DNA of 64,000 bases from Bacillota bacterium (GCA_029570375.1 JAKPXB010000040.1:27464-91463), one strand, 5' to 3'; shown: positions 1 to 64,000, numbered from the stretch's first letter. Numbers and translations are program-made. Notes: generated from the sequence alone by a model not told the origin.

Positions 1-1
1 C

Positions 2-223
2 GATATTTCACCGCTGAACGACGCGATCGTCGCCCCCGGAACAGCGGAAAAGATCGAAGAAGCCCGAGCGAAGATCATCGCGGGTGACTGGGACGTCTTC
101 ACCGGACCGCTCGTTGACACTGAAGGCAACGTGGTCGTCAAGGAAGGCGAGACATTCATGGAGCCGGCGTCCGCCCCCTCATGGGATCATATCCTCGAGG
201 GAATTCAGGTACCTAAAGAGTAA
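2..223 (+). CDS. BMP-family (PnrA/Med/TmpC-like) ABC-transporter substrate-binding protein, C-terminal fragment (5' end outside window)
   Basis: The frame is open from the window edge to TAA at 221-223. The translated tail ...AKIIAGDWDVFTGPLVDTEGNVVVKEGE...ILEGIQVPKE resembles BMP-family C-termini. It is followed by the cognate two-domain ATPase and two permeases. Confidence 0.55.
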   Translation, partial: DISPLNDAIVAPGTAEKIEEARAKIIAGDWDVFTGPLVDTEGNVVVKEGETFMEPASAPSWDHILEGIQVPKE

Positions 224-242
224 TTCGTTCCGTCATACACAT

Positions 243-275
243 GAAAGGCGCGCTGTTCCGAACGGCGCGCCTTTC
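243..275 (+). terminator. GC-rich stem-loop after the binding-protein gene (attenuator or mRNA stabiliser; not a canonical terminator)
   Basis: Perfect 11-bp inverted repeat gaaaggcgcgc (243-253) / gcgcgcctttc (265-275) with an 11-nt loop, 20 nt after the stop. There is no T-tract. Confidence 0.35.
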
Positions 276-429
276 GCTACGTGATCGCCGCAGCGCTGTT
301 TAGAGTTTCCGACATCCTTGGCAGGACTGACATCACTCAAAACGCGCCCCGGCGATTTTTCAATGCAGGTCTGCGCCGTCTCACCATTACGATTTCCCCG
401 GATGACTGCAGCTCTGCAGGAGGATAACC

Positions 430-2004
430 ATGCGAGATTCGAAACCACCCTCAGTCGAACATGTTGTTCAGATGCGGCATATCTATAAGAGCTTCGGTAC
501 GGTACAAGCGCTCTCAGATGTCCATTTTGAATTGAGGAGAGGAGAGATCCTCTCACTTCTCGGCGAGAACGGCAGCGGAAAAACAACGCTGATGAACACA
601 CTCGCCGGCATTTACTTCCCCGATGCCGGAGAGATCATCGTTAACGGGAACCCTGTCGCCATCTGCAAACCGAAGGACGCCTTCGATCTGAAGATCGGAA
701 TGGTCCATCAGCACTTCAAGCTCGTTGACGTCTTCTCCGCGACGGAGAATATCGTCCTGGGACTCCCCGGGGGGAGGACTATCAACAGACGCGCTTTGTC
801 GAAGCATGTGCAGGAGATCGCTGAACAATACGGGTTCGAAATTGATCCCGATAAGAAAATTTACGACATGTCTGTCTCGGAGAAACAGACAGTCGAGATT
901 ATCAAGGCTCTCTACCGCGGCGCGGATATCCTGATCCTCGATGAGCCGACCGCCGTGCTGACACCTCAGGAGACCGATAAACTGTTCGATATCATGCGCG
1001 CCATGAAGAAAAACAATAAATCGATCATTCTCATCACCCACAAATTGAATGAAGTGCTCGCCGTCTCCGACCGTGTCACCGTTCTCCGGAAAGGGGAGTA
1101 TATCGATACGGTCATAACAAAAGACGCGACGATACAATCGCTGACAGACATGATGGTCGGCCGTCCTGTCTCCCTCGCGATTGACCGCCCCGCTGCGGAA
1201 GAGATAAAACCCATTCTCAGCATTGAGGCATTGACAGCGCTCAATCCGGACGGCGCCAGGGCGCTCGACGATGTGACATTCAAAGCGTACGGGGGAGAAA
1301 TCCTCGGCGTCGCCGGTATTTCAGGCAGCGGCCAGAGAGAACTCTGCGAAGCGATCGCCGGCCTCTACCCTGTTATAGGCGGGGCTATCCTCTACAGGAA
1401 CGAGGTCAATGGACAGGAGGTCGATGAGAACCTCGTCGGGCTGAATCCAAATGAAATCGTCAGGAAAGGTGTCGCGCTCGCCTTCGTTCCGGAAGACCGC
1501 CTCGGCATGGGGCTGGTTCCTTCGCTCGATATGGTTGACAACATCATGTTGAAAAGCTACCGAAAAAACAAAGGAATCTTTGTCGACCGCAAATCCCCGC
1601 GCCAGATAGCGGAGCGCCTGGTGGAAGAACTGATGATTGTCACACCCGATGTTTTTACACCGGTCCGGAAGCTCTCCGGCGGCAATGTCCAGAAAGTGCT
1701 GGTCGGCCGGGAAATCGACGCGGCTCCCCATCTTTTGATGGTGGCTTACCCGGTGCGCGGGCTCGATATCAACTCCTCTCACACGATTTATCATCTGCTG
1801 AATCAGCAGAAGATGAAAGGTGTGGCAGTGATTTTCGTCGGAGAGGATCTCGATGTGCTGATGGAAATCTCCGACAGACTTCTCGTCATGAGCGATGGCC
1901 GCGTCACAGGCATAGTCGACCCGCGCGTCACTTCTAAACAGGATATTGGGCTCCTTATGCTCGGACAGTCCCGCCATCAGGAGAAAGGAGCGGATGCCGT
2001 ATGA
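430..2004 (+). CDS. ABC transporter ATP-binding protein with two fused ATPase domains (sugar/nucleoside importer type)
   Basis: 524 aa. It has Walker A GENGSGKTT, a second-half signature LSGGNVQKV, and an aggagga RBS 5 nt before the ATG. Confidence 0.9.
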   Translation: MRDSKPPSVEHVVQMRHIYKSFGTVQALSDVHFELRRGEILSLLGENGSGKTTLMNTLAGIYFPDAGEIIVNGNPVAICKPKDAFDLKIGMVHQHFKLVDVFSATENIVLGLPGGRTINRRALSKHVQEIAEQYGFEIDPDKKIYDMSVSEKQTVEIIKALYRGADILILDEPTAVLTPQETDKLFDIMRAMKKNNKSIILITHKLNEVLAVSDRVTVLRKGEYIDTVITKDATIQSLTDMMVGRPVSLAIDRPAAEEIKPILSIEALTALNPDGARALDDVTFKAYGGEILGVAGISGSGQRELCEAIAGLYPVIGGAILYRNEVNGQEVDENLVGLNPNEIVRKGVALAFVPEDRLGMGLVPSLDMVDNIMLKSYRKNKGIFVDRKSPRQIAERLVEELMIVTPDVFTPVRKLSGGNVQKVLVGREIDAAPHLLMVAYPVRGLDINSSHTIYHLLNQQKMKGVAVIFVGEDLDVLMEISDRLLVMSDGRVTGIVDPRVTSKQDIGLLMLGQSRHQEKGADAV

Positions 2005-3209
2005 CAAAATCTGCGATCAATGAACACACCTCTCCTGCGGAACAGCTGGCGCTGACCGTCGAACCGCCGTCCTGTCCGATTCCGAAGGAGCCTCTCATCC
2101 GCATGACGAAGAGGGGAAGCATCTCCACCGCACAAAAGGTATTCGTCTATGTGGTCAGTTTTTTGTCGGCGCTGTTAGTCGGCGCATTCATGCTCCTCGC
2201 TATCGGCAAGAACCCGCTTTTGGCTTACCGGGATATGGTCGTCGGCTCGTTCGGATCGTCGATCTACCTGGGGGAGACGATCCGGCTCGCCATTCCGCTT
2301 CTGATCGCCGGCGTCGCTGTCGGCTTCGCCTTTAAAATGAAATTCTGGAACATCGGCGCGGAAGGCCAGATCCTTGCGGGCGGTATCTTCTGCTCCTATC
2401 TGGTCATCCATTCGATCAACAACGGCAATTACTGGGGGAAAGTCCCCCTGCATCTTGTGATGATCATCCTCGCGATGGCCGGCGGCGCTCTCTTCGGATT
2501 CCTTCCCGCGTACTTCAAGACGAAGTGGGGAACGAATGAAACGCTGTTCACCCTGATGCTCAACTACATCGCGATTCAGTATGTCATCTACCTGCAGTCC
2601 CTGCGCTCATGGCAGCACCCACAGAGCACCTTCCCGAAGATCCTCGACTTTGCCGGACCTACAGACAATCGCATTATGCTGCCCCGGCTATTTGGCGTAC
2701 ACATCGGCTGGGTTTTCGCCCTGGCTATCGCGATCACCGCTTACTTCTATCTGACGAAGACAAAACACGGCTATGAGATCGCTGTCGTCGGCGACTCGCT
2801 GAACACGGCGCGGTACGCCGGGATGAATACGCGCTGGATTCAGATCCGTACACTCCTCATCTCCGGCGCGATCTGCGGTTTCGCAGGCTACCTGCAGGTC
2901 GCGGGAGCGAACCACACGCTGACCGAGACGACAGCCGGAGGCATCGGGTTCACGGCGATTACCGTCGCTTGGCTGTCGAAACTCAATCCGTTTATTATGA
3001 TCCCCATCTCCGTTTTCATCGCAATGCTCCAGAAGGGATCGCTGTTTATCCAGATGACGATGGGAATCCCCGCTTCCGCGGCTGAACTGCTGACAGGGCT
3101 GATCCTGTTCTTCATGCTGGGAAGCGAATTTTTCATCCAGTACAGACTTGTCTTCAGGGGGACGCACCGCGCGCCTGTGCGGGAGCTTAAGGAGGAGGCG
3201 GGCGTATGA
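2001..3209 (+). CDS. ABC transporter permease (BMP/nucleoside type, subunit 1)
   Basis: 402 aa and strongly hydrophobic with multiple spans. The ATG overlaps the upstream stop (ATGA at 2001-2004). Confidence 0.85.
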   Translation: MTKSAINEHTSPAEQLALTVEPPSCPIPKEPLIRMTKRGSISTAQKVFVYVVSFLSALLVGAFMLLAIGKNPLLAYRDMVVGSFGSSIYLGETIRLAIPLLIAGVAVGFAFKMKFWNIGAEGQILAGGIFCSYLVIHSINNGNYWGKVPLHLVMIILAMAGGALFGFLPAYFKTKWGTNETLFTLMLNYIAIQYVIYLQSLRSWQHPQSTFPKILDFAGPTDNRIMLPRLFGVHIGWVFALAIAITAYFYLTKTKHGYEIAVVGDSLNTARYAGMNTRWIQIRTLLISGAICGFAGYLQVAGANHTLTETTAGGIGFTAITVAWLSKLNPFIMIPISVFIAMLQKGSLFIQMTMGIPASAAELLTGLILFFMLGSEFFIQYRLVFRGTHRAPVRELKEEAGV

Positions 3210-4189
3210 ACGTTCTGAATATAATTATTAACTGGCTGAACGCCGCCGTTCTGGCGGGCGCTCCGCTCCTTCTCGCGACGAGCGGGGAGATCCTGACGGA
3301 GAAATCGGGGAATCTCAACCTCGGTGTTGAGGGCCAGATGTATATGGGGGCGATCGCCGGGCTGGCAGGCGCGTGGTTCGCCGAGCAATGGTTCGGTGTC
3401 GGCGGGATGATTCCCCTTCTGGCGGCCGTCCTGTTCGCGTTCATCATGGGATGTATCAGCGGCCTGATCTACGCGGTCCTGACGGTCACCCTCCGCGCGA
3501 ATCAGAACGTCACCGGTCTGACGCTCGCGATTTTCGGAACAGGATTCGGAAAATTCTTCGGCGAAGTCCTCGGACACAAAGCGCACGGCTATGTCGCGGT
3601 CGGCGCGGAGACAAAAGCTGTATTCGGGAATATCAGCGTCGGCAAACTGGCGGAGCTGCCTGTGGTCGGGACGCTGTTCTTCAAGTACAACTGGATGGTC
3701 TACTTCGCGCTGATCATCGCGTTCGTCATGGGCTGGTTCCTGAACAGGACAAGAAAAGGGCTGTCTCTCAGAGCTGTGGGCGAAAGCCCCGGAACGGCGG
3801 ACAGCGCCGGGATCAATGTCACGCGCTACAAGTACATCGCGACAGTCGTAGGCGGGGGACTCTGCGGCCTGGGCGGCATGTATATGGCGATGGTCAATCA
3901 GAAAGGCATCTGGGTCACCGAGTGTGTCAGCGGCTACGGATGGCTCGCGATCGTCCTCGTCATCTTCTCCACCTGGAGCCCGCTACGCGCGATCTATTCA
4001 TCCATCATATTCGGCGGATTGACAGTCATGTACATGCGCGTTCCGATCCCCGGACTCCCGCGGGCGATCTACATGATGTTCCCTTTCATCGCCACTATTA
4101 TCGTCCTCATTATCACCAGCATCCGGCAGAGCAAGGAACACGCACAGCCCGCGAGCACCGGGTTGAACTACTACCGCGAAGAGAGGTAG
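3206..4189 (+). CDS. ABC transporter permease (BMP/nucleoside type, subunit 2)
   Basis: 327 aa polytopic membrane protein. An ATGA overlap with the upstream gene indicates translational coupling. Confidence 0.85.
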   Translation: MNVLNIIINWLNAAVLAGAPLLLATSGEILTEKSGNLNLGVEGQMYMGAIAGLAGAWFAEQWFGVGGMIPLLAAVLFAFIMGCISGLIYAVLTVTLRANQNVTGLTLAIFGTGFGKFFGEVLGHKAHGYVAVGAETKAVFGNISVGKLAELPVVGTLFFKYNWMVYFALIIAFVMGWFLNRTRKGLSLRAVGESPGTADSAGINVTRYKYIATVVGGGLCGLGGMYMAMVNQKGIWVTECVSGYGWLAIVLVIFSTWSPLRAIYSSIIFGGLTVMYMRVPIPGLPRAIYMMFPFIATIIVLIITSIRQSKEHAQPASTGLNYYREER

Positions 4190-4195
4190 TCAATA

Positions 4196-4245
4196 CCCTC
4201 CGGGGAAGAGAGCGCTCTTTCTGACCCGCTCCTTTCCCCGGAGGG
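4196..4245 (+). terminator. Strong stem-loop at the end of the importer operon
   Basis: Perfect 12-bp arms ccctccggggaa (4196-4207) / ttccccggaggg (4234-4245). The loop contains the nested palindrome agagcgctct. It begins 7 nt after the stop, and no T-tract follows. Confidence 0.45.
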
Positions 4246-4441
4246 ATAAGCCACCTATGGCTGAAGCGGAACGCGGCGCTGTGGCGGTTGTGGTACACTG
4301 ATAAGGTGAGCTTCAGGCGGACGCATCGTTTTCATGCCTGCTGCTTTCATTCTGTGTATGCCTGTCTTGCCACCGCGATCAAAACGGCCGGCGCAGACGG
4401 ACCCGCTCACATCTATTTTCTTTGTTGAAGGAGTCAAGCAC

Positions 4442-4822
4442 ATGTCGAAAAAAGTCATTCACTCTGATCTGGCGCCAAAAGCGATCGGGCCTTATTCTCA
4501 AGCTGTTGCTGCCAACGGTTTCCTTTTCGTATCCGGTCAGCTCGGTATTGATGTGGCGACAGGTGGTATGTCCGACGATGTGGTCGAACAGACAAAACAG
4601 GCGCTCAGAAATCTCGACGCTATCCTGAGAGAAGCCGGCTGCGGTCCTGAAAATGTCGTGAAAACAACTGTCCTCCTTGAGGATATGGCACATTTCGGTG
4701 CTGTAAATGAGGTGTACGGCGACTATTTCGCCAGCCCTTTCCCTGCGCGCGCATGCTTCGCGGTCAGGCAGCTGCCCAAGCGCGCGAAAGTCGAAATAGA
4801 ATGTATCGCAATGCTCGGCTAG
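4442..4822 (+). CDS. ridA: RidA / YjgF / UK114-family reactive-intermediate deaminase
   Basis: Start moved from 4334 to ATG 4442, which is preceded by a gaaggag RBS. The 126-aa product [22 protein letters not shown]... is typical of the RidA family. Confidence 0.85.
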
Positions 4823-4847
4823 ACCGGTTGAACGCCTGCTGATTCAG

Positions 4848-4882
4848 GAGCCTGACCGGTCAGTTGAGTCAGGCTCTTTTTT
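4848..4882 (+). terminator. Rho-independent terminator of ridA
   Basis: 9-bp stem gagcctgac (4848-4856) / gtcaggctc (4868-4876) followed by TTTTTT (4877-4882). Confidence 0.7.
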
Positions 4883-4911
4883 ATCCGGGGGCATGGAGAA
4901 AGGAGCAGAAG

Positions 4912-6273
4912 ATGGCTGAAGAAATGAATGAAGAACAGAACTTCGAGTACCTGACTGAGCTTCTAAGGGATCACGATTACGCCAAGCTGATCTATGAACT
5001 CCGCCACGACAACGAAGTCGATGTCGCCCTCTTCATGGAATCACTGCCGGATGACGAGACAGCTTTCATCTTTCGGATGCTGCCGAAAGAGATGAGCGCT
5101 GAGGTTTTCGCGCACCTTGAATCCGAGACGCAGCGCCGCGTCGTTGAGGCCTTCACCGATGAAGAGACGACGAACATGCTGGACCAGCTGTTCATCGATG
5201 ACGCCGTTGACTTCCTGGAAGAGATGCCGGCGAATATGGTCAGCCGCATCCTCCGCCTCGCCTCACCCGCGAAACGGCAGGTCATCAATCGGTACCTCCA
5301 ATACCCGGAAGACTCTGCCGGAAGCATCATGACGGCTGAGTACACGCGGTTAAAAAAGGACATGACCGTCGCGGAAGCGATCGCTCACCTGCGCGCGGTC
5401 GGCGAGGACCGCGAGACAATTTACACGCTCTATGTCACCGATGAATACCGCTTTCTGGAGGGGGTCACATCGGTTCGGACGCTGCTGCTCGCCAAAGACG
5501 AAGAGCGGATTGAAGATATTATGTGGAGAGATGTCATTCGCGCGACGACCGATGCCGACAGAGAGGAAGTCGCTCAGATGTTCTACCGTTACGATTTCCT
5601 CTCCATCCCCATCGTCGACCACGAGAACAGACTTGTCGGCATTGTCACGGTCGACGACGCGGTTGATGTTCTTCAGGAGGAGAACACGGAGGACTTTGAG
5701 AAGATGGCCGCCATCTCTCCGTCCGAAAAACCGTACCTTAAGACGAGCTTCCTCGAGCTCGGAAAGCACCGTATTCTGTGGCTATTGATCCTAATGGTTT
5801 CGGGTATGGTGAACGGTGTCATCCTCCAGAAAAACGAAGCCGCCTGGACGGCGCTGCCGCTCCTCGTCTCCTTTATTCCGATGCTGACGGATACAGGAGG
5901 AAATGTCGGCGCCCAATCCAGCACATTGATGATCCGCGGCATGACGCTCGGGGAGATCAAGTTCACCGACATTTTCAAGGTCATCATGAAAGAATCCGCG
6001 ACGAGTCTGTTTATCGGTGTTGTTCTCGCGGCTCTCAGCTTCGTCCGCATCATGATCTTCGATAAAGATATCGTCGCGGCCGCGATCCTGGCCACTGCGA
6101 TGATGGTCACGATTTTCATGGCAGCTATCGTCGGCGGCATCCTCCCGCTTATCGCGAAGAGGCTGAAGATTGACCCGGCCATTATGGCGGCTCCTCTGAT
6201 TACCACGCTCGTCGACGCCGCGTCCCTCGGGATTTACTTTGCTATCGCGACAGGCTTCATGGCGATTTTCTGA
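4912..6273 (+). CDS. mgtE: Magnesium transporter MgtE
   Basis: Start set to ATG 4912 after a ggagaaaggag RBS; the ORF-track TTG at 4864 lies inside the ridA terminator. The domain order is MgtE N-domain, CBS pair (...FLSIPIVDHENRLVGIVTVDD...) and C-terminal TM domain with the PMLTDTGGN motif. Confidence 0.9.
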   Translation: MAEEMNEEQNFEYLTELLRDHDYAKLIYELRHDNEVDVALFMESLPDDETAFIFRMLPKEMSAEVFAHLESETQRRVVEAFTDEETTNMLDQLFIDDAVDFLEEMPANMVSRILRLASPAKRQVINRYLQYPEDSAGSIMTAEYTRLKKDMTVAEAIAHLRAVGEDRETIYTLYVTDEYRFLEGVTSVRTLLLAKDEERIEDIMWRDVIRATTDADREEVAQMFYRYDFLSIPIVDHENRLVGIVTVDDAVDVLQEENTEDFEKMAAISPSEKPYLKTSFLELGKHRILWLLILMVSGMVNGVILQKNEAAWTALPLLVSFIPMLTDTGGNVGAQSSTLMIRGMTLGEIKFTDIFKVIMKESATSLFIGVVLAALSFVRIMIFDKDIVAAAILATAMMVTIFMAAIVGGILPLIAKRLKIDPAIMAAPLITTLVDAASLGIYFAIATGFMAIF

Positions 6274-6574
6274 TTTCGGACGGATGATAGCGGCTGCGGC
6301 CGAGCCGCCGGTGTTGTCATCTCGCAGCGGCTTTACATTGTCAATATAAAAAGTGGTTCGGGAAATAACGGCGCGGCGCGCGGAAATGAATTTTATTCAA
6401 TCGGGCGCGTCCCCTTCCAGCATGAGAATCCCTGTCATCCTCTCTGGCAGGCATTCCCTTTTTCCCTGAAAAAACAAGTTTCCGGCGGGCGCTTTGGGCC
6501 GCGGCCGCTGTTTGCCGCGCGTTCACGGCAATAGGATAAAACAGCATATGATACAATGAAATATGAGGTTTTAT

Positions 6575-6805
6575 ATGAGGCTGATCAAAACAACCATTGT
6601 CCGCAGAAGAATGAAATACGGAGCGCTCAGAAAGAATTCGGTTCACGAATCAACTTCTGACGCTTATCTCTGCCCGCGCTGCCATAAACTTATCAGCTAC
6701 GTACCGGTCCAATCGATTAAACGCTGTGTGTATTGCAACCAGGAGCTGGACTGGTCGCTCCCTTTCGCGGATCCGCCGAAATCACTTCGCTCTGATCTGT
6801 CCTGA
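6575..6805 (+). CDS. Small hypothetical zinc-ribbon protein (CxxC...CxxC)
   Basis: 76 aa counted from ATG 6575, with gagg 6 nt upstream. It contains CPRC-x16-CVYC. A TGaTACAAT extended -10 lies at 6549-6557. No homology could be assessed. Confidence 0.3.
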   Translation: MRLIKTTIVRRRMKYGALRKNSVHESTSDAYLCPRCHKLISYVPVQSIKRCVYCNQELDWSLPFADPPKSLRSDLS

Positions 6806-6952
6806 CGCCGGAGACGCAGGCTCCCTCCCGCGGCACGATACCCGATGCGGCGCCTGTCCGCTGTCACACGCTGCCGACCAACTCCCGGCGCGTCCGGTTC
6901 GGGCATACATACTGTGAAGCCGGTTTATGTTACAACCTGTTTACACCAGGGG

Positions 6953-9754
6953 TCAGTCCCTGAGTTCGTCCAGTTTTGCCGTCTCGTCCGGCTGCTGCTT
7001 CGAGAGAACGGTTGTTTCCCCGAAATCAAGCTTCGATGGATCATACGCCTCGGCGGGCTGTCCGCCGCTCTGCCCCGGCGCACTGGCCTGCCCGGGTCGG
7101 TAAGGCGGGATGTAGGACTGGACAAAGGGCTGATTGGTTACGGGATGATCCGCCTGTATCGCGTTTTCCCAGGTTTCCGGTGAGAATCCTCTGCCATCCT
7201 CGCGGTATGCGTATGGCGGCTTCTCTGTCACCGCGCCGGCCGCAGGCACCGGCGCGCCCGGGGGATATGGGGGGGTAACAGGACCGGGACGGTATCCTCC
7301 TCCCGCCGGCGTCTGCGCATTCGGATACGGGGGAACAGCGGGGCCGGGGCGGTATCCTCCCGCCGGCGTCTGCGCATTCGGATACGGGGGAATGGCGGAT
7401 CCGGCAGGATAACCGGATGCCATCCGGTTATCGTTCGGCGCACCGGGATAGGCAGGTGCGCCCGCCTGAGCGCGCTTCCGGCGCTTCTTCGCCCGAACCG
7501 AAAGAATGAAAAAGACCGTGACAGCCGACAGGATTACCAGAAGCGCGGCCATCACATAGAGAACTAGTCTAATCTGCACGTTATTCATCATCTGCACCCA
7601 TCGACTTGTCGTCACATAGAAACCGGAGATTTCTCCTTCTGTCTGGTTACCCGCCGCATCGGCGCAGACAACGCGCAGATGGCGGGCGTTGTTTGAACCG
7701 CCCATGACGATGTAGTGGAAATCTTCTTTCCCTGAGACCAGTTTTTCGATCTCGAGCGCGTTCCACTCTTTTACCTTTTCTCCATCTAAATAAAGTATAA
7801 CATCGGAGAGCTTCACATTATCATCGGCGGTAAAAATAACATCGTAATCGCCTGCCGGGTAAGTTCCGCCTTTTTCAAGATTGAGGAACGATACGATTGG
7901 AGCTGTATTATCGACGATGAAGCTGATATCCATCCCCCCATGGCCGGATGAACTCTCCGATACGCGCCCAGCGCTGTCCTGGGAGCTGATGCTCAGGCGG
8001 TACAGACCGTCCTCTGTAAAATTGGCGCTGAAGATCCGGTACGCGTACTGGTAGAAACGGCCGTCCTCCCCGTCCTGCTCAAGACTGTAATCCACACCTT
8101 CTTTCAGTGTGGCGGAGTGATTATCTTTGAAGAGCGTCACTTGATTCGTCGCCAGCTTAAGGGCATTCGTCTCCGTCACAACGATATCCGGAGCCTTTTT
8201 CACGTATGATCCCGCCAGCGCTTTCGTTTCATCGCTGCATTCATACGTAGACCCGAACCGGTTGACGGAGAACCGGATCGTCTCTGATGTCGTATTGTTC
8301 AGCTTATCCTTCATCTTCACGCTGATCGTATAAAAATCGTCCATCTCCAGCGAGCGCGGAAACTCATGGTACTCCACACGCCCGCCTGTCGACTCCGTTT
8401 TCATCTCTTTAATGTTCAGTATGACTCCGCGGCGCTTCCCTGACAGCTGGATGTCCACACTCTCAGGCATCAGATTCGGGTCACTGAACTCGATGACAGG
8501 TGCGATCACCCCCTCACCTTTTTTATCGGATGTAATCCCGGTAACGGTGTAGGCCGGGGGAGTTGTGTCGATGATAAACGCCTGTTCGGCGAAGGACTCT
8601 GCCTGACGGCCGGCCATATCGCTGCAGCTGACCGCAAGAGAATACTCACCATCTTTATCATACAAAATCGTCGCGGTGTGCTTGTTCCCGTCACTCTGCC
8701 AACTGCTAACAACAGGCGGTTCAACTTCCTCCCCTCCCCGTCCGGCGCTCTGTGTGACAGTCACCAATTCGGGATCGAAATTCGCTTCGTCCACAGTGAT
8801 AGTCGCTTTCCGGAATTGATTGTAATAATTCGACATGACAGGCGCGGCGTCATCAAACCGGACATCCAGCACGGGGGCCGTACGGTCGATGAAAAACTCC
8901 TCATGAATGGGCGCCGCCGAAAGCCCGCCGGAATCTCTATAGGTTATGTCAACCGAGTAGGCTCCTTCTTCCGTGAACGGGATGGTCTTGGAAAAAGTGG
9001 ATACTGTCACTCCCTGGAAGGGGCTGCCGGCCGCGATTTCCTTGAAATCGTTCTGCCCGGGAAGCTTCTGCTTCACAGAAACTTTTACCAGAGTTTTGTC
9101 GAAATTAGCCTCTGTGACCTTGAGTGTCCCTGTCACCGCGTCGGTAAAGAACCCGCCCTTTTCCTTATTCTTATCGAATGTCAGCGACATGACAGGAGCA
9201 ACGCTGTCAATCACAAAGCTATCCAAGTATGATACAGGAGCTCCGGTTACACAGTCCGTACCCTCAATTTTCAGAATATAGCGCCCATCCTTCCTGAAGG
9301 CCAGCGTGCCTCTATATGTGTCCGCCTTACCACTGACCGGGCTGAACGCGATGTGTTTTCTCTCAATTGGCCCGTAGTCCTGGAAATAATAAGGGGTGTA
9401 TTCAACGCCGATATAAAAATCATCCGGATTAAAACCTGTATGTTTTATCTCGATCGTCGCCGTGCGCGGTTTTCTGTAGTATTCCCCGCCGAAAGCTTTA
9501 TTGTTGTCATAGGTAACCGTTACACTCGTTCCATGGCCGGTTTGAAGGCGAATGGGGAGATGGGACATGGGCGTTAACGGGCTCTGGCCTCCTATAAGAA
9601 GCCGCCTCGACTGCAGTCCCGCATGGTTTATATCCTCAACGACACCCGAATCAGCTTTTGCCGGCGCGCCCCCCGGCGCGTAAAAACACAGCATCAGACA
9701 GACGGCCCCTGCGAGCAAGGCCGCTCTCGATGCGCGATGTCTGCGGTTCTTCAT
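6953..9754 (-). CDS. Large type I membrane protein: signal peptide, several Ig-like modules, one TM helix, and a Pro/Tyr/Gly-rich cytoplasmic tail of about 180 aa
   Basis: Start re-set from 10222 to ATG 9754 (caaggagggc RBS at 9761-9770), because the upstream extension overlaps gene 9855-10412. The N-terminus MKNRRHRASRAALLAGAVCLMLCFYAPGGAPAKA is a signal peptide. Four modules end in FVIDSVAPV / FFIDRTAPV / FIIDTTPPA / FIVDNTAPI. The TM helix LVLYVMAALLVILSAVTVFFILSV is followed by KKRRKR. Confidence 0.8.
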   Translation of the reverse strand: MKNRRHRASRAALLAGAVCLMLCFYAPGGAPAKADSGVVEDINHAGLQSRRLLIGGQSPLTPMSHLPIRLQTGHGTSVTVTYDNNKAFGGEYYRKPRTATIEIKHTGFNPDDFYIGVEYTPYYFQDYGPIERKHIAFSPVSGKADTYRGTLAFRKDGRYILKIEGTDCVTGAPVSYLDSFVIDSVAPVMSLTFDKNKEKGGFFTDAVTGTLKVTEANFDKTLVKVSVKQKLPGQNDFKEIAAGSPFQGVTVSTFSKTIPFTEEGAYSVDITYRDSGGLSAAPIHEEFFIDRTAPVLDVRFDDAAPVMSNYYNQFRKATITVDEANFDPELVTVTQSAGRGGEEVEPPVVSSWQSDGNKHTATILYDKDGEYSLAVSCSDMAGRQAESFAEQAFIIDTTPPAYTVTGITSDKKGEGVIAPVIEFSDPNLMPESVDIQLSGKRRGVILNIKEMKTESTGGRVEYHEFPRSLEMDDFYTISVKMKDKLNNTTSETIRFSVNRFGSTYECSDETKALAGSYVKKAPDIVVTETNALKLATNQVTLFKDNHSATLKEGVDYSLEQDGEDGRFYQYAYRIFSANFTEDGLYRLSISSQDSAGRVSESSSGHGGMDISFIVDNTAPIVSFLNLEKGGTYPAGDYDVIFTADDNVKLSDVILYLDGEKVKEWNALEIEKLVSGKEDFHYIVMGGSNNARHLRVVCADAAGNQTEGEISGFYVTTSRWVQMMNNVQIRLVLYVMAALLVILSAVTVFFILSVRAKKRRKRAQAGAPAYPGAPNDNRMASGYPAGSAIPPYPNAQTPAGGYRPGPAVPPYPNAQTPAGGGYRPGPVTPPYPPGAPVPAAGAVTEKPPYAYREDGRGFSPETWENAIQADHPVTNQPFVQSYIPPYRPGQASAPGQSGGQPAEAYDPSKLDFGETTVLSKQQPDETAKLDELRD
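7291..7390 (-). repeat. Coding tandem repeat in the cytoplasmic tail (two copies of PPYPNAQTPAGG(G)YRPGP)
   Basis: ggtatcctcc(tcc)cgccggcgtctgcgcattcggatacggggg occurs at 7291-7333 and again at 7351-7390. The copies are identical apart from one 3-nt indel. Confidence 0.9.
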
Positions 9755-9854
9755 AGGGCAGCCCTCCTTGTTGGCGGTTTGCGCGAAACCGTGATCCGTC
9801 CTGAGTTTGGCTGAATAAACGCGGTTTAACCCCGGACGGACGACTGGATCAGGC

Positions 9855-10412
9855 CTAATCGACGGGAATCGAACTGGCGTAAAAATAAAGTTCAAATTCC
9901 GGTTGTATCTCCAAATACCGGATCGCAGTATCTTCCCCTGCTGTCGGCACGGGCGATAACAACTCTGTGGCGGCGTTCGGCGCTTCTTCCGCGTGCGGCA
10001 TGTGAGGTTCCGCGGGAAACTCCGGGGCGGGTGCCGCCGGTGGAGGAGGCGGAGCCGGAGGTACTGGGGAAGAAGCGGCTGCCCGCGGTCCGGATATATC
10101 CGGAAGCTCTTCTGTTCTGATCTTCTCGGTCGCTGCCAGTCGGTCCGCGCCGGCACTGTCACGGCGGGACGAAGGATCCTTGCCTGGCTTTCTCCCGTGT
10201 TTTCTTTTTCCGCGGGATACACCGCCGCTCTCCACAGAGGCGGTGCCGCTCCTGCGGAGCGCCGCGACTTCTTTGCGTTCCTGTGATCCGGTCAGAAAAC
10301 CGATCACCTGGGGAATCCGGAACATGAAGAATGTGATGACGGTAAGCAGGAACATCAGGGCAGCGCCGCTATAAAGCACGAGCGAGATTGTTTTCATCTG
10401 TTCAAACGACAT
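9855..10412 (-). CDS. Small single-pass membrane protein with an Arg/Pro-rich linker; function unknown
   Basis: Start set to ATG 10412, 1 nt after the kinase stop, with gggggagagg upstream. The N-terminal TM is ISLVLYSGAALMFLLTVITFFMF, followed by a PPAPPPPPAAPAP tract and a short C-terminal segment ...IRYLEIQPEFELYFY.... Confidence 0.6.
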   Translation of the reverse strand: MSFEQMKTISLVLYSGAALMFLLTVITFFMFRIPQVIGFLTGSQERKEVAALRRSGTASVESGGVSRGKRKHGRKPGKDPSSRRDSAGADRLAATEKIRTEELPDISGPRAAASSPVPPAPPPPPAAPAPEFPAEPHMPHAEEAPNAATELLSPVPTAGEDTAIRYLEIQPEFELYFYASSIPVD

Positions 10413-10413
10413 C

Positions 10414-12120
10414 TCAGTCCTCTCCCCCGCTGACAAAAACGGCTTTTATCGCTTTCCGCGTTTCTATAATCCGGTCACGGATTTCCGATTTCATTTCCTC
10501 TGTCTTTCTCGTCGTTGTCGTCAGACCTCTGTTGATTTGACTGATCGTCTCACACATATTGAGCATGTCTATCTCCAATATGCCGTCCGCTTTAAACCTG
10601 CCGGCGTATTGCTGGAGGGCGCTTCTGCCGAGTTCCAGAAGTTCGAGCCGGACAATTTCGCTTTCTTCCTTATCCGCCGCGACCGTCCCGATCAGCTCTT
10701 TTAACTGATCGAAAAAAGGTTTGTACAGACCTTTGTCGGCGCCTTCTATCGTCTTGATGGCGATATCGCGGTAAAAAGTGCCGATTGCCGCGTATACGGT
10801 GGCCATCGTCGTCTTTTCCGTCTGTTCCGGGGCGTAGCGCACCGCGTCATCGAACCAGTCGATCGCGCCTTTCATGCGGGCGATCTGATTATCGCCCGCT
10901 TCGGTTCCGTAATCGTAGTAATACCAGAACAGTTTGCCGACTTCAAAGCAAAGGTCCGAGAAATCGCGTGGATTCCCCTTCAGATCCTTCAGATGCGTCT
11001 TGATCTGCCTGTTCAATATATTCGCCTCTTCGACGCTGAAGCGGGCGTCCCCCTCTTTGAACAACTGGATCATGCCGAGATACGCGTCCGGCACGCCGCC
11101 TTTATCCGGCATGTCGATACACAATTCGTAGAGCTCAAGCTTCTTCTGGTAGTCGGTTGACTGCTTCGCCTCGTCCAGTTTTTGCTCGTAATAATCGCTC
11201 GTCAGTTTTTGCGACTCCCGCCCGGTCCAGAAACCGCCGACGAGAAACGCGAGAGAAGTCAGCAGCGCGAGAGAAAATATCAGCAGGCGTCTTTTCTGTT
11301 TTCTGTGATAACGCTCATCGATTTCCTCGTAGTGTTCCAGCGCGTAGCGCAGATCGAAGCACTGCTGGTACCGATCCTCGGGATTTCGCTGCGTACACTT
11401 GAGCAGGATTTTCTCGAAACCGGAAGACAGACGCGGATTCACCGTACGGATCGGTTTCATTTCATAAGGGGGACTGCCGGGGTTAAGTCCGGTGACAAGA
11501 TGGTAGAGCGTCGCCCCCAGCCCGTAGACATCGGTGCGGGCGTCTGTCTGTCCCAGTCCGCCGAACTGTTCAGGCGCCGCGTAACCCACTGTCCCGAGAC
11601 ACGTTGTGTCTTCAACTTTTCTCTCTTTAAATTCACGCGCCGTACCGAAATCGATCAGCGCGAGGTTGCCATCCGGTTTCAGCATCACATTGGACGGCTT
11701 CATATCGCGATAAATGATCGGCGGCGTCTGCGCGTGCAGATAGGACAGAACATCACAGAGCTGCTTGCCCCATTCGATTACATATTCCTGTGGCTGCGCG
11801 CCGTATTCCGAGAGCACTTTTGAGAGAGGGATCCCTTCAATGTAATCCATCACAATGACCAGTGTGCTCTCATCTTCGATGATATCGATAATACTCGGCA
11901 GGTACGGATGACGCAGTTTTTTCAGCATCTCTGTTTCAACGATCAGCCCCTGACGGACAGCCTCGAAATCGAGCACGCCGTCTTTCCGGACTTCTTTGAC
12001 CGCCCAGGTTTTGTTCGCCTTCTCATTGATCGCCATGTAAACGATGCTCATGCCGCCGCGTCCGACCTCATGGAGAATGCGGTATTTGCCGTCGAGTAAT
12101 GCTCCTGTCTCGAGTGCCAC
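10414..12120 (-). CDS. Hanks-type Ser/Thr protein kinase with one TM helix and a helical, non-PASTA extracytoplasmic domain of about 270 aa
   Basis: 568 aa with a GTG start. Kinase motifs present are the glycine loop GRGGMSIVY, WAVKEV lysine, IIYRDMKPSN catalytic loop, DFG and APE. The TM helix LLIFSLALLTSLAFLVGGFW spans residues 279-298. Confidence 0.9.
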   Translation of the reverse strand: MALETGALLDGKYRILHEVGRGGMSIVYMAINEKANKTWAVKEVRKDGVLDFEAVRQGLIVETEMLKKLRHPYLPSIIDIIEDESTLVIVMDYIEGIPLSKVLSEYGAQPQEYVIEWGKQLCDVLSYLHAQTPPIIYRDMKPSNVMLKPDGNLALIDFGTAREFKERKVEDTTCLGTVGYAAPEQFGGLGQTDARTDVYGLGATLYHLVTGLNPGSPPYEMKPIRTVNPRLSSGFEKILLKCTQRNPEDRYQQCFDLRYALEHYEEIDERYHRKQKRRLLIFSLALLTSLAFLVGGFWTGRESQKLTSDYYEQKLDEAKQSTDYQKKLELYELCIDMPDKGGVPDAYLGMIQLFKEGDARFSVEEANILNRQIKTHLKDLKGNPRDFSDLCFEVGKLFWYYYDYGTEAGDNQIARMKGAIDWFDDAVRYAPEQTEKTTMATVYAAIGTFYRDIAIKTIEGADKGLYKPFFDQLKELIGTVAADKEESEIVRLELLELGRSALQQYAGRFKADGILEIDMLNMCETISQINRGLTTTTRKTEEMKSEIRDRIIETRKAIKAVFVSGGED

Positions 12121-12134
12121 GATAACCTCTTCTT

Positions 12135-12902
12135 CTAAAACGTTTTTATCGTAATGACTGAGATATTATCCCGTTCCTGCCTCTGTTTAACCAGATTGAT
12201 CAGCGCGCGCTCGGTTTCGCCGCTCACCTCCCAGGCGGTCAGCCGGTCAGGGTGAAGGGACTGGAATATTTCTTCTTCGCTGAGCTCATTGCGAAAGCCG
12301 TCTGTACACATCATGTAGACGGCATTTTCGCGCGTCTCTCCAAAAAAGAAATCGGGGTGCACTTCCTCCGACGCTCCGACACACTGGAGCAGAATATTGC
12401 GGCGCGGATCTCTTCTCGCCTCATCAGGTGTGAGTATGCCTTCCCGCACCTCCTGAGCGACGACCGTCTGGTCCTTCGTCAGCTGACACAGCTTCTCAGC
12501 GATTTCATAGGCGCGCGTATCGCCGACGTTGACGATCGAATACCTTTGCTGTGTTATCAGCATCGCCGTGAGCGTCGTACCTATCACATGTTTGCCGCGG
12601 GACGCAAACCGGGCGATCGCTCCGTTGCAGTATTCAATGAGGCTGTTCCAGTCGCTGCGGAGCCACTGATCAGGATGGTCCGAAGCGAGAACGCCCGCGA
12701 GTCTCTCGCCGGCCCAGCTGAAAAATGAGCGCACAACATACGCCGAAGCAATTTCACCGTAATCGAATCCCCCCATCCCGTCACAGAGAACAGCGAAAAC
12801 AACTCTCCCCTCGCCGGTTCGATAAACGCGGACATGGTAACTGTCCTGATTGGTCCGCTTCGTATTGCCGATATCCGTCGAGGCTGAAACGATAAATTCC
12901 AT
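12135..12902 (-). CDS. PP2C-family Ser/Thr protein phosphatase
   Basis: 255 aa. STDIGNTKRTNQDSY and LCDGMGG are typical PPM/PP2C metal-binding motifs. The gene ends 14 nt before the kinase start. Confidence 0.9.
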   Translation of the reverse strand: MEFIVSASTDIGNTKRTNQDSYHVRVYRTGEGRVVFAVLCDGMGGFDYGEIASAYVVRSFFSWAGERLAGVLASDHPDQWLRSDWNSLIEYCNGAIARFASRGKHVIGTTLTAMLITQQRYSIVNVGDTRAYEIAEKLCQLTKDQTVVAQEVREGILTPDEARRDPRRNILLQCVGASEEVHPDFFFGETRENAVYMMCTDGFRNELSEEEIFQSLHPDRLTAWEVSGETERALINLVKQRQERDNISVITIKTF

Positions 12903-12953
12903 GTGTCCCGTGCCTGCTTCCCTTGTAATTGAAGAGAGGTTCGCCTCGCTCCG

Positions 12954-14762
12954 TCAGCTCATGCGGAATTCAAATGATTCATTGGCGAGTCTTATCGAAT
13001 CGCCGTGTTTAAGTTCCGTCTCTTGATTGGCCGGAATCATCTGGCCGTTATGATAGGTATGATTTGTCGAATTTGTGTCGACCACGAAGAACCTGCCGTC
13101 GCGCGTAATAATATGGGCGTGGCTCCGGCTGATCGCCGTATTGTCCCCGATAAAATAATCGACAAAACTCTTCTCCTTGCCGATGCGGAAGAGCGGTTTG
13201 CTGAGGGGAATCCTCTCCTGATTGCTCTGGCGGATCAGATAGGGAAATGATTCCCGCGGTTCCTGCTTTACAGCTGCTCCAAGAACGGTTGTATCTTTCT
13301 GAGAGCTTCCCGTCAGCGATGTCGTCTCCCCGAAACTCACCGGCCCGGCGGCTGAAGGCGCCGGCGCGGGCATGGGCGGATACGCCGGTCTCTGTGCCGG
13401 AAAAGGAGGGGGAACGGGTGAAGGCGCCGGCTTCTGGGCAGGCGCGCTGACAGGCACGGGAGGCTGGAGCGGCTGTTTTGTTACCGGAGGCGCCGTCGGA
13501 TATTGTTGACGTGACCCCGGGATTTCCTCCTTCACCCCCGGAATCGAGAAAGGAACCGGCGGCGTGCCGGGCGCGGCTGGCGGTTCCGGCTTCCCGGGGA
13601 AACCGCCTCTCTGCGCGGCAGGAGCGGGCGCCGCACCTTGCTGGAATCCGGCTATCCCCGGAGGCGCCGCCTGCTGTTTTTTCTGCGCGTCGTAGATTGC
13701 CTTATTCTCCTTGCTGTAATGCATCATGAGATACATGAAAGACATTTTCTTCTCCCCGGATGCGGGCGCCGCGCTGCCTGTCCCTCCCGCGGGGGGCATA
13801 GGCTGCACGGGCTTCATCTGCGGAGATTTTTCTTTCCTTCGCCGGGGAGGACTTTCCGGGGCCGGAGCAATAGGCGGAATAGAAGGGGCTCCGGCGGCGC
13901 CTTGCGGCGAGGGCTGCATCCGCTGCCCGGGCGGCGGGGAGGGAGAAACGGCGTAGGAGGGGGCGGGAGCGCCGGCCGAAGGGGCTGGCGGCCTCGGTCC
14001 GTACGGCGGGATACTTGTCTGTGAGGCATCCACCGGCCGGGATTCAGCCGGCGGAGCACCGAAGTGAGGATCGCCGACCGGCGCGGCGCCGGCTGGCGGA
14101 GCGCCCGCATACGGCCCCCCGGTCAGCGGTGCACCGGCCGAAGGATACGGCGCCGCGGCAGACCCCTGGCCGATCGGATCACCCGCCAGATGGCGGAGAA
14201 AATCCCGGAAGTCCGGAAGGGAAAAGGCCTGCGGACGATTCATGAAGCTTATAATCTGGGCGACATAGCCGAGATTCTCAGATTGGTCAAATTGCGTCCG
14301 GAAGATAATGTCTTTCAGGAACAGGCTCACCTTTTCGTTGATATCGGCAGGTTTCCCGCCCGCTCCGCTCTCCGCCGCTGTGTCAATGACAGGAAGGCAG
14401 ACCATGTACGCGCGGCAGCTGGAGACATCGACGAAAATATAGTCCATCTCAAGGAGCAACGTGTCCGGATCGATCATGTACTCCTCCGCCCGCAGCAACG
14501 CGTTGGTAATGCCGGAAACCACCCCAAGGAGCTGTCTGCGGTTCACTGTTTCTGCGTAAAACTGGCGAAGGGATATCCGCGACGAAATATTGTATTTGAG
14601 GTATTGATTCTCATCTTTCTGTTGATAGATTGCGGGGAGCAGTCCTTCGATCTGATTGTGCGTAATCATCCCCAAACTGAGAGTGTCGATCCTGTCTGTA
14701 TCCGTTAACCGGTAAACAAGATACGAATGGGAACCCTGGCTGTCGTAGGTAAATGTGTACAT
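12954..14762 (-). CDS. FHA-domain protein: N-terminal globular domain of unknown function, long Pro/Ala/Gly-rich linker, C-terminal FHA domain
   Basis: 602 aa. The C-terminal ...FRIGKEKSFVDYFIGDNTAISRSHAHIITRDGRFFVVDTNSTNHTYHNG... carries FHA signatures (G-R, S-x-x-H, N-G). ETTS/DTTV motifs lie just upstream of the FHA domain. Confidence 0.85.
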   Translation of the reverse strand: MYTFTYDSQGSHSYLVYRLTDTDRIDTLSLGMITHNQIEGLLPAIYQQKDENQYLKYNISSRISLRQFYAETVNRRQLLGVVSGITNALLRAEEYMIDPDTLLLEMDYIFVDVSSCRAYMVCLPVIDTAAESGAGGKPADINEKVSLFLKDIIFRTQFDQSENLGYVAQIISFMNRPQAFSLPDFRDFLRHLAGDPIGQGSAAAPYPSAGAPLTGGPYAGAPPAGAAPVGDPHFGAPPAESRPVDASQTSIPPYGPRPPAPSAGAPAPSYAVSPSPPPGQRMQPSPQGAAGAPSIPPIAPAPESPPRRRKEKSPQMKPVQPMPPAGGTGSAAPASGEKKMSFMYLMMHYSKENKAIYDAQKKQQAAPPGIAGFQQGAAPAPAAQRGGFPGKPEPPAAPGTPPVPFSIPGVKEEIPGSRQQYPTAPPVTKQPLQPPVPVSAPAQKPAPSPVPPPFPAQRPAYPPMPAPAPSAAGPVSFGETTSLTGSSQKDTTVLGAAVKQEPRESFPYLIRQSNQERIPLSKPLFRIGKEKSFVDYFIGDNTAISRSHAHIITRDGRFFVVDTNSTNHTYHNGQMIPANQETELKHGDSIRLANESFEFRMS

Positions 14763-14795
14763 GTGCTAATCCTTTCCGGTGCTGTATGGCGATGG

Positions 14796-16103
14796 CTATC
14801 GGTTTAAACGGTAGAGCAGCAGGAGACGCCAAATCGCCTCTGTTTTCACGAAACAACTGCCTCTGCTGCTAAAATCTTTCGCGTCATCAAATGCGGCTTC
14901 TATGACAAGGTTGCCCGCGGAATCGATGAAGCCCCATTTGTCTCCGATTTTTACGGCAGCCAAACCGTTCGAGAAAGAGCGCGCGCTGTCGTATGCGGGA
15001 GGGATGACCATAGCGCCATCCGTATTAATAAAGCCCCATTGGCCGTCTTTTCTGACAGCCGCGAAGCCCTTGTCGGTAAAAAGTCTGGCGTCTTCAAATC
15101 TCTCCCCGCCCACGATCTCCCCTTCCAGATTGTAGAGAGCGAACAGATCGCCTTCTTTCGCGAAATAACGCTCATTCCGGTTGAAGAATTCTCTGTCGTC
15201 CAGAATAACATCCGCATACGCCTGCGCCGCAATCGGCGCTCCCGATGAATCTATTCTGATCCATTGGCCGCCTGATTTCGCGATGGCTGTCCCGCTGTTG
15301 ACCGCGGAGACATATTCGTATGGTTCCGACAGGATCTGATTATTGCGGTCAACGAGATAATAGTTCCCGTCTTTTCCCTCGGCCGGGAAGACATCGCCGA
15401 CCATAGGGCCGAGTCGTGAGAACCGTTCATCAATTTCTGTCACCTGTTCGTTATCCTTGTCGATAAAATAAGCGCCGCCATCGACGGAAACAACCGGCGC
15501 GAATCCGGAAGACGTAAACGGCCCCGCGTCTTTGTATTCAAATTTTATCAATTTTCTGCCGGTTTGGCTGATATAACCCCAGACACCTTTGTCATTCCGC
15601 ACGGGGCAGATATTCTGAGAAAAAAAGCCCACATCCTCGTAGCTGTCGTAGTCGAGCTTTGTCAGATACGCAAAACGGCTCCTCGTTTCCCGGATAAACG
15701 CAGAATCGACGGATCGTTTTTCCGCCACCTCCAGAATGTCAAAGACGCGGTCGTATTTTTTATCGACGACATAGGCGTCAAGCAGGCTGTCATAGGCTTC
15801 GGGCGCGACGGGGAAATCGGTGATAAACTGCTCACACCACAGCAGGCGCGCTTCGTCTTTCCCGACTGATTTGTAGAAATCCGCGACTTCCAGGCGTATC
15901 TCCACCGAATCTTTAATCTCAAGTGCCTTCCGATAGTTTTCGACTGCGTATTTGGCTACTTTCTTCCCCGCGAAATCACGCGCGGCCGCCAGCAGCTCTT
16001 CATATTGCGTATTTTTCGAAACGGCGGTGCTGATGAGCATCACCCAGGACAAAACGAGAAGCACGGCGAGCGCGATAGGAACGATGAGTCGATAATTTTT
16101 CAT
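14796..16103 (-). CDS. Membrane-anchored WG-repeat (KWG-type beta-repeat) protein with a TPR-like N-terminal region
   Basis: 435 aa. The N-terminal TM is LIVPIALAVLLVLSWVMLI. Repeats include GVWGYISQTGRKLI, GQWGFINTDGAMVI and DKWGFIDSAGNLVI. Confidence 0.8.
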   Translation of the reverse strand: MKNYRLIVPIALAVLLVLSWVMLISTAVSKNTQYEELLAAARDFAGKKVAKYAVENYRKALEIKDSVEIRLEVADFYKSVGKDEARLLWCEQFITDFPVAPEAYDSLLDAYVVDKKYDRVFDILEVAEKRSVDSAFIRETRSRFAYLTKLDYDSYEDVGFFSQNICPVRNDKGVWGYISQTGRKLIKFEYKDAGPFTSSGFAPVVSVDGGAYFIDKDNEQVTEIDERFSRLGPMVGDVFPAEGKDGNYYLVDRNNQILSEPYEYVSAVNSGTAIAKSGGQWIRIDSSGAPIAAQAYADVILDDREFFNRNERYFAKEGDLFALYNLEGEIVGGERFEDARLFTDKGFAAVRKDGQWGFINTDGAMVIPPAYDSARSFSNGLAAVKIGDKWGFIDSAGNLVIEAAFDDAKDFSSRGSCFVKTEAIWRLLLLYRLNR

Positions 16104-16115
16104 AAAGCACCTCCC

Positions 16116-16790
16116 TTACATGCCGGACAAACCGATGGCGATACACGCGCCGATCAAAACACAGGGCGCCAGTGAGATCGAATCCTTGCGCGTCTTTCGC
16201 CTGGTCAGGAGCAGATAGACCGCGTAGAAAAAGGAGACGATCAGAGAAAAGAATACGGCGTTGGCTGCCCCCCAAAGCCCCTGATACAGCCCCATGACAA
16301 AAAACAATTTGACATCGCCCATACCGACGCTGTTTTTCATGACGAATGAAATGATTAAAAAGAACCCGCCGACCAAAACGGCGCCGAGTGCCGCCGATTT
16401 CAGGATCACAAGCGCTCCCGCGGCATCAGTCATCAGCTCCAGACCGGCATAGACGACCCGCATCGCGATGGCGGCAAGAATCAGTGTATTGGGGATGATG
16501 TGGCGGACATGATCGATGGCAGCCATCGGAACAATGAACATCACAAGCGTCAGCAATTTGACGTGGTGCAGCAGCCCCGAAGCGGGATAGAGAGCCGTCA
16601 GCGAAGCGGCGAGAGCAATCCCCAGGAAAAGTGATATCGCGAGATACAGCTTGCGGTTTCGTCCCCGCGGAATCAAATGCGGCATTCTCAAGGCGGAGAA
16701 AGACTGACCGCTCAGTTTGCTGACGGTGAACGCGTACCCGAAAAAGGTCAGGACGAGAGTCAGAATGATTTCAATGATTAAGTGCTTCAC
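16116..16790 (-). CDS. tadV: A24-family prepilin peptidase (TadV/CpaA-like)
   Basis: Polytopic membrane protein with an Asp motif in NSVGMGDVKLF. The start is probably GTG 16790, directly after a ggagaaaggc RBS. The alternative ATGs at 16847/16841 lack an RBS and overlap the upstream gene. Confidence 0.8.
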   Translation of the reverse strand: MKHLIIEIILTLVLTFFGYAFTVSKLSGQSFSALRMPHLIPRGRNRKLYLAISLFLGIALAASLTALYPASGLLHHVKLLTLVMFIVPMAAIDHVRHIIPNTLILAAIAMRVVYAGLELMTDAAGALVILKSAALGAVLVGGFFLIISFVMKNSVGMGDVKLFFVMGLYQGLWGAANAVFFSLIVSFFYAVYLLLTRRKTRKDSISLAPCVLIGACIAIGLSGM

Positions 16791-16816
16791 GCCTTTCTCC
16801 TCAGCTATGGCCCCTG

Positions 16817-17716
16817 TCAGCGTCTGTCGCCCTGCATCCATCCGCATGTGACCGCTGTCTGGTTGAAGTCAAAATGGATATTTAACGGCAGCAGCGGAAT
16901 CATCTTCACCCGGTAGCGGACATTGACGACGATATAATCCGATCCGCCCGGGAACAAAAGGGAGCTTCTGAAATCCAATCCGTTTAAATAACTGTCGGCG
17001 CGCGGCAGAACGCGCATCGATCGCAGAAAGCTCTCCGGTTTCCCGCCTTTCGCATCGGTCAGATGCTTCTTGATCATCGCTGTGACGACCGGAGCGGCGA
17101 CGCGGCTTGACGTGTCCAGATCGAGATCGCCCCCGGCCGCGAGCTTTGCGAACCCAAAGAGCATTTTCACCGGATTCGAGGCGATGTTGTCCGCGGCTTC
17201 GCCGATTACTCCGCCGGATGTCTCGACCTTTCCTCCCTGGATGATACCGTCCCACGCTTTTCCGATATCGCTGTCGTTTATCTCAAAACTGTTTCCGCCG
17301 GCAATGCCCTGAATCGCTTGAAATACTTTGGGCACTTCCGACGAGATATTCTTGTTATTGGCTTCCTTTTTGTCTTTATATTCCCCGGAGCGTATCAGTG
17401 AATACAGGTAGCTGTATTCGGATATCTCCCGCGCTGTCGAATTGATGGCGAAAGCCATGCGCGCCTGAATTAAACAGACGTTGATCACCGATAACAGCGA
17501 GATAATCATAAAGATGAAGAAGCTGAGCGATATGATGGCTTCGATCGTGATACTTCCGCTTTCACGACAGCGCACTCTCACACCCGCGCGGTCCGCTGCT
17601 TTCGCCATACGGGACATCGGAGAAGACAATGAGCGATTCCTCACAGGTGCGCGCGGGAGAAACGTTTCCGGCCCGGCGGACGCGCTTCTCTTCTCCCCAT
17701 TCTTTGCAGACGGCAT
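16817..17716 (-). CDS. TadE-like pseudopilin / pilus assembly protein
   Basis: Start re-set to ATG 17716 after a ggaaggaggaag RBS, 28 nt downstream of the preceding stop. It has a prepilin-like motif ...RESG/SITIEAIISLSFFIFMI (Glu at +5) followed by a hydrophobic helix. Confidence 0.7.
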   Translation of the reverse strand: MPSAKNGEKRSASAGPETFLPRAPVRNRSLSSPMSRMAKAADRAGVRVRCRESGSITIEAIISLSFFIFMIISLLSVINVCLIQARMAFAINSTAREISEYSYLYSLIRSGEYKDKKEANNKNISSEVPKVFQAIQGIAGGNSFEINDSDIGKAWDGIIQGGKVETSGGVIGEAADNIASNPVKMLFGFAKLAAGGDLDLDTSSRVAAPVVTAMIKKHLTDAKGGKPESFLRSMRVLPRADSYLNGLDFRSSLLFPGGSDYIVVNVRYRVKMIPLLPLNIHFDFNQTAVTCGWMQGDRR

Positions 17717-17744
17717 GCGTCTTCCTCCTTCCTGGCGTGAGGCG

Positions 17745-20700
17745 TCAGTATCCCCGGGTCGCCTTGTAATCGATCGTGTACCACGATGTATCGTCCAGCG
17801 GGTCTCTGAATGTATCGGCGAACAGCGGCAGGGGCATGAGCACGGGTTTAACGAGCACCTGCGCTTCCACTGAATAATAGGCGCCCGCCCTGCGGATAAG
17901 ATAATTGTCATCCCCGGTGACCAGATGGACATTGAGCTGAATCACATCGGCGGTTCGGAGCAGAATGCCCGTACGATTCGTGAACATCCCGAGAAGGAGG
18001 AACAGCCTCATATAATCGCTGTAGCGGAAAGACAGAAGAGATGATATGCCCGTGCTTTCGCCGGACGACTTCCTGCCTTCACCGCCGCTGCCGCCGGACT
18101 GCCCGTCCGATCCGAAGAACCCGTCGATGCTGCTGTCAAGTTCTTCCTTCAATTTCTCGGCGCTTTCGTTCATCGCATCTTTCGCCTTCTTCATCGTCTC
18201 TTCTTTGTACCTTTTAATCTCCTCGGACCCCTCCTGGAGTTTTTTCTTCACGGCTTCTGAGATCTCGCTAAGGAACGTGTTCATTTCCTCCGCGAGCGCT
18301 TCGATAGAGCCCACCTCACGTTTCTCAATCCCGCGGATTTTTTCGATCGAGCTCCTGATATACTTTTCTTTAAGCATTTCGACCGTTTTCTTCTTCGCGA
18401 TATAGGAGATATCCGACTTATCTTCGTCCAGCGTTCCGAGCCACTCGTCCAATTTCTCAGAGACATATTGTTCCGCGTTAAATCCCGGCTCTCCTTTCGA
18501 TTCTTCCGTAAGCGCGTTCTGGATAAGAGACAGCATTTTCTTGACGGCTACATTCGCGTGGCGCGCAATGAGATCGTCAAAGCTCTGACTGACATGCGCC
18601 TCTATCTCTTCCCTGTTATCTTTTATGAAGGCTTCCGCCTCCTCGCCGCCTTTGTCGAGGTATTCGCCCAGCTTATCTGCGGCTTTGTTGATGGCTTTAT
18701 CGGCGGCATCTTTCAGAAGATTGGATGCCTCGCTCTTTGCCGCGTTCATCAGCCCTCCGGGCGTGACCACCCAGGAGTCTTTCTTGTGGAAAAGGGGAAC
18801 GGCCTTCCCTCGCGCCAGATTCCCCAGATCAATCGCCGATTGTATCAGCGCGAGGAGTATCTGAATCGAGGCCTGAACAAGCGGTACGGGGAGGACACCC
18901 CACGAGGCTGCCGAAATGGGCGTCGCGATCGAAAGCGCGAACGTATTGGTTTCCATATCGGAAAAGGCAAAGATGACGTTCAGACCGAATCGAATGGCGA
19001 AAATGGAGCTGTAGGCATGCGTCACGTTCGCCGATCCCGTCCCCCCGTAGAGGATGTACTCGATCTCGCGGTCGTAGTGGTAGTTGTTCACTTCATTAAT
19101 CAGATGATTCCGGAGAGTCTGCGGTTTACCATCCAATTTTTTTTCTGTATGCTCGTTCTGTATGGTATCGAAACTGAACATGCTGAGGAGGTAATCGGTG
19201 ACATAATAGGCGTCGCGCAGATCTTCCGACGATCCGCTCAGAATCTCGGCAACTCCCGAAAACATGCCGGCGAGTCCGGTACTGGTGCTCTTGGCCACGT
19301 TGTCAGAGTCGTTGCTGTATTCGCCCGAAGCTGTCGCGGAGGACGGAACGCCTTTCGTCTTGGAGGGAAGACTTGTTTCAGAGAGGCTTTCTCCTGTTTT
19401 TTCAGGGTCTTCCCTTTCGGTTACCGCCTTTTCTTTCTCCTTCTTCGTTTCGTTTTCGCCGGTTTTCTTCATGCTTTCCTTGAGCTTTTCGCCTTCTTCA
19501 TCTTTATCGGTGCGGAAAGTACAATGGCGTTTCGTTTCATTTAATTCCTTGGGATCCGAATGCTTCCTGTAAAGATATTGATAGAAAACAGGTTGATACG
19601 ACCCGAACAGTGAAAGGCCGGTCTTGGGGTCGCTCATCCAGGAAAAATCGATCACCGGCGCTTCGAATAATCCGTCGAATGAGCTCTCCGCCCCTTCTCT
19701 TAGCGGTTTTTTCAGCTTTGATCTGTTATTAAAATATTCATCCCCGAGTTCGCGGCGAATGAGGCTTAAGAACTTATTACCGCCTTCATCGTAGCCGGTA
19801 ATATCGCCGACGAATTCTCCGGCATACCTGAACTGATTGATTTGTTCTAATACTTGTGCCATCCGCTTTCTGAGTGATTCGACGCGGTTGTACAGTTCAG
19901 CGACCTGGTCCTTGTCGTACGTGTCTTTGATATCTTTGATATCCGCTTTATCCTGTTCCGCCAGAGATGAAAGCGAAAGGGCCGGGTCTTCCGACGAATG
20001 CCGCCACTCTTCCCTCTTCTGTATGAGCGCGCCGCCGTTGAGGGAATCATATACGTCCTTGAGAGCGTCCGCCGCTTTCTGCAGATAATCTACGGCATCC
20101 TCGAATTTCTCCTGATACATCTTTGCTTTCCACGTGACCTCTTTGATCTCTTTGTTGAGACTGGATCTCTCCGTCCGCCCTGAGATCCGAATATTTGTCG
20201 TCAATTCGGCAAGAGGCTGGAACGCATCACGCGTCATCCGCATATCCTGTTCGTAATAATCCTTGATGCTTGCCGCGAACTCCGCCGCGGGCACAGTTCT
20301 TCCGCCTCCCTCAACCTCTACGGAAAAGTCAAGCGACTCATCATCCGCCCACAGCATCGCGACGGCAAAATCCTGGTATTTCCGATAGCGGTCGAGTGGG
20401 CCGTTTTTTATGTACTGTCGAAGACTCTCGGGTGATAATTGCCCTTTATACAACTGCGCCACATACTGGATATCGTAAAACTCTGTACCGATCGTGGAAG
20501 ACTTCGGCAGCCCGAGCGACGCGAGTGATGTTTTTATGTCAGCGATTTTCTTGTCGCTGTAAACACCGCGCATATCATTCATCAGGAGCTGCATCTGAAT
20601 GATACCGGGCCTTCTGCCCGCGTCGTAGCCGCCGGGGTAGAGAGAGACAAAACTGTTGTACTTCTCTCCCCAGCATTCTAATTCCCAGGTCTCGCTTTCC

Positions 20701-21521
20701 ACCGGATTGCCCTTCCCGTCCGTCAGCCTGTATGGACGCTTTGTCAGCAGGAGCGGTGTCTCGGCGGCTATCTGCGTTTCGTAGACATCCATGATGGTCC
20801 GGACATGAAACTCTCTGAACTTCGATTCCAGCCCCGCAAAGAATCCGTCATTCGCCACCCTTCCGATGAACTGGTAGACGAGATCGTTATACTGCGAGAG
20901 ATTCTTCCATGTCTCGCGGAGTTTTTTATTGAGCCGTTCTTCTTCCTTGAAGTAGGACTGGCGCTGGTCGACAAGCTTTGTCTCCTTGCTGACATTGTTG
21001 AAGCTGTTCAGTGCCGACAGAAACCGCAGTCCCGTGTTGATCGGCGTGCGGTATTTCATAAACTCGACGATCTGGCGCTCGAGGACATCGGGATTGGCAA
21101 GCGAACCATCCGGAGGGATATAACCTTTGAAATCTCCCAGCTTCATGTTAAGGATATCGTCCGCGTCACTGTCGCCATGCGGCAGATCGCGGAGCTGCGC
21201 CATAATCTGCGCTGTAAGCGCTCCCGCTTCGCCCGCGCCTACTCCGTAGGAAATAATACTTTTGTTGTAAAAGGCCTTCAGTTCGTCCAGAAGTTTTTCG
21301 TGGTCCTGCGTCGTGGCAAAAAGCCCGTACAGCTCTTTCAGCTGCGTGTCATACTGCGTCAGCGCCGTATTCAGCGCCAGATCCCCCGCGGACGCCGCCA
21401 CACCGCGAGCGAGAGAGATCCGGCTCACGTCAACAAAAAAGGCGCTGCAAGTCAGCATGGGCACAAGAATAATGACCAGAAAGATCGTTACGGCGCCTTT
21501 ACATCTTCTGATGTATTTCAT
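17745..21521 (-). CDS. Giant TadG-like protein (N-terminal TadG-type anchor, about 1200 aa of helical/acidic sequence, hydrophobic segments near residue 880)
   Basis: Start set to ATG 21521 (gtgagggagtc RBS). The N-terminus MKYIRRCKGAVTIFLVIILVPMLTCSAFFVDVSRISLARG resembles the TadG N-terminal domain. Lys/Glu-rich coiled-coil-like stretches and a GGSGGEG linker are present. Confidence 0.7.
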   Translation of the reverse strand: MKYIRRCKGAVTIFLVIILVPMLTCSAFFVDVSRISLARGVAASAGDLALNTALTQYDTQLKELYGLFATTQDHEKLLDELKAFYNKSIISYGVGAGEAGALTAQIMAQLRDLPHGDSDADDILNMKLGDFKGYIPPDGSLANPDVLERQIVEFMKYRTPINTGLRFLSALNSFNNVSKETKLVDQRQSYFKEEERLNKKLRETWKNLSQYNDLVYQFIGRVANDGFFAGLESKFREFHVRTIMDVYETQIAAETPLLLTKRPYRLTDGKGNPVESETWELECWGEKYNSFVSLYPGGYDAGRRPGIIQMQLLMNDMRGVYSDKKIADIKTSLASLGLPKSSTIGTEFYDIQYVAQLYKGQLSPESLRQYIKNGPLDRYRKYQDFAVAMLWADDESLDFSVEVEGGGRTVPAAEFAASIKDYYEQDMRMTRDAFQPLAELTTNIRISGRTERSSLNKEIKEVTWKAKMYQEKFEDAVDYLQKAADALKDVYDSLNGGALIQKREEWRHSSEDPALSLSSLAEQDKADIKDIKDTYDKDQVAELYNRVESLRKRMAQVLEQINQFRYAGEFVGDITGYDEGGNKFLSLIRRELGDEYFNNRSKLKKPLREGAESSFDGLFEAPVIDFSWMSDPKTGLSLFGSYQPVFYQYLYRKHSDPKELNETKRHCTFRTDKDEEGEKLKESMKKTGENETKKEKEKAVTEREDPEKTGESLSETSLPSKTKGVPSSATASGEYSNDSDNVAKSTSTGLAGMFSGVAEILSGSSEDLRDAYYVTDYLLSMFSFDTIQNEHTEKKLDGKPQTLRNHLINEVNNYHYDREIEYILYGGTGSANVTHAYSSIFAIRFGLNVIFAFSDMETNTFALSIATPISAASWGVLPVPLVQASIQILLALIQSAIDLGNLARGKAVPLFHKKDSWVVTPGGLMNAAKSEASNLLKDAADKAINKAADKLGEYLDKGGEEAEAFIKDNREEIEAHVSQSFDDLIARHANVAVKKMLSLIQNALTEESKGEPGFNAEQYVSEKLDEWLGTLDEDKSDISYIAKKKTVEMLKEKYIRSSIEKIRGIEKREVGSIEALAEEMNTFLSEISEAVKKKLQEGSEEIKRYKEETMKKAKDAMNESAEKLKEELDSSIDGFFGSDGQSGGSGGEGRKSSGESTGISSLLSFRYSDYMRLFLLLGMFTNRTGILLRTADVIQLNVHLVTGDDNYLIRRAGAYYSVEAQVLVKPVLMPLPLFADTFRDPLDDTSWYTIDYKATRGY

Positions 21522-21549
21522 TGACTCCCTCACCCCTTTCCATTGCGCG

Positions 21550-22218
21550 TCAGTCAAAAATCTTCAAGATACTTTTGACTTTGCCAAAGGCCTCCGAAAC
21601 ATACTTTGAGGCGCCGCTGCCTTCCAGGTAATCGATTACCATATCCGTGTTCCGGATAAATTCTGCTGAATAACTGACGGGCATTTCGGCGCGGGAATAG
21701 AAATCCAGCGATATCTTGTTCTTATCGCCGAGAAAACGAATAGGAAATGTTATCTCGTACTCAACCGCTACGTCAAAAGTAGCGTAGACAAAATAGTTGT
21801 TGAAGTGCGCTATATCTGACGCCGGCGTGACGAGGACAGGCCTCATCCCCGGGAAAAAACCCGCCGACTTCTTGCTGAATCTCTTCGCGACTTTCTCGTT
21901 GATAAGGGAGACGGCGCTGGCGCGGCTGTTCCCTTTGAGAAAACGGTACGGCTCGATGCTGATCTTTTCGTCGAGGCTGAGTTCCCCGTTATGCCTGTAC
22001 GCTCTTTCCATGATGGAATCCGCGCACACTCTTGCCCCTATGATCGCGTACTGTTCCACTTCAGATTCAGTCTCGGCTCTCTGGTAGAGAAGGTTCCCCG
22101 TGAAAATCAGGAAGAAAATCACGAAAAAGATAACAGGAAAGACAATCGCCGCCTCAACGAACACGACGCCGCTTTCATCGCTTCCCGCTTTGCGCCATGC
22201 GCGAATAACCCTATCCAT
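21550..22218 (-). CDS. TadE-like pseudopilin
   Basis: Start set to ATG 22218. The motif ...SDESG/VVFVEAAIVFPVIFFVIFFLIF has Gly at -1, Glu at +5 and a hydrophobic helix. Confidence 0.75.
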   Translation of the reverse strand: MDRVIRAWRKAGSDESGVVFVEAAIVFPVIFFVIFFLIFTGNLLYQRAETESEVEQYAIIGARVCADSIMERAYRHNGELSLDEKISIEPYRFLKGNSRASAVSLINEKVAKRFSKKSAGFFPGMRPVLVTPASDIAHFNNYFVYATFDVAVEYEITFPIRFLGDKNKISLDFYSRAEMPVSYSAEFIRNTDMVIDYLEGSGASKYVSEAFGKVKSILKIFD

Positions 22219-22343
22219 ACGAAGGCCTCGCTTTCCGATCCAGCTACTGGTTATTTGTTCGCTCAATGAACAGACCGGCAAATCAAAAGAACTGCCACCG
22301 GTTCATCCGCTCCGCGCGTTTTCAAGACGAAAGAGCCGTCCCT

Positions 22344-22559
22344 TTACTCGATGGCGGTCTCGGCCTTTCCTCTGATCAAATTGATCAAGTCTGTCAGTAA
22401 TGCTCCGATCGCCTTTCTGAAGATGACAGCCAATGCGATCGCGACGCCGATTAACACGACGATGGCGACGACATTGACCTCACCTTTTTCATCCCTGAGC
22501 AGCTTGTTGAGCCGTCCCGCGACGATTCCAAAGAAAAGTTCAATACGTTGCTGTAACAT
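22344..22559 (-). CDS. flp: Flp/Fap-like type IVb pilin (Firmicutes Flp1-like form)
   Basis: 71 aa with a taggaggg RBS. It has a charged leader ...LLRDEKG followed by the hydrophobic EVNVVAIVVLIGVAIALAVIF. It sits between the tadC-like and tadE-like genes. Confidence 0.75.
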   Translation of the reverse strand: MLQQRIELFFGIVAGRLNKLLRDEKGEVNVVAIVVLIGVAIALAVIFRKAIGALLTDLINLIRGKAETAIE

Positions 22560-22600
22560 GGTTAACCCTCCTAAGTATGACCTGTTAGAATGAATATTCC

Positions 22601-22619
22601 GGCAGCCTTCGGGGCTGCC
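22601..22619 (-). other. Intercistronic GC stem-loop about 40 nt upstream of the pilin start codon
   Basis: ggcagcc (22601-22607) / ggctgcc (22613-22619) with a 5-nt loop, inside the 124-nt tadC-flp gap. No U-tract on either strand. Confidence 0.3.
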
Positions 22620-22683
22620 ACTCAGTTAATCTATCTTCCGCGCCTATGGCAATCGCGATCTGATAACCTGCCTGTGCGGCTCT

Positions 22684-23559
22684 CTAGGATCCCAGATTGG
22701 CGAGAATAGGCACTATAACCAGAATCAGAATCCCGATAAACATCACGCTGATGGGGATCAGAAGCTTGGCGGCAGCGCGCTCTCCCTCACGGCGTACAAG
22801 CTGCTTCTTGAGCTGCCACACCTCGCGGCTCTGCTCCTGCAGCGCGAGCGTCAGATCGCGGCTTCCCTTGGTCATTCCCTGGATGATGGTCGAGGTAAAT
22901 TTCTTCACCTCCGGAATGACACAACGCCTGCCAAACTCGTAAATGGCGTCAATCTCCGCGACGCCGTTCCGGATGTCTTCGACGGCTATCCGCATCTCTT
23001 CGTAGAAAATCCCCTCTCCCCCGAACGCCACTTTCTCCCATGCTTCGCGCAGAATCATCCCCGCGTTGGTGAGCAGCGCGAGCTTTGAAACGACCTCCGC
23101 GAAATCGCGAAGCAGTTCATCGGAACGCGCCTGTATCCTCTTGCTCGCGAGGTTGCCGTAGTAATAGTAGGCGAGCCCCGCGAATACAAAGAAGACAACC
23201 ATAATCATCAGATCCTGCGCCAGCCCGTAAAAGATAAAGGCAAGGACAAAAAGAGTCATGGCGAACGTCATCTGCTGGGAGTGCGTGACGCGCAGGTAAT
23301 ATTCCGAATACTTTTCTCCGTAGAGAACATTCAGCTCCTGCCGGAGTTTTCTGTCACTTTTTGATTTGTACGTGTACCCGATCAGGTTGAGCAGAGCGTA
23401 CCCCGTACCGTAGATGTCTTTAAGGCGAAACTCTTTCTCTGATAAGACGGAGAACATGCTCTGGTACTGCGCGCCTTTCAGAAATAATACGATCCAGCCG
23501 ATGACAAGCAGCGTGCCCACCGCCATGATGGCTATCTGGAATATTTCAAGACCGAACAT
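22684..23559 (-). CDS. tadC: Type II secretion system F-family inner-membrane platform protein (TadC-like)
   Basis: Start set to ATG 23559 (gaggagggggagag RBS), 14 nt after the upstream stop. It has N- and C-terminal TM helices flanking a cytoplasmic helical domain, as in TadB/TadC. Confidence 0.8.
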   Translation of the reverse strand: MFGLEIFQIAIMAVGTLLVIGWIVLFLKGAQYQSMFSVLSEKEFRLKDIYGTGYALLNLIGYTYKSKSDRKLRQELNVLYGEKYSEYYLRVTHSQQMTFAMTLFVLAFIFYGLAQDLMIMVVFFVFAGLAYYYYGNLASKRIQARSDELLRDFAEVVSKLALLTNAGMILREAWEKVAFGGEGIFYEEMRIAVEDIRNGVAEIDAIYEFGRRCVIPEVKKFTSTIIQGMTKGSRDLTLALQEQSREVWQLKKQLVRREGERAAAKLLIPISVMFIGILILVIVPILANLGS

Positions 23560-23573
23560 CTCTCCCCCTCCTC

Positions 23574-24431
23574 TCACATCTTGATATTGAGCACTGACTT
23601 GCCGACAAAGTACGCGATAACGAAGATGATAATCGCGACTGTCGACGCCATTATGCCGGCAGGTGTTGTAAAGTTCTTGGCAAAGTCGGGACTCATCCCT
23701 TTGATGATCGCGACAATCGCGATCGGCATTATGGACATGAGGTTCTGCTCCGTTTTGTTCGCGGTCAGAAGCGTCTCAATATCCTCTTCGATTTCCATCT
23801 TGTCGCTTAGAATCGCGTGTGTATTCCGGATCACATCCTTAATATTGCCCCCCTTGCGGTAGCTGATACTGAAGACGCCGGCAAAGCTTGACACATCTCC
23901 GATATCGCTCCTGGCGCCGAAATCCTCCAGCAGTTCTTCCACGGGAATATTGTTCTGCACCCCGGACAGAATCAACTCCAGCTCGCGCAGGATATAGGCG
24001 CTGCTGTCGTACTGAACCTTAAGGTCTTCGTATACAGCGTAAAACGAATCCGTCACATTCTTTCCGGCGCTGAGCGATGTTGTCAGCCCATCCAGCATAT
24101 CCCGAAACTGCTTGCTCAGCTGGCGCTTGCGCTTGCTGATGATCGCTTTCGTCCGGGCGGGAATAAAGAGTTTGGCGGAAATCAGACCGACAATGGACGG
24201 AATCAGGATATTCAGGATATACGTAACCACCGTCGGCTGACCGAATTCGTCTTTGCCGAGTCCGCCGTAGAACAGGTAACCGACCGCGGCTCCGACGATA
24301 AAAGCGAGCAGCGCGTACCCGATCTTTTCCCACCGTTTCATGTAATAGACTCTGTAATTCATCGTCGGCATGTTCGTCGCGGACAAAAAAAACTCCGGTT
24401 CAGGCGGCGCTTTTGTTTTTTTCTTGAACAT
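23574..24431 (-). CDS. tadB: Type II secretion system F-family platform protein (TadB-like)
   Basis: 285 aa with the same T2SS-F architecture as the downstream paralogue. It lies immediately downstream of the CpaF ATPase. Confidence 0.8.
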   Translation of the reverse strand: MFKKKTKAPPEPEFFLSATNMPTMNYRVYYMKRWEKIGYALLAFIVGAAVGYLFYGGLGKDEFGQPTVVTYILNILIPSIVGLISAKLFIPARTKAIISKRKRQLSKQFRDMLDGLTTSLSAGKNVTDSFYAVYEDLKVQYDSSAYILRELELILSGVQNNIPVEELLEDFGARSDIGDVSSFAGVFSISYRKGGNIKDVIRNTHAILSDKMEIEEDIETLLTANKTEQNLMSIMPIAIVAIIKGMSPDFAKNFTTPAGIMASTVAIIIFVIAYFVGKSVLNIKM

Positions 24432-24523
24432 AGGCGGTATACCTCTTCACTCTTCCGGCCCGATCACGCCTCCCGCGGTCAGTACGGGGATCTTCACGCG
24501 GGAAATGGCCGCCCGTCAGGAGA

Positions 24524-25762
24524 TCAAATCACATGCTTGAATCCCGCGACCTGCAGCTTCTGCGTGTTTTTCATCTCATTGCCTGTGCGCGTCAGCTTCC
24601 CCGATACGCGCGACAGCGTGCTGTTCTCGTCCTCGAGAAACACATAGAGCGGGTTCAGCCGGATGCGCCCGTCTTCATACCCGAGGACTTCGGTGATTTC
24701 CATCGTGCGGCGCGATTTGTCGCGCAGGCGCGAGAGATGGATGATGATGTCCACCGCTGAGGCAATCTGCTGACGGATCGCTTCAAGCGGCAGCCCCGCC
24801 GCGCCCTGGAGAACCATCGTCTCCAACCGGCTCAGCATATCCTCCGTGCTGTTTGCGTGTCCTGTTGAGATCGAACCGTCATGGCCGGTATTCATCGCCT
24901 GCAGCATATCGAGGGCCTCGCCGCCGCGGACCTCACCGACGACAATCCGCTCCGGCCGCATGCGCAGAGAGGACTTGATGAGATCGCGGATGGTGATCTG
25001 CCCGACTCCCGCGACGTTCGCGGTACGCGTCTCCAGCCTGACGAGATTATCGATATTCTTGATTTGAAGCTCCGCCGAGTCCTCGATCGTGATGACGCGC
25101 TCGTCTCTCGGGATATAGTTTGACAGCGCATTCAGGAAAGTCGTCTTTCCGGAGCCGGTGCCCCCGCTGATAAAGATGTTGTACTTGGCTCTGACGAGGA
25201 TCTCCAGCTGTTCCGCGATCTCTTTTGTCAGCGATCCGTATTCGATCAGCTTCTCCATCGTCATAGGCGTTTTGGAAAACTTCCGGATGGTCACCGTCGG
25301 GCCGCAGAGCGCGATCGGAGGCAGAACGACATTGACGCGCGACCCGTCGGGCAGACGCGTGTCGCAGATGGGGTTCGCCTGGTTGACTTCGCGGCCGGCA
25401 AGACCGACAATGCGCTGGATGATGTCCTCCAGGCGCCGCTGGCTCTCAAATTTCTTATCGAGTTTGAACAGGCGGCCGTTCTGTTCAATGAAGATATTGT
25501 CCGTCCCGTTGATCATCACCTCTGTGATTGTGTCGTCCTTGATGATGCTGTCGAGGAGACCGAACCCCCGGATCGAACTGAATACCTGTTCCACGATCGA
25601 CACACGCTGCTCGATGGAGCAGTATTCCTGCCTGAGCCATTCGCCCGCGAGCTTCTCCACGTGCTGCATCAGCTCGTCGTCATCGAGTTCGCTCAGAGGC
25701 AGGTTCTCGCCGATATAGCGTTTGATCGCGGCGATCACCTCTTGTTCTCTTTCAAAAGTCAT
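24524..25762 (-). CDS. cpaF: CpaF/TadA-family secretion ATPase
   Basis: 412 aa. It has Walker A GGTGSGKTT, an Asp box ...RVITIEDSAEL..., Walker B/His box ...RIVVGEVRGGEA...TGHDGSISTGHAN. Confidence 0.92.
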   Translation of the reverse strand: MTFEREQEVIAAIKRYIGENLPLSELDDDELMQHVEKLAGEWLRQEYCSIEQRVSIVEQVFSSIRGFGLLDSIIKDDTITEVMINGTDNIFIEQNGRLFKLDKKFESQRRLEDIIQRIVGLAGREVNQANPICDTRLPDGSRVNVVLPPIALCGPTVTIRKFSKTPMTMEKLIEYGSLTKEIAEQLEILVRAKYNIFISGGTGSGKTTFLNALSNYIPRDERVITIEDSAELQIKNIDNLVRLETRTANVAGVGQITIRDLIKSSLRMRPERIVVGEVRGGEALDMLQAMNTGHDGSISTGHANSTEDMLSRLETMVLQGAAGLPLEAIRQQIASAVDIIIHLSRLRDKSRRTMEITEVLGYEDGRIRLNPLYVFLEDENSTLSRVSGKLTRTGNEMKNTQKLQVAGFKHVI

Positions 25763-25766
25763 AAGA

Positions 25767-26834
25767 TCACCTCAGGATCGGTTGAAAAAGATTCATCGAC
25801 ACAAGCTGTTCCACCACTTCTCTCTCCGGCGCGTGGGCGTAACGCGGCGCTCCTCCCAGAAGCTTGAGGTCAATTCCCTCGACAGCGCGGGAAACTTTGT
25901 TGCTGAACTTGTTGTAAACCAGGTACAGCTTGCTCAGAATGCGCAGATCGCGCTGTTCGTCAATCATCCGGAGCGCTTCGAAAGCGCGCACCATCTTCGT
26001 GTTCGCGACCGCCATGCCATCGCTGACAAGCACAATCGCGTACGCTTCCTGAAACGCGTGAAGCATCCGGCCGTCGAGTGCGAAATCCATGTCCAGAATG
26101 ATGTGATCGTAATGACCGCCGGCGCGCAGCTCTTTCAGCATCCTTTTCAGGTCTTCTTCCGTGAGCTCCTGAACGTCCAGCGCGATCGGCGGACTTTCAA
26201 AGAAGAACACACCGTCCGCCGATTCGCGAACAGCGCTCTCCAGTTTCATCGGCAGGTTGAGTTTTCCGCTCTTCAATACAAACAGGACATCGCTCAGCGT
26301 CTCCTGGCCGGAACCGGTAAAGAAGACATCCGACCGGCCGAAGAGTTCCAGGTTCAGATACAGAACGCGCCGTCCTGCCCGCGCGAGAGTCAGCGCGTAG
26401 GCGGCTGCCATCGTTGAGCTTCCTACGCCCCCGGCCGGCGAGGCGAACACGCTGATAAGCGCGCTCGAAGTACCGTCCGGCTTAAAGCCGGTGATGTCAC
26501 TCGATTTCTCTGCGTAAACGCTGAGAATCTGTTTGTAAATACTGTCAGCTTTCTGAAACTTCGATATGGCCGGTTGATCACGCAGCGATGCCACCAGCGG
26601 ATCGTCAACGAAATAAGCGAAACCACATCGGGCGGGGATCCTGTCGAGGTCAATCTCGAAGGATTCATCCGCCAGAAAAACATCAATCCGTGCTTCTTTC
26701 AGCTCACTGAGCGCCTTGTCCAGCTGCGTGAAAGAATAGATTTCGAGCTTGTCCCAATAGCGCGCGTTAAAAGCCGCCGCAAGCCTCTCCAGATAGCCCG
26801 GATCGCGATCTAAAATTGCCAGTTTAATCTTCAT
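25767..26834 (-). CDS. TadZ/CpaE-like protein: receiver-like N-domain plus atypical ParA/MinD-like domain
   Basis: Start set to ATG 26834 (MKIKLAILDRD...). The P-loop position reads SPAGGVGSST, with no lysines. It is the first gene of the locus, 4 nt upstream of cpaF. Confidence 0.75.
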   Translation of the reverse strand: MKIKLAILDRDPGYLERLAAAFNARYWDKLEIYSFTQLDKALSELKEARIDVFLADESFEIDLDRIPARCGFAYFVDDPLVASLRDQPAISKFQKADSIYKQILSVYAEKSSDITGFKPDGTSSALISVFASPAGGVGSSTMAAAYALTLARAGRRVLYLNLELFGRSDVFFTGSGQETLSDVLFVLKSGKLNLPMKLESAVRESADGVFFFESPPIALDVQELTEEDLKRMLKELRAGGHYDHIILDMDFALDGRMLHAFQEAYAIVLVSDGMAVANTKMVRAFEALRMIDEQRDLRILSKLYLVYNKFSNKVSRAVEGIDLKLLGGAPRYAHAPEREVVEQLVSMNLFQPILR

Positions 26835-26906
26835 AATCGTCACCCTTTGCTGCCGCCTCACCGCTCGCCGGTCCACGGCTTTTGAGCTGATCTTTATTCA
26901 TGTTTT

Positions 26907-26935
26907 ATTCTAACTTCTTTCACTTTCCAAGGCAA
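26907..26935 (-). promoter_or_regulatory. Candidate sigma-70-type promoter of the tad locus
   Basis: On the minus strand, TTGCCT, a 17-nt spacer, then TAGAAT, about 70 nt upstream of ATG 26834 and within the only AT-rich gap of the region. Confidence 0.45.
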
Positions 26936-27363
26936 CGGTTATACGTGATACTTACGCCATTCACCGGCGTCATATGCCCGGATTATGATCAACATCCGTC
27001 CCATTCACAAGAATTTATTATTATTACTGTTCTCATATTACAAATTAAAAAGGTTTTTAGATACTGCCTTTTAGGGTAGGTTTGCCCTTTTCTGCGCTGA
27101 TTCCGGCCAATATTCAATAGCCTGACAGTATAAACATGCGCTGGTTGGCGCCAGATTATATTATAATAATGAGAGCATCCGGGGAGTATGGGAATCACCG
27201 TTTAATCCGCGTGATCCTCGGCTGCCGGTTCAGGAGAAAAGAACAATGACGGGCAGGTTGTTTTCCTCGTATCCCTGTCCGGCTGTAAGCCATCAACCGT
27301 TTACTGATTCCTTCATGTCAATCAAGTCCGTTGAACCGCCGGGCAACAGAAAGGAGACCGCGT

Positions 27364-28377
27364 ATGAACAAAGGAAAAAGAACAATTCATAGAACTCTCG
27401 CCCTCGCGCTTGTCGCCATACTCTCGTTTGTTGTCATGCTGCTCGCGGCGGCACAGACTGTTTCCGCATGGTATCTCGTGATGCTCGACTCACCGAAGAC
27501 TTTTGCGATCGGGATTGATTCGCAGAAGTATCTAAAAAGCATAAACGTAGCGGAACCTCCTTTAGAAGTCATCGAAAGCATAAACGTAAAACTCTACTGG
27601 TCCCACGACCCCAAAGCTCCCAGAAACGAAATGAAATCGGGCGCTATCCAGAACAAATTCTATACACTGACGGTGGAGATCATCCTAAAAGAAGGGGAAG
27701 AATATCTTGCTGAAGGTGGAATACCCAGTATTGAATACTATTTAGAACCTTTTGAGCATGTGGATGCTGATTCCAGCAGCAATCGACAGGTCATATACAC
27801 TTTCACCGCGGATTTTACATACTACCGCATAGTCCGGTTCGATGTGAATGGAGGCACGCCCAAAATCCCGATGAAAGTGGTTGAGGACAATAAAACGATA
27901 ACACCGCCGAAAGAACCGGCCAGAACCGGTTATAAGTTCAACGGATGGTGGACGAGCGCCGAAGGCGGCGAATTGTTTGATTTCAAACAGCCTATCGCAA
28001 AGGATATCAAGCTGTTCGCGCACTGGGAACCGCTGATACCTCCCACAACAACGACGACAACAACCACGACAACGACAACTACAACGACAACAACTACCAC
28101 GACAACGACGACAGAAGAGATGACAACCTTCGAAGAGACAACGCCTTCGACGACAGCGGAGGAGATGATCACTACGGTTGAAGAGGTGGCAACGGAGCCT
28201 TTGGAGTCCGACCCCGCGAACGCCTCGATGACCACGGCGCTGTCCGGTGAAGGAACAGGCGAAGAGAAAAAACCCTCTTTACTCCTGATAGCCGCCGTGA
28301 TCGCGGCCGCCATCCTCATCGGCTCCGCGATCGGCTATGCCATCTACGCAATCGGGAAGAAAAACAGACGCGTGTAG
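27364..28377 (+). CDS. Surface-anchored protein with a Listeria-Bacteroides (Flg_new) repeat, a poly-Thr stalk and a C-terminal TM anchor
   Basis: Start set to ATG 27364 (aaaggag RBS). It has a signal/anchor LALALVAILSFVVMLLAAAQTVSA. YRIVRFDVNGGTPK...GYKFNGWWTSAEGGELFDF... fits the Flg_new repeat. A 23-Thr run, then the C-terminal LLLIAAVIAAAILIGSAIGYAIYAI-GKKNRRV. Confidence 0.8.
   Translation: MNKGKRTIHRTLALALVAILSFVVMLLAAAQTVSAWYLVMLDSPKTFAIGIDSQKYLKSINVAEPPLEVIESINVKLYWSHDPKAPRNEMKSGAIQNKFYTLTVEIILKEGEEYLAEGGIPSIEYYLEPFEHVDADSSSNRQVIYTFTADFTYYRIVRFDVNGGTPKIPMKVVEDNKTITPPKEPARTGYKFNGWWTSAEGGELFDFKQPIAKDIKLFAHWEPLIPPTTTTTTTTTTTTTTTTTTTTTTTEEMTTFEETTPSTTAEEMITTVEEVATEPLESDPANASMTTALSGEGTGEEKKPSLLLIAAVIAAAILIGSAIGYAIYAIGKKNRRV
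28045..28113 (+). repeat. Coding ACN-codon run (23 consecutive Thr codons)
   Basis: Mixed aca/acg/acc/act codons, in frame with the CDS 27364-28377. Confidence 0.95.
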
Positions 28378-28461
28378 CTGTGCGAAAGGGCGCGCGTCAA
28401 AAGTGGTGGTTCTTAGGCCGGCTGTTGTAAACCGGCATAAGTACCGTCCCTTCATCACCCG

Positions 28462-30150
28462 TCATTCTTTAAAGAACAGCGAGAACAGACCGCTCCGTCC
28501 GGTAACTCCAAGCTTTCTGTACGCGTTGCCGGCATGGAATTTAACGGTTTCCACCGATATATTCATTTCGCTCGCGCATTGCTTATACAGAAAGCCCTGC
28601 AGAATGTAGTAAATCACCTGTGTTTCTCGTTTTGTCAGGCCTTTCTCCGCGATGAGCATCTGATATTGCTCCTGCAAAACTTCCCGAAAAACAGCCGGCT
28701 GCCCCGCCCTCGGGGCGCTATCCCCACGGTCCGTTCCGGCATTATTTTCCGCATGCCCGCTATCCGCCGGACTTTCCGCCGGATCACAATCGGCAGTACT
28801 TTCCGCCGGGCTGCCATACGCCGGCCATACGCCGGAGGCGGCAGCCGAACCGGGATGCCAGACCCCGCCCTCTCCAACCGGAACGGCCTGCTCCGGGGGC
28901 TCCCCGGACAACTGCGCGCCGAGAGGCAGCGCTGCTTCGGTCGGTCCGGCTGTATCTCCGGCAGAGATGGAACTCCAACTCCACGGGCCTTTCTTCGGCA
29001 TCAACAGGCGCGCGTAATGCGGCGCCATCATTAAAAAGATCAGGAAGAGCAGCAGCGAGACCCCTGTCGACAGATAGAACCGCGCGTCAGGGTAATAAGA
29101 GGTAAGAAAACCCGGAATCATATAGATAAGGAAAGAGGCATTCAGCGCGATGATCAGAACGCGTTTGAAGAATTTGAAATCAGCCTGCCGGCTCATAATT
29201 TCCCCGAGCAGAGCGTAAGACGCAATAAATCCGATCGACTCAAACGCGTGGAAAAACCACGACATCACCTGCACGGCCGCCGGGGTATCCGGCAGCGCAA
29301 ACACATTGGCCAGCAGCATGAACAGAAAAAACAAATAACACATATGCCAGATACTGTATTTCGACCGAAAATACAGAAAGAGGCTCAGGATAAGCACAAG
29401 CATGCCGATGGCGCCGTTAAACCGCATCGCGGAAGGACTGGCGGCTTCCCTCGTGTAAGTGTAGAAAATTTCAATCGTCTTGTGCGCGAAAAAGAAATAC
29501 AGCAGAAGACCGACCTGCATGCGCCTGTCGGAGCTCGGCGAACCGGAAACAATCTTCACGCGCGCATCCTCCGATCGATAGAAAAAAGTACAAATCAAAG
29601 TCACAAAAACAAGGATGAGCATGTATAGATAACTAAACGATTGCAGGATACCGCGGACGCTGTACAGAAACTGAAATAAAACCGCCAGCAGAATCGTTAT
29701 CGACGCGCCTAGAAATCGCTCTGACCGATTCAGCGCGTAGATGAAGAAGTAAGTGGCGATGGCGGCGCACCCGCCAAAAAAGAACGCAAACGCGAAAGCG
29801 AAATAATAAGACGCGTGCGGATCTTTCCACCCCAGCCACAGAAAGAAAAGAATAAAGGCCGCCACTGCGTAACCCCGGGCGTACAGAGGCATTCTCCTGC
29901 GGCTCGTAAACGCAAAAAGCATACCCGCTCCTATGCAGTAGCACGCCCCCATCCAGGACATGGCGTCAAGCCTCAGCAGCCGGTAAGAGGAACCGAGAAC
30001 CCTATCCTGCACATTGATAAACAGAGGTGCGAGTGAGAAAATCAGCATGTAAGGAAGATGTCTGGCGCGGACATCTGATAAAGACTGCTTAAATTCAGTA
30101 TACAGCAGTCTTATCAGGGAGTTGATCCAGTTTAAGATGGTGAACCGCAT
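28462..30150 (-). CDS. Polytopic-membrane LuxR-family transcriptional regulator (about 10 or more TM helices, Pro-rich linker, C-terminal HTH)
   Basis: Start re-set to ATG 30150, because the ORF-track extension overlaps the upstream amidotransferase gene. The C-terminus TKRETQVIYYILQGFLYKQCASEMNISVETVKFHAGNAYRKLGV is a LuxR/GerE-type HTH. The N-terminal ~400 aa is very hydrophobic. Confidence 0.8.
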   Translation of the reverse strand: MRFTILNWINSLIRLLYTEFKQSLSDVRARHLPYMLIFSLAPLFINVQDRVLGSSYRLLRLDAMSWMGACYCIGAGMLFAFTSRRRMPLYARGYAVAAFILFFLWLGWKDPHASYYFAFAFAFFFGGCAAIATYFFIYALNRSERFLGASITILLAVLFQFLYSVRGILQSFSYLYMLILVFVTLICTFFYRSEDARVKIVSGSPSSDRRMQVGLLLYFFFAHKTIEIFYTYTREAASPSAMRFNGAIGMLVLILSLFLYFRSKYSIWHMCYLFFLFMLLANVFALPDTPAAVQVMSWFFHAFESIGFIASYALLGEIMSRQADFKFFKRVLIIALNASFLIYMIPGFLTSYYPDARFYLSTGVSLLLFLIFLMMAPHYARLLMPKKGPWSWSSISAGDTAGPTEAALPLGAQLSGEPPEQAVPVGEGGVWHPGSAAASGVWPAYGSPAESTADCDPAESPADSGHAENNAGTDRGDSAPRAGQPAVFREVLQEQYQMLIAEKGLTKRETQVIYYILQGFLYKQCASEMNISVETVKFHAGNAYRKLGVTGRSGLFSLFFKE

Positions 30151-30229
30151 CAGCGCCGCCACCTCCCTCCTTAAATACGGTCGATGTGATCCGGTATATA
30201 TTCTGTCAGATCTGCCCGCATTGAGAAGT

Positions 30230-30955
30230 TCAGCGATTGCAGAGACCGACAAATGTCTTGAACAGCTTCGCCATACCGGGAACCGTCGCGGCGAGCTCTT
30301 CGGGATGCCATTGAACGCCGATAATCGGCGGCATATCACAGCCGTCTGCCTCGACGGCTTCGATAACACCATCGCGGCTTCGCGCCGTCACCCGAAGACT
30401 GCCGGCCAGCTTTTTGATCGCCTGATGATGCCAGGAATTCACGAGCGCCTTGTCACCAAGTACTTCGTAGAGATAGGTGTCAGGGACAATATCAATATGG
30501 TGCGTCACCGCCTGGCGGCTGGCTTTTTGCAGATGCTGAATCGTAAATTCAGGCAGATCGCCTATGTCCTGGTAGAGTGTCCCCCCCAGCGCGACATTGA
30601 TCAGCTGAAGACCGCGGCAGACACCGAAAACGGGGTACGAACGCTCGAGCGCCATCCGGAATAGCAGCAGTTCAAACGCGTCGCGCTGTGGCGACTGTTT
30701 CCCCAGCCCTTTTACAGGCTCCTCTCCGAAAAGCAGCGGTGAAATGTCATCGCCCCCTGTCAGAATCACGCCTCCGCAGATATCCAGAATGGAGCTGATC
30801 ACCTCGCGGCCATCCGTCACGGGTATGATCAGGGGAACGGCGCCCGCTCTGTGTACCGCACTGACATACGCGTCATTGACGTAATGCCGGTTTGAACCCT
30901 CCCAATGCTTGTCCTGATCGGCGATGAGAGCGCCGGACAACCCTACTCGAAACAT
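30230..30955 (-). CDS. Class-I glutamine amidotransferase-like hydrolase (peptidase C26 / PuuD-like gamma-glutamyl hydrolase family)
   Basis: Start set to ATG 30955 (gaggaggg RBS). It has the nucleophile elbow FGVCRGLQ and a C-terminal ...GVQWHPE motif. Confidence 0.8.
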   Translation of the reverse strand: MFRVGLSGALIADQDKHWEGSNRHYVNDAYVSAVHRAGAVPLIIPVTDGREVISSILDICGGVILTGGDDISPLLFGEEPVKGLGKQSPQRDAFELLLFRMALERSYPVFGVCRGLQLINVALGGTLYQDIGDLPEFTIQHLQKASRQAVTHHIDIVPDTYLYEVLGDKALVNSWHHQAIKKLAGSLRVTARSRDGVIEAVEADGCDMPPIIGVQWHPEELAATVPGMAKLFKTFVGLCNR

Positions 30956-31248
30956 ACAGCCCTCCTCGAACATCCCTCATCCCCTCACCAACAGACAAGT
31001 GCGTACCAAACAGCGCCATCCTGATGAGGTAAATTATTTCTGATGATTGGTGATCCTTCCGGATAACCCCATTATATACAAATATGGCGCTTTCTGAATC
31101 ATCCGCTCCCGCGAAAGGTGACTTCTTCCGATAATCATTTCCTGTACCGATCTTCCTGATCCGGACGGGATCAGGCGGCCTGGCGGCTGATAAGCTGACG
31201 GCATCATCCTTCGTAGCCCCGGAACCAGGCGATCATTCGGAAACAGAA

Positions 31249-31287
31249 AGAGGATGTCGCTCCCCTGACCGGGGACAGACATCCTCT
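31249..31287 (-). terminator. Rho-independent terminator of the xdhC / ABC-importer operon
   Basis: Arms agaggatgtc (31249-31258) / gacatcctct (31278-31287) with further inner pairing. On the minus strand a T-rich tttctgtttcc follows. It lies 27 nt after the binding-protein stop. Confidence 0.65.
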
Positions 31288-31313
31288 CTATTCAGCGCGG
31301 TTGGTTTATGCTC

Positions 31314-32486
31314 TTACTTGAAAGTTCCTGCGAGAATTTCAGCGAGGGCCGCGTCGTCTACCTCGATGTGGTAGAACAATTTAAAGAAATCTTTGACCTG
31401 TTTTTCCGGAGAGTCTTTATAAATCTCAGGATAGAAGGTCGCTCCCAGCCAGCGCACACCGAGATACCGGTTAATCGACGGCGGACTTCCCATAAAGCCA
31501 TAGGGTGCGGACGGAATAATAATTATCCTGTTTTCTTTCATAGCGGGGAGCGCGCTCCAGGCCGGATCTTTTTTCATTTCCTCCGCCAGGGCGACACTTC
31601 CGATGAGGATATAATCGGGATCCCACTGAACAATCTGCTCCATAGAGACTTCCGTACCGCCGCCTTTTGACGAAGCCTCTACATCCGCGACATTGACAAC
31701 GGGAATATAGTCGAGCAGTTCACTGTGGAATGACCCGACAGCATTTGTGTTCAACCCAAGCTCACCCATAGCCCAGTACACTTTGACGATTTTGTCTTTG
31801 GGGATTTCCGCTTTTGCCTTATCACAAAGCGCGAGCGTTTCTTCACAGTATTTAGCAAGCGGTTCGGTTCTCTCGCTGTCGCCGATCATTTCCCCCAGAT
31901 CGCGATATGTTTTTGGCATACCGGCAAAAGTCGCTTCGATAAAGATAGTTGGCGTATTGATCTGCTGCTGCATGCCATCCATATCTTCCTTGATTGTCTT
32001 CTTCGCTTCCCCGATATCGACAATCGCTTCTGTGTTGGCCGCGAGGACGGCCTCCAGATTAAAGTCGCTATTTTTGCCGTAAAACTGACCAAAGGTAGGC
32101 AGATCCTTGATCTTGTCACCCAGCAGTTTGATCTGCTCTTCGCTCATCTTGCTCGCCATCCCGCACAACAGTTCAGGAGCCGCCGTATAGAGAACAATCT
32201 GTGCCAGTGGACCGGACGGCGCGATTCTCATCAATTTCTCCGGAATCAGGACTTCCCTTCCAACGGAGTCTTTGAACACCCGGCCTGCCGGTTCAACGGG
32301 CATAGTCGAAGTTGCGTCGGGAGAAGCGGGCGCCGTCGTCATGTTGTCGGCCGGTTCCTTGCTCTCCATTACCGTTGGCGCAGACGGTTCCGCCGGCTCC
32401 TTCGGGGCACACCCCGCAAACAGCATCGACGTGATCAGAACCAGCGCCAGTAGGAACGACACTTGCTTAAACATCTTCTTATTCAT
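31314..32486 (-). CDS. ABC transporter substrate-binding lipoprotein, cluster-A/BtuF-FhuD type (siderophore, haem or corrinoid class)
   Basis: 390 aa with the lipobox LFAGC and a Pro/Ala/Thr-rich tether. The body resembles periplasmic-binding-protein family 2. RBS is aaggagga. Confidence 0.8.
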   Translation of the reverse strand: MNKKMFKQVSFLLALVLITSMLFAGCAPKEPAEPSAPTVMESKEPADNMTTAPASPDATSTMPVEPAGRVFKDSVGREVLIPEKLMRIAPSGPLAQIVLYTAAPELLCGMASKMSEEQIKLLGDKIKDLPTFGQFYGKNSDFNLEAVLAANTEAIVDIGEAKKTIKEDMDGMQQQINTPTIFIEATFAGMPKTYRDLGEMIGDSERTEPLAKYCEETLALCDKAKAEIPKDKIVKVYWAMGELGLNTNAVGSFHSELLDYIPVVNVADVEASSKGGGTEVSMEQIVQWDPDYILIGSVALAEEMKKDPAWSALPAMKENRIIIIPSAPYGFMGSPPSINRYLGVRWLGATFYPEIYKDSPEKQVKDFFKLFYHIEVDDAALAEILAGTFK

Positions 32487-32597
32487 TCCTTTTCCTCCTT
32501 GTCATTTTGTATCAAATATGGCCATGGGATTTCCGGCTATATTCGCTTTCTCCGAACCCATACGGAGATAAACTGTTCATTGTGCCCTCTGTACTGT

Positions 32598-33419
32598 CTA
32601 TCCGGCACACTTAATCATCCCGTTTACATCAGGCAGTACAGTCACCGCGCCTGTTTTTACACTTTTCTCCAGTTGGATAGGAACACGGTAGACGTGCGAT
32701 AACAGCGCCTCGGATAAGACATCCTCGGGCGGTCCGAACGCCCGGGCTGACCCGCCATCGATGAGCAGTACATCATCGGCGAATAAAAATACATGTTGTG
32801 GATTATGCGTGGAAAAAAGTACGAGATACCCCGCATCCGCGAGTGAGCGAATCTGTTCGAGAACCCGGATCTGGTTTCCATAGTCAAGGCTGGCCGTCGG
32901 TTCATCCATGATGAGGATAGGGGCATCCTGAGCGACAGCACGCGCGATCAGGACAAGCTGCTGTTCTCCCCCGGAGAGCTGGTCGAAGAGGCGGTTTCCA
33001 AACTGCTCGATGCGGAGCAGCTTCATCGCTTCCGATGCCTTGATTTTTTCACGCTTCCCCGGCTGCGCAAACATACCAAATGAAGCGGTTGTTCCCATCA
33101 GCACCATTTCCGCCACGGTGAACTGAAAGGCGCCCGACTGATTCTGGGGAATATACGCCATCTGCATGGCGCGCGCACGGTTTGACAGATCGCCGATATG
33201 GCACCCGTTAATCTTGATAACCCCGCGCGCAAGCGGGAGCACACCGAGAATCAGTTTGAAAAGCGTAGACTTACCGGCGCCGTTCGCGCCGAGCACACCG
33301 ACGACGCGTCCGCAGGGAACCTCAAAAGTGAGGTTCTTCAGCACGTCATTTTCCCTGTAACGGAAATACACTTCCTGTACCTGGAGGCCGTCGGTTACCG
33401 GTTGCTTTACTTTAATCAT
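32598..33419 (-). CDS. ABC transporter ATP-binding protein (FecE/BtuD type)
   Basis: 273 aa. It has Walker A GANGAGKST, signature LSGGEQQ and Walker B ILIMDEP. The start overlaps the permease stop. Confidence 0.9.
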   Translation of the reverse strand: MIKVKQPVTDGLQVQEVYFRYRENDVLKNLTFEVPCGRVVGVLGANGAGKSTLFKLILGVLPLARGVIKINGCHIGDLSNRARAMQMAYIPQNQSGAFQFTVAEMVLMGTTASFGMFAQPGKREKIKASEAMKLLRIEQFGNRLFDQLSGGEQQLVLIARAVAQDAPILIMDEPTASLDYGNQIRVLEQIRSLADAGYLVLFSTHNPQHVFLFADDVLLIDGGSARAFGPPEDVLSEALLSHVYRVPIQLEKSVKTGAVTVLPDVNGMIKCAG

Positions 33420-35140
33420 CCCGCCATCCCCTTTCTTCCTTCGCGGAGAATGAGGAAAACAAAGAACGGAGCGCCAATAAAAGCGGTCAGAATGCCGAGA
33501 GGAATGCCGCTAGTTGTCGCCCTCCGCGCTATATTATCGACAAACAGGAGGAACCCCGCCCCCACAAGCGCCGACGCGGGCAGGGATACGCGGTTGTCGC
33601 TGCCGACGATCATTCTCGCAATATGCGGAACAACAAGGCCGATCCATCCGATCACGCCGCTGACTGAAACGCTGGTTGCGGTGATTAGCGTAGCCGATAC
33701 TACCATGAGCATTCTGATCAGGCGCGTGTGAACACCCATTGTCGCCGCGGCTTCTTCGCCGAGCGCCAGCAGGTTGAGCTGCCACCGCAGCAGGAGAATG
33801 ACGAAAATACCGAGCAGAATCGGAGGCGCCGCGAATCCGAGCGTTTGCAGGCGCGCGGAATTCAACGATCCCATGAGCCAGTATGTAATCGCCGGAAGCT
33901 GGTTCGAGGGATCCGCCGTGTATTTGATCAGGGACAGACCGGCTGAAAATAACGAACTGACAACTATTCCGGTTAAAACGAGTGACAGGAGTTTGTTTCT
34001 CTTGACAAAAGAGGCGATAAAAAGCACAAGCGCAATGGAGATCAGCCCGAACAGGAACGATACGAGCGTAATTCCCGTCGAAGCGAAACCCGCCAGTATC
34101 GCAAGCGCCGCCCCAAAACTGGCTCCGGACGATGCCCCCAGCACATCGGGAGAAACCATCGGATTCTGAAATACACCCTGAAAGGTATGACCGGCCACAG
34201 AGAGGCCGGAACCTACCAGGACAGCGAGAGCAATGCGCGGCGGCCTCACATTGATGAGAACGGTCGAGATGGCTTCCTCAAAAACTTCACCTGTCCGGAA
34301 GAGCTGACTCCAAAAAAACCGGATAATGGTGACAGGACTTACGAAATACCACCCGATGGCAAATGAAATGATGATCAGAGCGATAAGGAGAGCGCCCATA
34401 ACGCCGAATCGAAGCGGGAGGTGTTTTTTCTGCCCACTGTTAAGGAGCGGTTCAGGAATCTCTTCCAGCTGACGCGAGATCGTTCCGTCGCTTTCAAGCA
34501 TCACTGTTGTGACCGCAGGATGCGTCATAATCGCGTGGCGCCGCTCCCGGAGAACAGCCTTTTTGTCTTCCGTTATATCCATTCGAGTTAAGGTCTGCTC
34601 GAGGGCTGTTTCATGTTTCCATACCATGATGAGAGGTTTTGACACATCATTCAGAAGCTCCATCACACGATTAAACACGCGGTCATCGAGGAGTTCCACC
34701 CCCCCGAGTTCGTCCATCACAATCACATCACCATGGCGCTCAAGGAGAGGGAACGCCCGTTCGGTGAAAAGCTCGACATCAAACCGGCTGTCGCCTCCTT
34801 CGGAAACGAGGAAGCATTTCTCATCGGGGAATGCCTTTCCGTTAGAATGGCGGATGGTCAACAGCCCCGTGTCCCGCTGCTTCCCGGCGGGAACATGCAG
34901 AAACCCTGTCTTCTGCTCCCGCCTGTTGACATGGCGTATGGTCATGTAACCGGAGGCTTTCAGGGAAGCGTCCTCCAGATACCGCTGCACGAAGGTCGAC
35001 TTACCGCTTCCGATCACTCCCGTGACGAGAAGGTGCCCTTTGGGCGTGCCGTTCTCCGCAAATAAGGACGATTGAGCCAACATAATAAGACCGCGCTCGT
35101 TGGCCGGGTATAGAAAGGAATTTTCTTTCCGATCAGCCAT
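33416..35140 (-). CDS. Fusion protein: N-terminal THEP1-like NTPase domain (about 230 aa) plus a FecCD/BtuC-family ABC permease
   Basis: 574 aa. P-loop GVIGSGKST (34994-35020), the pattern ...SGYMTIRHVNRREQKTGF... and Walker B-like VIVMDELGGVEL fit the NTPase_1/THEP1 family. Residues from about 240 to 574 are a typical FecCD permease (...LGASSGASFGAALAI..., ...GIPLGILTAFIGAPFFVFLI...). Confidence 0.75.
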   Translation of the reverse strand: MADRKENSFLYPANERGLIMLAQSSLFAENGTPKGHLLVTGVIGSGKSTFVQRYLEDASLKASGYMTIRHVNRREQKTGFLHVPAGKQRDTGLLTIRHSNGKAFPDEKCFLVSEGGDSRFDVELFTERAFPLLERHGDVIVMDELGGVELLDDRVFNRVMELLNDVSKPLIMVWKHETALEQTLTRMDITEDKKAVLRERRHAIMTHPAVTTVMLESDGTISRQLEEIPEPLLNSGQKKHLPLRFGVMGALLIALIIISFAIGWYFVSPVTIIRFFWSQLFRTGEVFEEAISTVLINVRPPRIALAVLVGSGLSVAGHTFQGVFQNPMVSPDVLGASSGASFGAALAILAGFASTGITLVSFLFGLISIALVLFIASFVKRNKLLSLVLTGIVVSSLFSAGLSLIKYTADPSNQLPAITYWLMGSLNSARLQTLGFAAPPILLGIFVILLLRWQLNLLALGEEAAATMGVHTRLIRMLMVVSATLITATSVSVSGVIGWIGLVVPHIARMIVGSDNRVSLPASALVGAGFLLFVDNIARRATTSGIPLGILTAFIGAPFFVFLILREGRKGMAG

Positions 35141-35183
35141 GAAAATTTCCGCTTTCCCTGTTCTTCAAGCCACAGGACAGCGT

Positions 35184-36290
35184 TCAACCATGCAATATCC
35201 CCGGGCGCTTCGGCTCCAGTTTCCCTGAACGGACTGCGATCATCTGCGCGGCGATGCTGATGGATATCTCTTCCGGTGTCTCACCGCCGATATCAAGTCC
35301 GATAGGTGAAATAGCGCGCTCCAGTGATGCCGCCGAATGTCCGCGTTCCATCAGTATGCCGTCCACTGTCTTTATCTTATGTCTGCTGCCGATGACACCG
35401 ATATAGCGGGCGTCCGTTTTCAGTACCTGGTCTTCCACATCGAGATCGTTCTTGTGCCCCCGCGTCATAATGCAGACAAAATCATCGGGACCGATGGCCA
35501 CGGACCGGTCGATATGATCGAGATCACACATCCTCACATCATAAGCTCCGGGGAACAGCTCCGGGGCGACAAATTCCTCCCGGTCGTCGAGCACAACAAC
35601 CGCGAAATGCGCGTGCGCCAGAACGGGGACAAGGGCCTGCGCGACATGGCCGCCTCCGAAAATATAAACCACTCCCGGTACTACGAGTTCTTCGACATAG
35701 AAAGTATGGCCGCATTTACTCACGGAATGGCCGCGCTGACAGAGAGCGCGCTTATCGTCGAGGAGGGCGCGCGTACAGGGATGTTCAGCGGGGAAGCCTC
35801 TGAACGACCAGCCTTCTGAGGTGAAATCGGGATCGGCGGGGTTCGTCCCTGCCGGAGCGGTAAAAAGAGCAAGTCCCAGCTGATCCCGCTCGCTGACATC
35901 GGTGACGAGCCAGCTCGGCTGTCTCTCCCGGATGGCGTCGCGCGCCTCCTTTACAATGGACAGGAGTTCCCCGTTATTTCCATTGAGGTAGAGGTAGTGA
36001 ACCGTCGCGCTTCCGCCGCAGATCATGCCGATATCCTCAATTTGATTTTTGTTCAGGATAAACTGATGGATATCCGAGCGCTTCTGCTCAAGGGCAGCTC
36101 TGGCAATATCGATCGACCGGTACTCCACCGCGCCTCCGCCAATCGTACCCGCCAGCCGTCCCGTCCGGTCAACCAGCATCCGCGCGCCTTCACCTCTGGG
36201 TGTCGCGCCTGAGCTCGCCGTGACAGTCGCAAGAACGGTATCTTCGCCTCTTTCAAGTGATTCCTGAAGACTCTTAAAAATAAGATCCAT
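35184..36290 (-). CDS. xdhC: XdhC/CoxI-family molybdenum-cofactor insertion/maturation accessory protein
   Basis: 368 aa. The N-terminal ...GEDTVLATVTASSGATPRGEGARMLV... is XdhC_CoxI-like, and the C-terminal Rossmann-like FGGGHVAQALVPVLAHAHFAVVVLDDREEF is XdhC_C-like. Confidence 0.8.
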   Translation of the reverse strand: MDLIFKSLQESLERGEDTVLATVTASSGATPRGEGARMLVDRTGRLAGTIGGGAVEYRSIDIARAALEQKRSDIHQFILNKNQIEDIGMICGGSATVHYLYLNGNNGELLSIVKEARDAIRERQPSWLVTDVSERDQLGLALFTAPAGTNPADPDFTSEGWSFRGFPAEHPCTRALLDDKRALCQRGHSVSKCGHTFYVEELVVPGVVYIFGGGHVAQALVPVLAHAHFAVVVLDDREEFVAPELFPGAYDVRMCDLDHIDRSVAIGPDDFVCIMTRGHKNDLDVEDQVLKTDARYIGVIGSRHKIKTVDGILMERGHSAASLERAISPIGLDIGGETPEEISISIAAQMIAVRSGKLEPKRPGILHG

Positions 36291-36391
36291 ACACTCTCCT
36301 CTTTGGCCGGATATCAGACAGGTCTGCCTGAACGGCAGGCTATGGAATTTCTTCTCAGCTGCACACAGACAGCCTGAATACTCTATGAACC

Positions 36392-36421
36392 ATATTACAC
36401 CCGATTGGTATATTAATACAA
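36392..36421 (-). promoter_or_regulatory. Candidate promoter of the xdhC operon
   Basis: On the minus strand, TTGTAT, an 18-nt spacer ending in TG, then TAATAT, about 100 nt upstream of ATG 36290. Confidence 0.45.
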
Positions 36422-36519
36422 CTCACTTCAGACAGTATGAGGCTTGTGATTTTCCCCGGCGGTAACGGAAGGAGACTTGCGATAACCGTGTTAAATGGAA
36501 GGTGCTCTTCACTCCGCCC

Positions 36520-37503
36520 TTACGCCGGCGTCCGCATGTCGAGGCCTTCCCGGTGGAGCATGGCGGCTCCGATCACTCCCGCGTCGTTGCCAAGACGGCA
36601 GCATTCGATCGGGGGAGGGGGGAGTACGTCCCCGCTGACCGTCGTCCTTGCCACTTTCGCGCGGAGCGGTTTGAGCAGCACATCGCCGGCATGGCTGATC
36701 CCGCCGCCGAGCAGAATGATATGGGGCCTGTAGAGAACGACAAAATTCCGGATGCCGATCGCGAGGTAATGAACAAAGCGGTCGAGCACTTCGTTGGCCA
36801 CCACATCCCCGCGCGCGGCCGCTTCAAAGAGGAGACGCGCGTTGAATGACGGTTCGGCAAAATCAACACGATCGCGCAGCACAGACGCTCTTCCGCCCGA
36901 AAGCGCTTCGCGTGTCATGCGTTTCAATCCGCGGATCGTGGTGTAGACTTCCAGGCAGCCCCGCTGTCCGCAGCTGCACTCAACCGTTCCTTCTGTCTCG
37001 ACAGCCATATGGCCCGGTTCGATTCCAAAACCTGTCGCGCCCCGGAATATCCTGTTCTCCAGGATGAATCCCCCTCCGACACCTGTTCCGAGCGTAAGCA
37101 TCAGGGCGCTTTTGTAATTCCTGGCAGCGCCGGCGAGGTATTCGCCGAAGACCGCACAATCCGCGTCATTCGCGATACAGACAGTCACTTCCGGGAAACG
37201 CGCGCGGATCAGCCCGGGAAAATCGACATTTTTCAGGAACAGGTTTGTGGCGTGGAGCAGTTCTCCCGTCTCCGGGTGTACGACTCCCGGCACGCCGATA
37301 CCGATAGCCTGCAGCTGTTTCACAGGCAGATGATGGCGTGCAAGAAGCTTTTCAATGCATGAAGCAATTGAATCCGTGAGCGATTCAGCCGACCGGGGCG
37401 CTCTTGTTTTCGCGCTTTCGCGGTCAACCACAGCGCAGGATTCGTCGACCAACCCGACGACAATATTGGTGCCCCCGAGATCAATACCGATGGAATATGC
37501 CAT
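36520..37503 (-). CDS. ROK-family sugar kinase (glucokinase-like)
   Basis: Start set to ATG 37503 (MAYSIGIDLGGTN...). It has the ROK Cys motif ...CSCGQRGCLE. Confidence 0.85.
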   Translation of the reverse strand: MAYSIGIDLGGTNIVVGLVDESCAVVDRESAKTRAPRSAESLTDSIASCIEKLLARHHLPVKQLQAIGIGVPGVVHPETGELLHATNLFLKNVDFPGLIRARFPEVTVCIANDADCAVFGEYLAGAARNYKSALMLTLGTGVGGGFILENRIFRGATGFGIEPGHMAVETEGTVECSCGQRGCLEVYTTIRGLKRMTREALSGGRASVLRDRVDFAEPSFNARLLFEAAARGDVVANEVLDRFVHYLAIGIRNFVVLYRPHIILLGGGISHAGDVLLKPLRAKVARTTVSGDVLPPPPIECCRLGNDAGVIGAAMLHREGLDMRTPA

Positions 37504-37672
37504 AAAAATACCGCCTTTTTGTTTGATGGCACTGATGGGAATAGAATCCAGTATCCGATGCAATTATAGTATTCTCAGTGCCGCGCACACGTCAACCGCG
37601 TAGACATGACCGGCCTCATCTGAGGTGGTGAAAACGACATACCCCCAACAGACGTCTGCCCGTTTCGCTGCC

Positions 37673-37702
37673 TTGACATTCATCTCCGCGAATCCGTACA
37701 AT
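37673..37702 (+). promoter_or_regulatory. Candidate promoter for the esterase / M20 genes
   Basis: TTGACA (37673-37678), an 18-nt spacer, then TACAAT (37697-37702), about 90 nt upstream of ATG 37793. Confidence 0.5.
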
Positions 37703-37792
37703 CAAAAGCACCAGCCTGCCGTTGTTTCCTTTGATTGAGCTGACTGATCAGAGTCATTCAATCCCATCCACTTCACCGGAGGGGGTCATACA

Positions 37793-38623
37793 ATGATACA
37801 TTGCCAATGCCATTTCTTCTCGAAACATCTTGGGTATCCGACCGATGTGACCGTTCTTCTCCCGCACCCTGAATGGAAGAGGGCTTCCGGAATGGATATC
37901 TCCTCACTCTACCCCGAAGACCGCCGCCATCCGGTTCTTTATCTGCTCCACGGTTCTGCGGAATGCGGCGAGGCATGGCTCTGGCATACCCATATCGAAC
38001 AATACGCGCAGAGAGCCGGAATCGCTGTTGTGATGCCTTCCGGGAAGAACAGCTTCTTCTGTGACGCGGTTTCCGGTGAGAAATATCACTCGTTTGTCGC
38101 GGAGGAGCTGATCGCTTTCTCCCGGTCAGTATTCCCACTGTCGACTAAGAGGGACGACACATTTATCGCAGGCGCTTCCATGGGCGGGTACGGAGCGGCG
38201 CGGCTTGCGCTCGACGGGGGCGGCCTGTTTTCCGCTCTCGGTATCTTTTCAGGAGCCCTGTCCCCCTTTCTCATTCAGGAGAGGCTCCGGGCCATCGGCA
38301 TAGATGAGATACGCTTTGATCTCCTGTTTGGCAGCAAAGAGCGCTACCGGGGGAGCTGTCATGATTTGTTCTGCCTGGCAGAACATTGCCCGCCGGACTT
38401 TCACAAACCGCGGGTGCGCCTGTACTGCGGGGAAGACGATACGATCAATGGCGACATCAACCGCGAATTCGCGGATTTGCTCGCCTTGCATGGCTTCGAT
38501 GTGCATTTTGACTCGCAGCCGGGCGGACATGACTGGGATTACTGGGATCGGTGTCTTGAGGATTTCGTCACCCGGCTGGCGCCGCATCGGGCGGAACCGG
38601 CTGACCAGCCGGAGAAAGGCTGA
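37793..38623 (+). CDS. Alpha/beta-hydrolase esterase (esterase D / tributyrin-esterase-like family)
   Basis: 276 aa with the nucleophile elbow GASMGGYGA and the C-terminal ...GGHDWDYW pattern typical of the putative-esterase family. Confidence 0.75.
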   Translation: MIHCQCHFFSKHLGYPTDVTVLLPHPEWKRASGMDISSLYPEDRRHPVLYLLHGSAECGEAWLWHTHIEQYAQRAGIAVVMPSGKNSFFCDAVSGEKYHSFVAEELIAFSRSVFPLSTKRDDTFIAGASMGGYGAARLALDGGGLFSALGIFSGALSPFLIQERLRAIGIDEIRFDLLFGSKERYRGSCHDLFCLAEHCPPDFHKPRVRLYCGEDDTINGDINREFADLLALHGFDVHFDSQPGGHDWDYWDRCLEDFVTRLAPHRAEPADQPEKG

Positions 38624-38628
38624 AGCAA

Positions 38629-39813
38629 ATGGATCAAAGCGTACGGAAACTTATTCGCTCGATTGAAGCCGATGTCATTGCGTGGAGACGCTGGTTGCAC
38701 CAACACCCTGAGATTTCTTTCGAAGAATTTGAGACAACCGCTTTCATTCTGGAGCGATTGAAAGCATTCGGCGGTTTTGAGATAAGCAGACCGGCTAAGA
38801 CAGGCGTCGTCGCGGCGCTTGACACGAAAAAGCCGGGCAGGACCATCGCTCTGCGGGCTGATATCGACGCGCTTCCGATCCGCGAAGACAACGCGCTCCC
38901 CTATAAATCGATGAGAGACGGCGTGATGCACGCCTGCGGGCATGATGGCCATACCGCAATTCTCCTGGGCACCGCCTGTACGCTGTCAAAGATTTCGGAA
39001 GACCTCGCAGGCAGGATTCTCCTGATTTTTCAACACGCGGAAGAACAGCCCCCGGGCGGCGCGATCGAATTGTACAAGGCCGGTGTGATGGAAGGCGTTG
39101 ATGAAATCTACGGTCTCCACCTGAGCTCCGCCTATCCTTCGGGAGTGTTCGGCATCAGGCCGGGCGTCCTGACAGCCGCCACAGACGAATTCAGGGTTGA
39201 AATTACCGGGAAAGGCGGGCATTCATCGATGCCGGAGAAGTGTATCGACCCGGTTGTGATCGGCGCCTCTCTTATTTCTTCAATACAGAGTATCGTGTCG
39301 AGGTCAATCAGCGCGTCGGAACGCGCGGTCATATCCGTCTGCACGCTGAGAGCCGGCTCCGCGTACAACATCATCCCCGACACCCTGCATCTCAGCGGGT
39401 CTGTCCGGACATTTTCTCCGAACGTCAGAGAAACCATTCGGAAGCGCCTGTCCGATCTCGCAAGCCATACGGCGGAAGCCTACGGCGGCAGGGCATCCCT
39501 CGAATACTTTTACGGTTATGACAGCGTCGTCAATGACCCCGCGCTCGCCGAAGCCGCGGAGGCGGCGGTCATCGATTTGTTCGGCAGAGACGCGGTCATG
39601 CCCATCGATATGATTTATCCCGGAGAGGATTTCTCCTATCTGCAGAAAGACTGCAAGGGGATATTCGTCGAGGCAGGAACGGCCGATCCTCTCATCGGGA
39701 CAGACCGGCCGCACCACAATCCGCTCTACAGGATGGATGAATCTGTGCTGATCGCCTGTGTCGAATATCTCGTCGGGATGGTTTTATCGCGTATGCACGG
39801 CTGCGGCACCTAG
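38629..39813 (+). CDS. M20-family amidohydrolase (N-acyl-L-amino-acid amidohydrolase / hippurate-hydrolase type)
   Basis: 394 aa. WRRWLHQHPEISFEE..., ...MHACGHDGHTA... and the overall layout are characteristic of the M20D family. Confidence 0.85.
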   Translation: MDQSVRKLIRSIEADVIAWRRWLHQHPEISFEEFETTAFILERLKAFGGFEISRPAKTGVVAALDTKKPGRTIALRADIDALPIREDNALPYKSMRDGVMHACGHDGHTAILLGTACTLSKISEDLAGRILLIFQHAEEQPPGGAIELYKAGVMEGVDEIYGLHLSSAYPSGVFGIRPGVLTAATDEFRVEITGKGGHSSMPEKCIDPVVIGASLISSIQSIVSRSISASERAVISVCTLRAGSAYNIIPDTLHLSGSVRTFSPNVRETIRKRLSDLASHTAEAYGGRASLEYFYGYDSVVNDPALAEAAEAAVIDLFGRDAVMPIDMIYPGEDFSYLQKDCKGIFVEAGTADPLIGTDRPHHNPLYRMDESVLIACVEYLVGMVLSRMHGCGT

Positions 39814-39824
39814 CCGGCTGCACC

Positions 39825-39853
39825 TTGGACAAGCCTATCCTCTCGGGTAAAAT
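39825..39853 (+). promoter_or_regulatory. Candidate promoter of hutU-ftcD-hutI
   Basis: TTGGAC (39825-39830), a 17-nt spacer, then TAAAAT (39848-39853), about 80 nt upstream of the hutU ATG. Confidence 0.5.
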
Positions 39854-39931
39854 AGAATCAACAGGAGACAATGTTAATAACAGACGTTAAGTAGGAACGC
39901 GACGAAATGCTTATGAGGGAGAAGACTGATA

Positions 39932-41956
39932 ATGAATAACGCTGCTATTGAAAAATGCATGACAGTCAGATTGGATGGACCGCTGCCCCCCGCACCGGTT
40001 TTCGCTCAAGGGATCCGGCGCGCGCCGCGCCGTGAGGCGCACCTGTCAGAGAGCGAACGGGCCACCGCACTGAAAAACGCTCTGCGCTATATTCCCGAAC
40101 AATATCACGAGACGCTCGCTCCTGAGTTTCTGAAAGAGCTGGACGAGCACGGCAAGATATACGGCTACCGGTTCCGGCCGGAGGGACGCATCTACGGGCG
40201 CCCGATCGACGAATACAGAGGCAACTGCATCGAAGGCAGAGCCTTTCAGGTCATGATCGACAACAACCTCGATTTTGAGGTCGCACTCTACCCGTACGAG
40301 CTGGTCACCTACGGCGAGACGGGCGCTGTCTGCCAGAACTGGATGCAGTACCGGCTGATCAAGAAATACCTGGAGCTCCTGACAAGTGAACAGACGCTGG
40401 TCCTGTTTTCCGGGCACCCGGTCGGCCTCTTTCACAGCCCGCCCTCCGCGCCCCGCGTCATGCTGACGAACGGCCTTCTGGTCGGCCAGTACGACAATCT
40501 TGCGGATTACAACCGCGCGGCGGCGATGGGCGTCTCGAACTACGGACAGATGACGGCAGGCGGATGGATGTACATCGGGCCGCAGGGCATCGTCCACGGA
40601 ACGTACAATACGCTCCTCAACGCCGGGCGCCAGCACCTCGGCGTCCCCTACGACAGCAACCTCGCCGGCCACCTCTTTGTCAGCTCCGGCCTCGGCGGCA
40701 TGTCGGGCGCGCAGGGAAAAGCTTGTGTCATCGCCGGTGGGGCCGCCATCATCGCGGAAGTCGACAGGTCGCGCATTGAGACGCGCTTCAGCCAGGGCTG
40801 GGTCGATGAAGTCGTGCATACCTGTGAGGCCGCTTTCGAACGCGCGCACGACGCGATGGACAGGAAGATACCGCGGGCGGTGGCTTTCCACGGCAACATC
40901 GTCGACCTCCTGGAGTACGCGATTGCGAACGACATCTCCATTGGGCTTCTATCCGACCAGACCTCCTGCCATGAACCCTACACGGGCGGCTATTGCCCGC
41001 AGGGGCTGACCTTCGAAGAGCGGACGGCTATGCTGGATCGTGACCCCGAACAGTTCCGCGCGCTTGTAAACAAATCATTGGCCGCGCATTTTCGGGCGAT
41101 CAAAGCGCTAACCGCCAAAGGCACGTTTTTCTTCGATTACGGCAACTCCTTTATGAAGGCTATTTTCGACGCGGGGGTCAGAGAAATCTCGAAGAACGGC
41201 GAGAATGACCGCGATGGGTTCATCTGGCCGTCCTATGTCGAAGATATCATGGGCCCGCTTCTGTTCGATTACGGCTATGGGCCTTTCCGCTGGGTCTGCC
41301 TCTCGGGGAAAGACGAAGACCTGCGCGCGACAGATGAGGCCGCGATGTCCTGTATCGACCCGGAGCGCCGCTATCAGGACCGCGATAACTACAACTGGAT
41401 CAGGGACGCCGAGAAGAACAAGCTCGTTGTCGGGACGAAAGCGCGCATTCTCTACAGCGACGCGTTCGGGCGCCTGTCGATCGCGCTGAAGATGAACGCT
41501 CTCGTCCGCGAAGGGGTGATCGGTCCCGTTATGATCGGCCGCGACCACCACGACACGGGCGGCACCGATTCGCCGTTCCGTGAGACATCCAACATCCGTG
41601 ACGGCAGCAACGTGACAGCTGATATGGCGACATCTGTCTTCGCGGGCAACGCCGCGCGCGGCATGAGCCTCTGCGCTTTACACAACGGCGGCGGGACAGG
41701 CATCGGGAAAGCGATTAACGGCGGCTTTGGCTGCGTGCTCGACGGATCCGAGCGCATCGACAATGTTCTCCGGAACGCTGTCCTCTGGGATGTCATGGCC
41801 GGCGTAGCGCGCCGCTCCTGGGCGCGAAACGACCACGCCATTGAAACCGCGATGGAATACAATCTGGCCATGGCCGGTTCCGACGCACTGACGCTGCCAT
41901 ATATCGCGGATGACGCGCTGATCGACTGTGTACTGAAAGAAAGCCCACGCGGCTGA
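39932..41956 (+). CDS. hutU: Urocanate hydratase (long form)
   Basis: 674 aa. ...YPYELVTYGETG..., ...GQMTAGGWMYIGPQGIVHGT..., ...GLGGMSGAQ... and ...IGRDHHD... are conserved urocanase segments. Confidence 0.92.
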   Translation: MNNAAIEKCMTVRLDGPLPPAPVFAQGIRRAPRREAHLSESERATALKNALRYIPEQYHETLAPEFLKELDEHGKIYGYRFRPEGRIYGRPIDEYRGNCIEGRAFQVMIDNNLDFEVALYPYELVTYGETGAVCQNWMQYRLIKKYLELLTSEQTLVLFSGHPVGLFHSPPSAPRVMLTNGLLVGQYDNLADYNRAAAMGVSNYGQMTAGGWMYIGPQGIVHGTYNTLLNAGRQHLGVPYDSNLAGHLFVSSGLGGMSGAQGKACVIAGGAAIIAEVDRSRIETRFSQGWVDEVVHTCEAAFERAHDAMDRKIPRAVAFHGNIVDLLEYAIANDISIGLLSDQTSCHEPYTGGYCPQGLTFEERTAMLDRDPEQFRALVNKSLAAHFRAIKALTAKGTFFFDYGNSFMKAIFDAGVREISKNGENDRDGFIWPSYVEDIMGPLLFDYGYGPFRWVCLSGKDEDLRATDEAAMSCIDPERRYQDRDNYNWIRDAEKNKLVVGTKARILYSDAFGRLSIALKMNALVREGVIGPVMIGRDHHDTGGTDSPFRETSNIRDGSNVTADMATSVFAGNAARGMSLCALHNGGGTGIGKAINGGFGCVLDGSERIDNVLRNAVLWDVMAGVARRSWARNDHAIETAMEYNLAMAGSDALTLPYIADDALIDCVLKESPRG

Positions 41957-42049
41957 AAAGATTGAACCGCTCCGGACGCTTTCCGTCACGGACGGCGGCC
42001 GGCCCTACCAAAACATCCGAAACTATTGTGTGTTGAGAAAGGAAGACAC

Positions 42050-42955
42050 ATGTCCCCATTAAACCAGATCGTCGAATGCGTCCCGAATTTCAGTGAAGGC
42101 CGAGACAAAGAGAAGATAGAGAAAATCGTCGCCCCGCTCAAGGGACGCGAGGGCGTCCGCCTCGTCAATTACGAGGGCGACGCCGATTACAACCGCCTCG
42201 TCGTGACCGTTCTCGGCGCACCGCAGGCGGTAAAAGAAGCGGTGCTTGACGCCATCGGCGCCGCCACCGAACTGATCGACCTCAATCACCACACCGGCGA
42301 GCATCTGCGCATGGGCGCGACCGATGTCGTCCCGTTCATTCCTATCCGGAACATGACGACCGAGGACGCGGTCGCGCTCTCGAAAGAGACGGCGGAAGAA
42401 ATCAACAAACGCTTCGGCATCCCCGTTTTCCTCTATGAAGATTCCGCGACGAGCCCCGAGCGCGTGAACCTCGCCCGCATCCGCAAAGGCCAGTTCGAGG
42501 GCATGCCGGAGAAACTCCTGCTCCCCGAATGGGGGCCGGACTACGGCGAGCGCCGGATTCACCCGACGGCCGGCGTCACGGCTGTCGGCGCGCGCTTCCC
42601 TCTTGTCGCGTACAACATCGACCTCGGTACGGACAACATCGATATCGCGAACAAAATCGCGCGCGCCATCCGCCAGTCGAGCGGCGGCTTTCAGTACATC
42701 AAGGCCGGCGGCGTCGAACTGAAAGAGAAAGGCATCGTCCAGGTAACGATGAACATCACCGACTACCGCAAAAATCCGATCTACCGCGTCTTTGAGACCG
42801 TCAGGATGGAAGCGGCGCGCTACGGCGTCGCGGTACTCGGCAGCGAAATTATCGGGCTTTCGCCCCTCGCCGCGCTGACGCAGTCGCTCGAGTATTACAT
42901 CGGGCTTCACGGTTTCGACGAGGAAAAAATCATTGAGCACTGGCTTCTGGGATAA
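42050..42955 (+). CDS. ftcD: Glutamate formimidoyltransferase
   Basis: Start set to ATG 42050 (gaaaggaag RBS). The N-terminal IVECVPNFSEGRD motif and a length of about 300 aa fit the FTCD N- plus subdomain. Confidence 0.88.
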   Translation: MSPLNQIVECVPNFSEGRDKEKIEKIVAPLKGREGVRLVNYEGDADYNRLVVTVLGAPQAVKEAVLDAIGAATELIDLNHHTGEHLRMGATDVVPFIPIRNMTTEDAVALSKETAEEINKRFGIPVFLYEDSATSPERVNLARIRKGQFEGMPEKLLLPEWGPDYGERRIHPTAGVTAVGARFPLVAYNIDLGTDNIDIANKIARAIRQSSGGFQYIKAGGVELKEKGIVQVTMNITDYRKNPIYRVFETVRMEAARYGVAVLGSEIIGLSPLAALTQSLEYYIGLHGFDEEKIIEHWLLG

Positions 42956-43068
42956 AAAGACGGTTCTTTTCGGCGGATAACGCAGAATAAACGAACAGAA
43001 CAGCCTGTACCGGTTAATCGCCCGGCATTAATGGCCGGCGCGACGGCCGGGGATGTGTGGAGGGATCG

Positions 43069-44325
43069 ATGAGCTGGCTTTTGATTGAACACGCGGATGA
43101 ACTCGTTACCGCGAAAGGAAAGGCCGCGCGCCGGGGAAGCGAGATGAACGCGCTCCTCGTCATTCAGGACGGAGCCGTCCTGACGAAAGACGACAGGATC
43201 GCCGCGGCGGGGCCGACCGGCGCGGTCGCCGCACAGCTTGACGCGCTTGTGCGCGAAGGCGAAACGGTCACGCGGATCGACGCCGCCGGCAAAACCGTCA
43301 TTCCCGGGTTTGTCGATCCTCATACGCACTTTATCTTCGGCGGTTACCGCGAAGAAGAATTCAACCGCCGGCTCGCGGGCGCTACCTACATGGAGATCAT
43401 GAAGATGGGCGGCGGCATCGCCTCGACAAACCGCGCTACGAAAGAGGCGTCCGAAGAGGAACTCTACGCCGCCGGTTTTCACCGCATGGAGCGCATGCTC
43501 GACCTCGGCATCACGACCGTCGAGGGCAAGACGGGCTACGGCGAAGATACGAAGACGGAAGACAAGATGCTCCGCGTCATGGAGCGCCTCAACCGCGACC
43601 ATCCGGTCGATATCGCCATGACTTACATGGGAGCGCATTCCGTCCCCCCGCGGTACAAAGGAAGGTCGGGCGACTATGTCGACTACCTGATCGCCGAAGG
43701 CCTGCCGATGGCGCGGGGACGCGCCGCGTTCTGCGACGTTTTCACGGAAGAGGGCGTTTTCTCTCTCGAAGAATCGGAGAAACTCCTTCTGGCGGCCCGC
43801 GCGGAGGGATTCAAACTGAAGATGCATGCCGACGAAATCGTGCCGCTCGGCGGCGCCGGCCTCGCGGCGAAACTCGGCGCGACGAGCGCCGATCATCTGC
43901 TCAAGGCCTCCGACGACGACCTGCTCGCGATGCGCGGCGCCGGCGTCGTCGCGACGCTCCTTCCCTGCACGGCATTCAGTCTCCGCGAACCTTACGCGCG
44001 CGGGCGTTTCATGATCGACAGCGGCCTCGCCGTCGCGCTCGGCACCGACTTCAACCCGGGCAGTTGCTACACGCAGTCCGTCCCGCTGATGATCGCGCTT
44101 GCGACGATCTATATGAACATGACAATCGACGAAGCGCTCACCGCCGTCACGCTCAACGCCGCGGCCGCCATCGGACGCGCGGATTCCATCGGATCGCTCG
44201 AATCAGGAAAGCAGGCGGATATCGTCATACTCGACTGCCCCGGATATAAACACCTCTCCTATCATTTCGCGATGAATCTCGTGGAGACCGTGATCAAAGC
44301 GGGAGTCATCGTCAGGGGGAACTGA
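43069..44325 (+). CDS. hutI: Imidazolonepropionase
   Basis: It has the metal-binding GFVDPHTHFIFGG, ...KMHADE... and ...ALGTDFNPGS.... The start is ATG 43069 after ggaggg; GTG 43057 is an alternative. Confidence 0.9.
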   Translation: MSWLLIEHADELVTAKGKAARRGSEMNALLVIQDGAVLTKDDRIAAAGPTGAVAAQLDALVREGETVTRIDAAGKTVIPGFVDPHTHFIFGGYREEEFNRRLAGATYMEIMKMGGGIASTNRATKEASEEELYAAGFHRMERMLDLGITTVEGKTGYGEDTKTEDKMLRVMERLNRDHPVDIAMTYMGAHSVPPRYKGRSGDYVDYLIAEGLPMARGRAAFCDVFTEEGVFSLEESEKLLLAARAEGFKLKMHADEIVPLGGAGLAAKLGATSADHLLKASDDDLLAMRGAGVVATLLPCTAFSLREPYARGRFMIDSGLAVALGTDFNPGSCYTQSVPLMIALATIYMNMTIDEALTAVTLNAAAAIGRADSIGSLESGKQADIVILDCPGYKHLSYHFAMNLVETVIKAGVIVRGN

Positions 44326-44504
44326 CCGGTTCTCCGGGACATTCCGGACGGAGGGTTTACGATCAGCCGTAAAGGGGACGGCCTGATAAAGACGATCAGA
44401 CAGGAAACCGGATACGCCGACTTTTCGCCGTGTCTCCGATAAAACCGGCATAGACTTTGCACTAGCGATGAGCTAAAGTTATGTGGTAAAGGAACAGACC
44501 CGGC

Positions 44505-46304
44505 ATGCGCGCGACATTATTTCTGTTGAAGAAAATACGACAGTATGACAAAAGCATGATCGCGATGATCGTTTTTTTCAGCCTGCTGTCCGCCGTCTAT
44601 CCCTTTATCTGGGTCTATGTTCCGATGAGGATTATCCGGCTGTCCGAACTCCCCGCAGAAAATTTCTCAGAAGCCGGCACTCAGCTCACCCTGCTTCTCG
44701 CGGCTGCGGCCGTCGTGTCCATGACGTGCGCCTGGTCACTCGCATTCCTGCGCGGCAATTACAGGATGCGCATGAACAATGTCCGCTACAGACTTATCCG
44801 CGACCTGATGCGTTACAGCCTGACGATGCCCTATGAGAATACCCTGAACAAAGAGAAACTGGACGCGATTCAAAAAGCGAGAGAGGCCGTCAAGAATCCG
44901 TGGAACGGAGCGGGCGGCCTCATCCTGACGCTTCTGCAGGTCTTCGGCACAGGAATCGCCGCCGTTGGATTTATCAGCGTATTCATCTCTCTCTCTTTCT
45001 GGCTGATGCTTTTTGTCGCAGCGGTCATCCTCTCCAATTTGTTTATTAACCGCAAAGTAGGCGATCTCGAACAGTCGGAATGGGACGGGCTGATGCCGGA
45101 GCTACGGAAGCTCGACCACCTGTTCTCTGAACAACAGGATCCCTCGGGGAGAAAAGATATACTTTCATACAGTCTGTACGGCCTTTTCAAAGCGTATATC
45201 GACCGGTACTTCCAAAACATCCGCCTGATTCAGCAGTCTGTCATCCGCCGGAAATTTTCCTGGCAGACAGCGCTCGCCGCCGTCGATTTCGTCAAGGACG
45301 CGGTCCTGTACGGCTGGCTGATCCGCCTGTTTCTGGCGGGGACGATCGACGCCGCGCTATTTTTCTTTTATGGTTCGAGTGTCGTCGCTTTCGTCGCGCT
45401 CGCGCAGCAGCTAATGGCCGATATCACAAAAATAAGGCAGGACGCCAGGCACTTCTCCGACTTTATGGCTCTCGACACAGAGGCTGACGCGATCGCCTCG
45501 GACGGGACATCCGGGCTTATCCTCCCCAGGACGGAAAAGGGCGTCCTGGTTGAGATCAAGAATGTCTCTTTTCGCTATCCCGGGACAGAACGCTGGGTAC
45601 TTCGCCACCTTAATCTGACCATCCGCCGAGGCGAAAAAATGGCGCTCGTCGGTGAGAACGGATCCGGAAAAACAACGCTCATCCTATTGCTTTCGAGACT
45701 CTACCGGCCTGTCGAAGGAGAAATCCTCTTCGACGGCATCAATATCCGGGAGCTGTCGGAAAGCAGCTTTCGCTCAAATCTGAGCGTAGTCTTTCAGGAC
45801 GCGATGATTCTTCCTTTTTCCATCCGCGAGAATATTGCGATGTCCCCCGATACCGACGAAAAGCGGCTGTATGAGGCGATGGATAACGCGTCATTTTCCT
45901 CAGTGGCGGAGACATGTACGCAAGGTGTTGACACCACACTGCTCCGTATTCTGGACGACAACGGGGTCGATCTATCCGGCGGTGAACGCCAGAAACTCTT
46001 CCTCGCGCGGGCACTGTACAAAGGGAAAAGCCGTCTCCTTCTCCTCGACGAGCCGACAGCTGCCCTGGATCCGCTGGCGGAACAGGAGCTCTACCGGCAT
46101 TACCACGAGATGACATCCGGCCAGACGAGCCTGTTCGTGTCGCACAGGCTCGCGAGCACACAGTTCTGCGACCGCGTCGCTTTTCTTTCGGAAGGGAGAG
46201 TCGCCGAACTCGGCTCGCACAGTGAACTCATCGCAAGAGACGGCCTCTACCGCGGCTTATACGACTTGCAGGCGAAGAACTACCGGGAAGGGATAGCGGA
46301 ATGA
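44505..46304 (+). CDS. ABC exporter half-transporter (TMD-NBD), partner 1
   Basis: 599 aa with six predicted TM helices, then Walker A GENGSGKTT, LSGGERQ and LLLLDEP. Confidence 0.88.
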   Translation: MRATLFLLKKIRQYDKSMIAMIVFFSLLSAVYPFIWVYVPMRIIRLSELPAENFSEAGTQLTLLLAAAAVVSMTCAWSLAFLRGNYRMRMNNVRYRLIRDLMRYSLTMPYENTLNKEKLDAIQKAREAVKNPWNGAGGLILTLLQVFGTGIAAVGFISVFISLSFWLMLFVAAVILSNLFINRKVGDLEQSEWDGLMPELRKLDHLFSEQQDPSGRKDILSYSLYGLFKAYIDRYFQNIRLIQQSVIRRKFSWQTALAAVDFVKDAVLYGWLIRLFLAGTIDAALFFFYGSSVVAFVALAQQLMADITKIRQDARHFSDFMALDTEADAIASDGTSGLILPRTEKGVLVEIKNVSFRYPGTERWVLRHLNLTIRRGEKMALVGENGSGKTTLILLLSRLYRPVEGEILFDGINIRELSESSFRSNLSVVFQDAMILPFSIRENIAMSPDTDEKRLYEAMDNASFSSVAETCTQGVDTTLLRILDDNGVDLSGGERQKLFLARALYKGKSRLLLLDEPTAALDPLAEQELYRHYHEMTSGQTSLFVSHRLASTQFCDRVAFLSEGRVAELGSHSELIARDGLYRGLYDLQAKNYREGIAE

Positions 46305-48172
46305 AACATCTTCTGACCGTAATCAGAATGATCTGCCGCTTCCAGCGCGGGTACGCGTGGCGCCTGGCCGCGGCTTCCCTCGTCACCGGAGCCGCGCCGC
46401 TTGTCAACATTATCCTCCCGCGCCGCATGATCGACGAACTGCTCGGCGGGAGGGACATCAGACGCCTCATCCTCCTTGCCGCCCTGCTCGCGCTTGGCAA
46501 TCTGGCAGCGATGCTGCTCGACCGTATGCTCACAAACCGCCTCACGACCATGACGACTCTTGCTTATGCACATATGCAGCAAATCGTATCAGAAAAGGCG
46601 CTCCGTATCCCTCTGGCTGACAGTGAAAGCAAGCGTGTTCTCGATCTCGGGGAGAGGGTGCATTTCGGCATCTACTCCCTGCACAATCTTGACGCGACCG
46701 TCAAAAAGCTGGGCGGCTCAGCGGTCAGCCTCCTTTCCGTGATCGCCATTGTCCTCTCGGGAAGCCCTGTCCTCGCACTTCTTATTTTGGCGCTGAATCT
46801 CCCTTCGCTCTATTGTCTGAAGAAGCTTAAACACCTGGATGCCGATAATGTCGAGCGGAGCGCATCGGAAGAACGGGCATTCAAGTATTACGCGTCGCTT
46901 TCCATCGATTACCGCTATTCAAAAGATTTGAAACTCTACGACGGGTTATCGCTGATGATGACCCGCGCGGAGAAGAATATGCAACAGATTCTCCGCGTCA
47001 ACCATCAGTATTTCACGAAGAGCGGCTTCTGGCTCGGGATCATCGGAAGCCTGGTCGAAATACAGTCAGTGGTTGTTTTCGCTTTCCTCGGCATACGCCT
47101 TCTGTTAAGCCGCCTCACGGTGGGCGCTTTCACCATGCTCTACGGGGCCAGCCGGCAGATGGGGCGGGCGCTCAACAATCTCATGGATAGCGCGAATGAA
47201 CTTATGACATCGGATATGTACCTCAAGCCTCTTGTCGAATACCTGAACCTGCCTGAACAGCAAGATATCAGGCAGGACTCCGCTGAAGGACGCACGCCGC
47301 CCGGGACGGATCATGAGAGGCGTTCCGGCGCGCCGGCACCGGCGGTTCCCTTCTTCGCCGCTGAAGGGGATGACGACGTGCAGAAGTGCGTCCGCGAGGC
47401 TTTCAAAGGGCATCTCGAATGGGAAGTCAAAGATCTCTCTTTCCGCTATCCTTCCGGGCATGTTTTTGTTCTGGATCATTGTTCGCTTCGCATCCATTCC
47501 GGCGAACGCGTCGCGCTCGTCGGAACAAACGGCGCGGGAAAATCGACACTCGTCAAGCTCCTCTGCCGCTATTATGAACAGCAGGAAGGGGTTATCACCT
47601 TAAACGGCGTCGACATCAGGCGGATACCGCTCGAGCTGTATGGCGCGCTTCTGTCGCCCACATTTCAGGATTACCACCTGTTTCCGTTCCAGATGATTGA
47701 AAATGTCGCTGCCGTTAAGGCGGAGAACATGAGCGAAGACAAGAGGGACAAAGCCATTCACGCTCTCGACAAACTCGGATTGACGGCGTGGGTACGTTCT
47801 CTTAAACACGGTGTGCACACCCACCATTCGGAGACACTCGCGGAAGACGGTGTTCTCCCATCCGGCGGAGAAGGGCAAAAGATGGCGCTCGCCCGTTCGC
47901 TCGCACACGCGGGACCATTCGTTATCATGGACGAGCCGACCGCCGCTCTCGATCCGAGAAGTGAAGAAGAAATCTTCCGCCAGATGCTGGCGCTCAGCGA
48001 ACAGAAGACTTCTCTCTTCATCTCCCACCGCCTTTCCAGCACGCGCTACGCCGACCGCATTCTCGTCATCGAAAACGGCCATGTCATCGAAGAGGGCAGC
48101 CATGCGGAACTCATCGCCCTCTCCGGACTTTACGCCGCGATGTACAGAGCGCAGGCGTCCCAGTACACGTAA
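46301..48172 (+). CDS. ABC exporter half-transporter (TMD-NBD), partner 2
   Basis: 623 aa with an ATGA overlap with partner 1. It has Walker A GTNGAGKST, PSGGEGQ and FVIMDEP. A low-complexity insert of about 35 aa sits between the TMD and NBD. Confidence 0.88.
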   Translation: MKHLLTVIRMICRFQRGYAWRLAAASLVTGAAPLVNIILPRRMIDELLGGRDIRRLILLAALLALGNLAAMLLDRMLTNRLTTMTTLAYAHMQQIVSEKALRIPLADSESKRVLDLGERVHFGIYSLHNLDATVKKLGGSAVSLLSVIAIVLSGSPVLALLILALNLPSLYCLKKLKHLDADNVERSASEERAFKYYASLSIDYRYSKDLKLYDGLSLMMTRAEKNMQQILRVNHQYFTKSGFWLGIIGSLVEIQSVVVFAFLGIRLLLSRLTVGAFTMLYGASRQMGRALNNLMDSANELMTSDMYLKPLVEYLNLPEQQDIRQDSAEGRTPPGTDHERRSGAPAPAVPFFAAEGDDDVQKCVREAFKGHLEWEVKDLSFRYPSGHVFVLDHCSLRIHSGERVALVGTNGAGKSTLVKLLCRYYEQQEGVITLNGVDIRRIPLELYGALLSPTFQDYHLFPFQMIENVAAVKAENMSEDKRDKAIHALDKLGLTAWVRSLKHGVHTHHSETLAEDGVLPSGGEGQKMALARSLAHAGPFVIMDEPTAALDPRSEEEIFRQMLALSEQKTSLFISHRLSSTRYADRILVIENGHVIEEGSHAELIALSGLYAAMYRAQASQYT

Positions 48173-48186
48173 CAGCAAATCCCCTC

Positions 48187-48220
48187 CCGGCGGGGCCGGA
48201 CGGTTTTGCCCGCCGGCTTT
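48187..48220 (+). terminator. Stem-loop terminator after the exporter pair
   Basis: ccggcggg (48187-48194) / cccgccgg (48209-48216) followed by cttt, 15 nt after the stop. Confidence 0.45.
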
Positions 48221-48321
48221 CTGGTGTATGCTGAAAGTATGAATGGAACGATGGCTGACCTTACAGCCTTGCGGAGAAACAGTCTGAAGGCCGGGGGCCA
48301 AACCCTGAAAGGAATGACACG

Positions 48322-48939
48322 GTGAATAGAGTAAACGCGATTGGTGACGCCTGCCCGCTGCCCGTCATCAAAACAAAGAAAGCCCTTGAGGCGATGACAT
48401 CCGGCGTGATCGAAGTCACAGTGGACAACGATACAGCCGTACAGAATATTACGAGATTCGCCGCCGCGAGGAATTACCCCGTCAAGACTGAAAAGCGCGG
48501 CGATCATTTTGTCCTCCTGATTGAAAAAGCGGATACGGAAGAACAGACTACAACGCGGGAGGCGCCGGAATCGGCTCAGAAAGGCTGTGCCGGAGAGGCC
48601 AAAGGGTCTTTCGTTGTCGCTGTCACCTCCGACAAAATGGGGTCGGGAGATGAGGCACTCGGCGCTATCCTGATCAAGAGCTTCTTCTTCACCCTCACAC
48701 AGCTCGACGATCTGCCTGATGTCATTCTCTTCTACAATGGCGGCGTGAAGCTCTCTGTGCACGGCTCGCCGGTTCTCACGGACCTGAACGCACTCGAAAA
48801 AGCGGGCGTCAGACTCATGTCCTGCGGTACCTGTCTGAATCACTTCGACCTCAAAGAACAGCTGGCCGCCGGCGAAGTCACCAACATGTACGACATCGTC
48901 GATCAGCTCCGGACAGCCGCCCGTGTGATCAGGCCTTAG
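48322..48939 (+). CDS. yedF: YedF-type sulfurtransferase-like selenium-metabolism protein (TusA-like N-domain plus DsrE-like C-domain)
   Basis: 205 aa with a GTG start. The N-terminal ...NAIGDACPLPVIKTKKALE... is the TusA/SirA CPxP motif. The C-terminal half ends ...SCGTCLNHF..., as in YedF. Confidence 0.75.
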   Translation: MNRVNAIGDACPLPVIKTKKALEAMTSGVIEVTVDNDTAVQNITRFAAARNYPVKTEKRGDHFVLLIEKADTEEQTTTREAPESAQKGCAGEAKGSFVVAVTSDKMGSGDEALGAILIKSFFFTLTQLDDLPDVILFYNGGVKLSVHGSPVLTDLNALEKAGVRLMSCGTCLNHFDLKEQLAAGEVTNMYDIVDQLRTAARVIRP

Positions 48940-49052
48940 ACTGTCAATACTGATGTTCCCTGGCATAATGACGTCCTGCTGTGTAAATGTAAGTATAGAT
49001 GGAGTGTACGCCGTCTCCTGAGGTACTGACGGCGAAAGCGGTAACTGGGTTC

Positions 49053-49286
49053 ATGAGAGAGAGAACACCGAAACTGGTCATCACGTTCCGGTCATCGACG
49101 GACGCCATGATGATGGATAAAAACTGCCCCGAAGCATACGGGAGACTTATCCCCGTCCCGCGCGAAATCAGCAAAGGATGCGGCCTCGCCTGGGCGTCTT
49201 CCCCTGAGATGGAAGATGCGCTCCTCCGGCTCATGGAAGAACTCGACATCCCCTGGCTGGAGAAAAAGATCATCGCTTTCTATTGA
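49053..49286 (+). CDS. DUF3343-like small protein (putative Se/S carrier partner of YedF)
   Basis: ...KLVITFRSSTDAMMMDK...GRLIPVPREISKGCGLAW... matches the beta-alpha pattern and the PxPxxIS-x-GCG motif I associate with DUF3343. The start is uncertain (ATG 49053, or 48999 as in the ORF track). Confidence 0.6.
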   Translation: MRERTPKLVITFRSSTDAMMMDKNCPEAYGRLIPVPREISKGCGLAWASSPEMEDALLRLMEELDIPWLEKKIIAFY

Positions 49287-49466
49287 TCTCGCCTCGGAAT
49301 TCCGCGGCGTGACACAAAAGAAATGCGCGCCCCGTGAGAGGTATAAGAGGTGGATCTCAGATATGCGTTATTCACGCGCGAGACGGCTACAACCTTATAA
49401 TGGTAAAAAAGGCTTAATGCCTGTCCGTTTCAACCGATTCAAGTATTTAACAGGAGGACAGGAACG

Positions 49467-50888
49467 ATGAACAAGAACGCAGAAATCATATGGGTACCGA
49501 AGCGGCCCTGTTCAGGAAATCCGCCCATCCGTCTCCGGATGGCGGCGGTCATCCTCCTGATCGCTGCATCGATCGCCCTGAGCGGCTGCCTCTCGGGAAC
49601 ACAACCGACAACAGCGGAGGGGTGGCTCGATCGCGGCGGTAAATCCCTGCGCGATCTGGATTATGAGCAAGCCATCGCCGCCTTTAAGAAAGCGATAGAG
49701 ATTGAGCCGCAGAACATTCCCGCGCGAATCAGTCTGGCGAAAGCTTACGCCGATTCAAAACGCCCGGGCGACGCCGAAACGGTTCTCTTTGAGGTTCTGG
49801 AGATACAGAGCGATCAGAAGGAGGCGGCCGCGGCGCTCATGACACTTGCTCAAAGCTACACGGAAGCGGGAGAGTATGCCAAAGCCGAAGCCCTCTGCCT
49901 GAAGCTCATCGAATCGGGACAGAGCAGCCCCGCAATTACAGAAGCCCTGCAGAAAGTCCGGAGCCGGATGCAAAGGGACGACAGCCCCACGCCGGACGGA
50001 ACATCCGCGCCGGCTCAAACGACGCCGGGTGAAACACCCGTATCAGCTCAAACAACACCGGACGAAGCACCCGCGCCGGTTCAAACGACGCCAAACGAAA
50101 CGCCCGCGCCGGCTCAAACGACACCGGGCGAAACACAAACGCCGGAAACTTCAGTGACATCGGTTCCCGCCAAAATCGACAATCCTTACAAAATCGTCAT
50201 CATCTTTAAAGGTGAATTAAAGAATGACCAAGGCGCCGCTCTGGGTGAGGTTAAGTTCCTCCGCCCTGTTTTTCAAGCCGATTTCCCGTACGCTGACAAT
50301 TTCAATGCCGCATTCAACAATCTTTCGGCATTCCCCAAACTCGCAAGACTTACCAAGCCGGCATCGGCCAAAACCGTCAAACGCATTTTCAGTGATGATA
50401 TGGCGGAAGCGCAGGAGATGAGGGATACGTGGAATTACGATGTTTCATTTTCTTATACAGATACATGGAAGATCTCTTATCAGAAAGGTCCGGTCGTCTC
50501 TTTTTGCAGCGAATTTTATTACATGCCGGCCGGCGGCATGCATCCCTGGTGCGGACAATACGGCGGAACATTTGATATGGAAACCGGCAAGGTGCTGAAA
50601 CTGAAGGATATTCTTAAGATCAGCCCCGACCGGCAGGCAGACATCCTCTACCAGGAGTATATTAAGTCCCTGAATAAAGATACGGCTCGCGAGGCAAAAA
50701 AAGCCAAATGGATGTCGTCGATCAAGGAGCGCTGCGGCGAGAAAGCCATCTTCTGGCTTGCAAAGAACGGCGTCCATATTTACTTTGATCAGGAAACTTT
50801 TTATTATCTGGCGGGAGACAGCGAACTGGTCATCCCCTATAGCCGCACAGATCTTTTGCAGCCTTATTTCGCGGCAAACGGGGGATAA
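49467..50888 (+). CDS. Lipoprotein with TPR repeats, a tandem-repeat Pro/Thr linker and a DUF3298-like C-terminal domain
   Basis: It has a caggagga RBS and lipobox LSGC. TPR-like ...YEQAIAAFKKAIEIEPQN...A. The C-terminal ...YYMPAGGMHPWCGQYGGTFDMETGKVLKLKDIL fits the DUF3298 (RsiV/PdaC-type) pattern. Confidence 0.75.
   Translation: MNKNAEIIWVPKRPCSGNPPIRLRMAAVILLIAASIALSGCLSGTQPTTAEGWLDRGGKSLRDLDYEQAIAAFKKAIEIEPQNIPARISLAKAYADSKRPGDAETVLFEVLEIQSDQKEAAAALMTLAQSYTEAGEYAKAEALCLKLIESGQSSPAITEALQKVRSRMQRDDSPTPDGTSAPAQTTPGETPVSAQTTPDEAPAPVQTTPNETPAPAQTTPGETQTPETSVTSVPAKIDNPYKIVIIFKGELKNDQGAALGEVKFLRPVFQADFPYADNFNAAFNNLSAFPKLARLTKPASAKTVKRIFSDDMAEAQEMRDTWNYDVSFSYTDTWKISYQKGPVVSFCSEFYYMPAGGMHPWCGQYGGTFDMETGKVLKLKDILKISPDRQADILYQEYIKSLNKDTAREAKKAKWMSSIKERCGEKAIFWLAKNGVHIYFDQETFYYLAGDSELVIPYSRTDLLQPYFAANGG
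50013..50144 (+). repeat. Coding tandem repeat, 4 x 33 nt (unit [AV]QTTP[GDN]E[TA]P-x-x; the fourth copy diverges to ...ETQTP)
   Basis: gctcaaacgacgccgggtgaaacaccc... recurs with a period of 33 nt, in frame with the CDS. Confidence 0.9.
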
Positions 50889-50993
50889 CCCGCGGGGATG
50901 GCTCCGCGGAAGCCGTTTTTCTGACAACCGGCCATCCGCCGGTGTTAATAGGCGCCGTCTTCAGCAGTTTCGCACGCGCGAAGAGGAGAAAAA

Positions 50994-51614
50994 ATGAGAA
51001 TTCTTTTAACAGGGTTTGACCCTTTCGGCGGAGAAACGATCAATCCCGCTTATGAAGCCGTTCAAATGGTCAGTGATTCCGCCGGAGGCGCGGACATTGT
51101 CAAGCTCGAAGTCCCCACGGTTTTCAGAAAAGGAGCGGCAATGGTCATTGAGAAACTGAGGGAGATCAATCCGGACGCCGTCCTGTCAGTCGGTCAGGCC
51201 GGCGGAAGAGCGGGCATCACCGTGGAATTCGTCGGCATCAACTATATCGAAGCGAGACACCCGGACAATGAAGGCCAGGCGCCCGATGGCGAAATAATCG
51301 CCGCTGATGGCGAAGACGCGTACTTCGCTACCCTCCCTGCCAGGGAAATCGCCGAACATATCAACGCGCACGGGATCCCCGCGTCTGTCTCCTATTCAGC
51401 CGGTACTTATGTCTGTAATGATGTACTCTACAGTGTGCTGCACTACGCGCGTCACCACGCCCCCGCCCTTAAAGCAGGTTTTATCCATGTTCCTTTCGCG
51501 CCGGAACAGGTCGTCGGAAAGCGCGAAGGGCTGCCCTCCATGCATATCGGCGACATCGCGAAAGCGCTCGAATACGCAATCGAAGTGATCGTCTGCTGCG
51601 GGGACGGCCGCTGA
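50994..51614 (+). CDS. pcp: Pyroglutamyl-peptidase I
   Basis: 206 aa. MRILLTGFDPFGGETINPA..., ...SAGTYVCNDVLY... (catalytic Cys) and ...GFIHVPF... (His) are present. Confidence 0.92.
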   Translation: MRILLTGFDPFGGETINPAYEAVQMVSDSAGGADIVKLEVPTVFRKGAAMVIEKLREINPDAVLSVGQAGGRAGITVEFVGINYIEARHPDNEGQAPDGEIIAADGEDAYFATLPAREIAEHINAHGIPASVSYSAGTYVCNDVLYSVLHYARHHAPALKAGFIHVPFAPEQVVGKREGLPSMHIGDIAKALEYAIEVIVCCGDGR

Positions 51615-51665
51615 GACTGACCGCCTTTTTACGCGGGATTCACTCACCCGCAATACCGATTTCAG

Positions 51666-52442
51666 TTATGCCGTCTCGCCGGCGGATGCGGTGCGTTCCC
51701 TTTCCATATGGAGCCTGATCGCTTCCACGGCGACGCGGATGCCCCTCATCGTATCATGATTCTCCGTGTCGTCCAGCCCTTTCGCGCGCCGCTCCTGATT
51801 CCAGACCGTATTGAGAATACAGGCGGCTTTCGCTCCCAGCGTCTGGCAGACGATATATAGAGCCGCGCTTTCCATCTCAGAAGCGAGCGTGCCCGCTTTT
51901 AGCCACGCCTGCCATTTGTTCTGCAGCTCATAACCGACCGGCATGCGCTCAGGCGCATGCTGCCCGTAGAACGAATCCTTACACTGGACAACCCCTGCGT
52001 GGTACCGGTACCCTCCCGCTCTGGCTGCCTCAATGAGACAGCTTGTCAGTTCGAAGTCGGCGACTGCAGGGAACTCGATCGGAAGGTATTCGCGCGTCGT
52101 TCCCTCCATCCTGATCGCTCCGGTCGCGACGACAAGGTCGCCGCCCATCACCTCGAGATTCATCCCGCCGCAGGTCCCGATGCGGATAAAATTGCGAACA
52201 CCTGTCATGTACAGCTCTTCAACACCAATCGCGGTGGAGGGCCCGCCCATCCCCGTCGACATGACGAGCACCGGTTCGCCCAGCAAAGTGCCGATCCACG
52301 TAGTGTACTCGCGGTTGCAGCCGAGAAAACGCGGCTCATCAAGAATCCCGGCAATCTTCTCAACACGACCGGGATCGCCCGGGAGCATCACATACTTCGC
52401 TCCGTGCGAATCATCCAGCTGGATGTGGTAAAGCTTCTCCAT
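51666..52442 (-). CDS. udp: Uridine phosphorylase (PNP/UDP family 1)
   Basis: Start re-set from 52901 to ATG 52442 (ggagaggg RBS), because the extension overlaps psuG. It contains MEKLYHIQLD...YVMLPGDPGRVEKIA...STGMGGPSTAIGVEEL.... Confidence 0.85.
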   Translation of the reverse strand: MEKLYHIQLDDSHGAKYVMLPGDPGRVEKIAGILDEPRFLGCNREYTTWIGTLLGEPVLVMSTGMGGPSTAIGVEELYMTGVRNFIRIGTCGGMNLEVMGGDLVVATGAIRMEGTTREYLPIEFPAVADFELTSCLIEAARAGGYRYHAGVVQCKDSFYGQHAPERMPVGYELQNKWQAWLKAGTLASEMESAALYIVCQTLGAKAACILNTVWNQERRAKGLDDTENHDTMRGIRVAVEAIRLHMERERTASAGETA

Positions 52443-52491
52443 GTTCGTCTGCCCTCTCCGAATCATTCTTCGACGTATTTCCTGCTTCTGA

Positions 52492-53415
52492 CTATCCCTT
52501 CGCGTAAGCGAGAGCGATGTCGGCGGCGAGGCGCGCGTTGTTCCTGACCAGCGCGATATTAGACCGCAGACTGTCGCCTTCCGTCTCCGCCGCGATCCGC
52601 GCGAGAAGGAAAGGTGAAATCTCTTTGCCTGTAATGCCTTCCCGTTCGGCGTCCTCCAAGGCGTTTGCAATCGCCCGGTCAATGGTCTCACTGTCCATCG
52701 CGTCCTCCGGCGGAACGGGGTTCGCCACCACCATGCCCCCCGGGTAGCTGAGCGCGCGGGCAATTCTGAACAGGCTGGCCGCTTCTTCAGGCGTATCAAC
52801 GCGCATGGGCAGACGGAAACCGCTTTCACGCGTATAAAAAGCCGGCATCTCGTCTGTCTGATAGCCGACGACCGGAACACCGCCCGTCTCAAGATACTCA
52901 AGCGTCCTCCCGATGTCGAGAATTGATTTAGCGCCGGAGCATATCACCGCGACCGGCGTATGCGATAATTCCTGAAGATCAGCGGAGATATCCATCGTAT
53001 TCTCCCCCTGGCGGTGAACACCGCCGATACCTCCTGTTGCGAAAAACGAAATTCCCGCCAGATGCGAAGCGATCATCGTGGCGGTGACCGTCATCGATCC
53101 GGTCAGCCCTTTGGCCAGCACATAGGGGAGGTCGCGGCGGGAAGTCTTCGTCGCACGGAGTCCTTCTTTCCCGATGCGTTCGATTTCTTCGCGGGACAGA
53201 CCGACAGCGATTTTTCCATCCAGAACACCGATCGTAGCTGGAATGACACCGCGGCGGCGAATGTCGTCCTCCACGGCCAATGCTGTCTCCACATTCTGCG
53301 GGTAGGGCATTCCGTGAGAGATAATCGTCGTCTCAAGTGAAACGACGGGCGCACCGCACTGCAGCGCGTCTCTGACTTCATTCGACAATCGGATATACTG
53401 GTTCAGCTCTTTCAT
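52492..53415 (-). CDS. psuG: Pseudouridine-5'-phosphate glycosidase
   Basis: 307 aa. ...VVSLETTIISHGMPYPQN... and ...FATGGIGGVHR... are hallmark PsuG/IndA motifs. Confidence 0.92.
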   Translation of the reverse strand: MKELNQYIRLSNEVRDALQCGAPVVSLETTIISHGMPYPQNVETALAVEDDIRRRGVIPATIGVLDGKIAVGLSREEIERIGKEGLRATKTSRRDLPYVLAKGLTGSMTVTATMIASHLAGISFFATGGIGGVHRQGENTMDISADLQELSHTPVAVICSGAKSILDIGRTLEYLETGGVPVVGYQTDEMPAFYTRESGFRLPMRVDTPEEAASLFRIARALSYPGGMVVANPVPPEDAMDSETIDRAIANALEDAEREGITGKEISPFLLARIAAETEGDSLRSNIALVRNNARLAADIALAYAKG

Positions 53416-53495
53416 AGGTTTTCCTCCTGTATAGGATATTCCATACTATTTTCTCACGACTCCGCGCTCCAAACAAACGCGAGGTTATATGGCTC

Positions 53496-54473
53496 TTATG
53501 AACGGCGGATCAGCCGGACTGACAACCCCGGACCCTCCGCACGCTGTCTGAGGACCTCCGCTGTCATAGAGCGGTTGACCGGTTCCGGCGATTCAATCAC
53601 CAGTGAAGCAGCCGCCTGCGACAGCCGGGCTGTCTGTTCCAGAGAGAATCCCTCGACGGACGCCCAGGCGAAAACTGCGGACATTGCGTCGCCGGCTCCT
53701 GTCGTATTGGCATGGCGATGAGGCGAATCATAACGCGTGGCGGCGCATCCCGCCGTATTCGCGAAAAGCGCGCCTTCTTTTCCCATCGAAATACAGACGC
53801 TTCCGACTCCGCGGTCGAGCAACCATGCCGCGGCGCGCGCCGCGTCGCTGATGGAAACAACGGAAATACCGGTCAGCTGTTCCGCCTCAAGGCGGTTGAG
53901 CTTCAGCCCTGCAAGTCTTGCGAGAACTGGCAGAAGCCGATCAGCCTTCGCCTGGGAAACAGCATCCGCGAAGACCGGGATTCCACCCCACCGGGAAATG
54001 AGATAAGCCAGAACTTCTGCCGGGAGATTGGCATCGACAAGCGCGGCTGAGACTCGTTCAGCCGAAAGGGAGCCCGCTGCCGCGACAGACTGCCAGAGAC
54101 TTACCGCCCCGGGCTCAAGCGTATCGAAAACAGACATGTCGTTGATTGCCGCCGCCATGTCGCCCGTCTCATCGTGGATCGCGACATAGCGGGAGGTAGG
54201 CATATCTTCCCGAACGAGCACATGGTGCAGGTCGAGACCGGCCTCCCGTCCGATCACATCGAGCGCGCGCCCCGCCCGGTCATCGCCTCTGGCGGAGAGA
54301 AGGATAACCTTCTGACCGAGGAGCACGAGGTTCCGCGCCATATTAAAGGCGACTCCTCCCGCGCGCTCTTCGATTGAGCCCGGGATGGAATCGCCCTGCC
54401 TGAATTTTGACCGGGCTGTCGCCAGCAGGTCAAGGTTCTGCCCGCCGGCGACAACAAAGCGACGATCATTCAT
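53496..54473 (-). CDS. psuK: PfkB-family carbohydrate kinase, probably pseudouridine kinase
   Basis: Start set to ATG 54473, 1 nt after the permease stop. It has ...GGVAFNMARNL... and the C-terminal ...NTTGAGDA... PfkB motifs. Adjacency to psuG supports the assignment. Confidence 0.7.
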   Translation of the reverse strand: MNDRRFVVAGGQNLDLLATARSKFRQGDSIPGSIEERAGGVAFNMARNLVLLGQKVILLSARGDDRAGRALDVIGREAGLDLHHVLVREDMPTSRYVAIHDETGDMAAAINDMSVFDTLEPGAVSLWQSVAAAGSLSAERVSAALVDANLPAEVLAYLISRWGGIPVFADAVSQAKADRLLPVLARLAGLKLNRLEAEQLTGISVVSISDAARAAAWLLDRGVGSVCISMGKEGALFANTAGCAATRYDSPHRHANTTGAGDAMSAVFAWASVEGFSLEQTARLSQAAASLVIESPEPVNRSMTAEVLRQRAEGPGLSVRLIRRS

Positions 54474-54474
54474 C

Positions 54475-55410
54475 TTATGATTGTCCCTTAAAGTAAGGCT
54501 GCCCCAGAGCCCTCGGCGGTGTCGACCGCTCGACAAATACCATCAGCACCAGAAGCGTCAGCACATAAGGGAGCATCTTCAAAATTTCTGAGGGCATCCA
54601 CGGCACGCCGCCGAGAATAACTGTCAGCGCCTGTGCGAAACCGAAGAGAAGGCAGGCGAGCGTCGCCCCGATCGGCTTCCAGTTCCCGAAGATGACAGCC
54701 GCGAGCGCGATAAATCCCTGGCCGCTGATAACTGTCGGCGTGAACCGGTACGCGATGGAGAGAGCCGTAATGCCGCCGCCCAGACCCGCCATCACGCCGG
54801 ACAGCGTCGTACAGATATAGCGGATGAGCGTGACATTGACGCCGAGCGTATCGGCCGCTCCGGGATGTTCACCGCAAGCCCTGACGCGCAGGCCGGTTTT
54901 TGTTTTGTACAGAATGAACCAGATCAGGAAAGCGAACAGAAACCCGAAGATCACGGTGACGTCGAACTCCGCGGACTGCAACAGCCGCGATTCCGTCTTG
55001 TCAAGCCCCAGCAGATCCATAACTTTGGGGATGCCGTTTGGCACGGTACTCGACTGGGCGGCTCCGTTAAACAGGCGGCGCGTAATGAATATCCCGACGC
55101 CGAGGCCGATAAAATTGATCGCGATTCCGGAAATGATCTGATTCCCTTTCGCCGTCACGGAGATAAACGCGTGCAGGAACGCGAGGAATCCTCCGAACAG
55201 CGCGCCGACGAGAAGTCCGGTCCACGGGTTCGCGGTGAAATATCCGACGACGGCGGCGCCGCACGCCCCAAAAGCCATCATCCCCTCGAGTCCGATGTTA
55301 TCGACACCCGCGCGCTGGGTTATAACGCCGCCGAGCGATGTAAAGATCAGAGGCGACGAGTACATCAGCGTAATTGAGACCGTCAGCAGTACTGTATTCA
55401 ATAGTTCCAT
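54475..55410 (-). CDS. ABC transporter permease (BMP/nucleoside type, subunit 2)
   Basis: Start set to ATG 55410 (aggaaggag RBS). It is a paralogue of CDS 3206-4189. Confidence 0.85.
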   Translation of the reverse strand: MELLNTVLLTVSITLMYSSPLIFTSLGGVITQRAGVDNIGLEGMMAFGACGAAVVGYFTANPWTGLLVGALFGGFLAFLHAFISVTAKGNQIISGIAINFIGLGVGIFITRRLFNGAAQSSTVPNGIPKVMDLLGLDKTESRLLQSAEFDVTVIFGFLFAFLIWFILYKTKTGLRVRACGEHPGAADTLGVNVTLIRYICTTLSGVMAGLGGGITALSIAYRFTPTVISGQGFIALAAVIFGNWKPIGATLACLLFGFAQALTVILGGVPWMPSEILKMLPYVLTLLVLMVFVERSTPPRALGQPYFKGQS

Positions 55411-55414
55411 CGCG

Positions 55415-56527
55415 TTACTCCTTCCTGTCAAGGCGTTCCGCCAATCGCGGCAGCGCGGGCGCCAGCGCGATGAAGAGGACGAGCACGCCGATCATGATCT
55501 TGATAATCTCAGTGGGAGCGCGCATCCTCGACTGAATCTCGAGTCCGCCGAATTTAAGCCCCGCGTACAGCAATCCGGCAAAGATACAGCCGATCGGGTG
55601 ATTGCCCGCAATCAGCGCCACCGCGATGCCGTCCCAGCCATACCCCTCGGACGCGCCGAGCATGGTGATATAGTACGATGTCGACATGACGAGCAGCGCC
55701 CCTCCCGTCGCGGAAACACCGCCTGAAATAAACATCGACAATATCGCGTTTCGCTTCACCGGCATCGCGGCGAATTCCGCCGCGAAACGGTTGTAGCCGA
55801 CAGCCCGGAGCTCATAGCCGAGCCGCGTGTATTTCAAAATCACCCACAGCAGAACAGAGACGCCGATCATCAAGATAATCGCGTAGCCGGCATCGGTCTG
55901 AACAAACGGTTTTAACAACGGATACTTGTCGACGAAAGACATGCCTTCTTCCGTCGATCTGAACTCCCTGCTGAAGAAATTGATTTTGGCCGAACTGAGA
56001 ATCTCCGGCGAATGCTGGGAGCCGGGAACCTTGACGCTCTTCATGTTTACGATAAAGATCATGAAGTAATAAGCGATCCAGTTGAGCATAATCGTCGAGA
56101 TAACTTCGTGGATGCCGAAGCGGTTTTTCAGCCATGACGCCAGCCCCGCGTAGACGCCTCCGATCGTGAACGCGCACAGCAGGATAAAAACGGGGTGCAG
56201 AACCGGGGGCATCGGGACGTAATATCCGATGACCGCGCCTGTGATCTGGCCGAGGATGAACTGGCCGTCCGCGCCGATATTGAACAAACCCGTCTTCCCT
56301 GCGAATGCGACAGCAAGACCGGTAAAAATGATCGGTACGGCGTCAACCAGCACCTGCATCATCCTGTTCGTGCTGGAAAAAACGCCGGTAAAGAGGTAGT
56401 TATAAGCCCGGACAGGATCGTACCCGCCGACAGCGAGCGCCACCGCCCCGAGAATAAAACCGACGATGAGAGCGAATACGACCGCCGTAAAAGGCTTTTT
56501 CAGCGCTTTAACTATCAACTTTCTCAT
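55415..56527 (-). CDS. ABC transporter permease (BMP/nucleoside type, subunit 1)
   Basis: 370 aa polytopic protein. The start overlaps the ATPase stop. It is a paralogue of CDS 2001-3209. Confidence 0.85.
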   Translation of the reverse strand: MRKLIVKALKKPFTAVVFALIVGFILGAVALAVGGYDPVRAYNYLFTGVFSSTNRMMQVLVDAVPIIFTGLAVAFAGKTGLFNIGADGQFILGQITGAVIGYYVPMPPVLHPVFILLCAFTIGGVYAGLASWLKNRFGIHEVISTIMLNWIAYYFMIFIVNMKSVKVPGSQHSPEILSSAKINFFSREFRSTEEGMSFVDKYPLLKPFVQTDAGYAIILMIGVSVLLWVILKYTRLGYELRAVGYNRFAAEFAAMPVKRNAILSMFISGGVSATGGALLVMSTSYYITMLGASEGYGWDGIAVALIAGNHPIGCIFAGLLYAGLKFGGLEIQSRMRAPTEIIKIMIGVLVLFIALAPALPRLAERLDRKE

Positions 56528-58080
56528 TGTCCACCTCCCGCCATCAGCAGCCCGATCGCCTGCTCATTCGTCTCCTCCGGATCGAGATCCGCCACAATCG
56601 AACCGTTAAATATGACGTTGATACGGTCGGCAATATCGAGAACCTCATCCAGTTCAAATGAGATAAGGAGGACAGCCCGGCCGCTGTCGCGCTGCTCGAC
56701 AAGGGCATTCCTGACGAATTCAATCGCGCCGACATCGAGACCGCGCGTCGGCTGACACGCGAGGAGGAGCGCCGGCTCCTGTTCCACCGTCCGGGCGATG
56801 ATGACCTTCTGCTGGTTGCCGCCCGATAGTTCTTTCACCGGCTGCTCCGCGCAGTCCGCAGGCCTTATATCGAATTTATCGATCTGGCCGCAGGCGTATT
56901 CGTTGACTTTTTTCCACGAAATACAGTTCAAACGGCCGGTAAACCGATGATCCTTGTAAGACTCGAGAATCAGGTTCTCCCCGACCTCGAAATCCAACAC
57001 AAGACCGCGCTTCTGCCGATCCTCATGGATGGTCCGGATCCCGGCTTTGTGTGAATCGATCGGTTGGCCGTTGGCGATATCGACGCCGTTGACAAGGATC
57101 TCGCCGGATTCCGCCTTCCGGAGTCCCGTGACCGCCTCAATCAATTCCGTCTGGCCGTTCCCATCGACGCCAGCGATCGCCAGTATCTCCCCGCGCCTGA
57201 CGTGGAGAGAGAGGTTTCGCACCTGAGGGATCCCGCGGTTATCTTTGACAGTCAGACCTTTTATCTCCAGAACTGTCTCGCCCGGGGTCGCTTTTTTCTT
57301 CTCCGTCGTCAGCTTGACCTCGCGCCCGACCATCATGGAGGCAAGTTCTTTTTCAGTCACATCACTCACCCGCACGGTGTCAATCAGTTGTCCGCGCCTG
57401 ATGACAGTGCAGTAATCGGAGGAAGCCATGATTTCCTTCAGTTTGTGCGTGATGAGGATGATCGTCTTTCCATCCTCCACGAGCCGCCTCATCGTGACGA
57501 TCAGACTGTCAATCTCCTGCGGGGTAAGCACGGCTGTCGGTTCGTCGAGAATCAGGATATCGACGCCGCGGAAAAGCGCTTTCAGAATTTCCACGCGCTG
57601 CTGAGTCGCGACGGACACATCCATGATGAGATCCTCCGGCTTGACTTCGAGTCCGTACTGCTTCCCGAATTCGCTGATACTCGCGTTCATCCGCGCGTGA
57701 TCCAGCCTGCCGAGCGATTTGGTAAGCTCGCTGCCGAGGACGATGTTCTCCGCGATTGTCATGTTCTGAACCAGCATGAAGTGCTGATGCACCATGCCGA
57801 TGCCGTTTTTAATCGCCTGCTTGGGATTGCGGATATCGACGGACTCGCCCCGCACCTTGATTTCGCCTTCGTCTTTCGTGTAAAGGCCGTATAGTATCTT
57901 CATCAGGGTCGATTTGCCCGCGCCGTTCTCGCCGAGCAGCGCGTGAATCGAGCCCTTTCGTATCCTGAGGTCAACTTTGTCAAGCGCTTTCAGTTTTCCG
58001 AAAGACTTCGAGATGCCTGTCATCTCGACAGCGTAAGGCTCCCGGGCGCTGACGTCCGATTCAATGGGGTCCTGCTTCAT
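56524..58080 (-). CDS. ABC transporter ATP-binding protein with two fused ATPase domains
   Basis: Start set to ATG 58080 (ggagag RBS). It has Walker A GENGAGKST and a second-half signature LSGGNQQKV. It is a paralogue of CDS 430-2004. Confidence 0.9.
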   Translation of the reverse strand: MKQDPIESDVSAREPYAVEMTGISKSFGKLKALDKVDLRIRKGSIHALLGENGAGKSTLMKILYGLYTKDEGEIKVRGESVDIRNPKQAIKNGIGMVHQHFMLVQNMTIAENIVLGSELTKSLGRLDHARMNASISEFGKQYGLEVKPEDLIMDVSVATQQRVEILKALFRGVDILILDEPTAVLTPQEIDSLIVTMRRLVEDGKTIILITHKLKEIMASSDYCTVIRRGQLIDTVRVSDVTEKELASMMVGREVKLTTEKKKATPGETVLEIKGLTVKDNRGIPQVRNLSLHVRRGEILAIAGVDGNGQTELIEAVTGLRKAESGEILVNGVDIANGQPIDSHKAGIRTIHEDRQKRGLVLDFEVGENLILESYKDHRFTGRLNCISWKKVNEYACGQIDKFDIRPADCAEQPVKELSGGNQQKVIIARTVEQEPALLLACQPTRGLDVGAIEFVRNALVEQRDSGRAVLLISFELDEVLDIADRINVIFNGSIVADLDPEETNEQAIGLLMAGGGQ

Positions 58081-58182
58081 GTCGTCTCTCCATAGTAATG
58101 GCCCGGACACCCCTGTATAGGAGCGCCCGGGCGGGCTTCATCAATCGTGACTCGAATCGCCTGTCATGAGGCTATCGCGTCA

Positions 58183-59217
58183 TTATCCGAGTTTTTCTTT
58201 CCAGGCTTTGAACTCTTCTTCTGTAATCGGGCAGGTGATCGTACCGTCGATAATCTTCTTCTCTACTTCTTTTGTCTTGTCGAGAATCTCTTTGGGAACA
58301 TGTTTCGATGATGTCTCGGGAATACCGACACCGCCGTCTTTCAGGCCGAAGAAGAATGTCTTGCCGCCGACTTGTTCGCCGTCAAACACTTTCTTTGACA
58401 GACCGTAAACAGCCTGATCGACGTTCTTGAGAGCGGATGTCAGCACGTTATCCGGTGCCAGCGGGCTCTGATCGAGATCGACGCCGATCACCCATTTACC
58501 CAATTCTTTCGCGGCGGTAATCGCGCCGGAACCGGCCTGGCCTGCCGCGTGATAGACAATATCCGCGCCATCCGAGTACATCTTGGTCGCTGTCGCTTTA
58601 CCCACCGCTGTATCACCGAAAGTATTAATGGTGACACAGTCAACCTTGATCTCCTTGCCCAGCTCTTTCGCCGCATACGCGACACCGGCCAGATAGCCGT
58701 ACTGGAAGCGGAACATGACATCGCCTTCCATGCCGAGAATGAATCCGACATGATCCGTCTTCGTCATATGACCGGCGATGTATCCGACGAGGAACGATGA
58801 TTCTTCTGAATGGAACATCGCGCCGACGGCATTCGGCAGCTCTCCGTCGGGATAGCCCACGTCAATAATCGCGTACAGCTGGTCTTTGTGAGCCTTCGAC
58901 GCGTCAGCGACGGCATCCGCCATCATGAAGCCGATGCCCCAGATGAGATCGGGTTTCTCTTCCGTCTTGCGGTCCAGGTTCGTCTTGTAATCGGCTTCTT
59001 TCGCCGACTCAAGGAAAGAGATCTCAACGCCCTCTTTCTCGAGCCGCAGCATGCCGTTCCAGGCGGACTGGTTGAAAGACTCGTCGTTGATGCCGCCGAT
59101 GTCCGTGATCATTGCCACTTTCTTCCCTTTAGTCTTGTCGTCCTTTTGTCCGCAGCTGACAACAAATGTCAGCATGAGAACCAGAACCAGAAGCAGGCAA
59201 AATAGCTTTCTTTTCAT
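58183..59217 (-). CDS. BMP-family (PnrA/TmpC-like) nucleoside-binding lipoprotein
   Basis: Start set to ATG 59217 (gaggagga RBS). It has a signal peptide with lipobox VVSCG and ...VAMITDIGGINDESFNQSAWNG..., typical of the BMP family. Confidence 0.88.
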   Translation of the reverse strand: MKRKLFCLLLVLVLMLTFVVSCGQKDDKTKGKKVAMITDIGGINDESFNQSAWNGMLRLEKEGVEISFLESAKEADYKTNLDRKTEEKPDLIWGIGFMMADAVADASKAHKDQLYAIIDVGYPDGELPNAVGAMFHSEESSFLVGYIAGHMTKTDHVGFILGMEGDVMFRFQYGYLAGVAYAAKELGKEIKVDCVTINTFGDTAVGKATATKMYSDGADIVYHAAGQAGSGAITAAKELGKWVIGVDLDQSPLAPDNVLTSALKNVDQAVYGLSKKVFDGEQVGGKTFFFGLKDGGVGIPETSSKHVPKEILDKTKEVEKKIIDGTITCPITEEEFKAWKEKLG

Positions 59218-59321
59218 TTTTTCCTCCTCGTTGATGGTGTCAGTTTTCTCTTCTGTACTTATCTGATGATTCCTGTCCAAGAATCAATACACCCATTCAC
59301 ATGGTATCTGCTTTTGTCGGA

Positions 59322-59777
59322 TCAGCGCCCTTCTTTCAGATAGCTCAAATCCTCCGGACCGAACGAATGAGGAAGCAGCGCGTCCAGCGTCATCTCCCTG
59401 TAATCTCCGGGAGCCCTGGCAGCCAGCACGAGAAGCTCCCCTGACGCGGGAACAAATTCACGAAGCACCTGACGGCAGATCCCGCACGGAAAAGCGTAGT
59501 CTTTGTTCTTGATGAAATCGGCTCCCTCTTCCGCTCCGACCACGGCAATCGCGGCAAAGGATTTAGCCCCTTCAGTAACGGCCTTGACGGCCGCCGTCCG
59601 CTCCGCGCAGATCGTCGCCCCATACGAGGCGTTCTCGACATTGGCGCCGAGGAAGATCCGACCGTCTGAAGAGAGAATCGCCGCGCCTACTTTGAAACGG
59701 GAATAAGGAGAATAACTGCTCTCTCTGGCCAGAAAGGCCTGCTCGACTAAGTGTGACTTCATCTCTTCTGTAATCAT
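59322..59777 (-). CDS. cdd: Cytidine deaminase
   Basis: It has the zinc motifs CAERTA and PCGICRQ. The start is uncertain (ATG 59777 chosen; the ORF-track start 59831 lacks an RBS). Confidence 0.88.
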   Translation of the reverse strand: MITEEMKSHLVEQAFLARESSYSPYSRFKVGAAILSSDGRIFLGANVENASYGATICAERTAAVKAVTEGAKSFAAIAVVGAEEGADFIKNKDYAFPCGICRQVLREFVPASGELLVLAARAPGDYREMTLDALLPHSFGPEDLSYLKEGR

Positions 59778-59873
59778 CCCGAAGAAACCTTTCGCGTTTG
59801 AAGATAAACAAAACGAGATTCCACTATGCATTTCGCTGAGGAATGCCTCGCCACCCGCCTGGTTGATGTTACT

Positions 59874-59882
59874 ATTTTACCA
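59874..59882 (-). promoter_or_regulatory. Extended -10 element (TGgTAAAAT) upstream of the cdd operon
   Basis: The minus strand reads tggtaaaat, about 100 nt upstream of the cdd start. No good -35 was found. Confidence 0.3.
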
Positions 59883-60032
59883 TAAACTCTCGCGATTCCG
59901 GTTTTATCACCTGTATCCGATCAAGAAAATCCAGAAGCTGTCCGGGAATGACATTGCCGCTTCACATGCCACGGCACACGGCCTGTGCTTGACACAGGCT
60001 GTCATACGGCGATTCTGTTTTTGTTCTTCTGA

Positions 60033-61613
60033 CTAATGCCCAGTTGAACCATGATCCACCGAAGGGAGGCGGCCGCTCATGCGTGTAAGCTCCCGGAGCC
60101 GCGAAGCCAGCTCCAGTGTCAGCGAACCGGGCGGCATCCGCCATTGCCAGTTTCCCTCCGCCCGGCCGGGCCGGTTCATCCGGCTGTCTTCCCCGAGGCT
60201 GAACAGATCCTGCATCTGGAAGATCACTGTCTGGCATACCGTAGTCGCCGCGGCGCGCATCATCCCCCAGACATATCCCTCTTCTTCACTGAGTCCGAGA
60301 TACTGCCTCGCGAACAAAAACTCTTCCGGCGAGGCGTTTTCCACCCAGGACGCGATGGTGTCATTGTCATGCGTACCCGTGTACAGGACGGCATTCTCCG
60401 TCAGATTGTGCGGGAGGTAATCACTCGGTACGGAGGGATCAAACGCGAACTGAAGGACTTTCATACCGGGAAAACCGGTTCGCTCGCGAAACTCGTAAAC
60501 TTCCTGCGTCATATATCCGAGATCTTCCGCGATCACCGGAAGAGGTCCGAGCTCCTCTTTGAGCGCGTCAAAAAGCGCATCGGCCGGTCCGTCAATCCAC
60601 TGGCCGCGGCGCGCCGTTTTGTCCCCGTAAGGGACTGCCCAGTACGACTCCAGCCCCCTGAAGTGATCGATTCTGATTTTGTCGTAGAGCCGGAGCTGAA
60701 AGCGAACGCGCTCAATCCACCACTCGTAATGCTGCTTCTTGTGTTCTCTCCAATCGTAGAGGGGGTTGCCCCACAACTGGCCGTCATCTGAAAAATAATC
60801 GGGGGGACAGCCGGCGACATACGTCGGGGTGAGCGTTTCATCGAGCTGAAACAGCGAGGGGTTCTGCCAGACTTCCACCGAATCCTCCGCGACATAGATC
60901 GGAAGGTCGCCGATGATCGCCACGCCCGCGCGCGTCGCGTACTCCCTGACGCGGCGCCACTGACGGAAGAAAAGAAACTGGATAAACTGCTCAAATAAAA
61001 TTTCTTCACGGTGCGATTCGGCGAAATCCACCAGCGCGACGGGATCGCGCCATTTCAGCGGTTCCGTCCACGCGCGCCACGGCGCGCCGCCCATCTCGTC
61101 TTTGATCGTCATAAACAACGCGTAATCGTTAAGCCAGGCGGAACCTTCACTCTTTCTGAATGCTTCAAACGCCTGTTTCAGCGATTCAAATGATCCGGCG
61201 CGAAAAGCTTCAAACGCGAGATGGAGCATATGGCGCCTGTTCTCCCAGAGGAGCCCGTAATCGACACGCGACGGATCGTCTCCCCAGGCGAACTGCTTCG
61301 GCACTTCTTCCGACAGGAGGCCGTCGCGGATGAGCTCGTCCGGATCGATGAGGTAGAGATTGCCCGCGCGCGTTGAGAAATTCTGATACGGAGAGTTGCC
61401 GAATCCTGTTGTCCCTAGGGGGAGAACCTGCCAATACGATTGACCAGCCAATACGAGAAAATCAATGAAATCCAACGCCTCATCGCCCATGGTTCCGATC
61501 CCATAGGGGGAAGGCAGGCTGGTGATATGCAGCAATATCCCGCTTTTTCTGCCTGTACGGCAGACTTTATAATTGTAACGATCATCAGTCAGCTTCTCGC
61601 GTTCAACGGACAT
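60033..61613 (-). CDS. malQ: 4-alpha-glucanotransferase (amylomaltase, GH77)
   Basis: 526 aa. ...SGILLHITSLPSPYGIGTMG..., ...YWQVLPLG... and ...IGDLPIYV... are typical MalQ segments. Confidence 0.92.
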   Translation of the reverse strand: MSVEREKLTDDRYNYKVCRTGRKSGILLHITSLPSPYGIGTMGDEALDFIDFLVLAGQSYWQVLPLGTTGFGNSPYQNFSTRAGNLYLIDPDELIRDGLLSEEVPKQFAWGDDPSRVDYGLLWENRRHMLHLAFEAFRAGSFESLKQAFEAFRKSEGSAWLNDYALFMTIKDEMGGAPWRAWTEPLKWRDPVALVDFAESHREEILFEQFIQFLFFRQWRRVREYATRAGVAIIGDLPIYVAEDSVEVWQNPSLFQLDETLTPTYVAGCPPDYFSDDGQLWGNPLYDWREHKKQHYEWWIERVRFQLRLYDKIRIDHFRGLESYWAVPYGDKTARRGQWIDGPADALFDALKEELGPLPVIAEDLGYMTQEVYEFRERTGFPGMKVLQFAFDPSVPSDYLPHNLTENAVLYTGTHDNDTIASWVENASPEEFLFARQYLGLSEEEGYVWGMMRAAATTVCQTVIFQMQDLFSLGEDSRMNRPGRAEGNWQWRMPPGSLTLELASRLRELTRMSGRLPSVDHGSTGH

Positions 61614-61785
61614 CTTCTCATTCCCCCTCTGTCAGTCTACCGAAATAGTAGCATACGGAATCGCCTCTGCGCGCGAACATCCCTTTGTTATGTACAATGA
61701 GGTACAGGGAATTGTATGCCGTTTGCGCGCGAACGAGCCAGCCGATCGCGACAAACAGCAGCATACCGCGAAGACACCGGGGAGA

Positions 61786-62832
61786 ATGGCTATGCTTGAG
61801 CGACTCGATTATACAATGAATCAGAGAAGACGCGAGGAATGGCAGCAGTTGCTCACGCAGGCAGGACTCCGCGAGGATCCGCCATACACCGCTGTCTTCG
61901 GTCTCTATGAAGAAGACCGGCTCATCGCCACCGGCGCGCGCGATGGCATGCGCATCAAGTGCGTCGCTGTCCACCCCGACTATCATGGAGGCGCTGTCTT
62001 CCACACACTCCTCTCCGGCATTATCACAGACGCCCTGGACGACGGCATCCGGCGGCTCTTTCTGTACACGACGCCCGGCGCCGCGCACGCCTTCGCACAC
62101 CTCGGCTTCCGGACTCTCGCGCAGACAAGAGACGGCGTCTGTTTCATGGAACGCGGTACGCCGGCTATCGACGACTATCTCGATTCGATTCGCGAACAGA
62201 CAGAAGCTTACGACGCGGTCCACGGAACCGGATCCGGCCCTGTCGAATCGATCGTCATGAACGCCAACCCTTTCACGAAAGGACACCGCGCGCTCGTGGA
62301 GAACGCGCTGACCAGAGCGAATCGCCTGCACCTCTTCATCCTCAGCGAGGACGCGTCGGCCGTACCCGCGGACATCCGCTTCCGGCTGGTTAAAGAGGGG
62401 ACGGCTGACCTCCCCGGCATCATTTACCATCCGACCGATTCCTACATCATCTCCCGCGCGTCTTTCCCCTCCTATTTTGTGAAAAAGGAGTCGGAAGCGA
62501 CGGAGACACAGGCACGCCTTGACGCGGTCCTGTTCCGCGGCAGAATTGCCCCCGCGCTCGGCATCACGAACAGAACCGTCGGCGATGAACCGCACGATAC
62601 CGTGACAGCGATCTACAACCGCTGCCTCGGCGAAGAATTCAAAGGTTCGCTGATCTTAACGATGATGCCGCGGATTAAGGCGCCGGACGGCGAAGTAATC
62701 TCCGCCTCGCGCGTCCGGCAGCTCCTAACAGAAGCGAAAACCGAAGAGATCGAACCGCTCGTCCCCGGGACAACGCTGCGTTATTTTCTGTCAACCGAAG
62801 GCAAACAGCTCGTCCGCACCTGGCACAGCTGA
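61786..62832 (+). CDS. citC: [Citrate (pro-3S)-lyase] ligase-like protein (GNAT-like N-domain plus nucleotidyltransferase domain)
   Basis: It contains ...IVMNANPFTKGHRALVE... (HxGH-type motif) and the C-terminal ...ISASRVRQLL.... The start is ATG 61786 or 61792; the ORF-track start 61690 is probably too far upstream. Confidence 0.7.
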   Translation: MAMLERLDYTMNQRRREEWQQLLTQAGLREDPPYTAVFGLYEEDRLIATGARDGMRIKCVAVHPDYHGGAVFHTLLSGIITDALDDGIRRLFLYTTPGAAHAFAHLGFRTLAQTRDGVCFMERGTPAIDDYLDSIREQTEAYDAVHGTGSGPVESIVMNANPFTKGHRALVENALTRANRLHLFILSEDASAVPADIRFRLVKEGTADLPGIIYHPTDSYIISRASFPSYFVKKESEATETQARLDAVLFRGRIAPALGITNRTVGDEPHDTVTAIYNRCLGEEFKGSLILTMMPRIKAPDGEVISASRVRQLLTEAKTEEIEPLVPGTTLRYFLSTEGKQLVRTWHS

Positions 62833-63066
62833 CAGGAAATTCTTCACTCCGCGACCAGCCCGTCTGGGTCACAACCCGGCGGCGCTGATCGCTACAGCCG
62901 GAGCTTTTTCGATCTTTTTAAGAAGCATTATTTACACTGGGGAATTGTCCGCCATCTGCAGGACCTTCGATTCCCGTGTGGATACAGGGTATTTCCGCAG
63001 GCAACATGTTATCTTGTCGTCATTACGTATGCACTGATTGCAAGAACTCATCCCCGATCGCCGCCT

Positions 63067-63453
63067 TTATTTATAATGATTCGGCGCTTCATCTTTCAGG
63101 CTGATAAAGTAACCGTAGGCTTCATGTGCGGGGAAATGCACAAGCTGATCATAGGAGGCGTGACAGAGCAGATACGGCTCTTCAATTTCTACACAGACGA
63201 CTTCCCCGCCGCGTGTCCTGTTACACTTGTTTGTCCTTCGGCATACGGTCACATCGTAACCCCGCTCCGCCAGCCGATCGCGCTCCGCCTTCACGATGGC
63301 GTCCATGTCGATCGGATCCTCGTCGGGATTAACACCTGGATTATGAAAGGCGTAAATACCGATGTAGCTACAGGCACCGTTATCCAACCAAAACCTCCTG
63401 TGAAAACTTTTCACCCTTTCATCTGTTAGACGTTTTGTGAAGAAAAACCTCAC
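63067..63453 (-). CDS. Hypothetical protein
   Basis: 128-aa ORF with normal-looking composition. I recognise no motif, and its start is not supported by a clear RBS. Confidence 0.35.
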   Translation of the reverse strand: MRFFFTKRLTDERVKSFHRRFWLDNGACSYIGIYAFHNPGVNPDEDPIDMDAIVKAERDRLAERGYDVTVCRRTNKCNRTRGGEVVCVEIEEPYLLCHASYDQLVHFPAHEAYGYFISLKDEAPNHYK

Positions 63454-63493
63454 ACTTGTCTTCGACCGGCTGCCACAGCGCGAAAAATGGCCA

Positions 63494-63546
63494 GGCGCTG
63501 GTCTGGGATTGGCTAAGAATGACCCGGCACTGGTCTGGGATTAGCT
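63494..63546. repeat. Intergenic direct repeat, two 21-nt copies spaced 32 nt apart
   Basis: ggcGctggtctgggattGgct (63494-63514) and ggcActggtctgggattAgct (63526-63546) match at 19 of 21 positions. Confidence 0.8.
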
Positions 63547-63614
63547 GCCGCGGAGCGCGGTGTGTAGCGGGCATGACAAATGCGTTCGAACATATTTGAC
63601 CTGACAAAATAATA

Positions 63615-63663
63615 AAACGCGGGCCGCGGTGGTGGATATGAATCCCCGCCGCAGTCCGCGTTT
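63615..63663 (-). terminator. Rho-independent terminator of the MalK-type ATPase gene
   Basis: Arms aaacgcgg (63615-63622) / ccgcgttt (63656-63663) with GC-rich inner pairing. On the minus strand ttttattatttt follows. It lies 45 nt after the stop at 63709. Confidence 0.6.
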
Positions 63664-63708
63664 CAGGTCTCATTCAATTCAGTTCACGCGTTCCCGGTCG
63701 GAGTCCTG

Positions 63709-64000
63709 TCAGTTGATGCGCTCGGTCGTCTCCGCGTCGAAGAAGTGGAGCCCGTCGACATCAAAGTGGAAGTTGTGCTCTTCATCCACGGCGTACTCGA
63801 AGTACCCGGGCTCGGAGATGACGCACTCTTTCCCGTTCGGAAATTTACAGTAGAGGAGCTGTTCTTTGCCGAGCATTTCAATGACGTCGACTTTGACGTG
63901 GACCGTGTTCTTGTCGGCCAGGCCGGCGATGAAGCGCTCAGAGCGGATGCCCATGGCTACTTTTTTGCCTTCGAAAGGCTTCAAAAGCGCGAGGTCTTCC
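63709..64000 (-). CDS. Sugar ABC transporter ATP-binding protein (MalK/MsmX/UgpC type), C-terminal regulatory domain only (5' end outside window)
   Basis: The frame is open to the window edge. The tail ...KVAMGIRSERF...VHVKVDVIEMLGKEQLLY...HFFDAETTERIN resembles the TOBE-like C-domain of MalK-type ATPases. Confidence 0.6.
   Translation of the reverse strand, partial: EDLALLKPFEGKKVAMGIRSERFIAGLADKNTVHVKVDVIEMLGKEQLLYCKFPNGKECVISEPGYFEYAVDEEHNFHFDVDGLHFFDAETTERIN

Follow-up and report, generated by a model that had tools for sequence, protein, structure and literature searches.

An xdhC-led operon in which a MolB-related type II importer permease is fused to a divergent THEP1-like NTPase domain

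Why should a gene for a molybdenum-cofactor (Moco) chaperone, xdhC, lead an operon for an importer of the chelate/corrinoid class, and why should the permease of that importer carry a P-loop NTPase domain at its N-terminus when the transporter has an ATPase subunit of its own? Both questions are raised by one locus in a 64,000-nucleotide stretch of DNA from a Bacillota bacterium (the window). The minus strand encodes, in this order, xdhC, the NTPase-permease fusion, an ABC ATPase and a lipoprotein substrate-binding protein (SBP), followed by a terminator (Table 1), as a sequence-only reading of this DNA had stated. (The box drawn in that reading, 33416-36421, spans only xdhC, the fusion and part of the promoter region.) This four-gene arrangement is real, conserved and undescribed.

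Table 1. Features of the operon, in positions of the window
Feature	Position	Strand	Remarks
Whole unit	~31249 to ~36430	-	xdhC-led operon including terminator and promoter-like block
Promoter-like block 5' of xdhC	36391..36430	-	TTGTAT 36421-36416, TAATAT 36397-36392; putative function
xdhC	35184..36290	-	XdhC family, 368 aa
Fusion ORF, THEP1-like NTPase + FecCD permease	33416-35140	-	574 aa, single ORF
NTPase domain of fusion, residues 1-220	34481..35140	-	Pfam NTPase_1; Walker A 34994-35020, Walker B 34700-34726
Flexible linker of fusion, about residues 221-245	34406..34480	-	low pLDDT; between NTPase domain and first TM helix
FecCD/BtuC-type (type II) permease domain of fusion	33416..34405	-	Pfam FecCD; closest to MolB
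ABC ATPase subunit	32598..33419	-	273 aa, Pfam ABC_tran
Lipoprotein SBP	31314..32486	-	390 aa, Peripla_BP_2, class III fold
Intrinsic terminator	31249..31287	-	hairpin and T-rich tail

The terminator hairpin is strong (-32.4 kcal/mol, z = -5.5; none of 200 shuffled sequences equals that fold) and has a T-rich tail on its 3' side. The start of the ATPase gene lies over the permease stop in a 4-nt overlap (33416-33419). The promoter-like block upstream of xdhC, which is not called by a simple promoter scan, is also kept in the alignment of three orthologous loci (L005, L007, L009) and contains an imperfect dyad, a possible operator. A profile search of the 64-kb window found no molybdoenzyme (in particular, no enzyme of the xanthine-oxidase family) and no cofactor-biosynthesis gene.

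An ORF of this kind could arise by a sequencing or assembly frameshift joining two genes, and there are indeed homologous loci (L038, L042) that have two genes, the stop codon of one overlapping the start codon of the next, as well as a MAG (L029) with a frame break within the NTPase part. Against this, the identical 574-residue fusion is found on contigs of at least four independent assemblies, of which one is a JGI metagenome and three come from different SRA runs, and in 16 further loci at species level no stop interrupts the frame that the NTPase and FecCD domains share. A database search for the same fusion, as the sequence-only reading had proposed, yields ~28 protein clusters that join PF03266 to PF01032 at 43-80% identity, and the fusion is kept in ~20 species-level MAGs of one Clostridia clade. 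The linker, which ends with basic residues (KKH..R) and is predicted to be flexible (pLDDT < 50 at residues 219-238 of the full-length model), differs in length and sequence among species and is not conserved, while the domains on either side of it are. On these grounds the frameshift explanation, whose probability is vanishingly small, is rejected, and the NTPase-permease fusion is real and rare. Orthologues with two genes had been expected to signal a sequencing error in the window; they do not, and the separate genes of L038 and L042 are instead due to a genuine history of fusion and fission.

The N-terminal domain is complete and, as had been claimed, matches the NTPase_1/THEP1 profile. 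The Pfam NTPase_1 (PF03266) match extends over residues 36-193 with 45.9 bits (cut-off 23.9), and includes the Walker A sequence GVIGSGKST (residues 41-49) and the Walker B sequence VIVMDELGG (residues 139-147). G41, G44, G46, K47, S48, T49, D143, E144, G146 and G147 do not vary among 18 fused orthologues, nor do K175 and R200-R201, and the key motif residues are nearly invariant across 50 relatives; the catalytic motifs read as intact. With the NCBIfam NTPase model PRK13695 the score is no more than 34.6 bits (cut-off 156), so that the domain is a member of the NTPase_1 family and not an equivalog. THEP1 (PDB 1ye8) is its top sequence match and also the best Foldseek match in the PDB (E 1.3e-5, TM-score 0.49/0.61) to an AlphaFold2 model with pLDDT 93.6, human NTPCR (2I3B) ranking 16th in the same list; the predicted fold is THEP1-like, but divergent. 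MobB (PF03205) and YqeC (PF19842 / TIGR03172) are absent from the Pfam and NCBIfam matches of the fusion at E <= 0.01.

The protein encoded by the first gene has both Pfam domains of its family, XdhC_CoxI (E 9.1e-20) and the Rossmann domain XdhC_C (E 1e-38), and PDB relatives in 2we7 (E 2.1e-22) and 3on5. With 295.7 bits against NCBIfam XdhC_rel_AOR (cut-off 350) and 148.6 bits against xanthine_xdhC (cut-off 161.6), it is, by profile, a family member that stays under both equivalog cut-offs (AOR maturation factor and XdhC). The gene is directly upstream of the fusion in 16 of the 17 genome loci whose upstream sequence is long enough, and in all the metagenome contexts examined; in the exception, one species (L016), the fused importer is kept but xdhC does not precede it. 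The association does not depend on fusion: each of the four free-standing proteins most closely related to the N-domain (P0123, P0124, P0126, P0127) is encoded directly 3' of xdhC, and the stop and start codons of the two genes mostly overlap. In other relatives the domain is combined with a ModE-type HTH (P0144) or with a ModE-type HTH and a MocA/YgfJ-like NTP transferase (P0247), and more distant NTPase_1 relatives (L033, L034) do not adjoin xdhC. The NTPase is a member of an XdhC-associated subfamily that is normally encoded as a separate gene directly 3' of xdhC, and is thus linked as closely to cofactor maturation as to transport. A recurring linkage of XdhC, NTPase and importer is evident. 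As regards this subfamily, the main point here, the sequence-only reading had missed it.

A FecCD permease, its cognate ATPase and a Peripla_BP_2 SBP, encoded in one operon by overlapping or adjoining genes, make up a type II ABC importer. The permease part of the fusion (residues 251-566; Pfam FecCD, 275.5 bits) has its best PDB match in MolB (HI1471, 2nq2_A; 238.7 bits, 41% identity over 325 residues), ahead of FhuB (181.9 bits), HmuU (175.6 bits) and BtuC (129.5 bits). By these scores it is closest to MolB among solved structures, and the placement with MolB over BtuC, HmuU, FhuB and FecCD covers such structures only. The NCBIfam BtuC, FecC and FhuB models match as well, all far under their cut-offs. 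The transporter does have its own ATPase subunit (Pfam ABC_tran, 106.8 bits), in which Walker A, LSGGE, Walker B and the H-loop can be read intact and which matches FhuC (128 bits) and MolC (HI1470; 124 bits). The SBP (Peripla_BP_2, 52.8 bits; an LFAGC lipobox can be read in the translation) matches 4pag with 135 bits, 4ovk with 58 bits and MolA (HI1472; 3psa/3psh) with 52 bits. MolA is the best characterised of these matches, but its 52 bits come from the C-terminal lobe only, and the motifs GSFHSE, PYGF and PPSxNR, which are conserved among the cassette SBPs, are common to 4PAG and not to MolA.

Unfused cassettes with the order XdhC, NTPase, FecCD, ATPase, SBP occur in two lineages (L038, L042), within clusters for xanthine dehydrogenase or selenium-dependent molybdenum hydroxylase (SDMH). 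The L038 cassette lies 3' of YgfK, SsnA, hydantoinase and guanine deaminase, and a fused locus of 43% identity (L008) has the same purine-cluster neighbours, including YgfK and SsnA; the L042 cassette adjoins YqeB, YqeC, a ModE-type HTH and an XdhA fragment; and genes for Se_S_carrier and TusA are found near the cassette in L009. The nearest unfused relative of the permease (from Cytobacillus) is preceded by a gene for DUF364, which has been reported beside molybdate/tungstate uptake genes (PMC2954201; bioRxiv 10.1101/2024.03.05.583561). Bootstrapped NJ trees of the two domains group one fused protein (P0031) with unfused L038/L042 (96/100 and 81/100), and monophyly of all fused proteins is recovered in only 1/100 and 0/100 bootstraps. 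This grouping implies that the fusion state has changed more than once, and repeated change argues for a functional link between NTPase and permease.

The explanation that we favour, with a probability somewhat better than even, is a MolBC-A-like type II importer of molybdenum or tungsten species that is coupled to XdhC-dependent cofactor maturation through its tethered NTPase. Since the permease is nearest MolB, the simplest substrate would be an oxyanion (molybdate or tungstate) and not a cofactor. Permease, ATPase and lipoprotein SBP would bring in the metal species; their genes would be co-transcribed with that of XdhC, which would hold Moco and insert it into xanthine-oxidase-family enzymes; and the fusion would set two cytoplasmic copies of the NTPase, one per permease of the dimer, where the importer opens to the cytoplasm. 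There, together with XdhC, the NTPase might act as a factor for hand-off or insertion that is driven by nucleotide, or else as a nucleotide switch that keeps the transporter informed of cofactor or metal status; as such a switch it would take the part that Mop/TOBE domains have in ModE and ModC. Either option would couple uptake to cofactor maturation for hydroxylases of the xanthine-dehydrogenase type (often selenium-dependent). We infer the substrate, the contact between XdhC and NTPase, and the role of NTP hydrolysis. The placement of xdhC before a chelate/corrinoid-class importer had been singled out as odd: the pairing is real, but it is less strange than it seemed, because the molybdate/tungstate importer MolBC-A belongs to that class. 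The suggestion of a metal-cofactor substrate in place of a siderophore likewise holds in part: this is most likely not a siderophore importer, but with the permease nearest MolB an oxyanion is simpler than a cofactor. Several observations weigh against the favoured explanation: MolBC-A is a low-affinity molybdate system only (PMC4031551), and the SBP is far closer to 4PAG than to MolA. To these can be added the window without a molybdoenzyme, L016 without xdhC, the sub-cut-off scores of XdhC, and L033 and L034; nor do we know of any step of the Moco pathway that needs a THEP1-type NTPase.

The NTPase might also be an NTP-driven partner of XdhC that docks at a dedicated type II importer, which, instead of merely taking up free molybdate, would either bring in a cofactor-type species (Moco, molybdopterin or a precursor) or pass the metal directly to pterin bound by the chaperone. 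To our knowledge, no physiological role has been established for the THEP1/NTPCR family. This possibility is an unlikely one; if true, it would be the first bacterial cofactor-salvage or channelling route and the first physiological role for that family, and would make the NTPase a previously unrecognised Moco-handling component. Salvage from the environment, which follows the metal-cofactor substrate suggested in the sequence-only reading and which we think doubtful to the same degree, has it that a pterin-type species (molybdopterin, Moco, cPMP or a Mo/W chelate) is imported and that the tethered NTPase and XdhC would take over the labile molecule on the cytoplasmic side and deliver it to apo-enzymes. 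We know of no bacterial Moco importer, which speaks against salvage. Large cofactors such as B12 and haem are the typical cargo of type II importers (PMC4245157), XdhC binds the cofactor and not the metal (PMC2997495), and the pocket motifs of the SBP differ from those of MolA; on the other hand, the permease is nearest MolB, whose pathway is narrow and suits an oxyanion (PMC4245157). Salvage would also fit the lack of Moco biosynthesis genes in the window and in all the fused-clade loci covered, an absence that applies to stretches of <= 20 kb only. A cytoplasmic Rossmann-type protein precedes the transporters of this clade (XdhC here, DUF364 in L041), and DUF364 has been proposed to act on pterin-like molecules (PMC2954201), but the YqeB, YqeC and ModE-type HTH genes that adjoin the L042 cassette fit cofactor maturation within the cell.

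The same neighbourhoods raise the question of selenium: a selenium oxyanion might be imported for the labile selenium cofactor of SDMHs, with XdhC and the NTPase acting in selenium insertion. The SDMH-type clusters of L008, L038 and L042, the Se_S_carrier and TusA genes of L009, and the frequent fusion of YqeB to XdhC-like domains (PMC2276186) would agree with this, but none of the components matches a selenium transporter known so far, molybdate and tungstate are what the closest characterised transporter binds, selD, yqeB and yqeC are not found near the cassette in the window clade, and the DUF364 and ModE-HTH links point to molybdenum or tungsten; we consider it highly improbable. An ordinary importer of iron chelates, haem or corrinoids, with xdhC and the NTPase as unrelated neighbours, is what the databases' name for the fusion ('iron chelate uptake ABC transporter family permease') would suggest, and is in keeping with an ATPase as close to FhuC as to MolC and with the sub-cut-off matches to BtuC, FecC and FhuB. 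It is nonetheless quite unlikely: lineages at 43-58% identity keep the xdhC-NTPase-importer linkage, in fused and unfused form and with genes that overlap; MolB is the best structural relative by > 55 bits; a riboswitch search found neither a cobalamin nor any other riboswitch; and the neighbouring clusters are those of molybdoenzymes, not of iron or B12.

The closest known system is MolBC-A of Haemophilus influenzae (HI1470/HI1471/HI1472), which has the same combination of FecCD-type permease, ABC ATPase and class III SBP. Its permease is the 41% identical MolB, MolC and MolA are among the top matches of the other subunits, and both systems are linked to molybdenum metabolism. In contrast, MolB lacks an N-terminal domain, xdhC is absent from the mol locus, and the SBP of the present operon is nearer the uncharacterised 4PAG than MolA and lacks MolA's residues at the clade motifs. 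XdhC shares both of its Pfam domains with the PaoD and PucA chaperones, and related loci are xanthine dehydrogenase or SDMH clusters; classical xdhC, however, lies within the operon of its enzyme and has neither a transporter nor a P-loop NTPase as its partner (PMC2997495), whereas the present gene leads a transport operon. The NTPase resembles THEP1 (Aquifex aq_1292) and human NTPCR in its NTPase_1 match, its Walker A and a hhhhDExGxxE Walker B, and THEP1 is its top match in sequence and fold. It differs from THEP1 in being only 19% identical, with the TM-scores given above, and in having an extra N-terminal strand-helix and a beta-hairpin insertion; it is also linked to XdhC and joined to a membrane protein, while THEP1 and NTPCR are soluble.

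As an accessory domain of a transporter, the NTPase can be compared with the Mop/TOBE domains of type I molybdate transporters and ModE, where one domain likewise serves a molybdenum-related transporter and a regulator with a ModE-type HTH; its presence on the permease and in P0144 and P0247 parallels that distribution. It is, on the other hand, a P-loop NTPase and not an oxyanion-binding beta-barrel, and is attached to the N-terminus of the permease instead of the C-terminus of the ATPase. Among type II importers, no verified case of an accessory or regulatory domain is known (PMC4245157). As a small P-loop protein beside or fused to a cofactor-maturation protein, the NTPase also recalls MobB (the partner of MobA) and YqeC (the partner of YqeB), although its sequence has no profile match to either, and the separate yqeC gene beside the L042 cassette indicates that it is not a YqeC substitute. 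MobA-MobB fusions exist, and they are mirrored in P0247 by the joining of a MocA-like domain to the NTPase.

The second gene of the xdhC-led operon encodes an N-terminal THEP1-like NTPase domain (the N-domain) fused to a FecCD permease. A sequence-only reading had proposed the gene order xdhC, NTPase-permease, ATPase, lipoprotein, and gene calls together with Pfam matches bear this out; the terminator assigned to the operon's end is a stable hairpin followed by a T-rich tail (see the table below). The P-loop motifs quoted in that reading are found at residues 41-49 (GVIGSGKST) and 139-147 (VIVMDELGG) of the fusion protein. The N-domain matches the NTPase_1/THEP1 profile above cut-off (residues 36-193, 45.9 bits against a cut-off of 23.9) and the permease part is an FecCD domain (residues 251-566, 275.5 bits). 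The transporter does have an ABC ATPase subunit of its own, as had been claimed, and the start of its gene overlaps the stop codon of the fusion by 4 nt. What is co-transcribed with XdhC is a complete ABC importer.

Features of the xdhC operon and of its surroundings (window positions)
Feature	Positions	Strand	Remarks
xdhC	35184-36290	minus	368 aa; Pfam XdhC_CoxI + XdhC_C
NTPase-permease fusion ORF	33416-35140	minus	574 aa; Pfam NTPase_1 + FecCD
ABC ATPase gene	32598-33419	minus	Pfam ABC_tran
Binding protein gene	31314-32486	minus	Pfam Peripla_BP_2; LFAGC lipobox
Hairpin (terminator)	31249-31287	minus	-32.4 kcal/mol, z = -5.5; T-rich tail after
Promoter-like block	36391-36430	minus	TTGTAT, 18 nt, TAATAT; ~100 nt 5' of xdhC
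Peptidase_C26/GATase gene	30230-30973	minus	gamma-glutamyl hydrolase type; own promoter-like site (31098-31071)
Membrane/HTH ORF	28462-30372	minus	636 aa (562-566 aa in public gene calls)
Tad pilus cluster	21550-26876
hut set	39932-44325	plus	urocanase, glutamate formiminotransferase, imidazolonepropionase-type amidohydrolase
Nucleoside uptake/catabolism block	51666-59831	minus	PNP_UDP_1 phosphorylase, PfkB kinase, Bmp/PnrA-type ABC transporter, cytidine deaminase

The promoter-like block upstream of xdhC is kept in three orthologous loci (L005, L007, L009). It contains an imperfect dyad, TTGTATT..AATACAA, that may be an operator. In an Rfam search the window had no match reaching a gathering threshold and the xdhC leader no match with E <= 10, with no Moco or cobalamin riboswitch in either; no molybdoenzyme or Moco biosynthesis gene lies within the 64-kb window. 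The Peptidase_C26/GATase gene, which follows the terminator closely, shows conserved synteny within the window's clade (L001-L010) and is missing from L008, L038 and L042. The 636-residue ORF, for which numerous membrane helices are predicted and which ends in a GerE/LuxR HTH, is, judged by its sequence, an unusual membrane-embedded regulator; the Tad pilus cluster adjoins it. The phosphorylase of the nucleoside block carries an N-terminal extension of ~170 aa. The hut set near the xdhC operon also flanks it in L005, L007, L009 and L035, and in L009 genes for Se_S_carrier (PF11823) and TusA-domain proteins (L009:332-1231) lie ~6 kb upstream of the cassette, past the hut genes.

That the fusion might be a frameshift artefact joining two genes is refuted by independent identical copies and by a single frame conserved across species. 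The same 574-residue protein is encoded, with constant gene order, on contigs of a JGI metagenome and of three unrelated SRA runs (that is, in four independent assemblies), and a database search for proteins with both PF03266 and PF01032 returned ~28 clusters, at 43-80% identity. When one genome per species was scanned, the fused form appeared in ~20 metagenome-assembled genomes (MAGs), labelled Mageeibacillus, Saccharofermentanales or Clostridiaceae and derived mainly from anaerobic digesters; by home-made HMMs, 16 of these loci have NTPase and FecCD in a single frame uninterrupted by stops. One MAG locus (L029, 6968-8744) has its NTPase part broken between two frames, which is either a pseudogene or an assembly error. 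The neighbourhood is conserved as well: xdhC lies immediately 5' of the fusion in 16 of the 17 genome loci with sufficient sequence, the exception (L016, 5000-7000) keeping the fused importer without xdhC upstream. The Walker A and B residues are identical in 18 orthologues, as are K175 and R200-R201; the linker between the domains varies from ~25 to ~90 residues with no conservation of sequence. Another contig (L028, JAAZHX010000191.1), placed in a Smithella MAG and probably mis-binned from Clostridia, has xdhC and the beginning of the fusion gene, whose N-domain is 68% identical to that of the window.

AlphaFold2 models the N-domain with high confidence (pLDDT 93.6). Among solved structures, the N-domain is closest in sequence to THEP1 of Aquifex (1ye8), and a fold comparison of the model likewise ranks THEP1 first (E 1.3e-5, TM-score 0.49/0.61), with human NTPCR at rank 16. 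The domain carries an additional strand-helix at its N-terminus and an inserted beta-hairpin, and matches neither the MobB nor the YqeC profile. Within NTPase_1 it is a divergent member. The full-length model (18 sequences) is weaker, with a mean pLDDT of 66 and poor quality in the membrane part, and is used here only to locate where the domains meet and which part of the linker is disordered (residues 219-238). Established structures place the N-terminus of BtuC/MolB-type permeases on the cytoplasmic side, so the N-domain lies in the cytoplasm, two copies to each transporter. A flexible linker connects a MolB-like permease, at its cytoplasmic N-terminus, to a P-loop NTPase that is intact and conserved.

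Queried by itself, the N-domain had no match in a word-index homology search; a full HMMER profile search gave 1143 matches at E <= 0.001 among 1.84 billion representatives. The best 150 of these 1143 are mostly stand-alone proteins of 175-230 aa; only two full-length representatives among them are fused to FecCD (P0021 and P0031), and P0121 resembles a truncated third. Six free-standing NTPase contexts were examined, the four best and the two most distant. The top four stand-alone matches among the best 150 lie directly 3' of xdhC, whose stop codon usually overlaps the start codon of the NTPase gene (P0123 in L011; P0124 in L035 and L036, with hut genes adjoining as in the window; P0126 in L038; P0127 in L042); no xdhC adjoins the most distant two (L033, L034). 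On the evidence of gene order, this NTPase subfamily belongs with XdhC. Other relatives of the NTPase are fused to a ModE-type HTH (P0144), to a ModE-type HTH together with a MocA/YgfJ-like NTP transferase (P0247), to an HD phosphohydrolase domain matched by Pfam (P0262) and to an Xre-type HTH (P0255); P0159 has an HD-like motif discernible by eye and no Pfam HD match. NTPase_1 seems to have been taken up as a module by signalling or regulatory proteins (P0159, P0262, P0255).

In two loci, L038 and L042, the entire cassette is present with NTPase and permease as separate genes; the order is XdhC, NTPase, FecCD, ATPase, substrate-binding protein (SBP). The L038 cassette is preceded by YgfK, SsnA (above cut-off), a hydantoinase and guanine deaminase, and L008, the most distant fused locus, has the same neighbours. 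Upstream of the L042 cassette (L042:1-6227) are an XdhA fragment, YqeC and YqeB (both above cut-off) and guanine deaminase, as well as a 97-residue ModE-type HTH protein lacking a Mop domain and a methyltransferase. Such neighbours are marker genes of purine-catabolic clusters for selenium-dependent molybdenum hydroxylases, SDMHs (PMC2276186). In neighbor-joining trees of permease and NTPase (support being bipartition counts over bootstrap replicates), fused P0031 groups with the unfused L038 and L042 proteins (96/100 and 81/100), the unfused NTPases P0123 and P0124 cluster with the window's fused clade (96/100), and a single clade of all fused proteins appears in 1/100 and 0/100 replicates. 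Fusion state has changed more than once. The repeated fusing or splitting of the same two neighbours argues that NTPase and permease work together, and XdhC, NTPase and importer recur as a trio in fused and unfused form alike.

The solved structure most similar to the permease part is MolB (HI1471; 238.7 bits, 41% identity over 325 residues), ahead of FhuB (181.9), HmuU (175.6) and BtuC (129.5 bits). MolBC-A of Haemophilus influenzae is a type II importer for molybdate and tungstate (PMC4031551, PMC4245157). FhuC and MolC are equally close to the ATPase. The selenoprotein ABC system SAO of Haft was also compared, and is unrelated. The nearest unfused permease relatives (55-57% identity) lie in plain FecCD-ATPase-SBP operons, one of them in the purine fermenter Clostridium cylindrosporum; in the other, from Cytobacillus (L041), a DUF4213/DUF364 gene is directly upstream (L041:7039-7839). 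A methyltransferase gene is located between the ATPase and SBP genes of L041. DUF364 has been reported beside molybdate/tungstate uptake genes, and a Methanococcus DUF364 gene shows cofitness with nifH, as modABC does (PMC2954201; bioRxiv 10.1101/2024.03.05.583561).

Three independent lines, namely similarity to MolB, the XdhC/XDH/YqeB/YqeC/ModE-HTH contexts and the DUF364 context of the sister group, point to molybdenum or tungsten rather than iron or B12. Public databases name the fused proteins iron-chelate permeases, an annotation that is probably misleading: an ordinary iron, haem or B12 importer with these neighbours by chance is improbable, being contradicted by the conserved linkage and the similarity to MolB. 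Uptake of selenium would agree with the SDMH context and lacks support from homology; this reading is improbable as well.

The binding protein bears on the earlier suggestion that a cofactor or its precursor is salvaged. Its top matches are the uncharacterised structural-genomics proteins 4PAG (135 bits) and 4OVK (58 bits), for which no literature was found, and MolA ranks behind both (52 bits, C-terminal lobe only). The motifs invariant in cassette SBPs (APSG, FYG, FIEA, GSFHSE, PYGF, PPSxNR) are shared with 4PAG and absent from MolA. With so weak a match to MolA and motifs in common with 4PAG instead, the protein is at most a tentative member of the MolA type. Salvage draws on these pocket motifs, on the fact that XdhC binds cofactor, not metal, and on the usually cofactor-sized ligands of type II importers; it is nevertheless unlikely. 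A molybdenum or tungsten importer working with cofactor maturation has, as a whole, slightly the better of an even chance.

Full-text searches on THEP1 and molybdenum cofactor, and on XdhC and FecCD or NTPase domains, turned up no account of an NTPase_1-FecCD fusion or of a link between THEP1 and XdhC. The fused sequences themselves are already in databases; what is new is an accessory NTPase joining a MolBC-A-type importer and the XdhC chaperone. The THEP1/NTPCR family, whose conservation extends from bacteria to humans, has, to our knowledge, no established function. Gene order and fusion link the subfamily described here to XdhC, MocA-like and ModE-type domains and suggest a testable role for it in molybdenum-cofactor maturation. 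In a review of ABC importers, accessory or regulatory domains of the type II class count as still unverified (PMC4245157), and the fusion would be a clear natural case of a second, non-ABC NTPase built into a type II permease. The cassette is found in purine-degrading SDMH clusters of gut and digester Clostridia; the maturation of SDMH-type enzymes is poorly understood and their heterologous expression often fails (e.g. PMC11760930).

The importer would take up molybdate or tungstate, and its NTPase might drive hand-off between importer and XdhC-bound cofactor, or might be a nucleotide switch that couples import to cofactor status. As a switch, it would in its HTH-fused forms likewise couple transcription to cofactor status, a logic analogous to that of the Mop/TOBE domains in ModE and ModC.
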